A stretch of DNA of 64,000 nucleotides from positions 10,292-74,291 of the forward strand of contig CAIYPD010000076.1 in NCBI GenBank assembly GCA_903928075.1, read 5' to 3'. The DNA is from Candidatus Firestoneibacteriota bacterium. Lineage in GTDB: Bacteria > Oederibacteriota > D2-FULL-39-29. This document shows, piece by piece, positions 1 through 64,000 of the stretch; the stretch's first letter is position 1; each line of letters opens with the position of its first letter. The position numbers were made by a program, and so were the translations under genes. The notes below the pieces were generated by a model that was not told the origin of the DNA, made no database searches, and saw only the letters and a list, made by a program, of their open reading frames with translations.

Positions 1-234
1 GGCTCGCAGAGATGATCAAGGGCGGCATTATGCGTATCAAGAAGTTTTAGCCCGTGTTTCTTTAAAAGTTTTTTGAGCCCTTCAATATAAAAATCTTCAT
101 AAAGAATATCTTTAACCCAGTGCTCGCACCAGTGAATATACTTAAAGCCGGCTTCTGCAATAAGCCGGAGCTTGGGCTCTATCGGCCCTCCGTCATCCCT
201 ATAGTCCGTAGTTATGGATATTCTGTTATTCATT
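1..234 (-). CDS. sugar phosphate isomerase/epimerase-like (xylose-isomerase-like TIM barrel) protein, N-terminal fragment; gene continues beyond window start
   Basis: Reverse frame is open from ATG at 232-234 to position 1: MNNRISITTDYRDDGGPIEPKLRLIAEAGFKYIHWCEHWVKDILYEDFYIEGLKKLLKKHGLKLLDTHNAAL. The AGF..I(E/H) segment resembles the N-terminal strand of xylose-isomerase-like TIM barrels. The ATG overlaps the stop of the upstream small ORF (ATGA). Absent from the ORF track because there is no in-window stop. Confidence 0.4.
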
Positions 235-460
235 TTTCTTCTTTTAAAAAATACTCCGCCCGTACCTTGCAGGAAAGCAAGGCAAGGAAAAGCGAGATAC
301 CGGTGCTCCAGGGTGTAAAGGTGCAATGGGCTTTGTATCCGAGCTTGCATATTTTGCTTGCCGCCACATCCGGAATCAGTGTGACAACCGCCGACAAAGT
401 CATAAGCACCGTGAATCCCAAAAGTATTCCATACCAGGGTTGTTTTTTTTGCTTTAACAT
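230..460 (-). CDS. small two-TM membrane protein (76 aa), hypothetical
   Basis: ORF preceded by AGGAGGAAGTAATATG, a strong SD. Two hydrophobic helices (GILLGFTVLMTLSAVVTLI; GISLFLALLS). Translationally coupled to the downstream isomerase-like gene. Confidence 0.45.
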   Translation of the reverse strand: MLKQKKQPWYGILLGFTVLMTLSAVVTLIPDVAASKICKLGYKAHCTFTPWSTGISLFLALLSCKVRAEYFLKEEK

Positions 461-621
461 ATTACTTCCTCCTATCTGTAATTTGCCAACTCTATTTCCG
501 TTCTTTTTCTCTTCTTTCTGTGCTTGCCGGCCTTGCCAAATGCGTCAAAATGCGTATACTCGGTAGAAACCTCAAAAAGATATTTTGGCCGGCATTATTT
601 GATTTGCCTTTGCTATCCCTG

Positions 622-2043
622 TTACAATAGACTTTTCAAAACCTTCCAGCGTCCACTTTTCGTCGGTCCAACATGTTTCACTATTCCTTCTTTTTGAAGT
701 TTTCTAAGATAATGGATAATAGAACTTTCCGTCATTCTGGTTTCCCGTGAAATCTGCTTTCTGGTTATTTCTGAATTCATTCTTATAGCATCAATTATTA
801 TTTGTACATTTCCTTTGTGTTTCTTGTGCGTTTCCTGTGTGTTTCTTGTGCGTTTCTTGTGCGTCTTCTGAATACCATTCCCAAAAGAATTATCCATATT
901 TCTATTTACCATTCTGTAAAACACCACCATGAATCCCGTTTTAAGTATTTTGAAGTCTACCTTAACTCCAGCTTCTTTGCACAAGCTATAAATCTTTTTC
1001 AAACCAGAACCCCATTTCTCGACTTCTCTGGACTTATACAAAATATCCGCTATAAGCGGATTTCTTAAAACGGATTGTTCTTCCTTTTTAATATAGTCCT
1101 GCGGAGTTAGCCCTTCGGGAAAATCTCCCGGATTCCAGATCTCTATACGGTTCTTAAATATTGCTATCTTATTACTTTCAGGTGCAAGGTAGTCCCTATG
1201 GCATAAAGAATTAACAAGTACTTCTCTAATAGCATCTACCGGAACCTCCGGGATTTCCTGCCGTTCAAGTCCAACAGTTTTCGCACGCCAATTCATTTTT
1301 TCTTTTATGTAATCCTCTGATTTTTTAAGAAGGTTGAAAATGTTGTCTTTGTATTGATTAATATCAAGGAATGTTATCTTGTCAACGCCGGCAAATACTG
1401 CGACTTGAACCTCCAGAGAATTGTTCTTGCAAAAGAGCACTTGCGCCGCATTTGAAAGTTTACTATTTTTTATCAGTCCTAGCTTTTTCAATACATTCGG
1501 GACATTGTCATACTTAAAGCTTATTCTGCCAGCAAGATTTGCTCTCTTGACATAGTCCTTTACTGTTCCAGTGTTAATATCCTTAAAAGAGCTATTGGAA
1601 ATTTGGACTTCCCATTTAAATTTATCGGCACTCTTTTTTATAATTACCTTTCTCATCTCGTTTGCGCTCAGTTGCTTATCTTCATCCGCAACTCTAATAT
1701 AAACGCGGCCATAAGCATGATATGGAATATCTTCGCCTTGAAACTCAATCTTTATACAGGATTTACCTTTAATCTTAACTGTATCTATTGAAGGATATAT
1801 CTTTGGTTCTATATGATCAGAAATTGCCCGAGAAATATCCCGTAAAGTTGAAGACCCGATCACCTGCCCTATAACTTCACCGTCATTTCTAACACCAAAA
1901 AATAGTTCACCTTTCTTATGCTTATTCAAAATGGAAGAAATGGAAATAACAGCTTCTTTAAGTTCAGAAGTTGATTTTTTAAATTCCAATACTTCAGATT
2001 CTTTCAATTCCATATCCGCCCCTGTTTGCATTATTACTATCAA
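622..2043 (-). CDS. AlbA_2 (Schlafen-like divergent AAA) + HATPase_c_4 + C-terminal winged-HTH protein; 'RecG C-terminal-like putative transcriptional regulator' family
   Basis: N-terminal ELKESEVLEFKKS...GELFFGVRNDGEVIG is the AlbA_2/Schlafen core. C-terminal ITRKQISRETRMTESSIIHYLRKLQKEGIV is a wHTH. Internal 11-bp tandem DNA repeat (TTGTGCGTTTC x4, about 805-875) encodes a THKK(H/R) low-complexity linker. Confidence 0.7.
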   Translation of the reverse strand: MIVIMQTGADMELKESEVLEFKKSTSELKEAVISISSILNKHKKGELFFGVRNDGEVIGQVIGSSTLRDISRAISDHIEPKIYPSIDTVKIKGKSCIKIEFQGEDIPYHAYGRVYIRVADEDKQLSANEMRKVIIKKSADKFKWEVQISNSSFKDINTGTVKDYVKRANLAGRISFKYDNVPNVLKKLGLIKNSKLSNAAQVLFCKNNSLEVQVAVFAGVDKITFLDINQYKDNIFNLLKKSEDYIKEKMNWRAKTVGLERQEIPEVPVDAIREVLVNSLCHRDYLAPESNKIAIFKNRIEIWNPGDFPEGLTPQDYIKKEEQSVLRNPLIADILYKSREVEKWGSGLKKIYSLCKEAGVKVDFKILKTGFMVVFYRMVNRNMDNSFGNGIQKTHKKRTRNTQETHKKHKGNVQIIIDAIRMNSEITRKQISRETRMTESSIIHYLRKLQKEGIVKHVGPTKSGRWKVLKSLL

Positions 2044-2239
2044 TTATTTCTAAACATCTGTTCATTTATTATATATTACCCGGAATGTTTTATACAGAAA
2101 AATATTAAAATAGGAGAAAAAAGGCGGATAATAAAGCATTTTTTTTCTGCGAGCGAAAATACACCCCTGATCCCAGGGTAATGAACCTTCCCAACCTTTT
2201 ACCGAAATTGTTTCTTTTTTTTCCATCACTAATAAAACA

Positions 2240-2494
2240 CTACTCTTTGTCTTTTAATTCTTTTTCTTTCTCGTAGTCTTGGTCGGCTTTTTCTTTATTT
2301 CCTTTTGCCTTGTAAGCATCCCCGCGCCTTCTGAATAAATAATCTTTACCCCGAAATAACTCGATGGCTTTATTATAATCATTGATAGCTTTGTCGTATT
2401 CTTTCTTCATGCATTCAGAGGGACAGCGCCTACTTATTTTACTATTCTTTCTGTGCTTGCAGACCATCCGAACATCAAACCTTCCAACCCTCAC
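2240..2494 (-). CDS. small Cys-containing TPR-like protein (84 aa), hypothetical
   Basis: C-x(10)-C-x3-C cluster followed by a TPR-like helix pair (YDKAINDYNKAIELF...GDAYKAKGN). Lies immediately downstream of the ABC ATPase gene with a 6-bp gap. Confidence 0.4.
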   Translation of the reverse strand: MRVGRFDVRMVCKHRKNSKISRRCPSECMKKEYDKAINDYNKAIELFRGKDYLFRRRGDAYKAKGNKEKADQDYEKEKELKDKE

Positions 2495-2500
2495 CTTTTC

Positions 2501-3334
2501 CTACTTCACTTCCGCTCTATAGCCTGTTTTTTCTCTTATCAATTTAATATCCGCACCATAAAGCTCTGACAGGTTTTTTGTAGTCAGGGTGTTTTCTATT
2601 TCTCCGTCTTTAAATATTCTGCCTTCTTTAAAGAGCACAACGCGTTTTATTTCCGGAATAATATCTTCCAGGTCATGGGTCACGAGAATAATACTGGTCC
2701 CGGCTTTTGCTATCCCGGAAAGTATCTTTCTCAAACGGGCTGCAGCTTTTATATCAAGCCCGCTGGTCGGCTCGTCCAGAAGAAGCGTATCCGGCTCATG
2801 CGCCAGCGCCCGGGCAATCAGGGCCAGCCGGGCTTCTCCCGTGGAAATGGCGCTCATACTGCGGTTTTTCAAATGAGCAATACCGAGAAAGCCCAGAGTT
2901 TCTTCTGCTTTTTTCTTCATGGCATCCGTAACTTCCTCCCGCCAGATACCTATACTCGAAAAGTAACCGGAAAGTATATTATCAAAGACTGAAATATCGC
3001 CGAGCTCTGAAGAAAGGAAAGCAAATTGAAGTTCCGGGGAAATAATACCCATATGACTCTTGAGCTCAAAAATATGCCAGTCCTCCCGCCCGAAAATATC
3101 AAAGACCACCGGCACGGTTTTTAATTCGGGATACCGCTTTCTGGTAATAAGATTGATAAAGGAGGACTTACCGGAGCCGTTGGGGCCGAGAATAACAACA
3201 TTTTCGCCGCGCAAAATCAAAAGTTCTTTTATATCAACCGCTCTCTTTCCTTCTATATAGTCATATATCAAAGCGGTATTTTTGAAGTGTAACACAGGTG
3301 TGTCTGCTTTAAGAGTTTTTTTAATATTTTTCAT
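2501..3334 (-). CDS. ABC transporter ATP-binding protein (stand-alone ATPase, no permease adjacent)
   Basis: Walker A GPNGSGKSS. Signature-like ISTGEARLALIARALA. Walker B LLLDEPTSGLD. H-loop VTHD. Confidence 0.85.
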   Translation of the reverse strand: MKNIKKTLKADTPVLHFKNTALIYDYIEGKRAVDIKELLILRGENVVILGPNGSGKSSFINLITRKRYPELKTVPVVFDIFGREDWHIFELKSHMGIISPELQFAFLSSELGDISVFDNILSGYFSSIGIWREEVTDAMKKKAEETLGFLGIAHLKNRSMSAISTGEARLALIARALAHEPDTLLLDEPTSGLDIKAAARLRKILSGIAKAGTSIILVTHDLEDIIPEIKRVVLFKEGRIFKDGEIENTLTTKNLSELYGADIKLIREKTGYRAEVK

Positions 3335-3403
3335 TTTTTTTGCGGGAAACCGGCTCCGAAAGGTTAACTCCTTCGAAAAACCGCCAAAACTGGAGCTGCT
3401 CTA

Positions 3404-4405
3404 TCAAATTTCTACTTCCTTAAGATACTTGGCGGCTTCTTCCGGCGAGGTCGGATTAATATAGAAGCCCGAGCCCCATTCAAAACCGGCGACCTTCGTA
3501 AGCTTCGGGATGATCTCCAGATGCCAGTGGGTAGAAGCCCCATAAGCTTTTTTCAAGGGCGCAGTGTGGATGATGTAATTATAAGGCGGATCGTTCAACG
3601 CTTTTTTTATTTTCAAGAGTGTATCTTTAAGAATACGGGCCATATCAAAGGACTGCTCTTCATTAATATTTATAAAGTCCGCATTATGTGTTTTCGGTAA
3701 AATCCATGTTTCAAAAGGGAATCTGGGCGCAAACGGCGCAAAGGAAACAAAGTTTCTGTTTTCCAGAATGACCCTGGTCCCGTCTTTCATTTCTTGCTTG
3801 ATCATATCGCAAAAAACACATCTTTCTTTGTATTCATAATGGTGTTGCGCACCTTCCAGCTCTTCGAGGACCCTTTTTGGAATAATGGGAGTTGCTATCA
3901 ACTGGGAATGGGGATGTTCAAGTGTCGCGCCCGCGGCGTCTCCGTGATTACGGAATAAGAGAATATATTCAAACCTGAGGTCATTTTTGAGATCGAGACA
4001 TCGCATCTTATAAGTCCAAATTACTTTCTGCACCTGCTCATAAGAAAAATCCGCCATAGACTTTTCATGTTCGGGCGTTTCAATAATAACTTCATGCGCC
4101 CCTATGCCTTCCATCATGTCGTACATACCGTCGCCGCGCCGGTTAAGGTCACCTTCAACCCGGAGCACCGGAAATTTATTGGGCACCACCCGAACTTCCC
4201 AACCCGGCTGGTTTCGCCCTGTGTTGGCGGGCCTCATGGCAATAATCTCCGAAGCTGTTTTATCCTCACTGCCGTAACAGAAAGGACAAAATCCCTTTTT
4301 TTTCTTTTCTACAGGTTGATCCAGAAAGTCGTTCGGCCTTTTCGACCTGTCGGTAGAAATAATAACCCACCTGTTCGAAACCGGGTCTTTTCTGAGTTCA
4401 GGCAT
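3404..4405 (-). CDS. galT: galactose-1-phosphate uridylyltransferase (HIT-family GalT)
   Basis: N-terminal zinc knuckle FCPFC. Active-site HPHSQLI (H-x-H-x-Q). Length 333 aa. SD AAAGGAGA upstream. Confidence 0.8.
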   Translation of the reverse strand: MPELRKDPVSNRWVIISTDRSKRPNDFLDQPVEKKKKGFCPFCYGSEDKTASEIIAMRPANTGRNQPGWEVRVVPNKFPVLRVEGDLNRRGDGMYDMMEGIGAHEVIIETPEHEKSMADFSYEQVQKVIWTYKMRCLDLKNDLRFEYILLFRNHGDAAGATLEHPHSQLIATPIIPKRVLEELEGAQHHYEYKERCVFCDMIKQEMKDGTRVILENRNFVSFAPFAPRFPFETWILPKTHNADFININEEQSFDMARILKDTLLKIKKALNDPPYNYIIHTAPLKKAYGASTHWHLEIIPKLTKVAGFEWGSGFYINPTSPEEAAKYLKEVEI

Positions 4406-4441
4406 GTAAATCTCCTTTTCAGCCGTTTAAGTATTTAAAAA

Positions 4442-4470
4442 AGTATAACACACCCAAGGGTTTATTTCAA
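4442..4470 (-). promoter_or_regulatory. sigma70-like promoter for galT (TTGAAA-N17-TATACT on the minus strand)
   Basis: Minus-strand read gives TTGAAA (4470-4465), a 17-nt spacer, then TATACT (4447-4442), about 40 nt upstream of the galT start. Confidence 0.45.
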
Positions 4471-4520
4471 TTTGTAAAAGGCGTTATCAAAGTAATGCCT
4501 CAGTTTCGGGTCACATTATA

Positions 4521-4579
4521 ATGTAGTTGCCTGATTTATCAGGCATTTTTAAAGCGCCCAATGAATTGGGCAACTACAT
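4521..4579 (-). promoter_or_regulatory. nested inverted-repeat element at the 3' end of the URO-D-like gene (outer 11-bp arms enclosing two 7-bp hairpins)
   Basis: Outer arms ATGTAGTTGCC (4521-4531) and GGCAACTACAT (4569-4579). Inner hairpins GCCTGAT-TT-ATCAGGC and GCCCAAT-GA-ATTGGGC. No U-tract follows, so it is not a canonical intrinsic terminator. Confidence 0.4.
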
Positions 4580-5692
4580 TGTTTGCAATAGCTTCTTTTT
4601 CCGCTCGATATAATACTTGAAATTTTCATAAGATACTTCAGGAGATATAGTGTGATCAATGGTAGGTATGTAACCGCCCTCTTCTCTCAGGGGCAGGAGC
4701 TTTTTTTCAAGTTCTTCATCTATCATTCTTTTATTGCCAAAAAGTTTTCTTTTATCAATTCCCCCTATAAGAGCAACATCTTTTCCGTATTCTTTCCTTA
4801 CTTTCACCGGGTCCATACCGGCAGCACCCTCGAGCGGCCAGATACAGGTTGCGCCCGCTTCGATAATAAGCGGAATCAAAGGTTCAATATTTCCGTCACT
4901 GTCAAGTTCTATGAATTTCACGCCTTTGCTTTTCACAAAATTGAACATTTGCTTATGCCGCGGCAGGAAAAACTCCCTGTAGGTGGCGGGAGAAAGCAGA
5001 GGTCCGGACTTGCAGGCAAAATCTTCATTGCAAATAAAAGTATCAATCTCAACTTCGTTGAGCGCTTTTTCTGTGACCTGCATAAAATATTCCACAAAAA
5101 AATCCAAAATTTCGTGTACAAGTTCCGGCTGGTCATAAAAAGCGTAGGAAAGCCGTTCCGTCCCCATCATCTCCCGCAAATTCCAGTAAAGGCCGGCAAA
5201 GCCGCAGTTATCGCATAAATAAAGGGGAAAATCCCTCTTCTTCCATTCTATTTTTTTCTTTTCCCAGTCCGCCGGATATCTTTCAGGAAGTTTAGAATCA
5301 AAATGTTTTTTAAATTCAAGAAAATCCACCCGGGTCTTTACATAGAAATCCATAAAGGTGTCCATGGACATCCTGGTCCCGCGCACTTCGCCTTCCTTTA
5401 AACCCCTCCGGGTCTGCCCCCAGTTATCAATATACACAATGTACCTTTCCGTCTCTTCTATTACCTTATGAAGGCCCGGCAGAGGGTCAAACTTCAGTTT
5501 AATATATTCCCGCCTGTCCAGCTCCGCTGCTTTTGGTTCACCCCGGAACCAGTCACCTTTGATATCTTCTTCCCTGGCCCCTTCGTCCAGCCACCTTTGA
5601 TAGGTCTGCCCCCAGACTCCGAGCTCATAGTTCGGTATCCTGTCAACCGCCTTAAAACTCATCGTATTTATATATCTTTCTCTCGCATTCAT
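4574..5692 (-). CDS. uroporphyrinogen-decarboxylase (URO-D) family protein, subfamily b (methyltransferase-like); likely start at 5692, ORF track extends to 5767
   Basis: N-terminal RERYINTMSFKAVDRIP is the URO-D/MtaA family signature (ERVLxAxxxExxDRVP). C-terminal GGYIPTIDH. SD GGAGGAAAAGGA precedes the ATG at 5690-5692. The 25-codon in-frame extension is translated from a conserved leader repeat. Confidence 0.75.
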   Translation of the reverse strand: MNARERYINTMSFKAVDRIPNYELGVWGQTYQRWLDEGAREEDIKGDWFRGEPKAAELDRREYIKLKFDPLPGLHKVIEETERYIVYIDNWGQTRRGLKEGEVRGTRMSMDTFMDFYVKTRVDFLEFKKHFDSKLPERYPADWEKKKIEWKKRDFPLYLCDNCGFAGLYWNLREMMGTERLSYAFYDQPELVHEILDFFVEYFMQVTEKALNEVEIDTFICNEDFACKSGPLLSPATYREFFLPRHKQMFNFVKSKGVKFIELDSDGNIEPLIPLIIEAGATCIWPLEGAAGMDPVKVRKEYGKDVALIGGIDKRKLFGNKRMIDEELEKKLLPLREEGGYIPTIDHTISPEVSYENFKYYIERKKKLLQTM

Positions 5693-5711
5693 AATATATC
5701 CTTTTCCTCCG

Positions 5712-5800
5712 CTTCTCCGCCAAAAAGCGTTGGCGGATTTCGCAATGCTCAACTTCTCATTATTCATCTTGTTTTTCTTCTATCTATTGCTCCATTGCTC
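5712..5800 (-). repeat. conserved ~90-bp 5' leader, copy A (about 90% identical to copy B at 16942-17037), containing a CCGCCAA..TTGGCGG hairpin and a CAATAGATAGAAG motif
   Basis: By-eye alignment to 16942-17037. On the sense strand it carries ATGAATAATGAGAAGTTGAGCATTGCGAAATCCGCCAACGCTTTTTGGCGGAGAAGC. Confidence 0.7.
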
Positions 5801-6339
5801 TATTTTTCTATTTCATAAATAGCAGCCCTTGTCATCCGGCTTACCATCTCTTCTTTTCCGTTTATGTAAGCTTGAAGGTTATTTTTATATTTTGCTGCCA
5901 GCGTTTTTTTATAAAGGGAAAGTTTTTCAGCCACCTTAGGATGCGTCTCCAAATACTTTCTAAAAGCAAGATGGCGTTTTAACTCCCCGCTGTCGCTTTG
6001 ACAAACATACATGTGATGTTTAGGGAGGGTGTTTTTCCGGGTCTCATCCTTAAGGTCAAAGGCTTCTCTTCCGGGAATTCCAAGGTTTCCTTGATGAACA
6101 TATCCCAGAATGCTAAGTTTTTGAAGTATTTCAGGAAAACTGCCGGGCTTTATCACGATATCAATGTCAATTATGGGTTTTGCAGTCATTCCGCTTACAG
6201 AAGTACTGCCTATATGCTCTATTCTTAGAAAGGAATTCCCCAGCCCCTCCGCAAGGAAATCTTTTACAGACTCAAACCATTTTGCCCATTCCGGATTATA
6301 ATCCTCAACCAGCATCATTATCCTTTTTTTAATTATCAT
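5800..6339 (-). CDS. GrpB family protein (UPF0157, nucleotidyltransferase-fold)
   Basis: IEHIGSTSV motif. KPIIDIDIV. About 175 aa, typical GrpB length. Confidence 0.7.
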   Translation of the reverse strand: MIIKKRIMMLVEDYNPEWAKWFESVKDFLAEGLGNSFLRIEHIGSTSVSGMTAKPIIDIDIVIKPGSFPEILQKLSILGYVHQGNLGIPGREAFDLKDETRKNTLPKHHMYVCQSDSGELKRHLAFRKYLETHPKVAEKLSLYKKTLAAKYKNNLQAYINGKEEMVSRMTRAAIYEIEK

Positions 6340-6400
6340 TGTTAATATATAGGTTCAACGATTTTGTTTCGTATTTCGAATTTAGTGCTTCGAATTTGCT

Positions 6401-7618
6401 TTATCGTGGCCCCACGGTAAGTAACTTCATCCTCTCCTTCACAAAAAGCCTTTCGGCAAACTCCATCAAATCTTCTTTTTTTATCTTTTCTATCTCAGCC
6501 ATAATCCCGTCAAGATCCAAAAACTTCTCTTTATAGAATTCCTGTTTCAAAAGCCGGGTCATACGGTTGGTTGTGTTTTCCATACTTAGAATATAACTGC
6601 CTTTTATCTGCTGTTTTATCTTGGTGAGTTCTTTGTCTTTAATCCCGGTTTTCATCTTTAAAAGCTCAATATTAACGACTTCCAGAAGTTCCGCAAGTTT
6701 TTCCCTGTCTGTTGCGGCATAGACAAAAATAATACCGGAGTCGGAATAAGAATCGGCGTGCGAACTTATGGAATAGCAGAGACCGCGTTTTTCGCGAACC
6801 TCCTGAAAGAGATGAGAAGACATGGAGCCGCCGAGTATTTCGTTCATCACGAGAAGCTTATATCTGTCCTTATGCCTGAAGGATAAGCCTTCAGTCCCGA
6901 GACAGACATGCACCTGCTCGAGCTTCCGATCTATTTCTTTATCGTTAAAATCATACTCCGGAGGGAGTGTTTTAATAGTGCTGCCACTCTTTTTCCAGGA
7001 GCCAAAGTATTTCTCCGTCAGAGCGTAGAACTCTTCCTGCTTAACATTGCCCGCCGCTGAAATTATGGCGTTCTCCGGGGAATAAAATCTTTTATAATAA
7101 TTTCCAACTTTATTTTGACTGAAACTGTTTACCGTGCCTTCGTAACCGAGAATAGGATGGCCCAGAGGATGCCCGCCATAAAGCCCTTCAATAAAAGTAT
7201 CAAAAGTAAATTCGTCCGGCGAATCCAGATACATCTTGATTTCTTCAAGAACAACGCTTTTTTCCCGGAGAATTTCTTTTTCGGCAAAAGAAGGTTTGAG
7301 AATAATCTCAGAAAGGAGTTTCATAACTTTGGGAAGATATTCATCAACCATTCTTACATAAAAACAGGTATATTCTCTGGAAGTAAAGGCGTCAATGGAA
7401 GCGCCCAGGAGGTCAAAACCTTCGGCGATATCAAAAGCGGAGAGCTTCTCGTTGCCTTTAAAGACCATATGCTCAATAAAATGAGAAGAGCCTTCCTCGC
7501 CTTTTGTTTCGTAACGGGAACCGGATTTTATCAGGAGGCCTAAAGAAACCGACCTGACATGCGCAAGTTCTTCTACATGCGCAGTCAGGCCGGAGGCTAA
7601 TACTCTTCTAGAATGCAT
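6401..7618 (-). CDS. M16 family zinc peptidase (insulinase-like)
   Basis: Inverted zinc-binding motif HFIEHMVFKG (HxxEH). 405 aa. Confidence 0.8.
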   Translation of the reverse strand: MHSRRVLASGLTAHVEELAHVRSVSLGLLIKSGSRYETKGEEGSSHFIEHMVFKGNEKLSAFDIAEGFDLLGASIDAFTSREYTCFYVRMVDEYLPKVMKLLSEIILKPSFAEKEILREKSVVLEEIKMYLDSPDEFTFDTFIEGLYGGHPLGHPILGYEGTVNSFSQNKVGNYYKRFYSPENAIISAAGNVKQEEFYALTEKYFGSWKKSGSTIKTLPPEYDFNDKEIDRKLEQVHVCLGTEGLSFRHKDRYKLLVMNEILGGSMSSHLFQEVREKRGLCYSISSHADSYSDSGIIFVYAATDREKLAELLEVVNIELLKMKTGIKDKELTKIKQQIKGSYILSMENTTNRMTRLLKQEFYKEKFLDLDGIMAEIEKIKKEDLMEFAERLFVKERMKLLTVGPR

Positions 7619-7621
7619 AAT

Positions 7622-9724
7622 CTACTTTCCAGCAGAAGGACCCTTATCACTCATTAAAGCTTTTCTCGAAAGTTTGATTTTTCCGGTTTTTTCATCGATG
7701 CCGATGACTTTCACCGTCACAATATCGCCCTCTCTTACTACATCCTCAACTCTTTTGACTCTGGTCAAATCAAGTTCAGAGATGTGGCATAAACCGTCCT
7801 GGCCCGGGAAAATCTCTATAAAAGCCCCGAACTCGGCAACTTTTTTAACCGGACCCGTATAAGTGGCGCCCAGTTCTGCTTCCCTGCATATTTCCTTGAT
7901 ACGGTCGATCGCCGCTTGAAGGGCTACGCCGTCGGCAGAAGCTACATGCACCGTGCCGTCGTTATCCACATCTATCTTGGCGCCGGTCTCAAGGATAATC
8001 TTCTTTATTATCTTGCCCGCAGGTCCGATCAAATCTTTAATTTTGTCTAAGTGTATCTTCAGGGTGACTATTCTCGGCGCAAAGCTCGAAAGGTCTGCTC
8101 TGGGTGAACTGATAGAGGAAAGCATTTTCTCAAGAATAATCGCTCTGGCATCTTTTGCCTGGGAGAGAGATTTTTCTATTATCTCGTCAGAAATACCTTC
8201 GACTTTCATGTCCAGCTGGATAGCGGTAATGCCTTTTGCAGTGCCTGCTACTTTAAAATCCATATCTCCGTAATGATCTTCTATCCCCGCGATATCAGTG
8301 AGCGTAACCCAGCCGCTTTGTTCTTTGATCAAACCTATAGAGATACCCGCTACCGGACTCGTAATCGGAACACCCGCATCCATTAAAGACAATGTGGCCC
8401 CGCATACCGAAGCCATCGACGAAGAACCGTTGGATTCGACAATATCAGAAACCAGATTGACTACATAAGGGAACTTTTCCTGCGTAGGAATTACCGGAGC
8501 CAGGGCTTTTTCTGCCAGCGCGCCATGACCTACTTCTCTTCTGCCGACCCCGCGAACCGGTTTGGCTTCGCCTGTCGCAAACGGCGGGAAATTATAGTGG
8601 AGCATGTACTTCTTTTCCGCTTCGCCGGCTAAATCATCAAGATATTGTACATCGTCTTTGGTGCCGAGAGTTGTAACCACAAGCGCCTGGGTCTGGCCTC
8701 TTGAAAAGAGCGCTGATCCATGCGTCCGGGGCAAAAGACCGACTTCGCAGATTATAGGACGGATATCCGTCATACCTCTGCCGTCAGGCCTTACTTTGTT
8801 TTCGAGAATAGACTTTCTGACATTTTCTTCCTCTAGCTTTTCCAGGCAGCCGTTGATCTCGTTCTTGCCTGCCGGAAATTTTAAAAGAAGTGCCGCAAGC
8901 GTTTCTTCTTTTATTTTTTTAACTTCCGCCTGTCTTGCCAGTTTATCGGTGCCTTTTTCTATGGAAGCAAGTTTTCCGCCTGCCATTTCCTTTACAGTTT
9001 TTTCCAGCTCAGCGGTAACGGGCATATAGATATAGGTCTTGGTGGTTTTTTTAATCTTAGAGGCAAGTTCTTCCTGCATAGAAATAATCTCGTCGGCTAT
9101 CGGACGGCCGAATTTGATTGCCTCTAAAACTTCGGCTTCGGTAACTTCTTTACTGCCGCACTCAATCATAATAACACCGGCTTTAAGATAGACCACAAAA
9201 AGCTCAAGCGTGCTTTCTTTAAGCTGCGACATCGTCGGGAAGGCCACCAGACTGCCGCCGACTTTTCCTACTTTAACCGGCGCCACGGGCCCGTGAAACG
9301 GGATATTGGTACACATCAAAGAGGAAGAAGAACCGATAAGGGCCAGAACATCGGCTTCATTTTCTGCGTCATACGAAAGCACCGTATTAATTATCTGCAC
9401 TTCGTTAATAAGCGAAGACGGAAAGAGAGGCCTTATAGACCTGTCAGTTATCCTGGCATTAAGTGTTTCTAATTCCCGGGGCCGGCCTTCTCTTTTAAAG
9501 AATCCACCGGGTATTTTTCCGGCGGCATAAAATCTTTCGCGATATTCCACGGTCAAAGGAAAGAAATTTTGATCAGGCCTGGTCGTGTCCGAAGTACAGA
9601 CGGTCGAAAGCACCATTGTGTCGCCATATCTGACGGTCACAGAGCCCTCCGCTAATTTTGCAATCTTACCTGTAGTTATAGAGAGCTCCCTGCCCCCTAG
9701 CGTCCTCTTTATTACTATTTCCAT
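7622..9724 (-). CDS. pnp: polyribonucleotide nucleotidyltransferase (PNPase)
   Basis: 700 aa. Two RNase PH domains, KH and C-terminal S1 (GATYTGPVKKVAEFGAFIEI). Classic rpsO-pnp synteny. Confidence 0.95.
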   Translation of the reverse strand: MEIVIKRTLGGRELSITTGKIAKLAEGSVTVRYGDTMVLSTVCTSDTTRPDQNFFPLTVEYRERFYAAGKIPGGFFKREGRPRELETLNARITDRSIRPLFPSSLINEVQIINTVLSYDAENEADVLALIGSSSSLMCTNIPFHGPVAPVKVGKVGGSLVAFPTMSQLKESTLELFVVYLKAGVIMIECGSKEVTEAEVLEAIKFGRPIADEIISMQEELASKIKKTTKTYIYMPVTAELEKTVKEMAGGKLASIEKGTDKLARQAEVKKIKEETLAALLLKFPAGKNEINGCLEKLEEENVRKSILENKVRPDGRGMTDIRPIICEVGLLPRTHGSALFSRGQTQALVVTTLGTKDDVQYLDDLAGEAEKKYMLHYNFPPFATGEAKPVRGVGRREVGHGALAEKALAPVIPTQEKFPYVVNLVSDIVESNGSSSMASVCGATLSLMDAGVPITSPVAGISIGLIKEQSGWVTLTDIAGIEDHYGDMDFKVAGTAKGITAIQLDMKVEGISDEIIEKSLSQAKDARAIILEKMLSSISSPRADLSSFAPRIVTLKIHLDKIKDLIGPAGKIIKKIILETGAKIDVDNDGTVHVASADGVALQAAIDRIKEICREAELGATYTGPVKKVAEFGAFIEIFPGQDGLCHISELDLTRVKRVEDVVREGDIVTVKVIGIDEKTGKIKLSRKALMSDKGPSAGK

Positions 9725-9756
9725 TTTACCCTTTCCTTAGTTTTTGAACATCCATT

Positions 9757-9818
9757 GCGCAAAAACCTGCTAACTCAGGAGTTGCTTCGCGCCCCAGTGG
9801 CGCTTTCACTTGCAACTT
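9757..9818 (-). promoter_or_regulatory. rpsO terminator / pnp leader stem-loops in the rpsO-pnp spacer
   Basis: Sense strand shows an extended hairpin AGTTGCAAGTGAAAGCGCC-ACTGG-GGCGCGAAGCAACT, followed by CCTGAGTTAGCAGG and a TTTTTGC tract. This is the position of the RNase III-processed pnp leader in model bacteria. Confidence 0.5.
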
Positions 9819-9854
9819 CCTGCATATTTCTTTTTTTATTCAAAACGGCTTGTC

Positions 9855-10121
9855 TTACTTTCTCAACTTTAGACTATCAATAACACTTTTGTATTTTTCA
9901 AAATCTGTTTTCTTAATATAATCGAGTAAACTGCGTCTTTTGCCTACCAGCACAATAAGGCCTCTTCTGCTGCTATGGTCTTTTTTATGTATCTTCAAAT
10001 GCTCAGTCAGGTAGTTAATCCGGCCGGTCATAAGAGCCACCTGGACTTCCGAAGAGCCGGTGTCTTTTTCGTGCTTCCTGAACTTTCCAATCAGACTCGT
10101 TTTTACTTCTTTGTTCAACAT
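9855..10121 (-). CDS. rpsO: 30S ribosomal protein S15
   Basis: 88 aa. GSSEVQVALMTGRINYLTEHLKIHKKDHSSRRGL matches the S15 consensus. Confidence 0.95.
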   Translation of the reverse strand: MLNKEVKTSLIGKFRKHEKDTGSSEVQVALMTGRINYLTEHLKIHKKDHSSRRGLIVLVGKRRSLLDYIKKTDFEKYKSVIDSLKLRK

Positions 10122-10252
10122 ATTTTACTTCCTCCTTTGTTCGCGCGGCGACCAGTAAATCCCTGAGATACCTGCACCCGGTAAAAAAACCGTCTGCTCT
10201 TTCTTTCGTGATAAACCCAGTCTGCCCGTAGCGGAGCCTTTTTCCCCTACTA

Positions 10253-11725
10253 TTATATCCAGTAGTTAGGCGGCTCACTTGTAATTGTTATATTATGGGG
10301 ATGATTTTCCTGTAATCCCGCAGGTGTTATCCTTATAAATTCGGCTTTCGCCTGAAGTTCTTTGATAGAAGCCGCCCCGCAATAGCCCATCCCGCTGCGC
10401 AGTCCCCCGATAAGCTGAAGAACGCTTGCGGATATAGAACCCCTGTAAGGCACTCTGCCCTCAACCCCTTCAGGAACTAATTTTTGATTTTCAACATTAT
10501 CCTGAAAATATCTGTCTTTGCTGCCTTTTTTCATAGCGGCAAGAGAACCCATGCCGTGATACATCTTAAATCTTCTGCCTTCCAAAAATACGGTTTCCCC
10601 GGGCGCTTCGTCCGTTCCGGCAAACAGATTGCCTATCATGACGCTGGAAGCACCTACTGCGAGGGCTTTAGGAATGTCCCCCGAGTATTTAATACCGCCG
10701 TCGGCAATAATTGGGACCTTATATTTTTTTGCAACTTCACTGCACTCTTTTATAGCCGTAATCTGAGGTACACCGATACCGGCAATCACCCTCGTCGTGC
10801 AAATAGACCCGGGTCCCATCCCCACTTTCACCGCATCCGCTCCAATTTTACACAAATCTTTAGCCGCCTCAGCCGTCGCAACATTGCCGGCAATAAAATC
10901 CATTGCGGGATATTTTCTCCTGAGCTTCTTTAAAGTTTCCATAACATTTCTGGAGTGACCGTGAGCGGTATCAATGGCGATTACATCCACACCTGCTTTT
11001 ACCAGCTCGTCCGCTCTTTCTTCCGAATCTTTTGTCACCCCGATAGCCGCGCCGACCAAAAGCCGGCCCTGCTTATCCTTACAGGAAATAGGAAATTCCA
11101 ACCGTTTCTCTATATCCCGGATAGTGACCAACCCTTTAAGATTTCCGGCTTTATCAACCAGCGGCAGTTTTTCCACTTTATTTTTGTTTAATATCTCGAG
11201 CGCCTTTTGCAAAGAAACGCCTTCATGCGCGGTAATAAGATTTTGCCTGGTCATATGATCGCCGACCGTACCTTCAAATTTCTTAATGAACTTCAAATCC
11301 CTTCTTGTCAGTATTCCGACCAGCTTGCCGTTACCCGAACCGTCCTCGGTAACAGGAAAGCCGGAAATGCCCTTGCGCTTCATTATTTCGGAAGCTTCTC
11401 TTATGGACCGGGCCGGAGAAAGTGTGATAGGATGGTGAATAATCCCGCTCATGAATCTCTTAACTTTGTCCACCTGTTCGGCCTGCTCTTTCCAGGTTAA
11501 ATTTTTATGGATAATGCCGATACCGCCTTCCTGCGCTATAGCAATAGCCAGGCTGGCTTCGGTCACCGTGTCCATAGCCGCTGAAACAAGCGGAATATTA
11601 AGCTTGATATGTTTTGTTAGATAGGTCGAAACATCTACATCAGAATGCAAGAGCTCCGACCTCTGAGGAACAAGGAGGACATCATCAAAGGTTAACCCTG
11701 TTTTTCCGAACATATCTTTTGACAT
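10253..11725 (-). CDS. guaB: inosine-5'-monophosphate dehydrogenase
   Basis: 490 aa. [15 protein letters not shown]-terminus. Tandem CBS domains. Catalytic loop [11 protein letters not shown]. Confidence 0.95.
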
Positions 11726-12099
11726 TTTATTCTCCCAAACAATTAGCTCTTCTTTATAAACTATTTTATGAGCCTATCCCGGCTGCTGTGAAAGCTAAAG
11801 ACAGCCTGATAATATAGTATGTAACATAGTATTTTACATGAAAAAGACTATGTTTTCAATACAAATATGGGGGTATTTTGAGGCTTTGCGCTTAAAATCT
11901 AAAAGTGACCTGTTTTTAGTCTTCTAAATGTTGGAAAAGGACTTCAAATAACTTGTAAAATACTGCAATTTAAGCCCTTCTCAAGTAAACGGACCTTAAC
12001 TCAGGAAAAGACGAAAAAATCCCCCGCTAACAGAAATTAGGCAAAATAGTATCGACTTACTTGCTATCTAACCTACCGTAGGCTAAATGCCACTGTAAC

Positions 12100-14181
12100 T
12101 CATATTACAACTACGGCCGATTCTGCAGGCACAACTATCTTTCCGGAAGCATTTTTCCATTCCCCGCCGTCTACCAGCCTGTATTTTTTGAAGCTCTGAC
12201 CGTTATCCGCTTTTATTTTAAGTGAAACGGCTTTTTTATTATTGTAGTTGGCTATGGCCACTCCCAACTTTTTTGTTTTCCGGTTTATAAACGAAGTATA
12301 AGGGTGGTGCGCTTTGCCCTTGGCATCCTTGACCGAAACACCCACTGTATCCCTGAACTCGCCGTGCCAGAAATAATCCGCAAGCTCCGTCCGTAGAACA
12401 TCCATCTTCTTTGCATATTCTAGGGTGACAGGATAGTCATCAAGATGTCCTTTGAAGTTGTAAGGCTCATGGCTTATCACATATTTGTAGAGCAAGCACT
12501 GGTTAACCATATTCCGATCCTCAAAGCCCGTAATGGCGGTCATTATGTTGGCTGTCGGGAAAATATACCGTGATATGGGCGTATGTCCTCTTTCACCGGA
12601 TCTGAAATATGAATTCTCATATGTTTCAAATTCCCAGAAATATATAGCCTCACCCGCGTACAGGAAATCTTTATTTACTTTATCAGAAAGCTTTCTAAAG
12701 TTTTTAATGAGCTGCCTGTCATTCGCGTAAACCGGAGCGCCATACCTGTGGCCGTGGCTCATATCAAAGCAGGCCTGTGTACTGTGATGATGGAAACACT
12801 CATCAAAAAGTATCCCCGCCGCGCCAAGGTCCAATGTCTTTTGAAATTCTTTGTTACAGAGTTTCAGATATTCTTTATCCTGCAAACACATAGGAATAAG
12901 CCGTTTGGTATTGATATCCATCAACTGTGTCGCGGTCTGATATTGATAACCAGGATGATAATAATGATTCCCGTAGGGGTCTTTTATTGTGAGTTTTTTG
13001 TATTTCTTCACAAAGTCCTTGGTCCCCTGGTCCGCCCAGGTGAACTTCGCAAACAATATAACCTTTACTCCCATGGCGTGGATCTTTACGATGGCCTCTT
13101 TCAGTTCTTCAAAAGTCCCGAGCCTGGGGTCCGGGTCATGGGAAGGGTTGCCCTGGTCCTGTCCACCATCGTTCCAGCCGACAAGCTGAATTGCCGCAAT
13201 TCCGTGCCTGGCGCACTCTTCACCAACCTTCGGAAGGTCCTTGAACTTCATCCTGAGTTCATCCTCCGGAGAATTGATATGCAGCTGCAGCCAGGAATGA
13301 ACACCCTTAGCCCAGGAAGCTTTCTTTGATGTTTTAAGCCATTTACTCTGCCATTCTTTATAAATATCGGCGCCCACATGCCAGCCGCCCTTGTAAGCCT
13401 GAAGTACTATCGGTGTTAATTCTCTGGTCTCTCCCGGGTTTATGTAGGGAATATGTATCGCGCCGAAACGGGTATGAACATCCTTCCCCGCCATGGTAAG
13501 CGTTTCAGGAACTTTTTTTTCCATCTCACTGGACCAACCCGGCCTTAGCTCCGCGTGCCAGGCATGTGTATCACAGCTGTTGGTGGCCGGCCCCATGTAA
13601 AGCCCCTGGGTCGGAGTGCGAAGCAGTATAAAGACCTGGTAAGGGAAGTTACCGCATATCTGAATAGGGTAATCAACGCCAAAATACCCTTTTGTATTGA
13701 TAAATTCCGGCCAGAGACTCCAGTCATTTACGCTGGAATAGCCCGGAAAAGTAAATTTCGTCCACTCATCATTCTTCGGATGCTGAATATCCCCTATATA
13801 GGGGCAGTAGAAGTTCTCTACCATATATGAGGAGTCGTTCTTGATGGTTGAATAGTATATTGCCTGTTTGTCGGTGAGCTTTATCTTTATGGTGACCTTT
13901 ATTTTATGAAAACCTCCGAACTCCGAGGTAACGCCGTCCCAGACAAAGGTTATTTCCTTTTTATTCTTTGCGACCAGGCACGAAGTGACAGCCTGTTTTT
14001 CTCCAATCACATCATTATTTCTTTTTCCCGGGAGAGGCACCATCATCCTGAAAGAAAGTCCGAGTTGCGGCCTGTTAAGTAATTCCCACCCGGTCACTTT
14101 AGAAGTGAGGCGGGTAAGCGCGCCATTCACGGTATTAAACTCCATCTTCAAAGTCTTATTCTCAAGTGTTACTACCGGCAT
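12100..14181 (-). CDS. putative glycoside hydrolase (TIM-barrel, family unassigned), no signal peptide
   Basis: 693 aa. Central block GWNDGGQDQGNPSHDPDPRLGTFEELKEAIVKIHAMGVKVILF is typical of hydrolase-like (beta/alpha)8 barrels, with flanking beta-rich domains. SD AGGGGGAA upstream. Confidence 0.45.
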   Translation of the reverse strand: MPVVTLENKTLKMEFNTVNGALTRLTSKVTGWELLNRPQLGLSFRMMVPLPGKRNNDVIGEKQAVTSCLVAKNKKEITFVWDGVTSEFGGFHKIKVTIKIKLTDKQAIYYSTIKNDSSYMVENFYCPYIGDIQHPKNDEWTKFTFPGYSSVNDWSLWPEFINTKGYFGVDYPIQICGNFPYQVFILLRTPTQGLYMGPATNSCDTHAWHAELRPGWSSEMEKKVPETLTMAGKDVHTRFGAIHIPYINPGETRELTPIVLQAYKGGWHVGADIYKEWQSKWLKTSKKASWAKGVHSWLQLHINSPEDELRMKFKDLPKVGEECARHGIAAIQLVGWNDGGQDQGNPSHDPDPRLGTFEELKEAIVKIHAMGVKVILFAKFTWADQGTKDFVKKYKKLTIKDPYGNHYYHPGYQYQTATQLMDINTKRLIPMCLQDKEYLKLCNKEFQKTLDLGAAGILFDECFHHHSTQACFDMSHGHRYGAPVYANDRQLIKNFRKLSDKVNKDFLYAGEAIYFWEFETYENSYFRSGERGHTPISRYIFPTANIMTAITGFEDRNMVNQCLLYKYVISHEPYNFKGHLDDYPVTLEYAKKMDVLRTELADYFWHGEFRDTVGVSVKDAKGKAHHPYTSFINRKTKKLGVAIANYNNKKAVSLKIKADNGQSFKKYRLVDGGEWKNASGKIVVPAESAVVVI

Positions 14182-14249
14182 TTATTCCCCCTGTATACTT
14201 TTTTTTCTTATTTTGTGCTATTTCTCATTAGTCTTGTCATCTTGTCGTC

Positions 14250-15488
14250 TTACCCCTCCGTTATCTTCCTTACAATCCCCACCCACTTCTTCAATCTGGA
14301 AACATCGCCTTGAAGAGTCTCAACATCTTTTAATGTAATGTGCCAGTAACTTTCCTTGAAGGCGTCCTTTGCGTCAGTGATTATCCTTTTTATCCGGTCT
14401 TCATCCCAGGAGGTGCAGACCATATCGGTGGGATTGGGCCTGAAGGAACAGATGTAATCTTTTTTTATCTGTTCGGCGCATTTACGATAGTTAGCAACCG
14501 GCGTCACGGCAATGCTTCTCAAGTTCTTTACCTTCCGGAGCATATCTATTTTTTTTGTAAGATCCTCACAGCACCCGTAATGCGTCATCGCAAATTTTTC
14601 CATTATCGGCTGCTGGTACCGGAGCATAAATTCGTCATGAAACTCCGGCGAGACCAGCGTCAATTCCTGAGAGGCCATAAAGCCCCAGAGCTCTTTTCTC
14701 TTTGAGGGCGTATTGGGTTTGCGCCAGGGAAGCTCATTGCAATACGGCATTGCCTGGTTACCGCTCATGGTCAGCGTAAAATGCCCCGCCTCCTCCGCCT
14801 CCTGCTGATTCGTCAGTATCCCATCCCGCATAAAAGCCAGGAGTTGATGCAGTTCCTTCGGACTCTCGTACATATCCAGCATCATCTGCTCAAGCCCCCG
14901 GATATTAGCCAGGTCAGTGGAAATATCCCCCATAAAGCCAAGATACGCAGGGCCCCTTATTATATCTATCGGAATTATTTTACCTATCGCTTCGGCAAGT
15001 CTGTTATATTTTCTTTTTGTATCCTCTTCGTCTATCGCATGGTGCAGGGCTTTGATTTTTCCAATATCCTTCCAGTCTTTTATAATAGCATCAAGATGAA
15101 ATGCGCCGCCTTTCTGGGCAGACTTCGTCATCTGCCGTTCAACTCCCCAGTGATTATCCCAGGTCCCTTCCCGGGTTCCGGCAAGTTCTATCCAGGGCTC
15201 ATTTACGGCATCATGCCCGGTTTCTTCTGATAAAAGCCGAAATTTAAATGTCCGTTCGTAACCCCTGAAAAACTCATCTTCACACGCCATGTTTTTATCA
15301 GAAAACATCTCCTTACACCAGGCCTCCCAAAATCCGTTATTCAATAGGATGGGCGGCCGCGTTTTCTTTTTATTAAAATGGTCGCTCCAGAGCTTCCTTC
15401 TTTCTTCCTGAATAGGCTTAGTCGCAATTTCCATATATTGCCTGGCAAGGTCCTGTACTATTTTAATATCTTTTTGATTAGTAGGCAT
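14250..15488 (-). CDS. uncharacterised ~415-aa paralog family 'c' protein (copy 1 of 3), partner of the URO-D-like gene
   Basis: Shares with 50337-51608 and 57450-58706 an N-terminal P(V/I)Q(K/E)E...LW motif. Also shares a C-terminal YGCCE(D/P)L(T/D)KKI...R(K/S)I(A/S)V(T/S)P(V/W)A...DY(I/V).S and (H/P)(I/V)EFI(L/I)KD. SD AAGGAGA upstream. Confidence 0.6.
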   Translation of the reverse strand: MPTNQKDIKIVQDLARQYMEIATKPIQEERRKLWSDHFNKKKTRPPILLNNGFWEAWCKEMFSDKNMACEDEFFRGYERTFKFRLLSEETGHDAVNEPWIELAGTREGTWDNHWGVERQMTKSAQKGGAFHLDAIIKDWKDIGKIKALHHAIDEEDTKRKYNRLAEAIGKIIPIDIIRGPAYLGFMGDISTDLANIRGLEQMMLDMYESPKELHQLLAFMRDGILTNQQEAEEAGHFTLTMSGNQAMPYCNELPWRKPNTPSKRKELWGFMASQELTLVSPEFHDEFMLRYQQPIMEKFAMTHYGCCEDLTKKIDMLRKVKNLRSIAVTPVANYRKCAEQIKKDYICSFRPNPTDMVCTSWDEDRIKRIITDAKDAFKESYWHITLKDVETLQGDVSRLKKWVGIVRKITEG

Positions 15489-15852
15489 CTAATCTCCTTT
15501 GTATAGATAACAAGACCAAATGTACAGCAAACAGCTAACGGATGTACGGCTAATACCTTCTTTCTTTTGCTGTCTGCCTTGCATCCAATCCTCCGCTCTT
15601 CTATCTTTCACTTTGTACCTTGTCCTCCAAAGAACTTCTTTGGAGAGATCTCGCCTAATGGCGGATACTTCGTACTTTGTACTCTTGTTATCTTGTATTC
15701 TTCTCTACTCTTGCCAACCCTCTCCGCCAAGTTTGCTTGGCGAGATCTCGCTGTAAGCGGACAACCATCCACTTTTCCGTCCTCAGTCCTCCGGCTTCTG
15801 GCCTCATGTTTTCACTCTTGCCAAGCCTCTAACCATCCAAACATCCAATCCT
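15489..15852. repeat. repeat-rich 364-bp spacer with palindromic REP/MITE-like units
   Basis: Perfect 10-bp-arm palindrome CTCCAAAGAA-C-TTCTTTGGAG at 15626-15646. Two copies of (palindrome)-AGATCTCGC-(TAATGGCGGA / GTAAGCGGACAACC). Internal direct repeats CATCCAATCCTC at 15581 and 15841. Related unit at 41481-41580. Confidence 0.7.
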
Positions 15853-16923
15853 CTATCTATACTTGCCGTAGTTCTTTGCTGTTTCATACATCGCGAGCAC
15901 ATTTTCTGTCGGCGAATTATCCTGCAGAGCGTGAGTAGGCGCAAAACAATAACCGCCGCCCGGCATCATAATATCCAGCGTTTTTTCACAATATTTTACG
16001 GTATCTTCAACCTTACCAAAAGCCACAGGTCCGGCCGTACTTATACAGCCGTGGAAAGCAAGACGCCCGCCGAATTTTTTCTTTAAATACTCGGGGGACA
16101 TATTTGCCGCTTCCGGCTGGAGGGTATCCACCACATTTATGCCCATCTCAATAAAATCTTCATAAGCCCAACTACTGCTACCGCAGGTATGAATCATCAC
16201 AGGAAGCTTAAAACTTTTAGCCATGTCTATTATTTTTTGATGAAAAGGCCTGATTGCTCTTCTATATAGTTCCAGGCTTATCATCGGCGCAATCTGGGTC
16301 CCCAGGTCTTCCCCCATCCATAAAAAATCTACAGCGCCCTTAGCGGCTTCAATGGTCCGTCTGGTTATTTCGAGGTTAATATCGACCCTGCGCTTTGCCA
16401 GAAGCAGCCCCGCCGGTTCATCCGTCATAAGGTCAACTAAAACCTGTTCCATTCCCCGTACCATTCCGCTTGAATTAATAATGTCGCCGAGTCCGGCTCC
16501 GCCCACATATAGAGCATACTCTTTATTCTTTTTGCAATGTTCCTGTACCCCGGAAAAATCAAATTTGTCCGGATCCGGCATCGGCCAGTTAGCCACCTCT
16601 TCTTCCGTGGCATTCTGTAGCGGGAAATCACAAAAATCAAGGTAACCTCCGCTCTCATGTTCTATCCAGCGTGTATGCATACCCCAGTCGTTTACCTTCA
16701 CCCCTCTTTCAGGTATATCCTTATGAAGTTTTGGCCCAAGATATTTTGTCACTCCAACCCCGCGAAAATCCACGCCCAGCACATTTATGAGTTCATCTCC
16801 GTCTTTGACCTTAAAATGCTTTATAAGCCTCTCGTTTATGCCCGGATTGGCCGCGTAGTTTATCGGCACCCGGTCCGGTGTTCTATTCGCAAAAGTAGTG
16901 AGTACGCGTTCTTTAGAATTCAT
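15853..16923 (-). CDS. URO-D family protein, subfamily b (likely start at 16923, ORF track extends to 16953)
   Basis: MNSKERVLTTFANRTPDRVP family signature. HTCGSS (HxCG) segment. C-terminal MMPGGGYCFAPTHA. SD AAAAAGGAG 7 nt before the ATG. Confidence 0.8.
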   Translation of the reverse strand: MNSKERVLTTFANRTPDRVPINYAANPGINERLIKHFKVKDGDELINVLGVDFRGVGVTKYLGPKLHKDIPERGVKVNDWGMHTRWIEHESGGYLDFCDFPLQNATEEEVANWPMPDPDKFDFSGVQEHCKKNKEYALYVGGAGLGDIINSSGMVRGMEQVLVDLMTDEPAGLLLAKRRVDINLEITRRTIEAAKGAVDFLWMGEDLGTQIAPMISLELYRRAIRPFHQKIIDMAKSFKLPVMIHTCGSSSWAYEDFIEMGINVVDTLQPEAANMSPEYLKKKFGGRLAFHGCISTAGPVAFGKVEDTVKYCEKTLDIMMPGGGYCFAPTHALQDNSPTENVLAMYETAKNYGKYR

Positions 16924-16941
16924 TTTTCTCCTTTTTATCAG

Positions 16942-17037
16942 CTTCTCCGCCACAAAGTGTTGGCGGATTTCGCTATGCTCAACTTCTCATAATTCATCTT
17001 GTTTTTCTTCTATCTATTATCTATTGTTCCATTATTC
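16942..17037 (-). repeat. conserved 5' leader, copy B (paralog of 5712-5800)
   Basis: About 90% identity to copy A by eye. Sense strand encodes a 19-codon upstream ORF MNYEKLSIAKSANTLWRRS ending at a TGA just before the SD. Contains a CCGCCA..TGGCGG hairpin. Confidence 0.7.
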
Positions 17038-17289
17038 TACCCCGGGAGAAGGTATGGATGAGGGTAATGGTTTTCTAATCTCCATAAGAGTCGTAAAGGT
17101 CTATAAATGAAAACAATATATTTCAACGATTTTAGACCTTAAGAACCTTAAGAACCTTAAAAACTTTATAAACTTCTTTTTCCCTCTTTCCCCAATTGTA
17201 TCTATTTGGCCAGCCAATTGCAAGAATTTTACCTGACGGTTCACTTAAGAAATCCTGAATCAGGATAAACTTGATTTTAATAAAGCATA

Positions 17290-18813
17290 ATGTTATTATC
17301 CCTTATGATTAAGAACCCCAATGTCCTACTTATAACCACCGACCAGCAGAGATTTGATTCCATTGCCGCACTCGGAAACTCAAAGATAAAAACACCCAAC
17401 CTTGATAAACTTGTAAAAAACGGGGTGGCCTTCACGCGAGCTTATTCCTCATGTCCCGAATGCGTACCGGCAAGAATAACAATTAAAACCGGGATGCCGC
17501 CGTGGCGGAGCGGTTCTACTAACAACGGTGAGAAGATAAAACCAAACACCGATACCCTTATGTCAGTTTTAGCCAAAGGCGGCTACCACACCCAGGCCAT
17601 AGGCAAGATGCATTTTATTCCTACAAGAGCAAAATTCGGGTTCAAAGAGATGTGGCTTTCCGAGGAAGTACCGATAAAAGCAAGTGAGGATGAATTTTTA
17701 ACAGAACTTATAAAAAAAGGGTACGGCCACGCGGAAGAACCGCACGGAATGAGGAGCTTTCTATATTATGTACCGCAGGTCTCCCAGCTCCCCGAAAAAT
17801 TGCACACGACCGCCTGGACCGGAAGAAAGACCGTAGAATATTTAGCCCGGCGGAAGAAATCAAAGCAGCCGTTTTTTCTCTGGACTTCTTTTATCAAGCC
17901 GCATCCGCCCTTCGATCCGCCGGTGCCTTTTAACAGCATGTACAATCCGCTTGACATGGACCTTCCCATTCAAGAGAAAGACGCCGATAAAAATTACACC
18001 TTCTGGAATTACTGCCAGAACCGGTATAAATGGATGGAAAGTAACCGTAACGATGTCTTTAAACAGGCGCAAAAAGCTTTCTACTACGCCTGCATAAGTT
18101 TTGTCGACAAACAACTGGGCCTGATATTTGAGGCCTTGAAAAAGAACGGCCAGCTTAAAAATACGGTTATAGTTTTCACCGCCGACCATGGCGAATACCT
18201 CGGGGACCATTTCTGCTACGGCAAACGAGGCTTTCAGGATTCCGCGGCCAGGGTGCCTTTTATTATTTCCTACCCGGCCTATCTGCCTAAAAACAAAAGG
18301 GTTGAGGCGCCCGTCGGACACGCTGACATAATGCCGACTATCTTAAGCCTTTGTAATCTGGATTACAGAAAACCGCAGTACGGCTGGGATCTGACGCCTA
18401 AAATGAAAAATCCCTTTTCCAGCGCGAGGAAATATTTCTACGCCCAGTACAACAGAAAAGGTTATGCTATTTATATGTGCATGGATTCAAAATGGAAATA
18501 TATCTATGATGTGGCCGGAAAAAGAGAAATATTCTATAACTTTATAAAGGACCCGAAAGAAATAACAAATCTGGCCGGAAAGACTAAATACAGGAAAGAG
18601 AAATTAAGATTAAAGCAGGAACTAATAAAGCACTTTAAAGAACAGGGGAATTTTGAGGCAATAAAAGGAACTGAGTTCCGGTCCTACGCCAATAAGAACT
18701 TGAAACGCTATAAGAACCTGTCCGGCATAAATAATAATTCGAAAGACGGCCGGCTCTTCCAGTATGCGCTTTGGACCAATAGGAACAGTGACATGTGGAG
18801 CTCTTTAATGTAG
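17290..18813 (+). CDS. Cys-type sulfatase (arylsulfatase family), no signal peptide
   Basis: LLITTDQQRFD metal-binding N-terminus. Formylglycine motif C-V-P-A-R in SSCPECVPARITIKTG. 507 aa. Confidence 0.9.
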   Translation: MLLSLMIKNPNVLLITTDQQRFDSIAALGNSKIKTPNLDKLVKNGVAFTRAYSSCPECVPARITIKTGMPPWRSGSTNNGEKIKPNTDTLMSVLAKGGYHTQAIGKMHFIPTRAKFGFKEMWLSEEVPIKASEDEFLTELIKKGYGHAEEPHGMRSFLYYVPQVSQLPEKLHTTAWTGRKTVEYLARRKKSKQPFFLWTSFIKPHPPFDPPVPFNSMYNPLDMDLPIQEKDADKNYTFWNYCQNRYKWMESNRNDVFKQAQKAFYYACISFVDKQLGLIFEALKKNGQLKNTVIVFTADHGEYLGDHFCYGKRGFQDSAARVPFIISYPAYLPKNKRVEAPVGHADIMPTILSLCNLDYRKPQYGWDLTPKMKNPFSSARKYFYAQYNRKGYAIYMCMDSKWKYIYDVAGKREIFYNFIKDPKEITNLAGKTKYRKEKLRLKQELIKHFKEQGNFEAIKGTEFRSYANKNLKRYKNLSGINNNSKDGRLFQYALWTNRNSDMWSSLM

Positions 18814-18881
18814 CAGGTGCCGTCCTTAAATTATAGTCGAAAGAAGTTTAATAAGTATCATTCCCGCCGCAAAAAGCAGTA

Positions 18882-18974
18882 TCAGCGAAAAATAAAACCT
18901 CCTCCGATGTCAAACATCCCTGACAAAAAACCCACGGCCAGTCCTAAGACCACAAACCCGAAATATTCCAGCAT
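18882..18974 (-). pseudogene. 30-codon remnant of a TauE/SafE-type exporter N-terminus, translationally coupled to the sulfatase stop
   Basis: Minus-strand ATG at 18974-18972 overlaps the sulfatase TAA (TAATG). Encodes MLEYFGFVVLGLAVGFLSGMFDIGGGFIFR then a stop. Compare the intact TauE at 35121-35912 (GIFGGMFGLGGGIIMIPLL). Confidence 0.35.
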
Positions 18975-20452
18975 TATGTTACCTGCCTGTCTACCGGCCT
19001 GCCTCCAAATTTCTTCAATGTCAGAGCGTGATTCTTTCTTCCTGTCTCAGAAAGCCTTTTACAGTAGGCTTCGATTTCTCCTCTGGCGTGGTAAGGCCCG
19101 CCTTCTTCCATTACCGTATCAAGAGGATCAACACCGCTGGTAGAAGTTCTCATCATCTCCTCGCGCCATTTTGTAAGCTTGACCAGGCCTTCGCTGCTTT
19201 TCTGAGGATTTTGTTTTGATATTTCTTTAAGCAGATGCGGGTCTTTCTTAAAATCAAAGAGCATATGCTCCGGAAAATTTTTCAGCCCTGTATGATAGGT
19301 TTTCATAAACAAAAAATCCCCGAAGATAACGGCACGCTGACAGCTCCAGGCGCACTGACTTACTACAATAAAATCTCTGGAATATTCTTTGCCTTTTTTC
19401 AGTTCCCCGGCAAAACTTTCCCCGTCCCACTTAGCAGGTACTTTAAGCTTTAAAAGTTCCAGTATAGTAGCGCCGATGTCCACCTGATAATGCAGACCCT
19501 TATCCACCCCGGGTTTAAGCAGGCCCGGCCATTTTAAAATGAAGGGCACCCGAGAAGTAATAGTATCGGCGGTCTGATGGTCACCGTATATATTAAATTC
19601 CCCCTGGTTCTCCCCATGATCGGAACTTATCATGATAACCGTATCTTCAAAAACTCCGTGTTTTTTTAACAGGTCTATTATTTTACCGGCATAATGATCC
19701 GCGTAATTTATTCCAAGGTCATAACCGTCTATCCACTGTTTATAATCCTCAAGCGACTTTATCTCGTTAGGCATTTCAAGTAACTCCGGGCCTTTAGGCA
19801 CCCCGCCGCTAAAACCATTTCTGTCCCGGGCGCTGTAGGGACCGTAGCCTTCATAATGTTCTTTAATGATCTTCTCGTTTATCCAGGCCGGAGGCGGCTC
19901 ATTCTTAAAAGGATTTCCGAATTCCTTTGGCGTTTTATAAACCGTGTGAGGATCCCACATATTCACATGCAGGAACCAGTTGTCGGTTTTCGCATTTTTA
20001 TTCAACCACTCCTCTGCGTAAGGGTAGATTTCATCGGCTCTTTCACTGCCGTGTTTACCGGTATTGAACATCTCTTTAAATCCGGAATAGAACCACCAGG
20101 AAGCGTGTCTTTCGGCAAACGGGCTGACGGATACGGTATGCAGGCCGCTTTTCTTCAGAGTAGTCACAAACGATTGGAACTCAGGTGAGTCACTAAAACC
20201 CCTGTTTTTACCTTCCGGGTAAGGGTCGGCGTTAAGCCCACCGTGATTTACCACCCCCGAATGTATTCCGAACCTTCCTCCGAAAAAAGAACTGCGGGAA
20301 GGCAGACAGGGCGCATCGGAAGCAAAACACTTTTCAAACCTGACCCCGCTTTCAGCTACCTTATCAATATTCGGGGAGGTTTTCCTGTGATAACCGTAAC
20401 AGCCGAGGTGGTCGGCTCTAAGCGTATCTATATCAAGGTAGAGTATTCTCAT
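18974..20452 (-). CDS. Cys-type sulfatase, no signal peptide
   Basis: ILYLDIDTLRADHLGCYG. Formylglycine motif C-L-P-S-R in DAPCLPSRSS. 492 aa. Confidence 0.9.
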   Translation of the reverse strand: MRILYLDIDTLRADHLGCYGYHRKTSPNIDKVAESGVRFEKCFASDAPCLPSRSSFFGGRFGIHSGVVNHGGLNADPYPEGKNRGFSDSPEFQSFVTTLKKSGLHTVSVSPFAERHASWWFYSGFKEMFNTGKHGSERADEIYPYAEEWLNKNAKTDNWFLHVNMWDPHTVYKTPKEFGNPFKNEPPPAWINEKIIKEHYEGYGPYSARDRNGFSGGVPKGPELLEMPNEIKSLEDYKQWIDGYDLGINYADHYAGKIIDLLKKHGVFEDTVIMISSDHGENQGEFNIYGDHQTADTITSRVPFILKWPGLLKPGVDKGLHYQVDIGATILELLKLKVPAKWDGESFAGELKKGKEYSRDFIVVSQCAWSCQRAVIFGDFLFMKTYHTGLKNFPEHMLFDFKKDPHLLKEISKQNPQKSSEGLVKLTKWREEMMRTSTSGVDPLDTVMEEGGPYHARGEIEAYCKRLSETGRKNHALTLKKFGGRPVDRQVT

Positions 20453-21543
20453 TGTCTTATTCCTCCTGCCAATGTTTTCAATCTCACAATACTGTAACCG
20501 AAAAACTCTTTATAGGCTTCACACAGATAGTCCAAAGAACTGAAATTATCGTCTTTTATCAATCTGTATTTTAGACAGCCCCCGTTACATATATATTTCC
20601 ATTTGCAAAGCGCGCATTTTTCATTTACATCTGCTTTTTTAACCCCGAAATTTTCTTTAGCAAGACGGAAAGAATCCTCAAAGGAGGCATCTTTTATGCT
20701 CCCGAGTTTCCTCTCTTTCTTCACAAAAAAGTCGCAAGGATAGATATCCCCGTTATATTCCAGTGCAAGATAGTCGCCGCAGGTGCTCTTAAAACCGCAA
20801 TAGGTGGCATCATAGCCCGAAAGTATTTCCAGGATATTATCAAAAAATCTTACCGAGACCGCCGGCTTGCCTCCGTTCCACCACAGATCAAAGAATTCGC
20901 ATAAAAATTTACAGTAGGTTTTTGAGTCTACCGAAAATTCTGATAGCTTTCCCATGCTGTCCTTTTCCACACACGGGATAAGTTGAACAAAGTCAAAACC
21001 CTCTTTGACATAGAAATTATAAAGGTCTGCAGGCCGGGCAGCATTAAAACTATTTATTACGGTCAGTATATTAAAATCCAGTTCTAATTCTCTTAATAAC
21101 GCAATTCCTTTCATGGCTCCTTCAAAACTCTTCCCCCTGTGAAACTCATGCATGGGCCTGTCCCCATCCAGACTGATACCCAGCAGAAAATTATATTCCT
21201 TGAAAAGTTTTATGAATTCTTCATTCAATAATGTTCCGTTTGTCTGGACACTGTTGCCGACCCTCTGGCCTTTTTTTCCGTGTTTTTGCTGAAGCTCAAT
21301 AACTCTGCGGTAAAAAGTAACTCCGGCAAGCAGAGGCTCCCCGCCCTGCCAGGAAAATACCGCCAAACCCCCGTTTGAATACTGCATGGCCTTTAAAACA
21401 AGGGTTTCAAGGATTTTATCTTCCATGAGATGCTTGCCCGCCCCATAAATTGATTCCGTAGATTTATAAAAACAATAAGAACAGGCCAAGTTACAATCAA
21501 ATGACACAGGTTTAACTAAGAGTTCAATATTTTTCAAAGTCAA
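20449..21543 (-). CDS. anaerobic sulfatase-maturating enzyme (radical SAM, SPASM domain)
   Basis: CNLACSYC (CX3CX2C) radical-SAM cluster. C-terminal Cys-rich SPASM region CALCKWKYICNGGCLKYR. 4-bp overlap with the upstream sulfatase indicates an operon. Confidence 0.9.
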   Translation of the reverse strand: MTLKNIELLVKPVSFDCNLACSYCFYKSTESIYGAGKHLMEDKILETLVLKAMQYSNGGLAVFSWQGGEPLLAGVTFYRRVIELQQKHGKKGQRVGNSVQTNGTLLNEEFIKLFKEYNFLLGISLDGDRPMHEFHRGKSFEGAMKGIALLRELELDFNILTVINSFNAARPADLYNFYVKEGFDFVQLIPCVEKDSMGKLSEFSVDSKTYCKFLCEFFDLWWNGGKPAVSVRFFDNILEILSGYDATYCGFKSTCGDYLALEYNGDIYPCDFFVKKERKLGSIKDASFEDSFRLAKENFGVKKADVNEKCALCKWKYICNGGCLKYRLIKDDNFSSLDYLCEAYKEFFGYSIVRLKTLAGGIRQ

Positions 21544-21560
21544 AATCCTTTGTTTTGAAA

Positions 21561-22280
21561 CTATTTATTTTCGCCAAAGATTGAGTAAAGGGCAATACCT
21601 ACGGCTATTGAAAGGTTCAAAGAGTCTATCTCTTTGCTCTGGGGAATGACAACACTTTTTCCGGTATGAAGGAACTCTTCAGGCAGGCCGGAACTCTCGC
21701 CGCCGAAGATATAGGAGGCCGGGCTTTTTACTGCCAGTTCATCCAGCCTGTTTTTCCCGTTGGTAAGAAAAGGGTAAAATACCCTGTCTTTAAAATCTTC
21801 CGCGTAGCCGTCAAAATTTTCGTAGTACTTAAAATTAATTTTAAATAGGCTTCCCATGGAAGCCCTTACAACGGAAGGATCAAAAATATCCACGGCCGGC
21901 CGGATAAGGGCAAGTTCCGTGATATTAAAACCGGCCATCGTCCGCAAAATGGTCCCGAGGTTGCCGGCATTTTCCGGATTCACAAGAACAAGATGGTCTT
22001 TCTTCTTTGCCGGGCTGCCTTCGTATTTTTTAAAGACACCCGCAGCGTAGCAGTTTTCCTTTGATGAGATAAGGTCTATACCGGCATCATTCACGCAAAG
22101 CGGAATTCCTTTCTTGCCGCAGATGTCCTTTATCTTTAAAACACCTTCATTATTGTTCGCTTTTGAGTTAAGTATTATTTCTAGAACGCTTTCCGGACGG
22201 TTGAGCAAAAGTTCCACCGTGGGAAATATACCCGCGGCATAAGAATACTCAAACTCCTTCTTGTATCTCTTGATCTTCAT
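21561..22280 (-). CDS. SpoU/TrmH-family RNA 2'-O-methyltransferase
   Basis: LVLVNPENAGNLGTILRTMAGFN. IFGGESSGLPEE. SLNLSIAVGIALY motif. Confidence 0.8.
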   Translation of the reverse strand: MKIKRYKKEFEYSYAAGIFPTVELLLNRPESVLEIILNSKANNNEGVLKIKDICGKKGIPLCVNDAGIDLISSKENCYAAGVFKKYEGSPAKKKDHLVLVNPENAGNLGTILRTMAGFNITELALIRPAVDIFDPSVVRASMGSLFKINFKYYENFDGYAEDFKDRVFYPFLTNGKNRLDELAVKSPASYIFGGESSGLPEEFLHTGKSVVIPQSKEIDSLNLSIAVGIALYSIFGENK

Positions 22281-23401
22281 CAGACAGTTTTCCCTTTTTC
22301 GGCTTCTTTTCTTTCTTTCACCCAGGAAGAAATCTCCTTAAGCCTTTCAATTATATTGATATGCTGGGTGCATTTTTCTTCGCAGACCCCGCATTCGGTA
22401 CAAAGGTCCGCCTGCTCTGGCGCCACATCCCAGTGCCATTTCATCTGTCCGAAATAATTTTCCTTACTTTCAAGTATGGTCTGATTATACGCCAGCATGT
22501 GTTTTGAAACCTCTATCTCCTGAGGACAGAACTCGCAATACCGGCAGCCGGTGCAGAGCTTATCCATCCCGATACTTAATTTTCCCTGTATCTCCAGTTT
22601 TTTGCTTTCAGGGAAGTCCTTTATCTTTTCCCCGGCTTTTACATTTTCAAGAACCTCCGCCACGGTTCCCATCCCGCAGATATTGGTGGTTATTTCTTTT
22701 TGAGAAACTAAAAATCTAAGAGCCGCGTCCGCCGGTGTTGCATCATCGGTGTTTTTCAGGTATTCAAAGAGTTCCGCTCTTTTTGGTATCAAGCCGCCGC
22801 TCAAAGGATTCATCACCACCACGCCCAGGCCGTGGTCATACGCTGCCTTTATACCTTTTTGCCTGAAAGGGAAATTAAGAATATTGTACCCCAGGGTAAC
22901 CCCCTCAAAAACATCATCTTTAACAATAAGTTCTATCTCTTCGCCGGTGCAATGCGTGGAAAACACAATATGCTCAATCAGCCCTTCCTTTTTAGCCTGC
23001 ACGGCAGCCTCATAAGACCCGCCTTTCTTCATTCTTTCTTTATAATCCGCCAGGGTCTTAATGCTCCAGATATTGAAAAAGTTTATTTTTTTCAGATTAA
23101 AGCGTTTCAAGGATCTTTCGAGTTGTTCCCTGACGACAGCCCCTTCCAGCGCGCCGCTTTTTGTAGAAACATAAAACTGCCCCGGCATCTTTTGGAAAGC
23201 CCGCCCGAATATCTGCTCACTGTTATCTGCGCAATAGCCCGGAGCTGTATCAAAATAATTCACCCCGCACGCATTGGCTTTTTGGACCACCCCGGCACAT
23301 TTATCATAATCATATTTTCCGTTTTCAGCAACAAAGCGCATTCCTCCGAAACCGATAACAGATATTTTTTTTCCTGTTTTACCATACTGCCTATATTGCA
23401 T
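22280..23401 (-). CDS. aldo/keto reductase fused to a 2x[4Fe-4S] ferredoxin-like domain
   Basis: AKR N-terminus YRQYGKTGKKISVIGFGGMRF. C-terminal CTGCRYCEFCP and CTECGVCEEKC clusters. Confidence 0.8.
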   Translation of the reverse strand: MQYRQYGKTGKKISVIGFGGMRFVAENGKYDYDKCAGVVQKANACGVNYFDTAPGYCADNSEQIFGRAFQKMPGQFYVSTKSGALEGAVVREQLERSLKRFNLKKINFFNIWSIKTLADYKERMKKGGSYEAAVQAKKEGLIEHIVFSTHCTGEEIELIVKDDVFEGVTLGYNILNFPFRQKGIKAAYDHGLGVVVMNPLSGGLIPKRAELFEYLKNTDDATPADAALRFLVSQKEITTNICGMGTVAEVLENVKAGEKIKDFPESKKLEIQGKLSIGMDKLCTGCRYCEFCPQEIEVSKHMLAYNQTILESKENYFGQMKWHWDVAPEQADLCTECGVCEEKCTQHINIIERLKEISSWVKERKEAEKGKTV

Positions 23402-23477
23402 ATTTTCTCCTTTTCAAGTCTTCTATTCCGGCGTGAACGCCCGTAAATTTTATGAAAAAACTATTTCCGGCTATTTT

Positions 23478-24443
23478 TCAGGAATTATTTTCAAGTTCAG
23501 CAATGCTTGCGGCGGCTTGCACTGACATTTTACTTTCCGGGTACTCCGCAACTACTCTTTTATAATTTTTCAGAGCACTCTCCTTGTCTTTCATTTTTTC
23601 AAGATAGAGTTCTCCTATGCGATACAAAATATCCGGAAGCAGTTCTTCCCGGTCTGCTTTTATATAACATTTCTGATATTCGAGAACGGCACCCCGGAAA
23701 TCCCCAGTTTCCTCCAATAAAAGAGCCAGTTCATAATTAAGTTTAAAGCTTTTCGGCTGCCTGTTGATTTTTTTGCGGTATTCTTTTATTACTTTTTCCG
23801 GATTACCGTGTTCTATCAGGCGTTTAATACTTAAATTGCCGCTTTTCGGTATTTCTTCCCCGGCGCCGGCATGAAATACCACTAAATACTTATCTAAAAA
23901 CCGCGTGGACCGGGTCAGAGCATAGAGAGCAAAGAATATAACCGTAAACATACCGAAAAAGAACTGCCAGTATTTTTCCTGGTTTGTAAAAAATACCGCC
24001 AGAAAAATCACAAGCGTAAGCGCAAACGGCACTGCCAGCAAAGAATAGTAAAATTCCAGTTCGCTCTTATCTTTAAAACCGTCCTTATAGATTTCCTGAC
24101 TGGCCGAGGCCGCTTCCTTGTAGGCCGCATGAGCTTTGACGATTCTCTTAATATATTCCTGGGTCTGCTCCTGGCTAGCGTTGTAAATAATATGGCAGTT
24201 GAGAAATATTTTATCTTTTTCCGGAAGGTCCATATCGTTTAAAGCCTGCACCTTTGAGTTGCCGCCGGTATTCTTTTGCAGTAATTCCGCGCATTCTTCA
24301 AGTTGTTTGCAGGAGGGATGCTTTTTATAAAGGATATAAAAAATGTTTTCCGGATCGGTGGCGGAGTAATCTGCGGCGTTTTTCTTGTGAAAAACAGCCA
24401 TAACATCAGGGTAGGCGGTGAAAATCCCGGTTATTTTTTCCAT
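23478..24443 (-). CDS. membrane protein with C-terminal TPR repeats, hypothetical
   Basis: Two central TM helices (LLAVPFALTLVIFLAVFF; FFFGMFTVIFFALYAL). C-terminal TPR-like repeats (YELALLLEETGDFRGAVLEYQKC...). Confidence 0.5.
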   Translation of the reverse strand: MEKITGIFTAYPDVMAVFHKKNAADYSATDPENIFYILYKKHPSCKQLEECAELLQKNTGGNSKVQALNDMDLPEKDKIFLNCHIIYNASQEQTQEYIKRIVKAHAAYKEAASASQEIYKDGFKDKSELEFYYSLLAVPFALTLVIFLAVFFTNQEKYWQFFFGMFTVIFFALYALTRSTRFLDKYLVVFHAGAGEEIPKSGNLSIKRLIEHGNPEKVIKEYRKKINRQPKSFKLNYELALLLEETGDFRGAVLEYQKCYIKADREELLPDILYRIGELYLEKMKDKESALKNYKRVVAEYPESKMSVQAAASIAELENNS

Positions 24444-24462
24444 TTTTGCTCCGGAAAAATAT

Positions 24463-25755
24463 TCAAATACCCAGGCGTTTAAAGATCTTGTTTACATTTC
24501 TCAAATAATCGGCCATGTCAAAACAGGCTTCTATCTCTTCCGGATTTAACAATTTTCTTACCCCGGTATCATTTAAGAGCAACTGCTTGAAGCTCCCTTC
24601 TTTTTTCCAGACCTTCATGGCGTTGTCCTGTACCAGTTGGTAAGCCTCATCATAACCCATACCTTTATTGGTTAGCGCAATACGGACCTTCTGGGAATAC
24701 ATAAGCCCCTGCATCTTATCAAGGTTTTCCTGCATATTTTCGGGATAAACATTCAGATTTTCCATAAGCCAGTTGAATTTATGAAGCATGTAATCGAGAG
24801 TAATGGTGCTGTCCGGCAGAGTAATCCGCTCAACCGAAGAATGAGAGATATCTCTTTCGTGCCAGAGCGCGATGTTTTCATAACCTGTAAGGGCATTACC
24901 TCTAAGCAGCCGGGCCAGCCCCGAGATTCTTTCGCAGGTAATGGGATTCTTTTTGTGCGGCATGGCCGAGGAACCCTTCTGGCCCTTGGCAAAAGGCTCT
25001 TCAGCTTCCCGGACTTCCGTGCGCTGGAGATGCCTGATTTCTGTCGCAAACTTATCCAAAGAAGAAGCAATAATAGCTATGGTTGAAAGGTATTCCGCAT
25101 GCCTGTCCCGCTGCACCACCTGGTTGGAAACAGCGGCATTCTTGATTCCAAGTTTTTTGCAGGCCGCGACTTCCACCGCCGGATCAATATTGGAAAATGT
25201 CCCGACCGCACCGGAGATTTTACCGTAGCTTATAATCTCTCTTGCGCGTTCCATTCTTAAAAGATTTCTCTCCATCTCTTTCCACCAGATAGCGAGCTTC
25301 AGGCCAAAAGTTGTCGGCTCGGCATGAACCCCGTGAGTACGGCCCATAACAGGCAGGTTTTTGTATTGTTTTGTTTTCTTTTTGAGGATGGCAATAGTGA
25401 TTTTGATATCTTTAATAATAATATCCGCGGCACCTTTTAATTGAAGGGCCAGGCCTGTATCCACAACATCCGAAGAAGTGAGTCCGCGGTGAAAATATAT
25501 TGCATCTTTACCGAGATAGCCGTCAACGCACTGCTTAAAAGCAATAACATCGTGCCGGGTTTTTTCTTCTATGGCTTCGATCCGCTTGACATTAATATCT
25601 GCTTTCTTTTTAATATTCAAATAGGCTTTTTTGGGAATTTCACCGCGGTCGGCAAGAACCGAGCAAACAGCGATCTCAACCGCCAGCCATTTTCTGTATC
25701 TGGCATCATCGGTCCATATAGCGCCCATTTCAGGCAGAGTATAACGGCTTATCAT
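24463..25755 (-). CDS. purB: adenylosuccinate lyase
   Basis: 430 aa. Fumarate-lyase signature GSSAMPHKKNP. N-terminal YTLPEMGAIW. Confidence 0.9.
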   Translation of the reverse strand: MISRYTLPEMGAIWTDDARYRKWLAVEIAVCSVLADRGEIPKKAYLNIKKKADINVKRIEAIEEKTRHDVIAFKQCVDGYLGKDAIYFHRGLTSSDVVDTGLALQLKGAADIIIKDIKITIAILKKKTKQYKNLPVMGRTHGVHAEPTTFGLKLAIWWKEMERNLLRMERAREIISYGKISGAVGTFSNIDPAVEVAACKKLGIKNAAVSNQVVQRDRHAEYLSTIAIIASSLDKFATEIRHLQRTEVREAEEPFAKGQKGSSAMPHKKNPITCERISGLARLLRGNALTGYENIALWHERDISHSSVERITLPDSTITLDYMLHKFNWLMENLNVYPENMQENLDKMQGLMYSQKVRIALTNKGMGYDEAYQLVQDNAMKVWKKEGSFKQLLLNDTGVRKLLNPEEIEACFDMADYLRNVNKIFKRLGI

Positions 25756-25787
25756 CTTTTAAATACCCCCAATACTTTCCAGTATTT

Positions 25788-26612
25788 TTATACTTTTGTT
25801 AAACCCAGTTCCTTGGAAACCTGTTCAACAACATCCGCTTCTATTCTTTCCTTTTTCTGAATGAAAGCCTCAAGTAAAGCATTGTCACAGACCGCGTTAA
25901 TCAGCCTTGGAATTCCCCTTGTGTATTCAAAGACCATACTGCAAGCCTCTGTGGTAAATATTTCCCGCTGGCCTCCCGCAACCTTTACGCGGTAATTTAT
26001 ATAGCCGTGTGTAGAGTTTTGGTCAAGCGGTCTTAGGGTCACTTTAAGACCTATTCTTGAAACCAACGGCGGATCCATCTGCATAAACTGTTCAAGTTCA
26101 GGAGGGCCAAAAAGAACTATGTTCAGAAGTTTATGGCTGCTGCTTTCCACATTCAATAAGCCTCTTAATTCCTCGTAAATATCTCTTGTCTGAAGCATGT
26201 GCGCTTCATCTATAAGTATTACCGCTTTTTTTCCGGCTTCGTCAATATGGATGAGTTGTCTGCAAATCTGAGAGATGAGCATAGATTTGTCGTCGGCAGG
26301 ATTTTCCACTCCCAGTTGAATGCCTATTTTTTTTAGCAGCCAGGCGGCGGTAATCTCATGATGGATAATTATTAGAAGAGCCACCTCGTACTTGCCTTCC
26401 TCTGACTGGAGTTCATCAAGGATTTTCCGGGAAAGAAAGGTTTTACCCAACCCTATATCACCGATAACAACCGAAAGCCCTTTGGCAGAAGAAATGGCAT
26501 GCTGAATACGAATAAGTGCGCCCATGTGCTGGTCGCTTTCAAAAAAATAGCGCGGGTCTGGAGTGATAGCAAAAGGCTGCTCTTTTAGTCCAAAATACTG
26601 CTCATAACTCAT
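25788..26612 (-). CDS. ExeA/GspA-like AAA ATPase
   Basis: YFGLKEQPFAITPDPRYFF N-terminus typical of ExeA. Walker A GDIGLGKT. Walker B ILIDEAH. Confidence 0.75.
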   Translation of the reverse strand: MSYEQYFGLKEQPFAITPDPRYFFESDQHMGALIRIQHAISSAKGLSVVIGDIGLGKTFLSRKILDELQSEEGKYEVALLIIIHHEITAAWLLKKIGIQLGVENPADDKSMLISQICRQLIHIDEAGKKAVILIDEAHMLQTRDIYEELRGLLNVESSSHKLLNIVLFGPPELEQFMQMDPPLVSRIGLKVTLRPLDQNSTHGYINYRVKVAGGQREIFTTEACSMVFEYTRGIPRLINAVCDNALLEAFIQKKERIEADVVEQVSKELGLTKV

Positions 26613-26890
26613 TATTTACACCTCGAGGCATAGGAACTCCGCTCATTATCTTTAAGTATAACTTTAGAATAAGGCATTTTTGCAAAAGGTTCCTTTTTTA
26701 GGCAGCAAATTCTTCATAACTCACAGACTTCTATTTTACAAGAAAAACCCTTATAAGTCAAGAAAACCCGCTTTTTCTGCTTCTCTATTTCAATCACAAT
26801 AGTATAATATGGCCATTGGCTCAGAAGGTTTCGTCTCATTTCCAACTGAAATATTGCTTTTTAGAGTATATACAGGTAAAATGTCCACTA

Positions 26891-28348
26891 ATGAGTCTAC
26901 TTGATAAAATTAAGAACATACCGGCAAAAAGCGGTGTTTACCTGATGAAGGATCAAAGCGGGAAAATTATTTATGTCGGGAAATCAGCCAATTTAAAAGA
27001 CCGTGTAAGATCCTACTTTTTAGAAAAGAGCCGTTATGACAGGAAAGTTTCGGCTCTAGTTCCAAAAATTGCCGATCTTGAAATAATTACCACTCAAAAC
27101 GAGATGGAAGCACTTATTCTGGAAAGCAAACTTATAAAGAAATACAAACCAAAATATAATGTTTTATTCAAAGATGATAAGGCCTATCCCTATATAAAGA
27201 TTTCCACTGACGAAGCTTTTCCGAGAATTGTTTTGACCCGCAGGGTTTTACCCGACGGGGGCAGGTATTTTGGCCCCTATGTTTTCGGTTCGGTGAGAAA
27301 TATAATAAAGGTCGTACAGAAAACCTATAAACTTAGAGATTGCAGGCTGCCCTTACCGCCGGTGGATAACAAAAAACAGAACCGTGCCTGCCTCAAAGAA
27401 CAGATAAATTTTTGTACCGCTCCCTGTCTGGAAAAAGTAACCCGGGAAGAATATGCGCAACAGGTAAATGAAGTTATAAAATTTCTGGGAGGCAAACAAA
27501 AAGAGCTCCTTGCACTGCTTGACGAAAAGATGAAGAAGGCCGTAGAAAAACTCGAGTACGAGGATGCGGCGCTTCTTCGGGATCAAAAAGAGCTAGTCCT
27601 GTTAATAGCCCTGCAAAACGAAAAAAATATACAGATGTCTTCCGGGGCCCGTGAAGATTCCAGGTCGCTCCAGATAGATAAAGCCTTAAGTCAGCTTAAG
27701 GAGCTTTTGAAACTTTCAAAAATGCCTATAGTTATCGAAGGAGTGGATATCTCTAATATTTCAGGCACAAATTCCGTCGGCTCTGCCGTGCGCTTTTTCA
27801 ACGGCGAGCCGGATAAAGCCGGTTATAGGAAATTTAAAATTAGAACCCTGACCGGTCCGGACGACACCGGGATGATAAAAGAAGTAGTCGAAAGAAAATA
27901 CAAAAGAGCACTTGCAGAAAATACGCTCCCGGACCTGGTGCTTATAGACGGAGGAAAAGGCCAGTTAAATGCGGCGCAAGAAGCCCTGGACCGGCTCAAT
28001 ATCCGGCTACCTCTTATTTCTCTGGCGAAGAAAGAAGAAGTAATCTTCGTCCCGGGGCTTGCTCTACCGCTTAAACTTGAGAAAGATTCTTCGGCTCTGC
28101 ATCTTTTGCAGTATGTACGGGATGAAGCTCACCGTTTCGCGGTCAACTATCACAAAACGCTTAGAGACCGGCTAACCGTCGGGTCGAGGCTGGACAGTAT
28201 CAAAGGTGTAGGGGAAAAGACCAAGCGGGCTATACTCTCAAAAATAAAAGATATTAATAAACTGTCAGAAAGCGAAATAGAAAATTTAACCGGTGTTTCC
28301 AAAAACATAAAAGAAAAACTAAAAGGACTCCTCAATGAAAGCAGCTGA
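26891..28348 (+). CDS. uvrC: excinuclease ABC subunit C (short form; ATG at 26891, ORF track starts 26816 on a TTG)
   Basis: GIY-YIG GVYLMKDQSGKIIYVGKSANLKDRVRSYF. C-terminal RNase-H-like region and HhH LDSIKGVGEKTKRAIL. Confidence 0.8.
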   Translation: MSLLDKIKNIPAKSGVYLMKDQSGKIIYVGKSANLKDRVRSYFLEKSRYDRKVSALVPKIADLEIITTQNEMEALILESKLIKKYKPKYNVLFKDDKAYPYIKISTDEAFPRIVLTRRVLPDGGRYFGPYVFGSVRNIIKVVQKTYKLRDCRLPLPPVDNKKQNRACLKEQINFCTAPCLEKVTREEYAQQVNEVIKFLGGKQKELLALLDEKMKKAVEKLEYEDAALLRDQKELVLLIALQNEKNIQMSSGAREDSRSLQIDKALSQLKELLKLSKMPIVIEGVDISNISGTNSVGSAVRFFNGEPDKAGYRKFKIRTLTGPDDTGMIKEVVERKYKRALAENTLPDLVLIDGGKGQLNAAQEALDRLNIRLPLISLAKKEEVIFVPGLALPLKLEKDSSALHLLQYVRDEAHRFAVNYHKTLRDRLTVGSRLDSIKGVGEKTKRAILSKIKDINKLSESEIENLTGVSKNIKEKLKGLLNESS

Positions 28349-29726
28349 ACTAATAGATATGGTCAGAAAAACGGCAAAACGCAAAAAGATAAAGATTTAC
28401 CTGACGGGCGGCTATCTTCGTGATTCTCTTCTGGGCCGCGGAAAAATCAGGGATCTTGACTTCGTAGTTTACGGGGACACAAAGAAAACGGCAAAAACCT
28501 TTGCCAGCGCCATTAAGGGTAATTTAATAGAGCTTTCCGAGGCCTTCCACATATTCCGGGTTACCGGCAAAGACGGTATTATTTGTGATTTTTCCAGGGG
28601 CAGGGGCAAAAGAATACAAGACGACCTGCGAAAAAGGGATTTTACGGTAAACGCCCTGGCCCGGGAAATAAACAGTGAGACAATAATAGATACCTCCGGC
28701 GGAATCAAAGATTTAAGCGCCTCTCTAATCAGGGGTACGGCCGGGGTAAATACTTTTAAAGCTGACCCGCTCCGGCTTCTTAGAGCCGTCCGCTTTGCGG
28801 CAGTGCTAGATTTTAAAATTACTCCGGAAACCCTGAAAAATATTAAAGCTATGTCCGACTTGATAACAAAGCCGGCAAAAGAAAGAGTCCGGGATGAACT
28901 CTTTAAAATATTTGAAACAAAAAAAGCAGCGGGCTATATCCGTCTCCTGGATAAACTGGATTTGCTGGAAAAAATATTTCCCGCAATAAAAAATATGAAA
29001 GGCGTCTCTCAGCCGGGTTTTCATCATCTGGATGTCTTCGCTCATTCCCTGGAAACGCTGAAAAGACTCGAAGAAATACAGGAAAATTTTGACTTAAATT
29101 TACCGGAAGAGGCTAAAGCTCTTATACGGTCAAGAATGAACCAGAAACTCGGACAATTTGACCGGGGTACTTTCTTAAAACTTGTTGCGCTTTTACACGA
29201 CAGCGGAAAGCCCAAGACCAAATCAAAAGACAAGAAAGGAACGCATTTTTATAATCACGAACTTCTGGGGGCCGAGAATTTTAAAAAAATCGGAAAACAA
29301 TTTAAACTCTCCAATGAAGAGATAAACCTGGGCGTGACGGTTATAAAGTGCCACCTGCGGACCGGGTACCTTTCGGGCTTAAAGAAGATTTCCAAGCGCG
29401 CGGTTTATAAGTTTTTCAGGGATGCCGGGGATACGGCAGTTGAATTACTCCTGCTCTCCTGGGCCGACCGCCTTTCCGCCCGGGGTGTCAAAGTTGACAA
29501 AAAAACTCTTCTCCATCATAAAAAAATAATTGAACGCCTCTTTACCGGGTATTATGAACTCTCCACAGTCAAACAAGTTCTTCCTTTATTAAACGGCCAC
29601 GACATTATGAAACACCTGAAGCTCCCGCCCTCTCCTGTAATAGGAAAACTTCTGGAAAAAGTAAAGGAAGCCCGGGCCACAGGAAAAGTAAATACAAAAA
29701 AGGAAGCTCTGGAATATTTAAAATAG
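28335..29726 (+). CDS. CCA-adding tRNA nucleotidyltransferase / poly(A) polymerase family with HD domain
   Basis: Pol-beta head GGYLRDSLLGRGKIRDLDFVV. HD domain HHLDVFAHS...LLHDSGK. Confidence 0.8.
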   Translation: MKAAELIDMVRKTAKRKKIKIYLTGGYLRDSLLGRGKIRDLDFVVYGDTKKTAKTFASAIKGNLIELSEAFHIFRVTGKDGIICDFSRGRGKRIQDDLRKRDFTVNALAREINSETIIDTSGGIKDLSASLIRGTAGVNTFKADPLRLLRAVRFAAVLDFKITPETLKNIKAMSDLITKPAKERVRDELFKIFETKKAAGYIRLLDKLDLLEKIFPAIKNMKGVSQPGFHHLDVFAHSLETLKRLEEIQENFDLNLPEEAKALIRSRMNQKLGQFDRGTFLKLVALLHDSGKPKTKSKDKKGTHFYNHELLGAENFKKIGKQFKLSNEEINLGVTVIKCHLRTGYLSGLKKISKRAVYKFFRDAGDTAVELLLLSWADRLSARGVKVDKKTLLHHKKIIERLFTGYYELSTVKQVLPLLNGHDIMKHLKLPPSPVIGKLLEKVKEARATGKVNTKKEALEYLK

Positions 29727-29751
29727 TTATTCTGTTAAAAAGAACGGCTAT

Positions 29752-31995
29752 TTATTTAACTCTTCTAATTCTGAGAGAATTTGTCACGACCGAGACCGAA
29801 CTCATGGCCATGAGCAGGGAAGCAAGCATGGGATTTAAAATATATCCGCTAAAAGGATAGAGCAGGCCGGCCGCAACGGGAATTCCGATGATGTTATAGA
29901 TAAAAGCCCAGAAGAGATTTTGCCGGATTATACGCATGGTGCGTTTTGAGAGTTTTATAAGTTCTAAAAACTTTGAAAGGTCGCCCTTAACCAGTACGGC
30001 ATCCGAAGCTTCCATAGCTATGTCGGTCCCGGTGCTTAAAGAAACACCGATATCCGCCTGGGTTAGAGCCGGGGCATCGTTTATCCCATCTCCCACCATG
30101 GCCACTTTATTCCCCTTCCTTTGTAAACCCCTGATAATTCCTGCTTTATCTGCAGGAAGAACTCTTGCTTTTACATCTTTAATGCCGAGAGTTTCTGCAA
30201 CCTGTTTAGCGACTGTTTCATTGTCCCCTGTGGCCAGAACCGGCCGGATTTTTATTTTTCTTAACTCCTCAATAACGGCCTTAGCATTTTCTCTGACCGT
30301 GTCAGATAGTGCAACAACTCCTAAAATATTTTTTTTATCGGCGAGACAAACAACAACTTTGCCTTCTTTTTCCAATACGGCGGCAACTTTTATAATTTTC
30401 AGGTAATTATTTCTAGCTTTCGCAAAATCCGGTTTCCCGGCAATATATTCCTTTCCCGCAATTTTCGCTTTTATCCCGAAACCCGACAGGGCTTTGAACT
30501 CTTTTGTTTCAAAAAGTGCCAGGCCCTGCTTTGCGGCTTTGCCTGTTATGCTTTTTGCTATAGGATGCTCGCTCTTTTTTTCCAGCGAAGCGATAATAGC
30601 CAGCAAATGCCCGGAGGGAAGCCCCTTAAAAGGAATTATATCTGTGACCGTAAGCGCGCCTTCCGTTAAAGTCGCGGTTTTATCAAAAACGACGACATTT
30701 ATTTTTTCACAACGCTCCAGGCTGTCAGCATTTTTTATGAGTATGCCTTTTTTTGCCGCCGTGCCGACTCCGACAATTATTCCTATAGGTGTTGCGAGGC
30801 CTAAAGCACAGGGACAGGCCACCAGAAGCACAGACATAAATCCGACCCCGGCCATAGCCGTCTTTCCTGCCAAAAACCATATTACGAAAGTAAGAAGCGC
30901 CACACCCATTACTGCAGGAACAAAAACATTTGCCACTCTGTCTACAAGGTTTTGAATAGCCGCTTTTGAGCCGGCCGCATTTTCAACCAGGCTTACAATC
31001 TGAAAGAGCACAGTGTCTTTTCCGACTTTCGTTGCTTTTATTTTAATGAAGCCGTTCTTATTTATGGTTCCGCCTATGACCTTGTCGCCCTTTTTTTTAT
31101 CAACCGGAAAACTTTCCCCGCTGAGCATTGACTCATCTACCGAAGATTCTCCAAAGAGCACAAGGCCGTCCACAGGCACCCGCTCCCCGGGCTTAACCAG
31201 TAAAATATCTCCGGTCTTAACATATTCAATATTTATATTCAGTTCTTTTTTGCCTTTTAATAATAAGGCGGTTTTTGGCTGTAAATTAAGCAGGCTCTTT
31301 AAACTTTCCAAAGCCAGTTTTCTTGATCTTGCTTCCAGAAGCTTCCCCATAAGAACCAGGGTAATTATTACGGCAGAAGTATCATAATAGACCGCGGGTG
31401 CGATACCCGCTTTAAAAAAATACTCCGGGAAAAATGTGGCTATACTGCTGTAAAGAAAAGCACTCAAAGTGCCTACGGCCACAAGAGTATTCATATCGGC
31501 ATACCCGGCAGGCGGTTTAAATGCAGAAAAAGCACCCTTAAAAAACCGGTTTCCGGACCAGAAGAGTACCGGCAGAGTGAGAAAAAACAGCATATAATTT
31601 ATTAGCCCCGGTTCTTTGATCAACGGCAGAACAAACATGGAGAGTAAAAAAATCAAACCGGAAAGTATGGCGGCAAGCAGAAACTTATTCTTGAGCCGCC
31701 GGTACTCTTCCTTTTCCATCTTTTCCATGGCCTCGGCTGAAGTACTGATACCAAAACCCGTATCTTCAACGGCTTTTTTTATTTTAGGTAAGGAGATTAT
31801 TTCGGGTTCATAAACTATCGAGGCGTTGTTAAGGGCGAGATTAACCTCCGCATTCTTAATACCTTTAAGCCCGCGGAGCTTTTTTTGCACTCTTTCCACG
31901 CAAGAGGCGCAATGAAGGCCGATTATATTGAATATTATTTTCTTATCTGACATAAAACTCCCGGAAAGAGCAGTGCTAGGAGGACAGAACACCAA
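29752..31995 (-). CDS. copA: copper-translocating P1B-type ATPase
   Basis: HMA GLHCASC. Transmembrane CPC ([11 protein letters not shown]). Phosphorylation site FDKTATLT. Hinge GDGINDAP. Confidence 0.9.
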
Positions 31996-32965
31996 CGAGC
32001 TGGTAATCGGAGATATCTATGGTTTTTTTGGTTTTTAATACTTTTTTTATATCGGTGGCTATGACCTTGTTGCCGACAACTCCGACCATCTTTCCGTATT
32101 TAGCTTTAAGTAAAAGCTCAACAGCTGCCTCTCCGAGCCTGGCCGCGAGCGCCCTGGAAAAAGCCGTAGGCGAGCCGCCTCTTTGCATATAGCCAAGGAC
32201 GCTTACTCTCACTTCCAGGCCTTTAGTCCTTTTTCTTATCTCTTTTGCTACATCCTGTCCGGACATTGCTCCCTCGGCTACGATTATAATACTGCTGTGC
32301 TTTCCTCTTTTATGACCCTTATCAAGAAGCGCGCAGATTTTTCCAATATCCGGCTTAATTTCCGGAATAAGTACCGCTTCTGCCCCGGAACCCAGCGCGA
32401 CTTCAAGGGCAATAAGCCCGTTATCTCGGCCCATCACCTCAACCACAAAAACCCTGTCATGAGAGGTCGCCGTGTCTCTTATTTTATCTATCGCAGAAAG
32501 CGCGGTATTAACGGCTGTATCAAAACCCACCGTATAGTCAGTATAGGCCAGATCATTATCGATAGACGCGGGTATATTGACAACGGGGACTTTCCAGTTA
32601 TAGTAGAGGGCGCCGCCGCCGGCAAGCGACCCGTTACCGCCGATAATCACAAGGGCGTCAATGCCGTAGCACAAAAGGTTCTCTACCGCTTTCTTCTGGT
32701 TCTTTTTATCCCTGAATTCGGGGCAACGAATAGTTTTTAAAATAGTACCGCCCCTGTTAATAATTCCGCTTACAGAGGTAGCTCCCATTTCCGCTATTTC
32801 ACCGTCTATCAGGCCGCGGTAGCCCCTGTTTATCCCGTAAACCTTAAGACCATGAAAAATTGCCGTACGCACAACGGCGCGAATAGCCGCATTCATCCCC
32901 GAAGCGTCACCGCCGGTAGTCAAAACTCCGATGGTTTTGATGGAGCTGCTCTTTTTAATTGACAT
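31976..32965 (-). CDS. pfkA: ATP-dependent 6-phosphofructokinase
   Basis: [41 protein letters not shown]. 329 aa. Confidence 0.9.
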
Positions 32966-32988
32966 TATTTCACCGCCTTTAAAAATTT

Positions 32989-33028
32989 GTCTGTAAAAGT
33001 CCGTAAAGGTCCATAATGTCTATAAAAG
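32989..33028 (+). repeat. tandem decamer array GTCYRTAAAG x4 (inverted partner of 33421-33500)
   Basis: GTCTGTAAAA GTCCGTAAAG GTCCATAAT GTCTATAAAAG read directly. Ends 7 bp before the stop of the four-helix-bundle gene. Confidence 0.8.
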
Positions 33029-33034
33029 ACCTTT

Positions 33035-33403
33035 CTATTCCTTGTGCTCTCTAAGGTATTTAATTAAATTGCTTATCATACTGCTTGTCTTTTCACATTT
33101 AGAGCGCGTGTTTTTATACAAAGTTTCGTTAACATAACTCTGATCAAGAGCAATATCCATTTGTGCTCTAAGCTCCCCGCAGGAACCTTTTGCTATAAAA
33201 AGGAACTGAGCAAACTCTTTATCTCCTTTTCTCTCAAATCCTTCCGCAATATTAGACATGATTGACACAGCGGACTTTCTAATTTGATTGATAAGGTAAA
33301 AATCATTTTGAAAACCCGATGATTTTGTAATCCCATAAATATCGTGTGTCAACTCCCGAGCTTGCTTGTAAATATTCAAATCCTCAAATCTCTTTGCTTT
33401 CAT
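33035..33403 (-). CDS. four-helix-bundle protein (23S rRNA IVS protein / Avd-like family)
   Basis: 122 aa. DLNIYKQARELTHDIY...FQNDFYLINQIRKSAVSIMSNIAEG...AKGSCGELRAQMDIA matches the TIGR02436/PF05635 pattern. Confidence 0.7.
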   Translation of the reverse strand: MKAKRFEDLNIYKQARELTHDIYGITKSSGFQNDFYLINQIRKSAVSIMSNIAEGFERKGDKEFAQFLFIAKGSCGELRAQMDIALDQSYVNETLYKNTRSKCEKTSSMISNLIKYLREHKE

Positions 33404-33420
33404 TCTCCCCTGTCTCCCCT

Positions 33421-33500
33421 TGTAGACTTTCCCCTTTACAAACCTTTACAGACCTTTACGGACTTTTACAGACCTTTGTAGACCTTTACGGACCTGTATT
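33421..33500 (-). repeat. tandem decamer array (CTTTACAGAC-like) x7
   Basis: CTTTACAAAC CTTTACAGAC CTTTACGGAC TTTTACAGAC CTTTGTAGAC CTTTACGGAC read directly. Begins 18 bp upstream of the four-helix-bundle start. Confidence 0.8.
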
Positions 33501-33503
33501 TAT

Positions 33504-34577
33504 CTACTTTTTCTTTTCCAAATCCTGGAGCATGAGTTTTCTGAAACCCTCGGGATTATGCGCCTTCGTAAGCGCCGCTTCAAAAGTTACGGTCTCTGCG
33601 TTAACCAGGTCTTTCAGCGCAACATCAAGCGTTTGCATTCCCTCTGATTTTCCGGTAAGCATGGTAGAAGGTATCTGCGCAAGCTGATTTTCCCGTATCA
33701 TATTTCTTATGGCGTGGTTGGCCACAAGTATTTCCAGCGCGACAGCCCGGCCTTTGTTATCAGCTTTCGGCAAAAGCACCTGGCAGACAATTCCTTCCAG
33801 GGTCAAAGAGAGCTGGCTTCTTATCTGCTGCTGCTGTGCCGGCGGAAAAACATCCACAATTCTGTCTATGGTCTGGGAAACGGAACCGGTGTGAAGAGTT
33901 GCAAAAACCAGATGGCCTGTTTCCGCGGCTGTAATCGCAGTAGCAATAGTTTCCAGATCGCGAATTTCACCTATTACTATTACATTGGGATCCTGTCTCA
34001 GCACTCTTTTAAGCGCATTATTGAAAGACAGAGTGTCCCTTCCGACCTCACGCTGATCCACTATCGCTTTTTTATCAGTGTGAATGAATTCCACAGGGTC
34101 CTCAATAGTAATGATATGACATCTTCTTGTCTGATTAATATGGTCTATCATTGCGGCAATTGTAGTTGATTTTCCGGAGCCGGTAGGGCCGGTAACGAGC
34201 ACCAGACCGCGCGGCCTGTCCGCTAATTTTTTTAAAACCTGCGGAAGCCCCAGCTCATCAATTGTCATTATTTTTAAAGGTATTACTCTGATTACACTCG
34301 CCAGGTTTCCTGTCTGTAGATAAACATTGACCCGGAACCGGGCCAGTTCAGGAACGGCATAGGCAAAATCAAGCTCCCTTTCCTCGTCAAATTTCTGCTT
34401 TAGCGCATCATCGGTCATCTGATTGATAAGATCCCTGACCTCCTGTAAAGTTAAGACCGGATACGACGAATCCACATAGACGCCGTCAATTCTAAAAGTC
34501 GGAGGGTGGCCTGCTTTTAAGTGCAGATCGGAGGCATTTTTCTTGACCATCTCTTTCAGAAAATCATTTATTTTCAT
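33504..34577 (-). CDS. pilT: type IV pilus retraction ATPase PilT
   Basis: 357 aa. Walker A GPTGSGKSTT. HIITIEDPVEF. Asp and His boxes. Confidence 0.9.
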   Translation of the reverse strand: MKINDFLKEMVKKNASDLHLKAGHPPTFRIDGVYVDSSYPVLTLQEVRDLINQMTDDALKQKFDEERELDFAYAVPELARFRVNVYLQTGNLASVIRVIPLKIMTIDELGLPQVLKKLADRPRGLVLVTGPTGSGKSTTIAAMIDHINQTRRCHIITIEDPVEFIHTDKKAIVDQREVGRDTLSFNNALKRVLRQDPNVIVIGEIRDLETIATAITAAETGHLVFATLHTGSVSQTIDRIVDVFPPAQQQQIRSQLSLTLEGIVCQVLLPKADNKGRAVALEILVANHAIRNMIRENQLAQIPSTMLTGKSEGMQTLDVALKDLVNAETVTFEAALTKAHNPEGFRKLMLQDLEKKK

Positions 34578-34590
34578 ATAGTCACCGCCT

Positions 34591-35073
34591 TTACTTTTTC
34601 AGCATTTTTAAAGTCGTATTTCTTAACCTGAGGCTAAGCAGCCTGAGTAAAAGGTCCATCAATTTTATTGCTATCTTAGGATGCTCTTTTTTAAGATTAC
34701 TAAACTTCGTGAGGGAAAGTTCCAGAAGTTCGGTGTGTAGCAGCGCCTTTACGGTTGCCGACCTGGGACTGCCGTCAACCACAGCCATTTCGCCGACAAA
34801 CTCCCCGGGATTTACGGTGGCAATAACTGTCTCGCCCAAATATCCCATTTTAAGGATATTGACTCCGCCTTTTTTTACAACAAACATTGCATGCCCGCAC
34901 TCGCCTTCGGAAAAAAGAATCTCTCCTTCGGCCAGTTTCTTGTCAACACAGTAGCCGGAAAAGATATTAAGCTCTTCCTCCGTAAATTGCATAAAGTTAG
35001 GATGGTGAATAAATAACTCAACTACCGGAGGTTGCTCCGACAGCCTGCCGCACGACTTATCTGTGTTTCCCAT
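34591..35073 (-). CDS. cyclic-nucleotide-binding domain protein (stand-alone cNMP domain)
   Basis: FVVKKGGVNILK...GEMAVVDGSPRSATVKA cNMP-binding beta-roll. 14 bp upstream of pilT. Confidence 0.65.
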   Translation of the reverse strand: MGNTDKSCGRLSEQPPVVELFIHHPNFMQFTEEELNIFSGYCVDKKLAEGEILFSEGECGHAMFVVKKGGVNILKMGYLGETVIATVNPGEFVGEMAVVDGSPRSATVKALLHTELLELSLTKFSNLKKEHPKIAIKLMDLLLRLLSLRLRNTTLKMLKK

Positions 35074-35120
35074 ATTTTCCCCCTTAGACCGGCTTTTAAG
35101 AGTAACAGGAATTAACTATA

Positions 35121-35912
35121 CTATTTTTTCTTTTTAAAAATTATTAATAATGCTATTAAAAATACCACTATTCCCGTAAGGGTTCTCAGTTGATCATTTT
35201 TTATCTGCCCCGCAAAATATATTCCTATGCCTGACCCGAAAACCGCGCCGCCGGCCAGCAAAACAAATAACCGCATGTCCAAAGCGCCCGTCTTAAAAGA
35301 TTTTAGAGAGCCGGAAACTGAGGTTGGGACCATTATTGCCAGTGAAGTCGCCGTTGCCATGTGCGCCGAAAAACCAAAGCCTAATATAAGCATCGGCAGC
35401 ATTAATACTCCGCCGCCCAGACCGAGCATTCCGGAGAAAATTCCGACAATAACACCCAGGCCTACAAGAATAAAATGCCCCGTCAAAGCAATCTCCGGCA
35501 GAGTCCCTGCGGTGGTTTTCCATAATTTAAAAATCATAGCCAGGGAAGTAAGGAGAACTGCAACACCGAGAATTTTCCGCAAGGCCTCCTGCGGTACTTT
35601 TTTTTGCCACGCTGCCCCCAGATAGGCACCGCCTATAGACCCCGCCGACATAAGGACAAAAGCCGTATAATTAATATTTCCGGTAAAAATATTGTTTATA
35701 GAACCGGCCAGAGCCATCGGGCCGATTACCGCAAGTGAAGTAGCCGTTGCTGTATGCAGATTTTTTTTAAATACGAACAACAACAGCGGGATCATTATTA
35801 TTCCGCCGCCAAGACCGAACATCCCGCCAAAAATACCTATAAAAAGACCGAGGATTAAAACCAATGCGTTGTAGCGCAGGGTTATTTTAGTATTCTTAGA
35901 AAGTTCATCCAT
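35121..35912 (-). CDS. sulfite exporter TauE/SafE family membrane protein
   Basis: Duplicated G-rich TM repeats GGMFGLGGGIIMIPLLL and GMLGLGGGVLMLPMLIL. Confidence 0.85.
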   Translation of the reverse strand: MDELSKNTKITLRYNALVLILGLFIGIFGGMFGLGGGIIMIPLLLFVFKKNLHTATATSLAVIGPMALAGSINNIFTGNINYTAFVLMSAGSIGGAYLGAAWQKKVPQEALRKILGVAVLLTSLAMIFKLWKTTAGTLPEIALTGHFILVGLGVIVGIFSGMLGLGGGVLMLPMLILGFGFSAHMATATSLAIMVPTSVSGSLKSFKTGALDMRLFVLLAGGAVFGSGIGIYFAGQIKNDQLRTLTGIVVFLIALLIIFKKKK

Positions 35913-36723
35913 TCTTTATCTTTTTCAAGTGAGTCAGGTTCATACTGCCGCTTCTAAAGCCTTCAAGGTCAAAAGTAATATAAGTATAACCGATTTTTTT
36001 AAGTTTTTCTGCAATATTTTTTGAGATTCTAGGGTTAAGAAGTATTTTCAAATTTGCAAGCGGCACTTCTATTCTTGCGATGTTCGCGTGATGCCTGACC
36101 CGCACCTGCTTGAAATATTTTTTTCTAAGAAAAGCTTCGGCAGCACCTATTTTATTCAAGATAACATTATCAATCTTCACACCGTAAGGTATTCTTGAGG
36201 CCAGGCAGGCCATGGAAGGCTTATTCCAGTTGGGCAAGTTGATTTTTTTTGCGTTTTCTCTTATTTCGGACTTTGTAATGCAGGCTTCTTTTAAAGGACT
36301 CCTAATTCCGAGTTTCCTACCGGCCCGGGACCCCGGGCGGAAATCCAGACGGTCATCATAATTCGCTCCGTCAACCACATAACTAAAACCTTTTTCTTTT
36401 GCTATCCCTTTCAATTTTGAAAATAACTCCGACTTGCAATAGAAACACCTTTCCAGGGGGTTACCAGCAAAACGGGGATCGGAAAGTTCCTCGGTTTTTA
36501 TCAAAAGAAGATTCGTGCCTAATTTTTTTGCAAGTTTAACCGCCAAAGCGATTTCAGTTGAAGGATAAGTTTCTGAAGAAGCAATTACCGCCAGTACATT
36601 ATCTTTCCCGAGGACATTTATTGCGGTTTTTAAGAGAAAAGTGCTGTCCACCCCGCCGGAGTAAGCAACCAGAACTCTTTCCATTTTTTTTAATATACTG
36701 TGAAGTTTTTCAATTTTCTTCAA
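35905..36723 (-). CDS. PP-loop ATP pyrophosphatase, LarE-like (TIGR00268 family)
   Basis: PP-loop AYSGGVDSTFLL. Conserved Cys in CFYCKSELF. 272 aa. Confidence 0.7.
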   Translation of the reverse strand: MKKIEKLHSILKKMERVLVAYSGGVDSTFLLKTAINVLGKDNVLAVIASSETYPSTEIALAVKLAKKLGTNLLLIKTEELSDPRFAGNPLERCFYCKSELFSKLKGIAKEKGFSYVVDGANYDDRLDFRPGSRAGRKLGIRSPLKEACITKSEIRENAKKINLPNWNKPSMACLASRIPYGVKIDNVILNKIGAAEAFLRKKYFKQVRVRHHANIARIEVPLANLKILLNPRISKNIAEKLKKIGYTYITFDLEGFRSGSMNLTHLKKIKNG

Positions 36724-36788
36724 CTATTTTTCCTTTTTCAGCTTTTAACAGCGCCAGCAATGCCCTAAATTTATATTATGGCTGTTGA

Positions 36789-36826
36789 GAAAATAAAACC
36801 CCGCCCGTGTTAAAACGGACGGGGCT
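36789..36826 (-). terminator. intrinsic terminator downstream of the lipoprotein gene
   Basis: Sense strand GCCCCGTCCGTTTTAACACGGGCGGGGTTTTATTTT, a GC-rich hairpin followed by a U-tract. Confidence 0.6.
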
Positions 36827-36841
36827 TTAGCCTGTGGTAGT

Positions 36842-37375
36842 TTATTTCTTTTTCTTTGTTGTTGCTTTCTTCGCCGGGGTTACCGGTTTCTTAGGCTCAA
36901 CTTTCTTCTCAACAACTTTCGGGACATCTCCCGGCTTAATATCCGCCGGAATTTTACTGGCTATCGGAGTGAGGGTCCGGAGATAAGCGACAATGCTTTT
37001 CAAATCCTCTTCTGTAAGACTTCTATAGTAATCATAGTAAAGAGGAGCTTTACCGTTAATGCCTTCTTCTTTAATCATATTAATTACATCTTCATCGGTC
37101 ATCATACCTATACCGGTATCATTATCCGGTGTAAGATTTTTCGCATAGGATACGCCCCAGACCCCTTTATACCCGGTCTCACTTCCTGCCATAAATTTAT
37201 TTAGATCCGGCTTTCCGTCTTTTCCTATCGGGGTGTGGTGAGCAAGCACGCCGCAGGCATTGATAAGATATTTTCCGCGTTCAATCATTTCGTCCTTAGA
37301 AAGCTTCTTGGAACAAGCAACTCCAAGAAAAACCATACAGCAGACCATCGAGAACACTACAACTTTCTTTAACAT
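36842..37375 (-). CDS. lipoprotein with Lys/Pro-rich C-terminal tail, hypothetical
   Basis: Signal peptide plus lipobox LGVAC. C-terminal KKVEPKKPVTPAKKATTKKKK. Confidence 0.5.
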   Translation of the reverse strand: MLKKVVVFSMVCCMVFLGVACSKKLSKDEMIERGKYLINACGVLAHHTPIGKDGKPDLNKFMAGSETGYKGVWGVSYAKNLTPDNDTGIGMMTDEDVINMIKEEGINGKAPLYYDYYRSLTEEDLKSIVAYLRTLTPIASKIPADIKPGDVPKVVEKKVEPKKPVTPAKKATTKKKK

Positions 37376-37405
37376 TTTCTTTCCCTCCTATAGGAAATAC
37401 GATTT

Positions 37406-37434
37406 CACAGATTAATAAAAGAGATTCCACAGAT
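37406..37434 (-). promoter_or_regulatory. paired CACAGAT direct repeats (22-bp spacing) upstream of the lipoprotein gene
   Basis: GATTTCACAGAT ... AAAGAGATTCCACAGAT. Same architecture as at 39228-39255 and 41396-41425. Confidence 0.5.
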
Positions 37435-37470
37435 ATAACCCGGGATCTCTAAGCTTCACTATAGTATAAC

Positions 37471-37520
37471 CTTTACAGACCTTTACAGACCTTTACGAAC
37501 ATTTGCAGACTTTTATAGAC
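37471..37520 (-). repeat. tandem decamer array x5 (CTTTACAGAC family)
   Basis: CTTTACAGAC CTTTACAGAC CTTTACGAAC ATTTGCAGAC TTTTATAGAC. Confidence 0.8.
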
Positions 37521-38180
37521 TTATCTGCTTTTGTTGACTCCTATTTTAGCACAATAACCGCTCAATTTACAAATACTGCATCTCGGAGATACCGGGTGGC
37601 AGAGATTTTGCCCGTAGGTTACCAGGAGATCATTGATAATTTTCCAATGTTTTCTTGGAAGAATGCCCCGGAGTCTAAACTCTGTCTCTTCAGGGGTTTT
37701 TGTCTTTAAATAACCCCAGCGGTTGGTTATTCTATGCACATGTACATCCACACAGATGCCATACTTGTTAAACCCGAGCGTTAGAACCAAATTGGCAGTT
37801 TTTCGCCCAACGCCCCGGAGAGTTAAAAGCTCGTCAAGCGTATCTGGAACTTTTCCGTTAAATTTTTCCAGAAGCATTTTTGAAGTTGCTCTGATACTTT
37901 TTGCTTTCACTCTGTAAAAGCCTGCCGGGTAAATAGCCTTTTCTATCATCCTGTCGGTTAATTTAAGCATTTCTCCCGGGGTCCCGGCAAAACTAAAAAG
38001 CCTCTCTGAAGCCCGGGTAGTAACATCATCTTTAGTGCGAAGCGATATCATGGTGGAAACCAGGATTTTAAAAGGATCCCGGGTGGCTTTTGCCAGTACA
38101 CCGACTATAGGTTCTTTATATTTTTTTATTTCCTCTTTGAGTATTTTTACTACGGCATCGATATTTTTATTGGTAACCAT
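37521..38180 (-). CDS. nth: endonuclease III
   Basis: HhH-GPD LTLRGVGRKTANLVL. C-terminal [4Fe-4S] CHPVSPRCSICKLSGYC. Confidence 0.9.
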   Translation of the reverse strand: MVTNKNIDAVVKILKEEIKKYKEPIVGVLAKATRDPFKILVSTMISLRTKDDVTTRASERLFSFAGTPGEMLKLTDRMIEKAIYPAGFYRVKAKSIRATSKMLLEKFNGKVPDTLDELLTLRGVGRKTANLVLTLGFNKYGICVDVHVHRITNRWGYLKTKTPEETEFRLRGILPRKHWKIINDLLVTYGQNLCHPVSPRCSICKLSGYCAKIGVNKSR

Positions 38181-39178
38181 TAAACTAAGTCAGCCATTGT
38201 TTTAATCTGCTCCACGGTGCCCAAAACGACCAGGGTATCATTTTTATTAATTACCGTCGAGCCGCGCGGATTGTACAAAAATTCAGAGGTTCCGCTTCTG
38301 ATTGCCACCACGCTTGCGCCTGTCTCCTCATAAATACCGGAGGCAAGGATGGTCTTTCCCGCTATCTTGGAAGCTTCTTTTATCACTATTTCTTCAAACC
38401 GGACACCCTTCTTGTCCCGGAGCATTCCGTCAAGAAAAGAAGCTGCAGTCGGCCGGACCATTTCTGAAGCCATCCGGAGTCCGCCTATCCTATTGGTAGA
38501 AACTGTTTTATCTGCCCCCGCTCGGATAAATTTTTGCTCCGAAAGGTCCTCCACACATTTTGTGACAATTCTTATTTCTTCATTAAGTTCTCTTGCTGTA
38601 AGTACAACAAATAAATTATCTTTATCAAAAGGCAGGCAGCAGAAGATGCCTTTGGCCGTTTTAATCCCGGCTTCAAGGAGGGCCTTATCATCGGCAGCAT
38701 CTCCTAGAATATATAGTAGCTCCCTGTTATTGAATTTACTGATATTATTTATTTCTTTGTCCACTATTACAAAAGGCCTTTTTGTTTGCAGCAGTTCCCC
38801 TATTATATGCTCGCCGAGTTCGCCGGAGCCGCAAACAATATAATGTTCTTTTAACCTGGCTATTTCTTTATCCATTCTGCCCCTCCGCAACAATCTTTGC
38901 AATTCACCTTCAGCTATCATCGTCGTTATCGTTAAAAGTCCGTAGGAGAAAACGCTGAGGCCGCCTATAATGAGAATAATAGTGAAAACTCTTCCTGTAT
39001 CCGAAAGCGGGTGAGTTTCTCCGTAGCCGATGGTGGCCAGAGTAATGGTCGTCATATAAACAGCGTCGAGAAAGCCCCACTTTTCGATGAGCTCGTAACC
39101 CAGAGTCCCGAAGAGGAAAACACTAAAAATAATCAGTATTAAAGTATAAAACTGCCTTTTAATGTCCATTGAGTACAT
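38180..39178 (-). CDS. two-TM K+ channel with RCK (TrkA-N/TrkA-C) domains, MthK-like
   Basis: Selectivity filter TIGYGE. Rossmann IVCGSGELGEHI. C-terminal TrkA-C. Confidence 0.75.
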   Translation of the reverse strand: MYSMDIKRQFYTLILIIFSVFLFGTLGYELIEKWGFLDAVYMTTITLATIGYGETHPLSDTGRVFTIILIIGGLSVFSYGLLTITTMIAEGELQRLLRRGRMDKEIARLKEHYIVCGSGELGEHIIGELLQTKRPFVIVDKEINNISKFNNRELLYILGDAADDKALLEAGIKTAKGIFCCLPFDKDNLFVVLTARELNEEIRIVTKCVEDLSEQKFIRAGADKTVSTNRIGGLRMASEMVRPTAASFLDGMLRDKKGVRFEEIVIKEASKIAGKTILASGIYEETGASVVAIRSGTSEFLYNPRGSTVINKNDTLVVLGTVEQIKTMADLV

Positions 39179-39227
39179 TATCTAACAGACTGGGAGGAAA
39201 ATCAAGGCTGAAATTCCAGCCTGATGA

Positions 39228-39255
39228 CACAGATGGGCAAAGAGATTACACAGAT
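39228..39255 (-). promoter_or_regulatory. paired CACAGAT direct repeats (21-bp spacing) upstream of the K+ channel gene
   Basis: GATGACACAGATGG ... AAAGAGATTACACAGATG. Confidence 0.5.
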
Positions 39256-39303
39256 GTTGCCTTGTGATTGTTTAAAATTTCTAGTTTAATGCTTCGAGTT
39301 TTG

Positions 39304-41286
39304 TTATTGCTCCATCTCTGATACATATTGCACTGCCTTATCTAATTCGGCATGATTACCCAGAACAACAAGCACATCATTTTCCGCAAGTAAAAAATCA
39401 CTCTTGGGATTAGTGGAGGCTTTTCCCTCGCGGACCACGGCAATCACGGTGGTTCCGGTCTCAGTCCGCAAATTTAACTCTGCTAAAGTTTGTCCGATGG
39501 CCTTCGAACCCGTTTTAATAAGCATCGTTTCCGTAAGAGTAAGATTTAGAATATCATTTAAATCCATAAGTTTTCCCGGCTCAAGAGATACAGACCGGAA
39601 CATATCGTAGGTGCCTTTTCTGACCAGACTTACCTCCTGTTCTATCACATTTCTCGGGACATGATACCTTGAAAGAACCCTGGAAAATATTTCTATAGAG
39701 GTTTCAAACTCTTCCGGAATTACTTCATCCGCCCCAAGTTTGGTCAAGGACGCCACATCTTCATTTGAAAGCGTCCTTACAACGGTATATATAGAAGGAT
39801 TCAATTCTTTAATAAGCCAGAGACCGTGTTCTGTGGCAATTGGATCAGAAATTGCGATTACCGCTACTTTGGCATTTTCAATCCCGGCTTCTTCGAGTAT
39901 CTCCCGTCTTGTAAAATCACCATACAGGACCGTGTCGCCATCGTCTTTAGCCGCCTGAATTTTCTCCGCATCCAGGTCCACAATTATATGTTTTATGCTT
40001 ACTTCATGAAGCACCCGGGAAAGATTCTTTCCGTTTAAACCAAAGCCGATAATAATCACATGGTTCTTGAGAGCATTTGTACTGATATTTTTTTCTTCTA
40101 TTTTCCCGGGATGTTTCAATAATTTCTGAAAAAAGAGCCCCAGACCCGGAGCTAAAGCAATAAAAAACGGCGCAGCAACCATACTCACAACCGAGACGGC
40201 TATGAAATATTCATATCTTATATTATTCATGATATTTAGCTCGTGGCCAAACTTCCCGAGCACAAAAGAAAATTCCCCTATCTGGGAAAGACAGAGCCCG
40301 GTAATAATTGCGATCCTTAAAGGAAATTTCAGATAGAGAACTACGGGAATTATGATAAGCGTCTTAAATATAGTAAGAGCAAGCGCACCCCCGAGAATCA
40401 GAGGCAAATTAGCCGCTAAAAAATTCATTCCCAGCAACATACCTATGGAAACAAAGAAAACGCTGTTAAAGCAATCCTTAAATGGAATAATATCGGAAAT
40501 AATCTGGTGGCTGTAATTGGACTTGGAAAGAATAATGCCGGCTAAAAAAGCTCCGATAGAAAGTGAAAGGCCTCCTATACGGAAAGAAAAGTACGCCGTG
40601 CCCAAACATACCGCAACTACGGTGAGCGTAAATATCTCCCGATTCTTTAACCGTACGATGTAATGCATTATTCTTGAAAGCACAAAATTTGCGACGAAAT
40701 ACAACGCCACTAACCCGAGAAGCGCAAAAAACAGCGCTTTTAAAAACACTCCGGCTTGCAAAGAGGCCGGGTCTTTTAAAAAGGGAAGGACTACCATCAA
40801 AGGGATTACAAAGAGATCCTGAAATAAAAGTATTCCGAGAGAAATGTTTCCGAAAGGCGAATCCGTTTCTTTCCTCTCGGCAAAGCTTTTCAAAACAATA
40901 GCCGTACTACTCAGGGAAATAAGAAATCCGGAAAGCACCGATAGTCCGGGATTGCCCGTAATAAAATAAAATGCTATACCGGCAACACCCGCCGTCAGGA
41001 ACACCTGCAAAAGCCCCCCGACCAGAAGAATTTTTCCCAGGGAAAGAAGACGGGAGAGCGAAAACTCAAGCCCTATTGAAAATAACAGGAGTATTACTCC
41101 GACTTCGGCCAGAATGTTTACGCTTGCGGCGTCAGATATAAGTTTAAAGCCGCCGGGCCCTATTAATACCCCTGCAATAATAAACCCCACGATAGACGGA
41201 ATTTTAAGTTTCTGAAATAGAAAAACTACAGGCAGAGAAATGAAAAGTATGACAACGAATTCTCTTAATATGGCAATATTTTCCAT
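39304..41286 (-). CDS. CPA2-family cation:proton antiporter (Kef-like) with C-terminal RCK domains
   Basis: 660 aa. About 12 TM helices. Then IIIGFGLNGKNLSRVL (TrkA-N Rossmann) and a TrkA-C domain. Confidence 0.8.
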   Translation of the reverse strand: MENIAILREFVVILFISLPVVFLFQKLKIPSIVGFIIAGVLIGPGGFKLISDAASVNILAEVGVILLLFSIGLEFSLSRLLSLGKILLVGGLLQVFLTAGVAGIAFYFITGNPGLSVLSGFLISLSSTAIVLKSFAERKETDSPFGNISLGILLFQDLFVIPLMVVLPFLKDPASLQAGVFLKALFFALLGLVALYFVANFVLSRIMHYIVRLKNREIFTLTVVAVCLGTAYFSFRIGGLSLSIGAFLAGIILSKSNYSHQIISDIIPFKDCFNSVFFVSIGMLLGMNFLAANLPLILGGALALTIFKTLIIIPVVLYLKFPLRIAIITGLCLSQIGEFSFVLGKFGHELNIMNNIRYEYFIAVSVVSMVAAPFFIALAPGLGLFFQKLLKHPGKIEEKNISTNALKNHVIIIGFGLNGKNLSRVLHEVSIKHIIVDLDAEKIQAAKDDGDTVLYGDFTRREILEEAGIENAKVAVIAISDPIATEHGLWLIKELNPSIYTVVRTLSNEDVASLTKLGADEVIPEEFETSIEIFSRVLSRYHVPRNVIEQEVSLVRKGTYDMFRSVSLEPGKLMDLNDILNLTLTETMLIKTGSKAIGQTLAELNLRTETGTTVIAVVREGKASTNPKSDFLLAENDVLVVLGNHAELDKAVQYVSEMEQ

Positions 41287-41395
41287 CTATTTTCCTCTGT
41301 TTATCGGCTCACAGGTTAATCCTATATTACATTAAACCTATTTGTAATTCAAGCTTTCTCAGAAAAGCTGATGGCATTGATAGGCAAAGAGATGG

Positions 41396-41425
41396 CACAG
41401 ATGGTTGTTGCCTGATTTCACAGAT
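41396..41425 (-). promoter_or_regulatory. paired CACAGAT direct repeats (23-bp spacing) upstream of the CPA2 antiporter gene
   Basis: AAAGAGATGGCACAGATGG ... GATTTCACAGATTTT. Confidence 0.5.
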
Positions 41426-41480
41426 TTTCAAAAAGATATCGCAGATAAAGCATTAAAACAATATTTCAGTATTTTTGTAG

Positions 41481-41580
41481 CTGCTAAGCATCTCCGCCAA
41501 ATTTGCTTGGCAAGATATCGTCCACCTTTGGTGAGATCTCGTCCGCCTAATGGCAGGACGGACCGTAGGCGGACAACCCC
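41481..41580. repeat. REP/MITE-like palindromic unit related to those at 15626-15770
   Basis: CTCCGCCAAATTTGCTTGGCAAGATATCG ... GAGATCTCGTCCGCCTAATGGCAGGACGGACCGTAGGCGGACAACCCC. Shares CTCC-(hairpin)-AGATCTCGC-TAATGGCGGA/GCGGACAACC with the 15.6-kb spacer. Confidence 0.6.
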
Positions 41581-41718
41581 TTGCAAACTGTTATTTTTAT
41601 TGTAATAAAACTCACTTTGATTTAAGTTGAAAAACGAAAATATTGTGCTATACTCTTTTAAGAAGAACACTGTGCAATGCAAAGAAAAATTATCAAAAAG
41701 ACCTAATTTGGAGGCAGT

Positions 41719-42798
41719 ATGAAAAAAATATTATTTTTACTTTCATTTCTTTTTGTCTTTTCCGGACTGCTTCCGGCTGAGACTACAGTTCTCAAGATTT
41801 CCGCGCTCTCGGGTGAAGTTGACTGCTCGCTTGCCGGCGGAGATTGGAAACCTGCTCTGCTTAATCAGGAACTTAACACCAGCGATAAGATAAGGACCAG
41901 AAACGGGAGGGCGGAGCTTCTTTTTTCTGAAGGAACAACCATAAGAATCAAGGAAAGTTCTCTCCTGGATCTCGAAAAAATACAGTGCGCGGGCGAAAGG
42001 CAGAATTCCTCTTTCAAACTTTTTTTTGGCGGGCTCAAGGCCAAAGTCACAAAGCTTAAGGCGGGTGGTTCCTTTGAGGTCTCAACCCCGAAGATTGTAG
42101 CCGCTATAAAGGGTACCGAGTTTATCCTCGACACCACAGAATTGTCAAGCGAACTTCGCGTGCTGGAAGGGGTGGTCGCGCTTTATGATCTTTTGCGGGT
42201 AAAAGAGCTTTTTATCAAAGAAAATGAGAAGGCGGAATACCGGGATGGCTTGCTCGGAAATCCGAGAGGCATGGAACCGGGAGAAGTTCAAGGCATTAAA
42301 ACACTTTATGAGTTTTCTTCAATAAGGAATGGACAAAATTCTCCCTTTTTTTCTCCTTCAGGCAGGGGTGACATAGAAGCAGATACGAAGGAGATGAAGG
42401 CCTTAAGAAATGATCTTGCGGATCTTAAGGATAGATCTAATCTTGAAGACAAACAGGATCTGCTCGAGAGAATCTCTGATGTGCAGCTTGGAAAGACTGC
42501 TATGGATATGCACGGTTACAGGGTTCGTACCGATAACTATGTTCTTCGCCCCAGACCGGATTTGCTGCAGCTCTTGAACATCACAAAAAGAGAAGGCGGA
42601 CCGGATGCAGGAATCTCTTCTTTTGAAATAAATGACACTTTTAATAAAAACCTGCCTGACAACTATATAGATGTTAAAGTGGCGATACGCGACAGTTCTA
42701 ACGGTATTGTTCTTAAAAATGGAAATCCTGACTACTGGCTAAAATTAGAAACTGCGGCCATAAGAAATCCTCATGGAGATGTCATTCTTAACGGATAA
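41719..42798 (+). CDS. secreted FecR-domain protein (possibly continues by frameshift into 42816-43208)
   Basis: Signal peptide MKKILFLLSFLFVFSGLLPA. FecR-like beta core GRAELLFSEGTTIRIKESS...IKGTEFIL. Confidence 0.55.
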   Translation: MKKILFLLSFLFVFSGLLPAETTVLKISALSGEVDCSLAGGDWKPALLNQELNTSDKIRTRNGRAELLFSEGTTIRIKESSLLDLEKIQCAGERQNSSFKLFFGGLKAKVTKLKAGGSFEVSTPKIVAAIKGTEFILDTTELSSELRVLEGVVALYDLLRVKELFIKENEKAEYRDGLLGNPRGMEPGEVQGIKTLYEFSSIRNGQNSPFFSPSGRGDIEADTKEMKALRNDLADLKDRSNLEDKQDLLERISDVQLGKTAMDMHGYRVRTDNYVLRPRPDLLQLLNITKREGGPDAGISSFEINDTFNKNLPDNYIDVKVAIRDSSNGIVLKNGNPDYWLKLETAAIRNPHGDVILNG

Positions 42799-42815
42799 AT
42801 CTTTCTGACCCAAGC

Positions 42816-43208
42816 TTGAATGGCACAAAATATGACCAGCCGTTTAACGAAACTTTCAAAATTAATGGCAAACTGAAATGGACCCATGATTATAATGCTA
42901 GTTTTCAAGAAACATATACCGACAATAATCCTTTAGGTGCTATCACTACTCCTGCCACCACTCTACCCTACACGGTTTCAGACCCGGTAAAGACTGCTGA
43001 CGGCGGGATTCTTTTTAAAGATACCTATGCTGACGGTTCCTATCTTGAAAAATATGTCTACCTGATCAATGATGCGGGGGCAATTCAACCGCTTGCGGAT
43101 ATCGGCAAGGCAAATCTAAACTGGGAGATGATCTACAAAGCGCCTGAATTCGGCGCCCGCTCCATTGACTTAATAGTTCTACCGGAAATCTTTAACGAAC
43201 TTTTCTAA
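42816..43208 (+). CDS. hypothetical protein / probable frameshifted C-terminal part of the FecR-domain gene
   Basis: No ATG (TTG only) and no SD. Frame opens 2 codons before the FecR stop. Composition is protein-like. Confidence 0.3.
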   Translation: MNGTKYDQPFNETFKINGKLKWTHDYNASFQETYTDNNPLGAITTPATTLPYTVSDPVKTADGGILFKDTYADGSYLEKYVYLINDAGAIQPLADIGKANLNWEMIYKAPEFGARSIDLIVLPEIFNELF

Positions 43209-43281
43209 GCAGTTTAATCAGACTACAAGTATCTGCAGTCCCCGGGCTTGCGGATACTTGTTATTAACGGAGGAATATTTA

Positions 43282-44469
43282 ATGAGAAGGCTTTTTTCTA
43301 TTCTAGTATTGGTTTTTATAGTGTCTACCGCAAAAGCAGAGTTCAAATTCATACCGCTCTTTGACGCAGATATTCGACTGGCCTATTCTTCCGTGCTGGA
43401 AAGCAGCGGCGGTTATTCCGGGTCCGGCTGGCTTTTCTTTATGCCTGCAATGAAACTCTCAGACAGCGATTATATCCTCCCGGTCTTTAATGTAAGTGTT
43501 TCCCTGAGCGAAAGAGTAATTGAAGAAGATACTCTCTTTTTAAGAAGAATGAATAACCTTGGCTCCCTTGCACTAAAACACAAGTTCAGTAAAGAACTTG
43601 AAGGGAAAATATCCTTCGATACCCGCTATAACTTTAATATGGAAACAAAAGACGAACCGTTCGGCAAAGGTCTTTACGACCTTTATGATTTGGGAGCTTC
43701 CGCTTCTATTTCCTTGAATTCTTTTTATAATGACAATCCTCTCCCTCTCACTTTTGGTGTAAAGTACTATCAGAGAAAATATCCTAACTATACTTCGCTC
43801 GCTCTGACAAATTCAACCGTGGTTAGTTTAACCGCAGGCAAGGAAGCCGCCCCCAAGGATTATAATGCTTTTGTATTTTCCACCGACTACAAGACAGTTT
43901 TCTCTCAGGCTTTTACCGACATTTCCTATAATCTTGTCCTGAAAAATTATTTGGACGCTTTCACCCGCACTTCTCAGGGGGCTATTTCCAATACCCTGCG
44001 CGTTGACGCGGTGCATTACCTTTCTGCCTCCGTCCAGCTTCCTTCGGCAGGTAAAACTCTTTTTGGCGCAGACCTTGATTTTACTCTCTATACCTCCAAC
44101 GGAAGTATATTTGATTCAGGAAATCTTGTTTATAACGACAATTATTACGGCTTTTTCAGCCTGGCACTTAAGCCTTATTACTCTTTCAACCTCACCGGAG
44201 ATTTAAACGCCGCTATTTTCTACCAGATACTTTTTAGAAACTATGCCAACAGAAAAGCGAGAACCAGCGGCGGTGCCTATACAAGCGACAATCAAAGCGA
44301 CACAGAAAACACTATTGGAATCTCCTTTAAGTACCCCGTAGACAAAAATTTCAGCCTGGTTGCGGGTTTTAGCTACATGGCTGTTGATTCCAATATGAAA
44401 TATCAGGATTTTGTAAAATATAATTTCAAAATTGTTTCTGCTTCGGCAGGCGTTTCTATGAGCTTCTAA
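43282..44469 (+). CDS. outer-membrane beta-barrel protein, hypothetical
   Basis: SD GGAGGAATATTTAATG. Signal peptide. Alternating amphipathic beta-strands. C-terminal ...GVSMSF (terminal Phe). Confidence 0.5.
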   Translation: MRRLFSILVLVFIVSTAKAEFKFIPLFDADIRLAYSSVLESSGGYSGSGWLFFMPAMKLSDSDYILPVFNVSVSLSERVIEEDTLFLRRMNNLGSLALKHKFSKELEGKISFDTRYNFNMETKDEPFGKGLYDLYDLGASASISLNSFYNDNPLPLTFGVKYYQRKYPNYTSLALTNSTVVSLTAGKEAAPKDYNAFVFSTDYKTVFSQAFTDISYNLVLKNYLDAFTRTSQGAISNTLRVDAVHYLSASVQLPSAGKTLFGADLDFTLYTSNGSIFDSGNLVYNDNYYGFFSLALKPYYSFNLTGDLNAAIFYQILFRNYANRKARTSGGAYTSDNQSDTENTIGISFKYPVDKNFSLVAGFSYMAVDSNMKYQDFVKYNFKIVSASAGVSMSF

Positions 44470-44515
44470 AATGCAGGGTCAAAAGGTCTTAGGTTAAGGA
44501 AGTTTTAAGTGCAGG

Positions 44516-47500
44516 TCATTTGGAATTAGCGAGGGCGCTGAAGTAGGTTAGAACTTCGTTTAGTTTGTCTGAAGAGTTTGAGATTAACTTAAAGTAACCC
44601 CGGCCTGTGTTTTTCATCTCAAAATTAATACTGTTTTCTGACTCAAAAATAGAAGAGATGCCTGCTTTTTTTGCTACCAGGCGAATCTTCACAATTTGGA
44701 GCAGATTCTCGGCCTCGAAAGGCAGAGTTCCGAACCGGTCAATAAGTTCTTCTTTTATTTTATCCACCCCCGGCAGGTCCTCTACGGCCATCAAATCTTT
44801 ATAAATATTTATTTTTAAGAATCCGTCGCTGACATAAGAATCCGGCAGATAAGCATTTGTCTTAATGTCAATTTCTATTTTCTCTTCCGGTATTCCTTCT
44901 TCGATACCTTTTGCTGCGTTTACAGCTTCCTTTAGGAGTTTCATATAGAGTTCAAGTCCGACCCGGCCTATCTGCCCGTGCTGTTCCTTCCCGAGAATAT
45001 TACCGGCACCTCTTATTTCAAGATCCTTCATCGCTATCGAAAAGCCCATAGAGAGTTCATCGCATTCTTCTATCGCCGCCAGACGCCTCATGGCGACATC
45101 CGTAAGTGACCTGTCTTTAGGATAGGTTAAATACGCAAAAGCCTGCACCCGGCTGCGCCCTACCCGTCCCCTAAGCTGATATAATTGTGAAAGCCCGAGA
45201 TCATCGGCATCTTCTATTATTATCGTGTTTGCGGAAGGATTATCCAGGCCCGCTTCAATAATAGTAGAGCAAACCAAAACATTGTATTTCTTCTCATAAA
45301 AATCCATCATTATTTTTTCCAGCCGGGGCCCGGGAAGTTGACCGTGGGCTACCGCTACCCTGGCTTCGGGCACCAGACGCTGTAGTCTGCTCGCAGCTCT
45401 TTGTATGGTTTTTACTTTATTGTAAACATAGTAAACTTCCCCGCCCCGCGCCAGTTCCTTGTTTATGGCGCCCCTGATTATTTTTTCGTTATACTCTATA
45501 ACATAGGTTTGGATAGCCATTCTTCCGGAGGGGGGTGTATTTATATTGCTGATTTCCCTTATACCGGAGAGTGAAAGATAGAGGGTCCGGGGTATGGGCG
45601 TGGCAGACAAACTTATGCAATACACTGTTTTTCTGAGTTTTTTTAATTTCTCTTTTTGCCCTACGCCGAATTTCTGTTCGTCATCCAGGATAAGCATCCC
45701 CAGGTCCTTGAATACAATATCCTCCTGGAGCAGCCGGTGCGTGCCGACAACTATATCAACAGTGCCCGCCTTTAATTTTTCCAGGGTCTTTCCTTGCTCT
45801 TTTTTTGCGCTAAATCTTGAAAGCATCGCAATGCTTACGGGATACTCCGCCATGCGCTCCTTGAAAGTTTTATAATGCTGTTCGGCAAGTATGGTAGTCG
45901 GACAGACAAAGGCAACCTGTTTGCCTTCAAGCGCGCATTTAAAAGCCGCGCGCAGCGCCACTTCCGTCTTACCAAAACCCACATCCCCGCAAACAAGCCG
46001 GTCAATGGGCCTTCCCTGCTCCATATCTTCTTTTACCTCAGAAATTGCGCGCAGCTGATCTTTGGTCTCTTCGTAAATAAACGAGTCCTCAAATTCTTTC
46101 TGCCAGGTCGTATCCGGCGGAAAAGCGTGGCCTTTTAGAGTCTCTCTTGCCGCATAAAGAAGCAAAAGGTCATCCGCCATTTTTTTAACATCTTCTTTGA
46201 CTTTTTCTTTGGCTTTTTCCCACTGGGAAGTCCCGAGATTAGATAAAACCGGAGTTTCCTCAAAACCGACATACTTTTGTATTTTATTTATGTCTTCGAC
46301 CGGGATATAAAGTTTATCGCCGTTTAAATATTCCAAAGTTACAAAATCTTTCTTTGTGCCGGAAAGTTCCAGACTGCTTAGGCCTAAAAACCGGCCTATA
46401 CCATAATTTTCATGTACCACCGCTTCTCCGGTGTTTATCTCAAAAACGCTCTTTACGGGTGCTCCGTCTTTAAAAAACCTACGCCTCCTCTTTGTGGCCG
46501 GCCTCGAATTGCCGTAACGCCCGAATATTTCATTGTCGGTAACAACTAACACACCGGCCTCAACAAAGTGAAACCCGCCGTGCAGTTCTCCTGTCAGATA
46601 TTTTACCGAAAGAACTGCGTTATTCTCCGTCAATATTTCGGCGAATCTTTCCTGCTCGCCGTTACTATTAAACAATAAAAATACTGCGGTGCCTTCTGCC
46701 TCATTTTTTTGCAATTCTTTTATAGCCAGGCCCGCATTTCCGTTAAAAGAAGGGAAACTTTTGGTTTTAATATTTATGCCGTCTGTGCCCCTTTGATTCA
46801 GTATTACCGGAAAATCACTTATTTTTGGAATGGAAAATTCGTTGCTAAGGGGTTCTTCAACATAGATAATAGTATTTTCCAGGAGATATTCGGTGACTTT
46901 TCCTTTTTTAAAACTATCTTCGGAAGCAGGATAAATCTCAATTTCCTCAATTTCTTTAGTAGATTTCTGCGTAAGGAGGTCGAAAACCCTTATCGTATCA
47001 ATATTATCCCCAAAAAAATCTATTCTTACCGGGTGTTCTTCCGTCAGGGAATAAATGTCAAGAATACCTCCCCGGACAGAAATATCCCCTTTTCTTTCTA
47101 CAAAGGCCTCCATCTTGTATCCGGCAGTTATCAACTGTTCAACCAGTGAAAGCAGGTTTAGTTCTTTTTCTTTCTTCAATTTGAAGACCGCGGTGGAAAA
47201 TTCTTTTTTTGACGGGACAGGTTGCGTGAAGGATTGGCGAGAAAACACGGCTACTTTAATTTTTTTCTGCAGCAAATCCTTAAGGCCTGAAAGGCGTTGT
47301 TCCTTGAGTTCTTTTGAAGGCGGAAGCCTGACCCCTTCGAGTTCTTCTAAAGCCGGAAAAAGAAGCAAACCTTCATTAAAAAATACCTGCAGATCGTAGA
47401 AAGCCCTTAGAGCCGAATCGTTATCTGGCAGAATCAAAAGGAGAGGGCGGCCAGAATCATTAAATATTGAATAGGCCAGGAAGGAATCAGCAGAGCCTTT

Positions 47501-47623
47501 AATTCCGCTAATCTCAATAGTTCCGGTTTTTTTTATTTTCTTCAAGAGCTCGCAGTAAACCGGACTCTTTAGGAGAAGGTTATCGAGGTTTTGAATGTAC
47601 GAAGCAGGTCTATAAAGATCCAT
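44516..47623 (-). CDS. mfd: transcription-repair coupling factor
   Basis: 1035 aa. Superfamily-2 helicase motifs GDVGFGKTEVALRAAF, DDEQKFGV, TATPIPRTL. C-terminal TRCF domain. Confidence 0.9.
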   Translation of the reverse strand: MDLYRPASYIQNLDNLLLKSPVYCELLKKIKKTGTIEISGIKGSADSFLAYSIFNDSGRPLLLILPDNDSALRAFYDLQVFFNEGLLLFPALEELEGVRLPPSKELKEQRLSGLKDLLQKKIKVAVFSRQSFTQPVPSKKEFSTAVFKLKKEKELNLLSLVEQLITAGYKMEAFVERKGDISVRGGILDIYSLTEEHPVRIDFFGDNIDTIRVFDLLTQKSTKEIEEIEIYPASEDSFKKGKVTEYLLENTIIYVEEPLSNEFSIPKISDFPVILNQRGTDGINIKTKSFPSFNGNAGLAIKELQKNEAEGTAVFLLFNSNGEQERFAEILTENNAVLSVKYLTGELHGGFHFVEAGVLVVTDNEIFGRYGNSRPATKRRRRFFKDGAPVKSVFEINTGEAVVHENYGIGRFLGLSSLELSGTKKDFVTLEYLNGDKLYIPVEDINKIQKYVGFEETPVLSNLGTSQWEKAKEKVKEDVKKMADDLLLLYAARETLKGHAFPPDTTWQKEFEDSFIYEETKDQLRAISEVKEDMEQGRPIDRLVCGDVGFGKTEVALRAAFKCALEGKQVAFVCPTTILAEQHYKTFKERMAEYPVSIAMLSRFSAKKEQGKTLEKLKAGTVDIVVGTHRLLQEDIVFKDLGMLILDDEQKFGVGQKEKLKKLRKTVYCISLSATPIPRTLYLSLSGIREISNINTPPSGRMAIQTYVIEYNEKIIRGAINKELARGGEVYYVYNKVKTIQRAASRLQRLVPEARVAVAHGQLPGPRLEKIMMDFYEKKYNVLVCSTIIEAGLDNPSANTIIIEDADDLGLSQLYQLRGRVGRSRVQAFAYLTYPKDRSLTDVAMRRLAAIEECDELSMGFSIAMKDLEIRGAGNILGKEQHGQIGRVGLELYMKLLKEAVNAAKGIEEGIPEEKIEIDIKTNAYLPDSYVSDGFLKINIYKDLMAVEDLPGVDKIKEELIDRFGTLPFEAENLLQIVKIRLVAKKAGISSIFESENSINFEMKNTGRGYFKLISNSSDKLNEVLTYFSALANSK

Positions 47624-47647
47624 AAATTTCTATCAAAGTCCTTAAAA

Positions 47648-47656
47648 GTCTGTAAG
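47648..47656 (+). repeat. single inverted copy of the decamer (GTCTGTAAG), about 110 bp left of the 47768 array
   Basis: Read directly. Together with the array it brackets a 110-bp AT-rich segment. Confidence 0.5.
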
Positions 47657-47699
47657 CAGAATTTTTTCGATATGAAATACATCGTATAGACAACATCCG

Positions 47700-47727
47700 T
47701 TGACAAAACGAAACAATTATTTATAAT
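47700..47727 (+). promoter_or_regulatory. consensus sigma70-like promoter (TTGACA-N16-TATAAT) on the plus strand, pointing into the decamer array
   Basis: TTGACA at 47700-47705, 16-nt spacer, TATAAT at 47722-47727. No plus-strand gene downstream. Confidence 0.35.
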
Positions 47728-47767
47728 CAATTTTTTCAATTCAATTAATATATTTCCTAAGTACAAA

Positions 47768-47808
47768 CCTTTTAAAGACCATTACAGACCTTTAATGACT
47801 TTTACGGA
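47768..47808 (-). repeat. tandem decamer array x4 (CTTTACAGAC family)
   Basis: CTTTTAAAGAC CATTACAGAC CTTTAATGAC TTTTACGGAC. Confidence 0.75.
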
Positions 47809-47818
47809 CTTTTTTTAC

Positions 47819-48376
47819 TTAGAACTTTACCTTAACGGATTCTCTGTCTGCTTCGCTAATATTAAAGTATTCTTTTGCTTTAAAGTTAAAAAGCATAGCA
47901 ACAAGATTAGTCGGAAACATTTGAAGGGCATTAGAAAAACTCATAACCGTATCGTTATAAAACTGCCTGGCATAGGCAATCTTGCTCTCTATTCCGTCAA
48001 GTTGTTCCTGGAGCAAACGAAATTGCGAATCAGCTTTTAATTGAGGATAGTTCTCAGCCACAGCAAATAAACTCTTAAGCGCCTGGGTAAGGCCATTTTG
48101 AGCTTTTTGCATATCGGCCACCCCGGTTGCACCCATGATGGCGGAACGCGCTTTTGTTACATTTTCAAAAACGCTTTTTTCGTGCGCCGCGTAACCTTTG
48201 ACGGTTTCAACGAGATTAGGTACTAAATCGGCTCTTTTTTTCAGCTGGACATCTACTTGCGCCCAGCTATTCTCACAACGGTTGCGAAGGATCACCAGGC
48301 GGTTATACAAAGAGATTAGGAGAAGCACAATGAATGCTATTATCATTATGAAAAATATCTGAAGCGGTAGACTCAT
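47819..48376 (-). CDS. lemA: LemA family protein
   Basis: N-terminal TM then [43 protein letters not shown], the LemA signature. Confidence 0.85.
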
Positions 48377-48379
48377 ATT

Positions 48380-49198
48380 TTAATCCTCCCATCCAAATAA
48401 ATTTACCGTAAAACTTTTTAGCTCTTCTTTAAATATTGCTGCAGCAATTGCCACCAGAGGCATAAATATCACCAAAGTTGCGGCAACTGCACCTACCAGC
48501 CTGTTAAAATCGGTGCCTACCCTAGTGATTATAACACAAAATATTCCGAATAAAAACCCCTTATGAAACTTTCTACCTTTCTCGCCTGCCTCCTCACCTA
48601 AAAGCAGTTCCGGCACCTTGACAAATAAGAACCAGGTTAGAACCGGGAAAAGAGACAAAAAGAGAAACATATTGGAATAAAAAGCTTTCACTATAAGCTT
48701 AAAAGGCCCCACATTCGTGAGCCGATAAAAAATAGAATCCACCGGTTTAATATATGCATTCTTTAAACTAAGCAGAGAAACGCCTCTCGTTGTGGAAATA
48801 TTATTGGCTAGAATAACTGCTGCCGACTCGACTTTTTCTCCGGAAGTGCCCGGAGTAACGCCTAATAACTCATTTTCCAAAACAAAAGAAAAGAAATCTT
48901 TGCTGAGCAAATTTAAGGTATTCTTACCCTGAAATTTATAGATTCTTTTATTATGCTCATCAAGTATTATTAATATATCATTTTCAAGTATTGTACCCGC
49001 CGTTGTTTCCATATATGCTTTTGAAAGCTTAATATTCTTATCTATAATAAACCTGAGGCGTACGCCGGTTTTCGCCTCAAGTTCAGAGGTAATTCTGTTG
49101 ACAGTCTGGAAATTAAGAAAAATGGAAGTCTTACTTTTAGATTCGACGCCGGAAAATAGGAGCAGAGTAACTACGCCAAGCGTAAGCGCTTTCATCAC
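48380..49198 (-). CDS. TPM-domain-like secreted/membrane protein (LemA-associated), hypothetical
   Basis: Signal peptide. C-terminal TM segments. Sits in the conserved lemA-TPM-htpX arrangement. 4-bp overlap with htpX. Confidence 0.45.
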   Translation of the reverse strand: MMKALTLGVVTLLLFSGVESKSKTSIFLNFQTVNRITSELEAKTGVRLRFIIDKNIKLSKAYMETTAGTILENDILIILDEHNKRIYKFQGKNTLNLLSKDFFSFVLENELLGVTPGTSGEKVESAAVILANNISTTRGVSLLSLKNAYIKPVDSIFYRLTNVGPFKLIVKAFYSNMFLFLSLFPVLTWFLFVKVPELLLGEEAGEKGRKFHKGFLFGIFCVIITRVGTDFNRLVGAVAATLVIFMPLVAIAAAIFKEELKSFTVNLFGWED

Positions 49199-50088
49199 AT
49201 AGACCTGAGTATTCTTATTCTTTCTTCTATCGGAGGATGGGTATCAAAGAGACCTCTAAAACCGCCTTTGATATTCGAAAAAGGATTAACAATAAAGAGG
49301 TGGGCCGTAGCCTTATTTGCAACTTCCAATTCTTCTTTGTTTTCTGAGAGTTTTTCTAAAGCATCTGCTAAACCCGGAGGATATCTGGTCAAAAGTGCTC
49401 CGGCGGCGTCAGCCAGATATTCCCGTCTTCGTGAGAGAGCCAAATTTAAAAGCTGCGCTATAAGAGGAGAGATTAGCGCAAGCACAATTGATAAAAGCAG
49501 AAGGACAAGTCCTGCGGAACCGCCCAAACCTCTCCCTTTTCCTCCCAGACGCGACCACCTTACATTCCTGAGCATCCAGTCAGAAAGCAGGGTTATCGTC
49601 CCGACTAAAACCACGGCGATAGTCGAAATCAAAATATCGTAGTTTTTAATATGGGAAAGTTCATGCGCAGTTACGCCTTCCAGTTCTTTTCTGTTAAGCT
49701 TTTCAATAATGCCTGTGGTAAAAACAACAGCAGCGTGAGCAGGGTCCCGCCCAGTAGCAAATGCATTCGGCGCTGTATCCCGGATAATATAAATTTTAGG
49801 GCAGGGAAGTCCTGCGGCCAGGCAAAGCCCCTCTACGGTATTTATCAGGTAAGTATGCTCTAAAGGATCCGCCGGCTCCGCATGAGAAACCGCAAGCACC
49901 AGATCGGCGCTGTAATAATAACTGCCATATACCGTTACTATAGAAATGATAACTGCAAGAAAAATACCGAAAGGTCCCGAGCCTGAGGTTTTTCCAAAAA
50001 CATACCCCAGCCCAAGCACAAAAATAACAAAAAGAGCTATTATAAATACCGCCCGGCGCTTATTTTCCGCTATTGTTTCATATATCAT
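49195..50088 (-). CDS. htpX: M48 family zinc metalloprotease HtpX (start at 50088, ORF track extends to 50136)
   Basis: HELSHIKN (HExxH). N-terminal TM helices. SD AAAGAGG 8 nt before ATGATATATGAA. Confidence 0.85.
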   Translation of the reverse strand: MIYETIAENKRRAVFIIALFVIFVLGLGYVFGKTSGSGPFGIFLAVIISIVTVYGSYYYSADLVLAVSHAEPADPLEHTYLINTVEGLCLAAGLPCPKIYIIRDTAPNAFATGRDPAHAAVVFTTGIIEKLNRKELEGVTAHELSHIKNYDILISTIAVVLVGTITLLSDWMLRNVRWSRLGGKGRGLGGSAGLVLLLLSIVLALISPLIAQLLNLALSRRREYLADAAGALLTRYPPGLADALEKLSENKEELEVANKATAHLFIVNPFSNIKGGFRGLFDTHPPIEERIRILRSM

Positions 50089-50336
50089 TATTTTCGCCTC
50101 TTTAACCGGAGTTACAAGGCCGACTAAACTTAACAAGTTGATTATATAGCCTACAAGCTAAAAGTCAAGAAGAGAAGCGCCCTAATAAGACGGTTATAAG
50201 GTTGGATGTTTGGAGGCTTGGCGAGAGCAAAAAACAGAAAAAAGTTTGTTGCATACACTTTTTTGTGATCATAAAGCATTCGGCAGTATTTTGTCCTCTG
50301 ACTGCTGTCCATTTTTCCAAACAACCAAACCCCTGT

Positions 50337-51608
50337 CTATTTTTTCACAATTTTCATCACTGTATCGGCCCATTCGGTAAGTCTTTTTGGTTCGTAGTTT
50401 ACCGTGCTCAAGTCCTTAAGGATGAATTCTACCGGGGTGCCGTTCTTTTTACAGTCAGTTATCACATCTTTTGTATCTTTTATTATGGCATCAAGTTCAA
50501 AGTTACCCCTGGAGAAAAACGCTGGGCTGGATTTCCTGGAAATCACATAATCCTTGCCAATCTGTTCCGTAGCATTTTTTACATCAGCCCAGGGACTTAT
50601 AGAGATTTTTCTCACATTGGGAAGTTTCCTGATAACCCCGATTTTTTTATCCAGCGGTTCACAGCAGCCGTAATACACGAGGCCAAACCTCTCATACCAT
50701 TTCTTGGCGTATTCTATCTCAAATTCGTCGTGCATAGCAGGCGAAGCCGTGGAAAATATCTGCGCCATCCCGAAGGTCCAGGTATCTTTTGCCCTGGGTT
50801 TTGCCGGGTCAAAGCCGGTCCCGATAAACTTTTCAAGGAAGGACGGCAGTTCGTTGGTATGGGCACCAGAGCAATGGATGGTTCGGAACCCGTAACCCAG
50901 CAAACCCTGCGTTTCCAACTGGTCCAGCCCTGCAAGGTACGCTTCCGAGAATCTGGAAATTATCTTGTGCATGAATTCCGGCCTTAGCGCCATGTCAAGA
51001 AGCAGCTCCCCCGCCCCGCGAAGCATTACTATAACATCCCATACCGGAAAGCCGTACATTATCCCTTCTTTTTTTACTTCAATTACCCCGGTAAAGATTT
51101 CCTGCATTGTTTCAAAATCTTTCTCGGTTTTCTCCTTGTTCAGCCTGATGGCGGGATTTTTTATTTTTTGAATATCTTCTTCTTCCTTAATCTGGTCATT
51201 GTAGAAGTGCCCCACGACATCATTATTAACATCGGTCACGGCCTTTTCTGTTTCCTTAACCTTTATACCAAAATCCCACCCTTCGACAACCGGGGAGGAA
51301 CGCAGAACCGGCTCTATTACCATATCTGTCCTGAAATGCTTCCACTTATAAAGTTCGCGCCTTAACTTTGTTTCTATATTCCGGCAGAAGGGGTCAGAGG
51401 TCTTTAATGTTAACTCCCCTTCAGCGTTCAATTCATGCCACGGCAGTTGATCTATCATGACCATCGGCCGCACCGGCTTTAAACTGTTTATGGCTTTCCA
51501 AAGGGTAATCGTCTCCTTTTGTACGGGAAGTTCTGCTATTTCTCTATACTTTTTACCCAGCTCCCTGAGTATCCCCTTGTCTTGCGCGCTTATTGAAATC
51601 ATTTCCAT
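50337..51608 (-). CDS. paralog family 'c' protein (copy 2 of 3)
   Basis: ELPVQKETITLWKAINSLKPVRPMVMIDQLPWHELN ... YGCCEPLDKKIGVIRKLPNVRKISISPWAD ... PVEFILKDLSTV. SD AAAAAGGAGA. Confidence 0.6.
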   Translation of the reverse strand: MEMISISAQDKGILRELGKKYREIAELPVQKETITLWKAINSLKPVRPMVMIDQLPWHELNAEGELTLKTSDPFCRNIETKLRRELYKWKHFRTDMVIEPVLRSSPVVEGWDFGIKVKETEKAVTDVNNDVVGHFYNDQIKEEEDIQKIKNPAIRLNKEKTEKDFETMQEIFTGVIEVKKEGIMYGFPVWDVIVMLRGAGELLLDMALRPEFMHKIISRFSEAYLAGLDQLETQGLLGYGFRTIHCSGAHTNELPSFLEKFIGTGFDPAKPRAKDTWTFGMAQIFSTASPAMHDEFEIEYAKKWYERFGLVYYGCCEPLDKKIGVIRKLPNVRKISISPWADVKNATEQIGKDYVISRKSSPAFFSRGNFELDAIIKDTKDVITDCKKNGTPVEFILKDLSTVNYEPKRLTEWADTVMKIVKK

Positions 51609-51695
51609 TAGATACGGTCTCCTTTTTAAGTCAATAACAGATTACTATCTGTAATACTTCTCAACCGTCTTTTATCAGTTATCATCCATATTTTA

Positions 51696-52732
51696 TTATT
51701 TATTATAGGTTCCAAACTCCCTTATAGTCTCGCACATCGCAAGAACATTTTCTATGGGGGTCGCCTCCAGAACAGTATCATGACTGGCCCCCGCCACATA
51801 CCCGCCGCCCGGCATCATTATTTTCAGTATTTCTTTTGTCCTCTCCCTTACTACCTCAGGGGTGCTTTCCATCAGTATATGGTGGGAATCTATACCGCCG
51901 TTGAAGACTATTTTTTTCCCGTAATTATTTTTCAGTTCAACAAGGTTCATCCCGACACAGGTCGTCTGTACGGCATGTAAAGCATCCAGGCCGACACTAA
52001 TCAAATCTGGAATCAAAGGCTCAATACCTCCACAGCAATGAAGCTGGACTTTAAGTTTATAGGCGTGTCCTAGATCTATAAGTTTCTTAAAGTGAGGAAG
52101 CAAAAATCGCCGGAATTGTTCCGGGCTTAAAAGCGGGCCGTTCTGACTCCCCAAGTCGTTCCCCATGAAAAAAATATCAATATATTTTCCGGCCGTATCA
52201 AATGTTTTTTTATTTACTTCAAAATAGAAAGAGGAAAGATGTTCGAACACCGCGTCCACAATCTCAGGTTCGTCGTACATCTTTAGGCAGAGGTTTTCCA
52301 TTCCAAAAAGATCAATGGCTTCATGCCAGAACGGAGACCAGAACCCGCCCATAATCGCATATTTCCCTTTGTGTTTTTCCGCCTGCGCTTTTATCCCCGA
52401 GGCGTCAAACCATTTCGGATCCGGCCAGGCATAAGCATGCACCTCTTTTAATGTTGCATTTGCGAGCGGATGATTAAGCGGTTGACCGCAGCCCACTCCC
52501 GCGCGTTTGATTCCGAGCCTATTAACGCCGTCTTTTAAGTCCGGGCCAATATCAGAAGCATGAACGGCCCTGAAATCATCTTCAAGCATCTGCTTTAGTC
52601 CTTCATCATCAAGGGAGAGCTTCTTTTGCATCCCTTCCCACATCTCGCGGGAAGCCCCAAACCAAAGCGGTACCCGATCCGGCTCCTCATGCGCAAAAGC
52701 AGTTAATACCCGTTCCCTCGAAGTCATCACCA
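51696..52732 (-). CDS. URO-D family protein, subfamily b (start at 52732, ORF track extends to 52805)
   Basis: MTSRERVLTAFAHEEPDRVP. LHCCGG. MMPGGGYVAGASHD. SD GGAGGAAATATTATG. Confidence 0.8.
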
Positions 52733-52915
52733 TAATATTTCCTCCAAAATAGATAGATAACAAGCTAACAAGACGACAAGATAACAAAGTTAAAGCAAAT
52801 AGCAAATTACTGAATTTCTTTATTGTTTTTGTACTCTTATTTTCTTGTATTCTTTTATATTTTATTTTATTTATTAGCCAATTAGAAATTAGTAATCAGA
52901 AATTCGAGACGGCGT

Positions 52916-54217
52916 TTATTGAACGCCGTCGACCCACACATGTCCCGCCCCGAGCCTCTGGCTTGGCTTAGACTCACATTCCAGAGCAATGACCGTCATA
53001 TCCTTATCCGGCGGGTTCACAGGCAGGTCGTAAAGATGGAGCCGTTCCGTCGGCTTGAAGGTCTGTTTAAACTTAACCTTTTCGCCGGTACTGACTATCC
53101 GGGCACTGCGTACCTTCATCTGCAGACCGCCTAACCAGAGTTCTTTACCGTACCAGCGGGTAATATGCCAGTACATAGTATTCCCCTTGGCGGTTGCCGA
53201 GGTCCCGTGCGGATTGAAGTTCATCCATTCGGTATTAACTCTCTCGGTTCCGTAAATAGATTCTCCGTTATTGTTGCGTTTAAGCCAGTCTCCCATTCCG
53301 CGAAGACTGGAAATTGCTTCTTCTTCAATAGAGCCGTCGCCGCGAGGGCCGACATTTAATATAAAATTACCTCCGTTTCCGGCGCAGGAGACAAGTTTTC
53401 CCAGAAGATTAGGAACGCTCTTCCATTCCTTGTCGGCCTTATTCCAGCCCCAGGAGCCGTTCAAGGTATCACAACTTTCCCAGTCCCGGTAATCCGCGCT
53501 TGCCCTGGTTGAGTTTTCGGGTGTGTCAAAATCCTCCGGCATCAAAGAACCCTCTACACCCCAGCCCGACCTGTTATTTATAAGTATCTGCGGTTGAAGC
53601 GACCTGACCATATAATTTAATTTTGTTGAGTCCCAGCCATTGGGTTTAAGCGGCCACGGTACATCGTAAAAGAGATAGTCTATCTTTCCATAATTCGTCA
53701 TAATTTCACGGACCAGGCCGTGAGTGTAATCAACGAATCTTTTGCGGGCTTTTAAGTCATGCAGGCAGTTGGCGCCGTCAGGATGATGCCAATCCATCAA
53801 ACTATAATAAAGCCCGACATGCAGGCCTTCGGCGCGGACCGCCTCGACAAACTCGGCCACAATGTCCCGGCGCGCCGGAGAATTTACGGAAGTATATTTT
53901 GTAAGTTTGGAATCAAAAAGACAAAAACCTTCATGGTGCTTGGTGGTTAGGGCAACATATTTCTGGCCCGACTCTTTTGCCAGTCTGGCCCAGGCTTTGG
54001 GGTCAAATTTTTCGGCTGTGAATTTTTTAGCCAGTGCTTCATACTCTTTAACAGGAATCCGCTCCCGGTTCATCACCCACTCATGCCGGCCAAGAATACT
54101 ATAAAGGCCCCAGTGGATAAACATACCGAACTTGGCCTCTCTAAACCAGGCCATCCTCTCACTCAGTGAAGGGATTCCGCCTTTTGAAAGCTGAACCTGC
54201 TTACTCGTTTTTTTCAT
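52916..54217 (-). CDS. alpha-L-fucosidase (GH29), no signal peptide
   Basis: WFREAKFGMFIHWGLYSI ... YVALTTKHHEGFCLFDS ... YYSLMDWHHPD, the GH29 hallmarks. SD AAGGAGAGAG. Confidence 0.9.
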   Translation of the reverse strand: MKKTSKQVQLSKGGIPSLSERMAWFREAKFGMFIHWGLYSILGRHEWVMNRERIPVKEYEALAKKFTAEKFDPKAWARLAKESGQKYVALTTKHHEGFCLFDSKLTKYTSVNSPARRDIVAEFVEAVRAEGLHVGLYYSLMDWHHPDGANCLHDLKARKRFVDYTHGLVREIMTNYGKIDYLFYDVPWPLKPNGWDSTKLNYMVRSLQPQILINNRSGWGVEGSLMPEDFDTPENSTRASADYRDWESCDTLNGSWGWNKADKEWKSVPNLLGKLVSCAGNGGNFILNVGPRGDGSIEEEAISSLRGMGDWLKRNNNGESIYGTERVNTEWMNFNPHGTSATAKGNTMYWHITRWYGKELWLGGLQMKVRSARIVSTGEKVKFKQTFKPTERLHLYDLPVNPPDKDMTVIALECESKPSQRLGAGHVWVDGVQ

Positions 54218-54262
54218 TGCTCTCTCCTTTTTTTATATTTCATCATCTATTATCTATTGCTC

Positions 54263-55291
54263 TTATGGCGGAGTTATCTTTCCGTCTAAATCCCACAGGT
54301 CTTCCCAGGTTTGCCCCTCTTTCCAAAGAAAAACCTGACCTTTTATCAGTCGGCAATTTTTATCTATATCCGCTATTTCTTTCATCTCCTCATTAGTAAG
54401 CGGAGCGGAAAGCACTGCTTTTAGATTACTCAAATATTTAGAACGGTTCACGGAAAAAGGTATCACGACCTCCCCCCGCTGAACACCCCATTTAACACAA
54501 ACCACCGCAGGATGGACTTTAAGCCTTTCTGCAATTTTCACAATGACGGGGTCTTCAATATCTACTGTGTCCGCAGGGGTTTTATCCCGTTCGGGACGCT
54601 TGGGCGAGCCGATAGGACTGTAACCTATAGGAATTATCCCCGCTTTCACAACAAAATCATAAAGCTCCGCCTGCTGTAAATGAGGATGTAATTCCATTTC
54701 CCCGCAGGACGGTTTTATCTTAGCATCTCGAAGTAGAAGTTTCAGTTTCGGAATGGTCATATTAGATGTTCCGATATTTTTTACCAATCCCCGCTCTACC
54801 AGTTTTTCGAGCTGCCTCCAGGTCTTCATATAGTTTTCATGGATGTAAGCTTTTGCATTTTTATCGCGCGAGGAAACGCTTACGCCTTTAGCATGGCTGT
54901 TGGGGAAAGGCCAGTGTATAAGATAAAGATCAAGATAGTCCAGCTGCAAATCTTTAAGCGACTTCTCACAAGAAGGCCCTACATCTTTTTCGGCGTGTTT
55001 ATCATTCCATAACTTTGAAGTGATCCACAACTCTTCGCGCTTGACCCCGCTCTTTATCGCCTCTCTCAAGACCGGGCCTATTAAATGTTCATTGCCGTAA
55101 ATAGACGCACAGTCAATATGTCGGTACCCCAGGGCTATTGCATCTTTTACCGCGGCCGCGACCTCTTCTCCCGGGTAACAATCTGACCCAAAAGTTCCCA
55201 GCCCTACTACCGGTATTTTTGCGCCTGTACGCAGCGTCTTACTTGGAACCTGTTTTGGGTCAACTGCTTCTTTACTCAAATTTAAACTCAC
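54263..55291 (-). CDS. aldo/keto reductase
   Basis: IPVVGLGTFG ... GYRHIDCASIYGNE ... AKR catalytic tetrad context. 342 aa. Confidence 0.85.
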   Translation of the reverse strand: MSLNLSKEAVDPKQVPSKTLRTGAKIPVVGLGTFGSDCYPGEEVAAAVKDAIALGYRHIDCASIYGNEHLIGPVLREAIKSGVKREELWITSKLWNDKHAEKDVGPSCEKSLKDLQLDYLDLYLIHWPFPNSHAKGVSVSSRDKNAKAYIHENYMKTWRQLEKLVERGLVKNIGTSNMTIPKLKLLLRDAKIKPSCGEMELHPHLQQAELYDFVVKAGIIPIGYSPIGSPKRPERDKTPADTVDIEDPVIVKIAERLKVHPAVVCVKWGVQRGEVVIPFSVNRSKYLSNLKAVLSAPLTNEEMKEIADIDKNCRLIKGQVFLWKEGQTWEDLWDLDGKITPP

Positions 55292-55303
55292 TAATTCCTC
55301 CTC

Positions 55304-56365
55304 CTACTTTACTTCTTCGTCAAAAACTATAGCGACCTTACCGCATTTTCCTTCCGCCATTAATTTATAAGCCTCATCGGCCTTATCCAGAGTAAACCTG
55401 TGGGTGACAAGGTCTTCGGGATGGAGTTTCCACCTGACCAACCGCTCCACAAGTTCTTCCATAAGCCAGATGCTGGTGACCCAGGAACCATAAATTGTCT
55501 TTTGCTCATGAATTATATCCGGGCTGGGATTAAATTCCACGGTTCCGCCTTCTCCGACCAGCGCGATTTTTCCCCACTTACAGGTTGCCCGTATCGCCAG
55601 CTGCCGGCCAAGGGTGTGCCCGGAACAATCTATCGCACGCTCAACACCTTTGCCCTTTGTGAGTTCCAAAATTTGTTTCAAAGTATCCGGCCCGGAAACA
55701 AGCACATGTTCGGCAAGGTTTCTATCTTTAGCAAGTTTGCAGCGTTCAGCTGTAACATCAACGCCTATAAGCATATTCGCCCCCAGGGCTTTTGCAAGCA
55801 TCAAGGTAGCAAGCCCGACCGGACCTAAACCCACAACAAGCACGGCATCATTTCCGCAAATACCTATCTTCTGCAGGCCTTCATAAACAGTTCCGAAGCC
55901 GCAGGCTACCTGCGCTCCGTCCGTGTAAGTAAGTTCGTCCGGTAAAAGTACACAGTCTTTTTCCTCCGCAAGAATATAAGGCGCCATCCCGCCGTCTCTC
56001 TGCCAGCCGTAGGCGGCGCGATGAGGACTGGTACAACTGATCATATAACCTCTGCGGCAGTCGTTGCAGACCCCGCACCCGGAAATATGGTAAAGCACCA
56101 CCCGGTCATTATTTTTGAATCTTCTCAGCCCGGGCCCGCATTTTATAATCTGGCCTGCAGGCTCGTGGCCGGCGATTTTATTCTGATAACCCTCGGGACC
56201 TTTCCCCAGGTGTTCGCGATAGATAGCGCGAATATCACTGCCGCAGATGGTTGAGGATTTCGTTTTTATCAAAACCTCGCCATACCCCGGCTCGGGAACC
56301 TCTACCTCTTTCAGTACCACCGTACTGTTACCCGGCAAATATGCTGCGGTCATAGTATTTTTCAT
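55304..56365 (-). CDS. zinc-dependent medium-chain alcohol/polyol dehydrogenase
   Basis: [14 protein letters not shown]. Structural-zinc [15 protein letters not shown]. Rossmann VGLGPVGL. Confidence 0.85.
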
Positions 56366-56448
56366 ATAAGAACCATCCTTTAGTTAGAGCGATTTTCTTT
56401 TGCCGTACTTCCATTCATCCGACCTTCCGCCCCTCTGTCCTTGCTCCT

Positions 56449-57453
56449 CTATCTTGGCGTCTCGCAAAATGCTTTCAAGACTTCATCTTTCGTTTCCGCC
56501 GGAATCTCGCAGCCGGCGCTTAACATATACTTCGTCCCTTCAGCTATTTTCATGCACGCCCGCGCCTTCTCTGTGCAGTCAGTTACCGAGGCATTCATAA
56601 TGTCTGCAACCGGGTTAAGATTTCCTTTATAACATTTATTTTGCGAACCATAAACCTCTTTTGCTTTTAGCAAAGGCACCATGTGGTCCACATTAAAAAG
56701 ATCTGCCCCGGAATCAACCATATCGGGAAGTAAAGCCGTAGTGTTCCCGCAGATATGCAGTTTCACCGGACAATTTGCGTTGTGAATGGCCGTCGTTACC
56801 TCTTTTTCATAGGGCAGGGCAAACTCCCGGTACATAGAAGGTGAAATCAAAGAAGCCGCGGCATCCCCGCACCCGATCATATCGGCCCCGGCTTCAACCT
56901 GCGCAAGCGAAAAATCAATTACTACTTTAGTCAGGAACGAGAGAAGCCGGTGCGCCAACGCCGGCTCATCATTTATCATAATCATAAAGTTAGTTATACC
57001 GCAGATTGAACAGGCTTCTGTAAAAGGCATATCCACCCAACCGAGAACCGCTACTTCGCCCCCGGCCCCCTTAACCATTTCTTCTACGGCAAGCACCCTG
57101 TCTGCCATTCTCCCTTTTTTTCCCTTAGGGTCGGGCCTGCCTAATTTATTCAAATCAGCCGCGGAAGAAATTATAGGTTCTACGGCAAAAGGCGGTTTTT
57201 CTTCGGGATAAGCCATCTTTGCCCCTAAGTCCGCTGAAACCCTGAACGCATCAGAACAGGAGGTAATGGCGTCAAGTTCAAATCTTTTTTGAATGAAAAG
57301 CTGCGCGGCGGCCATAGACCTGCCGTTAGTTGCAAATTCTTTATAGGTAATCCCGAAACGGGCCGCAGGTAAAAACATCAGGAGGGGAAACACGGGAATT
57401 CTGTCCGTCTTTTCCCCTCTAACACAGGCCAGAAACCGTTCGCGGCTCTTCAT
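56449..57453 (-). CDS. MtaA/CmuA-like methyltransferase (URO-D family, subfamily a)
   Basis: 334 aa. MKSRERFLACVRGEKTDRIPV. LHICGN. AGCEIP C-terminus, close to MT2-type methylcobamide:CoM methyltransferases. ATGA overlap with the upstream family-c gene. Confidence 0.8.
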   Translation of the reverse strand: MKSRERFLACVRGEKTDRIPVFPLLMFLPAARFGITYKEFATNGRSMAAAQLFIQKRFELDAITSCSDAFRVSADLGAKMAYPEEKPPFAVEPIISSAADLNKLGRPDPKGKKGRMADRVLAVEEMVKGAGGEVAVLGWVDMPFTEACSICGITNFMIMINDEPALAHRLLSFLTKVVIDFSLAQVEAGADMIGCGDAAASLISPSMYREFALPYEKEVTTAIHNANCPVKLHICGNTTALLPDMVDSGADLFNVDHMVPLLKAKEVYGSQNKCYKGNLNPVADIMNASVTDCTEKARACMKIAEGTKYMLSAGCEIPAETKDEVLKAFCETPR

Positions 57454-58706
57454 TGTTCTTCTGCCATTTCGCAGATCCTTTTAGAGAGTTCCCACAATCT
57501 CTCCGGGTGATAACTTACCGTGGAGATATCTTTTATTATAAACTCTATGTGACATTTTTTATCTGCCCGTTCAAGCACTTCCCTGACTTCTTTTACGGCG
57601 GTTTCTATGTTCCAGGTATCCCCGGCAAGAGTTGCAGGATTTATCTTATAACTTATCACATAATCCCCGCCAATATTTTGTAGAGCCCTTTCTTTGTTAG
57701 CCCAGGGACTGACCGAGATTTTTCTGAGATTTGGGATTCTTTTTAAAATATCAATTTTCCTGTCAAGCGGCTCGCAGCAGCCGTAATAGTTCCTTCCCCA
57801 CTTCTGCAGCCAGGGTATATCATGCTTGAGAGCAAATTCCCAGTGCATCTCCGGCGATACCTCAGAAAATATCTGGGCATTTGAACAGCCCCACATATTA
57901 TGAGGACGGACACAATTCGGATCATAATTTTCCCCGGGCAGCTCTTCCGTATAACCATAGCCTCCGGAACCCGTTCTACGGGCATTCCCCAAAGAAAGAA
58001 GATTAAGTTTTTCATACTGCTCAAGTTCCGCCATGCAGGACTCCGCCACCCTGGCGACTGCGGCATTGACAAAATCAGGCCGGTCGAGCATATCAATCAT
58101 CGCTTCCTGAATTCCGTACCAGCGCACCAAAAAATCCCAGGGCGTATACCAGATATGCTGTACTCCGGTTTTTTTTACCGGCAAGATATCTTTGTAAACT
58201 TCGCACATGACCTTGTAGTTTTTATCTGTCTGTTCCTTATCATAAGTCACAACCGGAAGTTTTATTTTTTTCAGGTCCTCGTCCTTTGCAATCTGTACTT
58301 TGAAATGCCGGGAAACAACACTGCTTTCTTTGTCGGTTTCAACAACATCAACATTTTCCTCTATGCCAAAACCCGTACTATGAACAACCAGCGGACAAGT
58401 TAAATATTCATTCACCGTCATATCTGCGGGCATATGCTGCCAGGTGTATAAGGTCAGGCGCAAATCAAGCTCCTGCTTTCTGGCCCAGGGGTCCATGCTT
58501 TGAAGCGTTAATTCATTATTTACATTCATCTCATGCCACGGAACTTCACTTATGAGCACCATAGGCCGCTCGGACTTAAGGTCATTTACCTTTGACCAGA
58601 GCCGTGCTTTTTCCTTCTGGACGGGAAGTTTAGCTATAGCCGCAAGCTTTTCTGCCAGACCACGGAGTACTTGAAGATCCTTTTCGGGAATTTTCAGGGA
58701 TTCCAT
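57450..58706 (-). CDS. paralog family 'c' protein (copy 3 of 3)
   Basis: KLPVQKEKARLWSKVNDLKSERPMVLISEVPWHEMN ... YGCCEPLDRKIDILKRIPNLRKISVSPWAN ... HIEFIIKDISTV. SD AAAGGAG. Confidence 0.6.
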   Translation of the reverse strand: MESLKIPEKDLQVLRGLAEKLAAIAKLPVQKEKARLWSKVNDLKSERPMVLISEVPWHEMNVNNELTLQSMDPWARKQELDLRLTLYTWQHMPADMTVNEYLTCPLVVHSTGFGIEENVDVVETDKESSVVSRHFKVQIAKDEDLKKIKLPVVTYDKEQTDKNYKVMCEVYKDILPVKKTGVQHIWYTPWDFLVRWYGIQEAMIDMLDRPDFVNAAVARVAESCMAELEQYEKLNLLSLGNARRTGSGGYGYTEELPGENYDPNCVRPHNMWGCSNAQIFSEVSPEMHWEFALKHDIPWLQKWGRNYYGCCEPLDRKIDILKRIPNLRKISVSPWANKERALQNIGGDYVISYKINPATLAGDTWNIETAVKEVREVLERADKKCHIEFIIKDISTVSYHPERLWELSKRICEMAEEQ

Positions 58707-58787
58707 TAAAACACTCCTTTGTTTTTAATACAAGCCCGGGGGCTTATTAATGCTTCCAAAACAACTTGACCGGAAGGAAATAATTAT

Positions 58788-60284
58788 CTATTCGGTCAGG
58801 GTAATTCTCCATTCTCTGGTGCTGTCATTCATCGTAAACCTTACACGGTAGTCCCCTTTAAGCGCCTTGCCGGATTTATCCGTTCCGTTCCACTTCATAT
58901 AGAACATGTCATCGGCTCTCTTGGCGTCAAGACTGCCTATTTCAAACAAAGAGGTATTTCCGTCTTTGCTGAATAGAGTTAACTTGACCGTACCTTTGGC
59001 CCTTACCTGACAGCCAATCTTAATCTCTTCGCTTTTACCCGCAGAAATATGCGAAGGAATACAAACCGCCATACTAATATCCCTGCTCGGAAAGACCGGA
59101 ATATCCGGAAGTACGACTTGGCCTATAACATTCCTTCTCTTGAAAGACGGGGGTTCTTTGCAGGTAACATTTTTAAAATAGGCCGCCTCCACTTCATTAT
59201 TATTGCCTTTCTTTATCACGGCCGCATAAATTTCTCTTATCGTCGGGTCAAACTCCGCCAGGGACGGCCATAAAGCTCCGGCATCGCCGTCCGAGCCTGT
59301 AGGCGTCCCATTTGAACTTTTAAAATGTATATCGGTCAGGGATTTATTCCACATCCAGAGATTTGAATTAATTATCTTCTTCATATCCTCTTCACTGAAA
59401 ATCAGACCCGCATGATAGGCTTCGACAAAAGTAGCGCTTTCGAGTGCCTGATAGCCCCCTCTATAGGAGTGCACATCCACCCAGGACTGTGTTTTCGCCC
59501 CCTTCCAGTCGAAAGGCGCAAGCGGTTCCCAGAAATTCCAGAAATACCGGTCTTCGTCCTTGTGGTATCTCATTATGGACTTGTAATGACTGAATATTTT
59601 TTCCGCCCGTTCCTTAAACATTGTTTCGCCCGTTATCCGGTAAAGTTTGATAAAGCAGACGGCCATCTTGGCGTGCTTGTTCAGGTTCTCGCTCCATTTT
59701 TTACCAGCCAGAGACCTGAGCTGGTTTGTTTTCCTGTCAATGATAATGCCGGTATTCAAATAGGAAGCAAACATCCCGTCTTCATAGTAGCCGCCTCTTT
59801 TATCCCATTTTTCTATCAAAGTTTTTCTGGCCAGAAGAATGTATTTTTCTGCTTTCGCGCCAAGGGGAGAACTCTTTAGCGCCGGGTCTTTCATAACTAT
59901 TTCGGAAAAAGCCAGCATGGGATCAATTAGATTTGCGTCTCCGACAACTACTGAACCTATTTCCGGTTCCAACCCGAAGTAGGGGCCGACCCAGCCCATA
60001 TACCCATCCGGTTCTTTATCCATTTTTGATATTAAAAAATCATAATAAATCGCAGCCTCTTCCAGCCAGGTTTTATCTTTTCCGTAAGCGTAGTAGCCCT
60101 GAATAAAGCCGGCAACCGAAAACTGGGCGTACCAGGAAAACATCTCCCCTTTGCTTGTTTGAATATCCTTTTTTGCCATAATACCTTCACGAAAACTTTT
60201 GGCGGTCAAACAATAGGCATTATTTGCAAGACCTAAAATAACGGCTAGAACTGCCGTCAAAACTACGGCATACTTCTTAATCAT
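58788..60284 (-). CDS. secreted hypothetical protein, possibly (alpha/alpha)6-barrel glycosidase/lyase-like with a C-terminal beta-sandwich domain
   Basis: Signal peptide MIKKYAVVLTAVLAVILGLANNAYC. Helix-rich middle. Beta-rich C-terminal 100 aa. No family motif recognised. Confidence 0.4.
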   Translation of the reverse strand: MIKKYAVVLTAVLAVILGLANNAYCLTAKSFREGIMAKKDIQTSKGEMFSWYAQFSVAGFIQGYYAYGKDKTWLEEAAIYYDFLISKMDKEPDGYMGWVGPYFGLEPEIGSVVVGDANLIDPMLAFSEIVMKDPALKSSPLGAKAEKYILLARKTLIEKWDKRGGYYEDGMFASYLNTGIIIDRKTNQLRSLAGKKWSENLNKHAKMAVCFIKLYRITGETMFKERAEKIFSHYKSIMRYHKDEDRYFWNFWEPLAPFDWKGAKTQSWVDVHSYRGGYQALESATFVEAYHAGLIFSEEDMKKIINSNLWMWNKSLTDIHFKSSNGTPTGSDGDAGALWPSLAEFDPTIREIYAAVIKKGNNNEVEAAYFKNVTCKEPPSFKRRNVIGQVVLPDIPVFPSRDISMAVCIPSHISAGKSEEIKIGCQVRAKGTVKLTLFSKDGNTSLFEIGSLDAKRADDMFYMKWNGTDKSGKALKGDYRVRFTMNDSTREWRITLTE

Positions 60285-60363
60285 ATTTACTCCTCTTTTC
60301 GCAATATTTTTTTATTATCTATTTTTCAATTTTGTGGTTATTTGAAATTTGCAGTAATATTCT

Positions 60364-61365
60364 TTATTTGCCGCTGTCTTTTATGGCTCTTTTCATTGCC
60401 AGAAGATTTTCTTTCGGAGTGTTGACCGTAATTTCACAACCGCCCGATAAAATAAAAGGCCGCCCCTCTTCTTTTTTTATTAATTCTTTTGTTATCTTAT
60501 AAACCTCTCCGGCAGAAAGGCGCTCTATTACGCTTACCGGATCAATATTGCCGCAGCGAATGATTTTCTCTCCAAAAACAGCGTAGAGTTCATCCATCTC
60601 AACCATCCAGTCTACATCAACAATGTCGGGTTTTAAACTCTTCAAATCCGGGACCAGATGCTTAATGTTTCCGCAAATATGAAGTTTTACCTTAGCCCCG
60701 AGGGTGTGAATATAATCTATTAATTCCTTATGCCTGTTAAAAATAAATTTCCGGTACATCTCTGCGGATATCTGCGAGCAAATTGCGTCCCCGACGCCGA
60801 TAATATTAGCCCCATTTTCGACCTGGGCTTTTGCAAAAGCTTTTCCGGTTATCAGACATTTATCCAGCAGTATTTTTGTGAGCTCTTCGTCGGTTGCAAG
60901 GAGCATAAGCATCTCGGTGACACCCATAAGATCGCAGGCCTCGGCCAGAGGTCCTTCCACCCAGCCGATTACATCTACTTCCGGTTTTACGAGCTTCCTG
61001 TAATACTCTACGCCTTTTATTCTATTTAAAGTTCTTTCACAGTTATAGACTTCCGGGGTTTTTAGCGTTTTTATATCTTCCCCGCTTCTCACTACTTTTT
61101 CGACACAATGCGGTACGCCTTCCGTTTCATAAATCATCTTTGCGCCAAAAGCAGAAGTCTCGCAGTAAGGGTCAGAAATAACAGAAACTGCATCGGTTTC
61201 AAAATATTCATGACACTTCATATTAGTTTCCACCAAAACGCGGTAATCTGAAGCAAATTCTCCGTAGGTCTTTTTTGAAAATCTTGCGGCAAAATGCATG
61301 AGAATGGGATGAAATAAGGTGCGTTTTGTATCAATACTTTTTGGCTTTTCCACCATTGAATGCAT
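60364..61365 (-). CDS. MtaA/CmuA-like methyltransferase (URO-D family, subfamily a), second copy
   Basis: 333 aa. LHICGN. GVGDAICSQISAEMY. SGGCEI C-terminus. Paralog of 56449-57453. Confidence 0.75.
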   Translation of the reverse strand: MHSMVEKPKSIDTKRTLFHPILMHFAARFSKKTYGEFASDYRVLVETNMKCHEYFETDAVSVISDPYCETSAFGAKMIYETEGVPHCVEKVVRSGEDIKTLKTPEVYNCERTLNRIKGVEYYRKLVKPEVDVIGWVEGPLAEACDLMGVTEMLMLLATDEELTKILLDKCLITGKAFAKAQVENGANIIGVGDAICSQISAEMYRKFIFNRHKELIDYIHTLGAKVKLHICGNIKHLVPDLKSLKPDIVDVDWMVEMDELYAVFGEKIIRCGNIDPVSVIERLSAGEVYKITKELIKKEEGRPFILSGGCEITVNTPKENLLAMKRAIKDSGK

Positions 61366-61521
61366 TCTTCCTTTACTTTAACGAATATTTAAGCAAGAAG
61401 TATTGTAATCTATACAACGCATATTTTCAAGTTTAATCTAAATTTTACCCCCATTGTATATCTATTCAAAAAAATAAACGGCTTTCAGGCTTGATTTCAT
61501 TGAAAAAACGGGAAACTGGGC

Positions 61522-63096
61522 TTAGCTTCTTGAAATTGATTTTTCTACGGCTTTAATCCCGTCGGCTGCTGAGCTGGTAATACCGCCTGTATAGCCGGCG
61601 CCTTCGCCTATGGGGTAGAGGTTTTTAATGTTTTCGGATTCAAAGTCCCCGTTACGGAAAATCCTTACCGCGCAGGAAGTCCTTGTTTCGGGAGCCATCA
61701 AAATGCCGTGCTTTGAAACAAAGAGAGGATACTCTTTTTCCCACTCTTTAAATCCGGCTAAAAGGGTTTCAGCGACGAAATCAGGAAGAATTTCTTTAAG
61801 AGCTACTGATTTTACTCCTATCTTACAGGAGTTTTTATTTAAGACACTTGAAGTTTTTCCGGCTAAAAAATCCAAAAGATTCTGGGCGGGGACCTGAAAA
61901 CCCGCCGTTCCGGAATTATAGGCTTTTTTTTCTATTTCCTTCTGAAACTCCATACCGGCTAGAGGAGCTGTTGAAGGATAATCCTCCGGCAGGCAGGTAA
62001 TAATGAAAGCGGTATTTGAATAGGCGGAGGCCCTCTTTGAATAACTCATGCCGTTTATTACCAGAAAACCCTCTTCCGAGGAAGCGTTCACCACCTCCCC
62101 GCCCGGACACATACAGAAGGTATTCAACCTTCTTTTTGTTTTCTCATCGTTATAATTAAAGGAATATCTTGCCGCGCCCAGAATGCTTAAATTTTTATAC
62201 TTTTCTCCGTAGGCCATCTGATTAATTATCTCTACAGGATGCTCTACCCTTATGCCTACGGCTATCGGCTTTTGCTCCAGCTTTACTTTCTTTTCATTTA
62301 AAAGCAGGAAAGTATCCCGCGCCGAATGGCCTATCGCCAGATAAACGCTTTTTGAAAGATATTCCTTTTTAGCGTTAATTACGACACCCCGGACCGCGCC
62401 GTCAGAGATTAAAAGGTCCGTCATTTTTGAATTGAAAATAACTTCCCCTCCGTTTTCAATAATATAATTTCTAATATTTTTAACAATCCGGCAAAGCACA
62501 TCGGTCCCCAGATGCGGCCTGCCCTCATAGCCTATTTCGGCCGGCGCGCCGAATCTTATTAAAGTATTCAGGACCTTTTCGATGTAGACCGAATTTTTTA
62601 TACGGGCAAATAGTTTACCGTCAGAATAAGACCCTGCACCGCCTTCGCCGAACTGTATATTGGACTCCGGATTTAAAACTTTATCTTTTATAAAACTTAT
62701 AATATCTGCAGACCTCTCTTCTATATTCTTTCCTCTTTCAAAGACTACCGGCTTATACCCGTATTCAAGAAGTTCCAGCGCCGCGAACATGCCGGCGGGG
62801 CCAAAGCCTACAACAAGCGGTCTTTCCTCTGATTTTTTTTGGATGTTTTTAATAGGTATTTTTTCTACATATTCGGGGAAGTCAGTTTTATTGACAAAAG
62901 GAGGGAAAACCGCGACGACAATTGAAATTTCATAGTAGAACTGTTCTTTATCCTTTGTATTGAGCGCTTTGTGAAGTATCTTAACCAAAGTCAACTTTTC
63001 TACGCCTGCATCTAATTTTTGGGCCGCAAGCCTCAGGTATTCAAAAACCGAGTCTTTTTCAACTGGTATTAGCAGGCCGCTAATAATTAATTGCAA
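61522..63096 (-). CDS. FAD-dependent oxidoreductase (COG2509-like 'NAD(FAD)-utilising dehydrogenase')
   Basis: GXGXXG VVGFGPAGMFAALEL. C-terminal YPIGEGAGYTGGITSSAADG. Confidence 0.7.
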   Translation of the reverse strand: MQLIISGLLIPVEKDSVFEYLRLAAQKLDAGVEKLTLVKILHKALNTKDKEQFYYEISIVVAVFPPFVNKTDFPEYVEKIPIKNIQKKSEERPLVVGFGPAGMFAALELLEYGYKPVVFERGKNIEERSADIISFIKDKVLNPESNIQFGEGGAGSYSDGKLFARIKNSVYIEKVLNTLIRFGAPAEIGYEGRPHLGTDVLCRIVKNIRNYIIENGGEVIFNSKMTDLLISDGAVRGVVINAKKEYLSKSVYLAIGHSARDTFLLLNEKKVKLEQKPIAVGIRVEHPVEIINQMAYGEKYKNLSILGAARYSFNYNDEKTKRRLNTFCMCPGGEVVNASSEEGFLVINGMSYSKRASAYSNTAFIITCLPEDYPSTAPLAGMEFQKEIEKKAYNSGTAGFQVPAQNLLDFLAGKTSSVLNKNSCKIGVKSVALKEILPDFVAETLLAGFKEWEKEYPLFVSKHGILMAPETRTSCAVRIFRNGDFESENIKNLYPIGEGAGYTGGITSSAADGIKAVEKSISRS

Positions 63097-63159
63097 CTAC
63101 TACCATCCTTAATTTTGATTTATCTTGCGACCCCGCCGACTGACCGGGGGAATTTGTAT

Positions 63160-64000
63160 TTAAGATCTTTTTTCCCTGGCTACAAACTCTTTATTAAACT
63201 CACCGATATAAACATCTCGTGGCCGGAAAATTCTATTTTCAGCCCGGTATTCAAGAATTCTGGCCAGCCAGCCGGAGACCCTGGCTGCGGCAAAGATAGT
63301 TGTAAAAAAATTAGTTTCAAAGCCCAGGTGATTGTAGATAATCCCTGAATAAAAATCTACATTGGGGTAAATCCCTTTGGAACCGTACTTGGCTACCACT
63401 TCTTTGTCCAGGACTTCCGCTATCTTAAACATCTCTACTTCATCATTTAATTTGGACGCATATTTTTTCAGTAACGCCGCGCGCGGGTCGTAGGTTTTAT
63501 AGATTCTGTGGCCAAAGCCCATTATCTTTTCTTTTTTTGCAACTTTCTCTGCGACAAACTCCTTTACATGCTCAACACTTTTTATTTTTAGAAACTCTTT
63601 TAAAACAATCTCATTTGCTCCGCCGTGCAAGGGGCCTTTAAGTGACCCGATGGCGCCGACTATGGAAGAATAAAGATCAGAAAGTGAGGCGCTGGTCGCT
63701 ACCGCCGTCAGCGTGGAAGCATTCATTCCGTGGTCAGCGTGAAGAATCATAGATATTTCAAGAAGCTTAGCATCCAAAGCTGAAGGTTTTTTGCCGTGGA
63801 GCATATAGAGAAAATTTTCAACATGCTTTAGGTTCATATCCGGCTCAACAGGTTTAAGTCCCAGGCGGAGCCGGTGAAGAGCCGCAATAACCGTCGGCAT
63901 ACTGGCTATTAAATGTATTCCCATTCTTAATTCATTTTCCCGAGAGGTATCCATAACATTCTTTTGTAGAACGCCTAATACCGAAACAGCAGTTCGAAGT
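63160..64000 (-). CDS. gltA: citrate synthase, C-terminal about 280 codons; gene continues beyond the window end
   Basis: GFGHRIYKTYDPRA active-site motif. The frame stays open upstream of the ORF-track M through position 64000. Confidence 0.85.
   Translation of the reverse strand, partial: LRTAVSVLGVLQKNVMDTSRENELRMGIHLIASMPTVIAALHRLRLGLKPVEPDMNLKHVENFLYMLHGKKPSALDAKLLEISMILHADHGMNASTLTAVATSASLSDLYSSIVGAIGSLKGPLHGGANEIVLKEFLKIKSVEHVKEFVAEKVAKKEKIMGFGHRIYKTYDPRAALLKKYASKLNDEVEMFKIAEVLDKEVVAKYGSKGIYPNVDFYSGIIYNHLGFETNFFTTIFAAARVSGWLARILEYRAENRIFRPRDVYIGEFNKEFVAREKRS

What the first reader, a model, noticed from the sequence alone, without database searches (positions are those of the whole stretch)
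52733..52915. Shared GATAACAAG / AAGACGACAAGAT(A/G)ACAA and CAATAGATAATAGAT motifs in leaders of glycan-island genes
TTGTTATCTAT sits immediately upstream of the SD of both the family-c gene (15489-15520) and the URO-D-b gene (52733-52760). AAGACGACAAGAT(A/G)ACAA occurs at 52763-52780 and, inverted, at 14215-14235 upstream of the GH-like gene. TTGTACTCTT(A/G)TT(A/T)TCTTGTATTCTT recurs at 15676 and 52828. CAATAGATAATAGAT precedes the fucosidase SD (54240) and both URO-D-b leaders. These are candidate operator sites of one regulator co-controlling both islands. No regulator gene is in the window.
Basis: seen in the sequence. Interest (0 to 1): 0.5.

Follow-up and report, generated by a model that had tools for sequence, protein, structure and literature searches.

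The report
Short tandem-repeat modules in gene leaders
The shared motifs are real, but they are pieces of short 7- and 8-base tandem-repeat arrays that fill the spaces between genes in this uncultured Firestonebacteria-like bacterium and turn over quickly between related species, so they look more like the little-understood intergenic repeat arrays of cyanobacteria than like binding sites of one sugar-gene regulator.

Summary
The motifs exist, a few bases off the stated coordinates. The longer ones (18-mer, 26-mer, 15-mer) exceed chance. The 11-mer alone does not.

All are parts of short-period tandem arrays. One has an 8-nt unit (AAGAnnAC, complement GTnnTCTT) at 14234-51, 15677-702, 52756-87 and 52829-58. 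The other has a 7-nt unit (ATAGATA).

In this window they occur only in leaders of URO-D, family-c and fucosidase genes. ATAGATA is in 7 of 11 such leaders and 0 of 25 other intergenic regions (about 7e-4 by label permutation).

Several results argue against one operator:
- The periods are 7 and 8 nt, with no dyad, in both orientations and at varied distances from the start codon.
- Both array types are absent from orthologous leaders of one of two species about 85% identical in protein. The second keeps only the array next to the ribosome-binding site.
- The same 24-26-nt array sits between pepP and efp in a contig that shares this window's repeat families.
- They are two of at least six repeat-module families in these intergenic regions.

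In paired cases a purine arm lies 5' and a complementary pyrimidine arm ends just before the ribosome-binding site. This predicts only a weak hairpin.

Best reading: lineage-specific repeat modules like cyanobacterial STRR (short tandemly repeated repetitive sequences), possibly acting at RNA level. Interest is modest.

The parts
52756..52787 (-). Pyrimidine arm of the 8-nt array. The sense RNA reads UUGUUAUC UUGUCGUC UUGUUAGC UUGUUAUC (4 units).
   Evidence: Sequence. Tandem Repeats Finder gives period 8, 4.1 copies. The 18-mer search. About 84% conserved, together with the ribosome-binding site, in relative L144.
52749..52759 (-). TATCTATCTAT: two overlapping copies of the 7-mer TATCTAT (complement ATAGATA), between the array and the ribosome-binding site.
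52731..52746 (-). Ribosome-binding site GGAGGA (52740-52746) and start codon (52731-52733) of URO-D-family gene 51696-52733. GGAGGAAATATTATG is the only leader stretch conserved in all three related species.
52829..52858 (-). Purine arm of the 8-nt array. The sense RNA reads AAGAAUAC AAGAAAAU AAGAGUAC AA. It pairs with 52756-52787 in the minimum-energy fold.
52880..52904 (-). A separate 7-nt array (CTAATTn / CTGATTA) at the 5' end of the same spacer. The same words recur in L144 and L044.
52908..52930 (-). Hairpin with a 9-bp stem, GACGGCGTT-(5 nt)-AACGCCGTC, spanning the fucosidase stop codon. No T-run follows, and the scan did not call it a terminator.
15677..15702 (-). Purine arm of the 8-nt array in the 364-nt spacer upstream of family-c gene 14250-15488. 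The sense strand reads AAGAATAC AAGATAAC AAGAGTAC AA.
   Evidence: A 21-nt stretch of it (GAAGAATACAAGATAACAAGA) recurs in L144, and L044 has copies with 2-3 mismatches.
15503..15513 (-). TTGTTATCTAT, 3 nt 5' of the ribosome-binding site of family-c gene 14250-15488. It is one pyrimidine unit plus TATCTAT. UCUUGUUAUCU is complementary to AGAUAACAAGA in the purine arm at 15677-15702.
   Evidence: Partly conserved in the sister-species ortholog as GCTTATCTGTAAAGGAG.
14234..14251 (-). Purine 8-nt array AAGACGAC AAGATGAC AA. It overlaps the stop codon of family-c gene 14250-15488 and lies upstream of the DUF6259 gene 12100-14181. It has no partner arm, and the region is essentially unstructured.
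54245..54259 (-). CAATAGATAATAGAT (about 2 copies of the 7-nt unit ATAGATA) in the 45-nt spacer between the aldo-keto reductase and fucosidase genes.
17012..17026 (-). CAATAGATAATAGAT in the leader of URO-D gene 15853-16923. It is the 5' end of a 90-nt module shared with the leader of URO-D gene 4574.
5775..5789 (-). CAATAGATAGAAGAA, a one-unit variant of the ATAGATA array, in the leader of URO-D gene 4574-5692.
60315..60322 (-). AAATAGATAAT copy in the leader of the 498-aa gene. Further ATAGATA copies are at 61459-61465, 17199-17205 and, at the 3' ends of upstream genes, near 58791 and 54367.

Best explanation
The motifs are fragments of two families of short tandem-repeat modules. One has an 8-nt unit (AAGAnnAC, complement GTnnTCTT). 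The other has a 7-nt unit (ATAGATA). They belong to a larger set of at least six families of short-period (7-11 nt) arrays and small palindromes that make up much of the intergenic DNA of this Firestonebacteria-like genome.

Shown:
- The arrays lie only in intergenic DNA.
- They are shared between leaders as copied tracts of 15-90 nt.
- They differ between species about 85% identical in protein.
- They sit at points where gene order differs between those species.
- They do not vary among nine assemblies of the same species.

Inferred origin: the arrays grow by slippage and spread between nearby or paralogous leaders by recombination or gene conversion.

Inferred action: where they occur in pairs, the transcript carries an A/G-rich arm 5' and a complementary U/C-rich arm that ends within about 50 nt 5' of the ribosome-binding site (a few nt in the two window leaders). 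The two arms can form a weak stem of about 6-bp helices interrupted by 2-nt internal loops. I take this to be a general stem-loop in the spacer or leader that affects spacing, stability, processing or translational coupling, as has been proposed for the 7-bp STRR hairpins of cyanobacteria. I do not take it to be a sequence-specific operator.
For: Tandem structure and position:
- Tandem Repeats Finder and pattern counts place every ACAAG-N3-ACAAG pair in three intergenic regions and none in coding sequence.

A genome-wide mosaic:
- Besides the two island families, four other families link non-island spacers in the same way: a 10-nt CCTTTACAGA array, GGATGG words, ATCTGTG words and a GAGATCTCGCC..GGCGG palindrome.
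- Shared 13-mers link 9 region pairs against 1.2 expected. Shared 15-mers link 4 against 0.1.

Copied tracts:
- 27 nt at 93% identity links 15676-15702 with 52828-52854.
- 90 nt at 92% links 5699-5788 with 16929-17018.
- 15 of 15 nt link 17012-26 with 54245-59.
- The adjoining paralogs are only 22-38% identical in protein, so recent gene duplication does not explain the sharing.

Turnover between species:
- The orthologous URO-D leader in L004, L010 and L011 is 82 nt and carries a different word family (GTCTAAGGTC / GTCTGTAAAG). Only GGAGGAAATATTATG is kept.
- At window 15489-15852 and 14182-14249 the sister species has two extra genes each.
- ATAGATA is not enriched in the intergenic DNA of the relatives.

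Not specific to glycan genes:
- L044 has TAGAATACAAGAAAACAAGAGTACAA paired with its inverse between a Xaa-Pro peptidase gene and efp, and a second pair next to a GH31 gene.

Pairing:
- The arms pair in the minimum-energy fold in all six paired modules. The order is always purine arm, pyrimidine arm, ribosome-binding site.
- L144 keeps the pyrimidine arm and ribosome-binding site at about 84% identity, although its upstream gene is different.

No strain variation: nine assemblies are identical.

Precedent: STRR sequences are usually 7 bp, can form hairpins between hupS and hupL, have no known function, and have been proposed to affect transcript stability or translational coupling (PMC2670836).
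Against: - Within the window, both island families are confined to leaders of URO-D-type clusters more than label permutation allows. A purely general element should not be so confined. Spatial clustering of copied modules could produce this, and one window cannot separate the two.
- A specific 24-26-nt order of units (AAT, ATA/AAA, AGT) is kept at non-orthologous places in three or four related genomes. That suggests either sequence-specific selection or mobility.
- The predicted hairpins are weak. Their z-scores are -0.6 to -2.4, and any purine-rich arm pairs fairly well with any pyrimidine-rich arm.
- The 14.2-kb array has no partner arm.
- Across 86 arrays from metagenomes, only 10 have an inverted partner within 200 nt, and orientation relative to genes is unbiased.
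- No transcript data are available.
Confidence: 0.5

Rival explanations
1. The arrays are cooperative binding sites (operators) for one sequence-specific DNA-binding regulator of the URO-D and glycan clusters. The most plausible type would be a small ribbon-helix-helix protein. Such proteins bind contiguous 7-8-bp units in either orientation, as MetJ does on 8-bp metboxes (from my own knowledge) and the omega/ParB protein of pSM19035 does on 7-bp heptads.
For: - ATAGATA and ACAAGAT are confined to island leaders: 7 of 11 against 0 of 25, and 5 of 11 against 0 of 25 (permutation about 7e-4).
- The units are contiguous, 7-8 bp, with 1-4 copies in mixed orientation. This matches the arrangement tolerated by the ribbon-helix-helix ParB of pSM19035 (PMC9499535).
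- A specific 24-26-nt order of units is kept across related genomes.
- The array next to the ribosome-binding site is conserved between the window and L144.
Against: - No candidate regulator is encoded in or beside the islands.
- The motifs are absent from orthologous leaders of a species 85% identical in protein, and ATAGATA is not enriched in any relative.
- The same array lies between pepP and efp in L044.
- Positions range from -15 to -280 and include a 45-nt spacer between two genes. No promoter-like site was found in 52600-53000.
- The shared tracts extend well beyond any core motif.
- The enrichment test treats regions as independent, but several sites are copies of each other and are neighbours.
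Confidence: 0.2
2. The arrays are a dedicated RNA-level control element. The pyrimidine arm next to the ribosome-binding site pairs either with the purine arm of its own leader or, in trans, with the purine array of another leader. For example, 14234-14251 and 52770-52787 give an 18-bp duplex with one G-U pair. Alternatively an RNA-binding protein recognises the periodic ACAAGA words. Either way translation of the island genes would be coordinated.
For: - The order purine arm, pyrimidine arm, ribosome-binding site holds in 6 of 6 paired modules in three genomes.
- The pyrimidine arm travels with the URO-D gene when the upstream gene differs.
- One site lies in a spacer too short for a promoter.
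- The 18-mer occurs in opposite orientation in two leaders.
Against: - Fold energies are barely better than shuffles (z from -0.6 to -2.4).
- The ribosome-binding site itself is not consistently sequestered.
- The complementarity follows automatically from one repeat family lying in two orientations.
- No Rfam family matches.
- The sister species manages without it.
- Metagenome arrays show no strand bias relative to genes.
Confidence: 0.15
3. The shared motifs are chance matches in AT-rich, low-complexity leaders.
For: - Intergenic GC is 37%, against 44% in coding sequence.
- Exact 11-mer sharing between intergenic regions is expected for about 14 region pairs.
- CAATAGATAATAGAT with up to 3 mismatches is near its expected count: 7 matches against 2.85 expected.
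Against: - The 18-mer and the 26-mer have 0 matches in shuffles.
- Shared 13- and 15-mers are 8-40 times above expectation.
- Every phased ACAAG pair lies in three intergenic regions.
- Near-identical arrays occur in related genomes.
Confidence: 0.03

Closest known systems
STRR (short tandemly repeated repetitive) sequences of filamentous cyanobacteria
   Same: Both are short (7-8 nt) tandem units in intergenic DNA, present in several families per genome and dispersed. Both can form hairpins between adjacent genes of one operon, and the function of both is unknown. For STRR, proposed roles are transcript stability or translational coupling (PMC2670836).
   Different: The phylum is different (Firestonebacteria-like). 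The main unit is 8 nt rather than 7. The arrays are short and degenerate (2-4 units, 72-77% matches). The arms are purine- and pyrimidine-rich with a fixed order relative to the ribosome-binding site. In this window the two families are confined to URO-D-type clusters. There is no sequence relationship to STRR1-3 as I recall them; this was not tested.
Arrays of 7-8-bp units bound by ribbon-helix-helix proteins (MetJ metboxes; omega/ParB heptads of pSM19035)
   Same: Both consist of contiguous 7- or 8-bp units in variable copy number. Direct and inverted orientations are both tolerated (PMC9499535). The MetJ 8-bp metbox comparison rests on my own knowledge.
   Different: No cognate protein has been identified. 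Metboxes are palindromic, and these units are not. Positions are not tied to promoters. The arrays are not conserved at orthologous genes. For pSM19035, four or more contiguous repeats are needed for full activity, whereas several sites here have only 1-2 units.
REP/BIME-type extragenic palindromes and MITEs
   Same: Both are dispersed, intergenic, often lie between genes of an operon, can form hairpins and differ between close relatives.
   Different: The arrays are tandem words, not a fixed palindrome. The loops between arms are unrelated. No terminal repeats with target duplications are evident, and no RayT-like gene is seen. A separate palindromic element in this window (15712-15750 and 41482-41520) is the more REP-like one.
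Phase-variable simple-sequence contingency loci
   Same: Both are short tandem repeats close to promoters or ribosome-binding sites.
   Different: The units are degenerate rather than perfect, and nine assemblies of the species show no change in copy number.

Membership tests
Transcription-factor operator or regulon motif | The motif recurs upstream of the co-regulated genes and not elsewhere. | tested here: met
   ATAGATA is in 7 of 11 island leaders and 0 of 25 others. ACAAGAT is in 5 of 11 and 0 of 25. Label permutation gives about 7e-4. This covers one window only, and the sites are partly copies of each other.
Transcription-factor operator or regulon motif | The motif is conserved upstream of orthologous genes in related genomes. 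| tested here: not met
   It is absent from the orthologous URO-D, family-c and DUF6259 leaders of L004, L010 and L133. ATAGATA is not enriched in any relative. Only the arm next to the ribosome-binding site is kept, and only in L144.
Transcription-factor operator or regulon motif | Dyad symmetry, or direct repeats in helical phase, at a fixed place relative to the promoter. | tested here: not met
   The periods are 7 and 8 nt with no dyad. Both orientations occur, from -15 to -280 of the start. No promoter-like site was found in 52600-53000.
Transcription-factor operator or regulon motif | A cognate regulator is encoded nearby. | tested here: not met
   Pfam scans of about 50 window proteins found no dedicated regulator beside the islands. 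ORFs under 100 aa were not scanned.
Array operators bound by ribbon-helix-helix proteins (MetJ or omega type) | Contiguous 7-8-bp units, with mixed orientation allowed. | tested here: met
   compared with PMC9499535.
Array operators bound by ribbon-helix-helix proteins (MetJ or omega type) | A ribbon-helix-helix protein binds the array. | not testable with these tools
   This needs a binding assay. No such gene was seen among ORFs of 100 aa or more, and small ORFs were not scanned.
STRR-like short tandem intergenic repeats | Tandem units of about 7 nt confined to intergenic DNA. | tested here: met
STRR-like short tandem intergenic repeats | Several dispersed copies and several unit families per genome. 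| tested here: met
   There are four 8-nt arrays and about 10 intergenic ATAGATA sites, plus at least four other module families.
STRR-like short tandem intergenic repeats | Able to form hairpins between adjacent genes. | tested here: inconclusive
   The arms pair in the minimum-energy fold in 6 of 6 paired modules, but z-scores are only -0.6 to -2.4.
STRR-like short tandem intergenic repeats | Belongs to the cyanobacterial STRR1-3 sequence families. | not tested
   The phylum and unit differ. The comparison is by analogy, not homology.
MITE or REP mobile element | A conserved element body with terminal inverted repeats and target-site duplication, or a fixed palindrome. | tested here: not met
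   The sequence between the arms is unrelated among copies. No target duplications were noted.
Phase-variable repeat locus | Copy-number differences among strains. | tested here: not met
   There are 0 differences in the 182-, 364- and 68-nt spacers across 3 and 6 other assemblies.
Known structured RNA (Rfam) | A match to a covariance model. | tested here: not met
   There was no hit at the gathering score in the window. There was none at E <= 1 in 14100-17400 or 52650-54350. One chance-level snoRNA hit (E = 0.42) fell in 5600-5900.

The most novel reading that the evidence does not exclude
The arrays could be a lineage-specific regulatory code. Under this reading, periodic 8-nt (AAGAnnAC) and 7-nt (ATAGATA) words would be read by an unidentified array-binding protein or by leader-to-leader RNA pairing. 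One example of such pairing is the 18-bp complementarity between the DUF6259 leader at 14234-51 and the URO-D leader at 52770-87. This would coordinate the URO-D-type and glycan-degradation clusters. The same logic might then explain the CTTGTnnT arrays seen next to ribosome-binding sites in many unrelated metagenome contigs.
Probability: 0.15. Interest if true: 0.65.

Novelty: new member of a known kind. Interest (0 to 1): 0.35.

Why it matters
If these are general repeat modules, the practical lesson is a warning. In genomes whose spacers are mosaics of short arrays, shared words upstream of related genes do not identify a regulon. Orthologous leaders have to be checked before a regulator is inferred.

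The phenomenon itself is under-described: intergenic DNA built from several families of 7-11-nt arrays, often as purine and pyrimidine arm pairs ending at the ribosome-binding site, with rapid turnover between species. It extends the unexplained STRR problem of cyanobacteria to a candidate phylum and apparently beyond.

If the minority reading is right and the arrays are read by a factor, they would give a handle on how the poorly understood URO-D-family and family-c gene clusters, which sit next to fucosidase and sulfatase genes, are controlled.

Tried and rejected
- Recent gene duplication as the source of the shared DNA. Rejected: the paralogs are 22-38% identical in protein, while the shared tracts are 88-100% identical.
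- Known RNA families. Rfam gave nothing useful.
- Promoter or terminator assignment. The scan found no sigma-70-like site and no terminator in 52600-53000. By eye, TTGGCT-16-TATAAA is weak.
- Strain-level copy-number variation, as in phase variation. None was found in nine assemblies.
- MITE. The sequences between the arms are unrelated.
- Pseudogene remnants in the 364-nt spacer. tblastn with the sister species' extra genes (hexapeptide-repeat protein, protease, 260-aa protein) found no trace in the window.
- Metagenome scan for TTGTNNTC x3. The set is heterogeneous. My crude ORF calling put 56 of 122 arrays in 'coding' sequence, there was no strand bias (18 against 26), and only 10 of 86 had an inverted partner. 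No control pattern could be scanned, so I cannot say whether the CTTGT word is over-represented.
- Fur-box, lac-operator half-site, DnaA-box and Hfq/Crc A-rich-motif resemblances. I considered these from memory. None fits the 7- or 8-nt periodicity, and I did not pursue them.
- The genome-contig scan did not contain this species. The best match was 85% identical, so genome-wide enrichment could not be tested.

Full report
**Context.** The window is a block of genes, almost all on the minus strand, with about 43% GC. The closest species-representative genome is a Candidatus Firestonebacteria metagenome-assembled genome. Its URO-D-family protein is 85% identical to the one encoded at 51696-52733.

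The finding concerns the 182-nt spacer 52734-52915. It lies between an alpha-L-fucosidase gene (52916-54217) and a URO-D-family gene (51696-52733). The other spacers involved are:
- 15489-15852, between URO-D gene 15853 and family-c gene 14250-15488;
- 14182-14249, between the family-c gene and a DUF6259 gene;
- 54218-54262, between an aldo-keto reductase gene and the fucosidase gene;
- 16924-17289, upstream of URO-D gene 15853.

**Are the motifs there, and do they exceed chance?** All four motifs exist, with coordinates off by 1-19 nt.
- The 18-mer and the 26-mer had no matches in 100 dinucleotide-preserving shuffles.
- The exact 15-mer pair is one of 4 shared 15-mers between intergenic regions, against 0.1 expected.
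- The 11-mer TTGTTATCTAT is weak evidence on its own. Shuffled intergenic regions share an exact 11-mer in about 14 region pairs, against 34 observed. What is notable is that both copies sit 3-7 nt from a ribosome-binding site.
- The statement that CAATAGATAATAGAT precedes both URO-D-b leaders is only partly true. There is one exact copy at 17012-26. A 12/15 variant lies at 5775-89. The 52.75-kb leader has only the inverted TATCTATCTAT.

**What the motifs are.**
- Tandem Repeats Finder places every motif inside a short tandem array. Period-8 arrays are at 14232-51, 15677-702, 52755-87 and 52829-58. A period-7 array is at 17011-25.
- Read on the sense strand, the 8-nt unit is AAGAnnAC in the purine orientation and GTnnTCTT in the pyrimidine orientation.
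- All four ACAAG-N3-ACAAG pairs in the 64 kb lie in these three spacers. None lies in coding sequence.
- The 52.8-kb spacer is a chain of arrays. In order it contains a hairpin over the stop codon, a 7-nt CTAATTn array, an AT-rich tract, three purine 8-mers, a 41-nt centre, four pyrimidine 8-mers, TATCTATCTAT, and the ribosome-binding site.

**The wider picture in the window.** Listing all spacers, finding repeats and comparing all spacers with each other show at least four further module families:
- a 10-nt array (CCTTTACAGA) at 17.1, 33.0, 33.4, 37.5 and 47.7 kb;
- GGATGG/GGTTGG words at 2.4, 15.8, 50.2 and 56.4 kb;
- ATCTGTG words at 37.4, 39.2 and 41.4 kb;
- a palindromic element at 15.7 and 41.5 kb.

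Island and non-island spacers share some of these. The 15489 spacer shares modules with the 41287 and 50137 spacers. The 16924 spacer shares one with the 37376 spacer. Neighbouring spacers tend to share the same family.

The island leaders share tracts far longer than a binding site would need: 27 nt at 93%, 90 nt at 92% and 15 of 15 nt. The adjoining paralogous proteins are only 22-38% identical. This is the signature of copied modules.

**Is there an association with the glycan and URO-D genes?** Yes, within this window.
- I ran an unbiased test of presence per region over all canonical 7-mers. The top k-mer was ATAGATA, present in 7 of 11 leaders of URO-D, family-c, fucosidase, DUF6259 and neighbouring genes and in 0 of 25 other spacers (Fisher 4e-5).
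- ACAAGAT was present in 5 of 11 and 0 of 25.
- Only 2 of 3000 random relabellings gave any k-mer as skewed.

It has three caveats. Several sites are copies of one another. Island leaders are neighbours, and modules spread locally, which the permutation ignores. It is a single window.

**Comparison with relatives.** Three lineages are mutually about 85% identical in this URO-D protein.
- In the first (L004, L010, L011, L133), the orthologous fucosidase-to-URO-D spacer is 82 nt. It carries the 10-nt word family instead, and only GGAGGAAATATTATG is conserved.
- In the same lineage, the family-c and DUF6259 leaders lack 8-nt arrays. The family-c leader keeps only TTATCTGT next to its ribosome-binding site. 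At window 15489-15852 and 14182-14249 this species has two extra genes each, so the window's arrays lie at insertion/deletion junctions.
- In the second lineage (L144), the URO-D gene follows a sulfatase gene instead of a fucosidase gene. It still keeps the pyrimidine arm and ribosome-binding site at about 84% identity over about 45 nt. So that arm travels with the gene.
- L144 also has a long purine array, a centre and a pyrimidine array upstream of a fucosidase gene. That purine array contains GAAGAATACAAGATAACAAGA, which is identical to window 15.69 kb.
- ATAGATA is not enriched in the intergenic DNA of L010, L133 or L144.
- Contig L044, found by the metagenome scan, has 42% GC and the same word families. 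It carries TAGAATACAAGAAAACAAGAGTACAA (24 of 26 matches to window 52829-54) paired with its inverse between a Xaa-Pro peptidase gene and efp. A second pair lies next to a GH31 gene. So the array family is not tied to URO-D or glycan genes in that relative.
- Nine assemblies of the window's own species are identical in all three spacers. This rules out copy-number variation of the phase-variation kind.

**How it might work.**
- In the six cases where both orientations occur in one spacer (window 52.8 and 15.6 kb; L144, two cases; L044, two cases), the order on the sense strand is always purine arm, pyrimidine arm, ribosome-binding site. The arms pair in the minimum-energy fold as helices of about 6 bp separated by 2-nt internal loops.
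- The energies are only modestly better than shuffles (z = -2.4, -4.0 for the whole 381 nt with its other hairpins, -1.35, -1.9, -0.6 and -2.3).
- A purine-rich arm pairs with almost any pyrimidine-rich arm, so this is weak support. The ribosome-binding site is not consistently sequestered.
- The 14.2-kb array has no partner and is essentially unstructured.
- No promoter-like or terminator-like site was found in 52600-53000. The spacer is therefore probably transcribed through from the fucosidase gene. This is an inference.
- The closest described parallel is the cyanobacterial STRR. These are usually 7-bp repeats and can form hairpins, for example between hupS and hupL. Their function is unknown, and proposed roles are transcript stability or translational coupling (PMC2670836).
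- For a DNA-level reading, the best precedent is array binding by ribbon-helix-helix proteins. The ParB/omega protein of pSM19035 needs four or more contiguous 7-bp heptads and tolerates mixed orientation (PMC9499535). MetJ on 8-bp metboxes is a similar case, from my own knowledge. No such protein was identified here.

**Verdict.** Its best description is a set of lineage-specific, copied, short-period repeat modules like STRR, not operators of one regulator.

I give about 0.5 to general repeat modules with at most a general RNA-level role. I give 0.2 to a sequence-specific DNA-binding regulator, 0.15 to a dedicated RNA-level control element, and very little to chance. The whole-genome distribution in this species would be decisive, and I could not obtain it because the species is not among the representative genomes.

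- Many hits are perfect arrays of 4-13 copies.
- Some lie directly 5' of a ribosome-binding site (L028, L050, L067, L097).
- Some have a perfect inverted partner (L016, L079, L096, L104).
- Overall there is no strand bias relative to genes, and only 10 of 86 arrays have a partner.
- No control pattern was scanned. This shows only that arrays of this kind are widespread. It does not show that the word is special.

Noticed in passing
window 5699-5788 and 16929-17018 (minus-strand sense); L135:11300-11413: Two URO-D-family genes that are only about 23% identical in protein share a leader of 90-110 nt at 92% identity. It contains CAATAGATA(ATAGATA)GAAGAAAAACAAGATG, a possible short upstream ORF, and a hairpin CCGCCAAC-N-TTGGCGG just before the ribosome-binding site. 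The true starts are ATG 5692 and ATG 16923, not the ORF-list starts 5767 and 16953. A related copy (GCGAAATCTGCCGACGCTTTGTGGCG) in Firestonebacteria GWA2_43_8 lies in a convergent spacer and is followed by a terminator-like hairpin (GCCCTCTG..CAGAGGGC) and a run of T. It may be a cis-regulatory leader or a small RNA. Rfam has no match.
   Followed up: partly
window 32989-33016 and 33433-33495, flanking gene 33035-33403; also L018 and L081: A gene for a '23S rRNA intervening sequence protein' (PF05635) is flanked by inverted 10-nt arrays (GTCTGTAAAG) whose arms are 93% complementary. In L081, a metagenome contig picked up only for its 8-nt arrays, a homolog of this gene is likewise flanked by inverted arrays; in L018 a homolog lies next to an array at the contig end. 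This suggests a gene cassette bracketed by a long stem.
   Followed up: partly
window 17136-17175, 37469-37520, 47624-47660 and 47769-47813; L133:6700-6840; L010:14503-14638: The 10-nt array family (CCTTTACAGA / GTCTGTAAAGG) often occurs as an inverted pair around an AT-rich centre containing GAAATATATTG. Unlike the 8-nt arrays, it is kept at orthologous positions in the sister species, namely the sulfatase/URO-D divergent spacer and the LemA-Mfd spacer.
   Followed up: partly
window 15712-15750, 41482-41520 and 15640-15665: A REP-like palindromic element (TCTCCGCCAAnnnnnnTTGGCGAGATCTCG) is present in two spacers 26 kb apart at 85% identity, with a related half-copy nearby.
   Followed up: no
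window 15809-15854 against 50188-50233; also 2044-2080 and 56366-56420: A GGATGG/GGTTGG word family (for example GGATTGGATGTTTGGATGGTTAGAGGCTTGGCAAGAG) occurs in both orientations in four spacers. The longest pair is 46 nt and 76% complementary. The repeated GGA words recall CsrA-type binding sites, but this was not tested.
   Followed up: no
window 37401-37434, 39221-39256 and 41368-41447: An ATCTGTG(A/C)AATC word family is shared by three neighbouring spacers around the K+ channel, Na+/H+ exchanger and FecR genes.
   Followed up: no
L138:1100-2229 (same species, JGI sample 3300022555): One strain carries an IS3-type transposase pair (HTH_Tnp_1 plus rve) between the sulfatase gene and URO-D gene 15853. 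The window has only the 336-nt spacer 16954-17289 at that place.
   Followed up: no
window 14182-14249 and 15489-15852, against L133:11237-14184 and L133:7931-10000: The sister species has a tandem second URO-D copy plus a hexapeptide-repeat gene, and a trypsin/PDZ protease plus a 260-aa gene, exactly where the window has only array-filled spacers. tblastn found no remnants of these genes in the window.
   Followed up: yes
window 802-869: An 11-nt tandem repeat (GTTTCTTGTGC, 4.5 copies) lies inside the coding sequence of the AlbA_2/winged-helix protein gene 622-2043.
   Followed up: no
L012:20126-20265 and L146:3752-3893 (other, high-GC organisms): Spacers in unrelated high-GC contigs also consist of inverted pairs of short word arrays. 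Examples are GGTTCAGAGGTTGAGAGG ... GAACCTCTTCAACC between the etfB and etfA genes, and CAGGATTAACAGGATTTGCAGGATT ... AATCCTGAAAATCCTGGTAATCCTG. The arm-pair architecture is therefore not confined to Firestonebacteria.
   Followed up: no
L024, L062, L079, L084, L087, L096 and L104 (metagenome contigs, mostly high-GC): Near-perfect hairpins are built from GATGACAA arrays facing TTGTCATC arrays. They recur in several, mostly high-GC, contigs.
   Followed up: no
L015, L105, L112 and L130: AAGATAAC arrays of 4-7 or more copies abut the same conserved sequence, ATATTATGG(G/A)TGGATTACATATTCATAACTGGGCTACTGGC, in four contigs. This looks like an iteron-type arrangement of some replicon or element.
   Followed up: no

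What the first reader, a model, noticed from the sequence alone, without database searches (positions are those of the whole stretch)
57450..58706. Family-c: a three-copy, ~415-aa paralog family with a conserved YGCCE(P/D)L...RKISxSPWA core
The three copies (14250-15488, 50337-51608, 57450-58706) share N-terminal P(V/I)Q(K/E)E..LW, central SPE(F/M)H.EF, YGCCE(P/D)L, DY(V/I).S and C-terminal (H/P)(I/V)EFI(L/I)KD blocks. I do not recognise them as a characterised family. The YGCCE...SPWA segment is positioned like the HxCG...D zinc/substrate region of URO-D/MtaA proteins, which suggests a very divergent member of the same fold. This placement is low-confidence inference.
Basis: partly seen in the sequence, partly recalled or inferred. 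Interest (0 to 1): 0.7.

Follow-up and report, generated by a model that had tools for sequence, protein, structure and literature searches.

The report
Divergent URO-D-like enzymes beside fucosidases
The three paralogs are real members of a very large, uncharacterised branch of the uroporphyrinogen-decarboxylase/MtaA barrel superfamily with an altered metal site; the c1/c2 type travels with fucose-releasing and fucose-importing genes in many bacterial phyla, so it is a candidate for an unknown step in using fucose-containing glycans, possibly oxygen-independent removal of sugar methyl groups.

Summary
Observation confirmed. Three minus-strand ORFs (418, 423 and 412 aa) sit at the stated coordinates and are clear paralogs (blastp E 1e-38 to 1e-110). 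Pfam, NCBIfam and PDB sequence searches give nothing significant.

The family is huge (2,963 clusters at 50% identity) and spans at least eight phyla. In 163 related loci, c1-type genes sit with GH29 fucosidases, URO-D-family genes, FucP-like transporters, RhaM mutarotases and AraC regulators. They never sit with fucIKA. Corrinoid proteins appear in only five loci.

Best guess: a cytoplasmic metal-dependent enzyme of fucoside use, most likely an MT1-like methyl-sugar methyltransferase. That specific function is about 30% likely and untested. Databases already give the superfamily label. The altered site and the fucose link appear new.

The parts
57450..58706 (-). Family-c copy c1 (418 aa), the finding itself: cytoplasmic URO-D/MtaA-like (beta/alpha)8 barrel with the invariant C310-C311-E312 and K392-D393
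50337..51608 (-). Family-c copy c2 (423 aa), 38-40% identical to c1, last gene of the same minus-strand gene array
14250..15488 (-). Family-c copy c3 (412 aa), 25-26% identical to c1; a separate subfamily with its own 1,844 or more homologs and a heterogeneous context that is not fucose-specific
56449..57453 (-). Canonical URO-D-family protein (334 aa), MtaA/CmuA-like, with a complete HxC...C zinc motif (LHICG ... SAGCE). Its start codon overlaps the c1 stop by 4 nt (ATGA), so the two are probably translationally coupled
   Evidence: Pfam PF01208 E 4e-72, TIGR01463 167 bits (below cutoff); overlap; motif
51696..52805 (-). URO-D-family protein (369 aa as listed; probably 345 aa from the internal ATG), motif LHCCGG ... 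SHD. This is the URO-D type found most often next to family-c elsewhere
60364..61365 (-). URO-D-family protein (333 aa), MtaA-like HxC...C motif, first gene of the array
58788..60284 (-). 498-aa protein with a lipoprotein-like signal peptide and no Pfam match, directly upstream of c1. It is not a conserved neighbour elsewhere
   Evidence: no tblastn hits in the 80 metagenome loci
52916..54217 (-). GH29 alpha-L-fucosidase (433 aa) without a signal peptide, so cytoplasmic. GH29 is the most frequent neighbour class of c1-type genes
   Evidence: Pfam E 2e-91; N-terminus; neighbour statistics
54263..56365 (-). Aldo/keto reductase (54263-55291) and Zn-dependent alcohol dehydrogenase (55304-56365) between the fucosidase and the c1/URO-D pair; possible sugar or lactaldehyde oxidoreductases
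15853..16953 (-). URO-D-family protein (366 aa, motif IHTCG ... THA) upstream of c3; 51% identical to a Subdoligranulum URO-D paralog
12100..14181 (-). DUF6259/DUF5696 protein (693 aa, glycosidase-like domains of unknown function) directly downstream of c3

Best explanation
Family-c is a distinct, very large and uncharacterised branch of the URO-D/MtaA/MetE barrel superfamily. The proteins are cytoplasmic (beta/alpha)8-barrel enzymes. Their active site lies where MtaA and MetE bind zinc, but it has different residues: His becomes Gly309, Cys is kept as Cys311, Glu/Asp becomes Ser331 and Cys becomes Asp393. The neighbouring Cys310 and Glu312 are invariant or nearly so. The c1/c2 type belongs to fucoside-utilisation modules (GH29 fucosidase, FucP-like, SSF or ABC importer, RhaM mutarotase, AraC regulator). 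These modules do not include the core fucose catabolic genes, which suggests an accessory step that makes a modified fucose, or fucose-containing oligosaccharide, usable. My preferred mechanism is inferred, not shown. The protein would bind an O-methylated 6-deoxyhexose such as methyl-fucose. A Cys/Cys/Glu/Asp-bound Lewis-acid metal would polarise the aliphatic methyl ether, as MtaB does with methanol. The methyl group would pass to a Co(I) corrinoid, and then, through the adjacent MtaA-like URO-D protein or a pterin-binding MT2, to a thiol or tetrahydrofolate. Confidence by layer: superfamily and fold about 0.95; role in fucoside or 6-deoxyhexose glycan use for the c1/c2 type about 0.75; methyl transfer from a methylated sugar about 0.3.
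Against: A corrinoid protein lies within 10 kb in only 5 of 163 loci, and four of those come from one Chloroflexota lineage. None is in the 64-kb window, in about 5 kb of homologous sequence read beyond its right edge, or on the 110-kb Subdoligranulum replicon. That is barely above chance for a rare gene. Three of the four canonical zinc ligands are missing, so metal binding itself is unproven, and I could not inspect model coordinates to check that C310, C311, E312 and D393 converge. Many host lineages are aerobic by my own knowledge of the taxa named (Pirellulales, Acidobacteriota, Akkermansiaceae), where Co(I) chemistry is less expected. The URO-D partner is present in only about a third of loci. 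The c3 subfamily has no fucose context. No substrate evidence exists, and no corrinoid-dependent sugar demethylase has been described in the literature searched.
Confidence: 0.35

Rival explanations
1. Family-c is a sugar-converting enzyme of fucose or fucoside metabolism that does not transfer methyl groups. It could be an isomerase, epimerase, dehydratase, esterase or unusual glycosidase that has reused the URO-D barrel, with the altered Cys/Glu/Asp site acting as a catalytic metal or acid/base centre.
For: Strong and repeated linkage to GH29, FucP, RhaM and AraC without corrinoid proteins. NPCBM fusion typical of glycosidases. Canonical MtaA zinc ligands mostly lost. Present in lineages I take to be aerobic (taxa). 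URO-D itself shows that the fold supports chemistry without a metal or methyl transfer (PMC539065).
Confidence: 0.3
2. Family-c and its adjacent MtaA-like URO-D protein form a hetero-oligomer of two barrels, like the face-to-face double barrel of MetE. Family-c, with its degenerate zinc site, would bind the methyl donor. The partner, with an intact HxC...C zinc site, would activate a thiol acceptor. Methyl would be transferred directly, without a corrinoid.
For: The c1 stop and the partner start overlap by 4 nt. URO-D is one of the two commonest neighbour classes of family-c, alongside GH29. This reading explains why corrinoid proteins are absent from most loci. MetE is exactly such a pair of related barrels, one of which lost its zinc and binds the methyl donor (PMC539065).
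Against: About two thirds of loci have no URO-D partner within 10 kb. The commonest partner type (51696-like) has HCC...H rather than HxC...C. Direct thiolate attack on an aliphatic methyl ether has no enzymatic precedent that I know of. No test of complex formation was possible with these tools.
Confidence: 0.1
3. Family-c is an MT1 of a classical O-demethylase that acts on methoxylated aromatic aglycones, such as methoxyflavonoid or lignan glycosides, released by the neighbouring deoxyhexose glycosidases. The sugars themselves would not be the substrate.
For: Phenyl methyl ethers are the substrates reported for corrinoid-dependent O-demethylases (PMC3727330). The Subdoligranulum cluster combines a GH78 rhamnosidase with many URO-D genes in a gut Firmicute. 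By my own knowledge, rhamnosidases commonly deglycosylate flavonoid rutinosides.
Against: Most carriers are marine, sediment or soil polysaccharide degraders rich in sulfatases. FucP, RhaM and SSF sugar importers are the conserved neighbours, not aromatic catabolism genes. Corrinoid, MT2 and activator genes are missing from most loci.
Confidence: 0.1
4. Family-c is a non-catalytic paralog, either a pseudoenzyme or a scaffold or regulatory subunit for the canonical URO-D-family enzymes next to it.
For: Loss of three of the four canonical zinc ligands. Frequent adjacency to URO-D genes.
Against: 53-63% identity is retained across more than eight phyla, and invariant or near-invariant polar residues cluster at the C-terminal face of the barrel, which is the pattern of an active enzyme. 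Many loci have family-c without any URO-D gene.
Confidence: 0.05
5. Family-c is a true uroporphyrinogen decarboxylase (HemE) isoform for tetrapyrrole synthesis.
Against: No hit to TIGR01464 or PF01208. There are three copies plus five other URO-D paralogs in 64 kb, no heme or corrin biosynthesis genes nearby, and a consistent carbohydrate context. About 80 extra residues and an invariant Cys-Cys that has no counterpart in the URO-D-family sequences aligned here.
Confidence: 0.01

Closest known systems
MtaA / MT2-type methylcobamide:CoM methyltransferases (PDB 4ay7/4ay8; Pfam PF01208, TIGR01463)
   Different: No Pfam or TIGR hit. About 80 extra residues: an N-terminal helix and an insertion at roughly residues 235-270. 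The His ligand is Gly, the Glu/Asp ligand is Ser and the last Cys ligand is Asp. There is an invariant Cys-Cys-Glu triplet. A corrinoid-protein gene is usually not nearby. The context is fucosidases, not methylotrophy.
Uroporphyrinogen decarboxylase HemE (PDB 4exq, 1j93, 2eja, 1uro)
   Different: No TIGR01464 hit, no tetrapyrrole gene context, multiple paralogs per genome, and an invariant Cys-Cys. HemE is not a metalloenzyme (PMC539065).
Substrate-specific MT1 components of corrinoid-dependent O-demethylases (four components: MT1, corrinoid protein, THF-binding MT2, activating enzyme)
   Same: This is the proposed role. A substrate-binding barrel passes a methyl ether's methyl group to Co(I). 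Two loci place family-c in one array with a corrinoid protein plus Pterin_bind or URO-D. System architecture as described in PMC3727330.
   Different: The substrates reported for these systems are phenyl methyl ethers (PMC3727330). Here the context points to sugars. The corrinoid protein, MT2 and activator are absent from about 97% of loci.
MtaB methanol:corrinoid methyltransferase
   Same: Mechanistic analogy only: a Zn2+ Lewis acid plus acidic residues activates an aliphatic C-O bond so that Co(I) can take the methyl group (PMC12219698). A sugar methyl ether is chemically closer to methanol than to an aryl ether.
Cobalamin-independent methionine synthase MetE (PDB 1t7l, 1xdj, 3rpd)
   Different: Much more distant than URO-D or MtaA. 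MetE is a fused double barrel, and only one of its four zinc ligands is kept.
Cytochrome P450 sugar O-demethylase of marine Bacteroidetes (6-O-methyl-D-galactose)
   Same: Would solve the same biological problem: methyl groups on sugars block further degradation (PMC6292453, PMC9400963).
   Different: Unrelated fold and chemistry. The P450 system is oxidative and releases formaldehyde (PMC6292453, PMC9400963); as a monooxygenase reaction it needs O2. Family-c would act by methyl transfer without oxygen.

Membership tests
UROD/MetE-like barrel superfamily (fold level) | URO-D-type (beta/alpha)8 barrel shown by structural similarity clearly above generic TIM barrels | tested here: met
UROD/MetE-like barrel superfamily (fold level) | Detectable sequence homology to bona fide members | tested here: met
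   hhalign against five PF01208 proteins: 97.4%, E 1.2e-11; global mode 98.9%, E 1e-16, 318 columns. The family HMM hits the window URO-D ORFs at E 4e-12 to 5e-5.
Pfam PF01208 URO-D (family level) | Score above the PF01208 gathering threshold | tested here: not met
   No PF01208 hit for c1, c2 or c3 even at E up to 1. Of 240 listed homologs only P0343 carries a precomputed PF01208 hit.
HemE uroporphyrinogen decarboxylase | Match to the hemE equivalog model TIGR01464 | tested here: not met
   No hit.
HemE uroporphyrinogen decarboxylase | Tetrapyrrole-biosynthesis gene context, usually one copy per genome | tested here: not met
   Three copies plus five URO-D paralogs in 64 kb. No hem or cob genes in the window. 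Carbohydrate context in 163 loci.
HemE uroporphyrinogen decarboxylase | Decarboxylation of uroporphyrinogen III | not testable with these tools
   Needs an enzyme assay or hemE complementation.
MtaA/MT2 zinc methyltransferases | His-x-Cys ... Glu ... Cys zinc ligands at the ends of strands beta5, beta6 and beta8 (PMC539065) | tested here: not met
   The aligned positions are G309, C311, S331 and D393. Only the first Cys is kept.
MtaA/MT2 zinc methyltransferases | Match to TIGR01463 mtaA_cmuA or NF040654 | tested here: not met
   No hit for c1-c3. The neighbouring 56449 protein scores 167 bits, below the cutoff.
MtaA/MT2 zinc methyltransferases | Genetic linkage to an MtaC-type corrinoid protein | tested here: not met
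   None in the window. 3 of 83 loci plus 2 of 80 loci elsewhere.
Corrinoid-dependent O-demethylase, MT1 component | Encoded together with a corrinoid protein, an MT2 and an activating enzyme (PMC3727330) | tested here: inconclusive
   Met in L029 (corrinoid protein plus Pterin_bind) and L045 (corrinoid protein plus URO-D). Not met in about 97% of loci. Activating enzymes were not searched for.
Corrinoid-dependent O-demethylase, MT1 component | Methylation of Co(I) corrinoid by a methyl ether substrate | not testable with these tools
   Needs an anoxic enzyme assay.
MtaB methanol methyltransferase | MtaB-family sequence and MtaB-type barrel | tested here: not met
Glycoside hydrolase clan GH-A-type barrels | Closest structural relatives are glycosidases | tested here: not met

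The most novel reading that the evidence does not exclude
Family-c is the substrate-activating component of an oxygen-independent carbohydrate O-demethylase. It would strip methyl ethers from fucose, and in other subfamilies from rhamnose or other sugars, by methyl transfer. The methyl group would go either to a corrinoid protein encoded elsewhere or directly to a thiol, in a MetE-like two-barrel complex with the translationally coupled MtaA-like partner. This would be the anaerobic counterpart of the P450 sugar demethylases and a previously unrecognised, very widespread step in glycan degradation.
Probability: 0.25. Interest if true: 0.8.

Novelty: new variant of a known kind. Interest (0 to 1): 0.55.

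Why it matters
O-methylated sugars resist glycosidases and normal sugar catabolism. The only demethylation route reported for sugars is an oxidative P450 system (PMC6292453, PMC9400963). How anaerobic glycan degraders handle such sugars is, as far as I could find, unknown. Family-c has about 3,000 clusters at 50% identity and no Pfam model. It is conserved at 53-63% identity across Planctomycetota, Verrucomicrobiota, Bacteroidota, Acidobacteriota, Spirochaetota, Chloroflexota and Clostridia, and the c1/c2 type is tightly linked to fucosidases and fucose importers. Whatever it does, it is probably a common and unannotated step in the turnover of fucose-containing glycans such as fucoidan, mucin, plant and algal wall polymers and exopolysaccharides. 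Even if the methyl-transfer idea is wrong, defining this family would improve annotation of thousands of polysaccharide-utilisation loci. It would also document a new active-site variant in the URO-D/MtaA/MetE superfamily.

Tried and rejected
- Pfam, NCBIfam and PDB sequence searches with single sequences and with 3- and 134-sequence profiles found nothing significant.
- The AFDB Foldseek library was not available.
- True HemE function is rejected on context, copy number and model scores.
- An MtaB relationship is rejected.
- A search for a corrinoid protein found none in the whole window, none in about 5 kb of homologous sequence read beyond the right edge, and none on the 110-kb Subdoligranulum replicon. 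The left-edge look-up failed because that exact protein is not on record.
- Canonical fucose catabolism genes as neighbours: fucI, fucK, fucA, fucO and fucU occur in 0 of 83 loci, so family-c is not part of the core fuc operon.
- P0208 (626 aa) looked like a fusion but is a frameshift artefact with a low-complexity tail.
- c3-type contexts gave no common theme.
- The promoter and terminator scan of 49900-61700 was no better than shuffled sequence, so operon boundaries rest only on gene spacing.
- Nine literature searches found nothing about this family or about URO-D-like proteins in fucosidase loci. The Kiritimatiellales fucoidan paper does not mention such proteins.
- The first attempt to scan genomes with the 134-sequence alignment failed because it was too diverse. 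A 15-sequence alignment worked.
Full report
**1. Observation**

They are unambiguous paralogs:
- c1/c2: 38% identity, E 3e-110.
- c1/c3: 26% identity, E 2e-38.
- c2/c3: 28% identity, E 9e-44.

Each alignment runs end to end. The DNA has diverged almost completely, so these are old duplications and not a recent repeat. An HMM built from 134 family members finds exactly three full-length copies in the window.

The quoted motifs are present. c3 departs from the RKISxSPWA and EFI(L/I)KD blocks, and c2 reads SPAMH instead of SPE(F/M)H. In a 134-sequence alignment of diverse homologs only C310 and C311 are invariant. Y308, G309, E312, R328, P334, K392, D393 and T396 are conserved at 90% or more.

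**2. What it is: fold and family**

Pfam and NCBIfam give no match. PDB sequence searches with 3- and 134-sequence profiles give nothing significant. URO-D entries appear only at E about 1.6.

The window also encodes five canonical PF01208 (URO-D) proteins, at 4574-5767, 15853-16953, 51696-52805, 56449-57453 and 60364-61365. Evidence linking family-c to them:
- Local profile-profile comparison gives 97.4% probability, E 1.2e-11.
- The global version gives 98.9%, E 1e-16 over 318 columns, covering residues 30-412 of c1 and the whole 334-aa MtaA-like protein.
- An AlphaFold2 model of c1 built on the 134-sequence alignment is very confident (pLDDT 97.3, pTM 0.94).
- Foldseek against the PDB puts the Methanosarcina mazei MtaA methyltransferase (4ay8/4ay7) and URO-D enzymes on top, followed by MetE.

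The central SP..H.EF block is the counterpart of the (L)ISP..Y(R)EF block shared by the URO-D-family proteins in the window.

The label itself is not new. UniRef calls the Anaerohalosphaera lusitana homolog a 'Uroporphyrinogen decarboxylase (URO-D) domain-containing protein'. NCBI calls a c3-type homolog a 'uroporphyrinogen decarboxylase/cobalamine-independent methonine synthase family protein'.

**3. The active site**

MetE binds zinc through His618, Cys620, Glu642 and Cys704, at the ends of strands 5, 6 and 8. MT2-A (MtaA) has the same ligand set, and URO-D is not a metalloenzyme (PMC539065).

The window's MtaA-like proteins carry LHICG ... NVD ... SAGCE. In the profile alignment these positions in family-c are G309, C311, S331 and D393. 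One ligand is kept, one is changed from Cys to Asp, and two are lost. The flanking C310 and E312 are invariant or nearly so.

The other highly conserved residues (R328, S331, S333, K354, P357, K392, T396) lie at or just after the C-terminal ends of consecutive predicted strands, which is the usual catalytic face of a barrel. I infer a rebuilt metal or catalytic site in the ancestral location. I could not inspect coordinates, so the convergence of these side chains is inferred, not shown.

**4. Size and spread of the family**

- An exhaustive profile search finds 2,963 cluster representatives at 50% identity (758 at E 1e-30 or better).
- A word-indexed search finds more than 4,400 relatives of c1 and more than 1,800 of c3.
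- At least 587 species-representative genome contigs carry the YYGCCE(P/Q)L pattern in a relative of the query. The best 80 come from Planctomycetota, Verrucomicrobiota (including Akkermansiaceae, Lentisphaerae and Victivallis), Acidobacteriota, Bacteroidota, Spirochaetota, Chloroflexota, Clostridia, Armatimonadia and Nitrospiraceae. Identity to c1 is 53-63%.

**5. Context in the window**

c1 and c2 lie in one minus-strand array with gaps of -4 to 110 nt. In order of transcription the genes are:
- URO-D (60364)
- a secreted 498-aa protein with no Pfam match
- c1
- URO-D (56449)
- Zn-ADH
- aldo/keto reductase
- GH29 fucosidase
- URO-D (51696)
- c2

The c1 stop overlaps the ATG of the MtaA-like 56449 gene (ATGA), and c1 has a strong Shine-Dalgarno sequence. 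The GH29 enzyme, all URO-D proteins and all three family-c proteins lack signal peptides.

c3 lies between another URO-D gene and a DUF6259/DUF5696 protein, close to two sulfatases and an anaerobic sulfatase-maturating enzyme. No B12-binding protein is encoded anywhere in the window or in about 5 kb of homologous sequence read beyond its right edge.

**6. Context elsewhere**

I called ORFs in the species-representative loci, clustered them without reference to annotation, and then named the clusters with Pfam. Recurrent neighbours of c1-type genes, as numbers of loci out of 84:

| Neighbour | Loci |
|---|---|
| GH29 fucosidase | 37 |
| URO-D family | 31 |
| ABC ATPase | 17 |
| AraC regulator | 15 |
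| FucP-like MFS | 15 |
| ABC permease | 14 |
| RhaM mutarotase | 12 |
| Sulfatase | 12 |
| SSF symporter | 11 |
| RhaT-like transporter | 7 |

tblastn with E. coli FucP finds homologs in 18 of 83 loci.

Immediately adjacent genes are GH29 (13 upstream, 7 downstream), URO-D (6 upstream, 9 downstream), MFS (10 downstream) and AraC (7 upstream). E. coli FucI, FucK, FucA, FucO and FucU find nothing in 1.2 Mb of these loci.

Eighty independent metagenome loci repeat the pattern: GH29 in 19, URO-D in about 19 and FucP in 7, on much shorter contigs.

Individual cases agree:
- A. lusitana has fucosidase, family-c, URO-D, SSF and RhaM in a row.
- A Kiritimatiellae MAG has AraC, family-c and fucosidase.
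- One homolog is fused to an NPCBM carbohydrate-binding module.
- A Subdoligranulum variabile replicon has a 35-41% identical homolog in a cluster with a GH78 rhamnosidase, GH2, ROK, a PocR/AraC regulator and several URO-D genes.

The c3 subfamily shows no such theme.

The c1/c2 type therefore belongs with fucoside release and uptake, not with core fucose catabolism. I read that as an accessory, cytoplasmic step on a fucose derivative.

**7. The methyl-transfer lead and its weakness**

The characterised members of this superfamily that came up in these searches are the URO-D decarboxylases and methyl- or alkyl-transferases (MtaA, MetE). Two loci tie family-c to corrinoid methyl transfer:
- Bacteroidales L029 has, on one strand, GH29, family-c, FucP-like MFS, a sugar transporter, PfkB, a corrinoid protein (intact except for one in-frame stop) and a Pterin_bind MT2. 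Family-c is the only MT1 candidate there.
- Chloroflexia L045 has LacI, family-c, Amidohydro_2, GFO, a corrinoid protein and URO-D.

The architecture of MT1, corrinoid protein, THF-binding MT2 and activator is that of O-demethylases (PMC3727330).

A sugar methyl ether is an aliphatic ether. The known solution for an aliphatic C-O bond is the Zn2+ plus acid cluster of MtaB (PMC12219698). A Cys/Cys/Glu/Asp site could play that part.

By my own knowledge, O-methylated 6-deoxyhexoses (2-O- and 3-O-methyl-fucose, methyl-rhamnoses) are among the commonest natural methyl sugars. The only sugar demethylase described in the literature I could find is an oxidative P450 (PMC6292453, PMC9400963).

Against this:
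- Corrinoid proteins occur in only 5 of 163 loci.
- Four of the five are from one Chloroflexota lineage, and two of those (L049 and L137) lie convergent to family-c and not in its operon.
- Many carriers belong to lineages I take to be aerobic.
- Metal binding is unproven.

I therefore put the specific methyl-sugar MT1 model at about 0.3. A sugar-converting enzyme that does not transfer methyl groups is equally likely. A corrinoid-free, MetE-like pairing with the coupled MtaA-like partner is about 0.1.

**8. Comparison with what is known, and verdict**

Family-c passes the tests for the URO-D/MetE-like superfamily. It fails the tests for PF01208 itself, HemE, MtaA/MT2 (zinc ligands, models, corrinoid linkage) and MtaB. 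The O-demethylase MT1 test is inconclusive.

It is best described as a new variant within a known superfamily. The fold label already exists in databases. The altered site, the size of the family and the fucosidase/FucP linkage are, as far as I could find in nine literature searches, undescribed.

The open and interesting part is the function.

Noticed in passing
window 4574-5767, 15853-16953, 51696-52805, 56449-57453, 60364-61365 (all minus strand): Five canonical PF01208 URO-D-family genes lie in 64 kb, with four different versions of the zinc-ligand positions: LHICG...SAGCE/SGGCE (56449, 60364), LHCCGG...SHD (51696), IHTCG...THA (15853) and LDSDG...DHT (4574). With the three family-c genes, that makes eight members of the superfamily in one window, with no corrinoid protein.
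   Followed up: partly
window 58788-60284 (-): A 498-aa protein with a lipoprotein-like signal peptide and no Pfam match sits between a URO-D gene and c1. It is the only secreted product of the array and is not a conserved neighbour in other loci.
   Followed up: partly
window 12100-14181 (-): A 693-aa DUF6259/DUF5696 protein (glycosidase-like domains of unknown function) without a signal peptide, directly downstream of c3.
   Followed up: no
window 17290-21543: Two sulfatases (17290-18813 on the plus strand, 18974-20452 on the minus strand) and a radical-SAM/SPASM anaerobic sulfatase-maturating enzyme (20449-21543). This indicates an anaerobic degrader of sulfated glycans.
   Followed up: no
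window 43258-44469 (+), 48380-49198 (-), 36842-37375 (-): Three ORFs of 403, 272 and 177 aa have no Pfam match. The 272-aa ORF lies between a LemA gene and an M48 peptidase gene.
   Followed up: no
P0158 (595 aa, metagenomic homolog): An N-terminal NPCBM carbohydrate-binding module (PF08305, E 1.5e-20) is fused to a complete family-c domain.
   Followed up: partly
L170-L172 (Subdoligranulum variabile OY725838.1, 110-kb replicon labelled plasmid 4): The replicon carries at least seven URO-D-family genes, one family-c homolog, a GH78 rhamnosidase, a GH2 and a PocR-domain AraC regulator. It has no corrinoid or pterin-binding protein. One URO-D gene is 51% identical to window gene 15853-16953.
   Followed up: partly
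L045 618-1250 and L049 7276-7899: In the Chloroflexota loci a second MtaC-type corrinoid protein lies directly downstream of a GlnQ-like ABC ATPase. It may belong to a different methyltransferase system that is unrelated to family-c.
   Followed up: no
L029 14804-15496: The corrinoid-protein gene has a single in-frame stop (GGG*EVIDLG) at a position that is normally aromatic. This could be a sequencing error, a recent pseudogene or recoding.
   Followed up: partly
window 51696-52805 (-): The listed TTG start adds a hydrophobic 24-residue extension. Other contigs call this gene at 345 aa, starting at MVMTSRERVL, which is probably the real start (about 51696-52733).
   Followed up: partly
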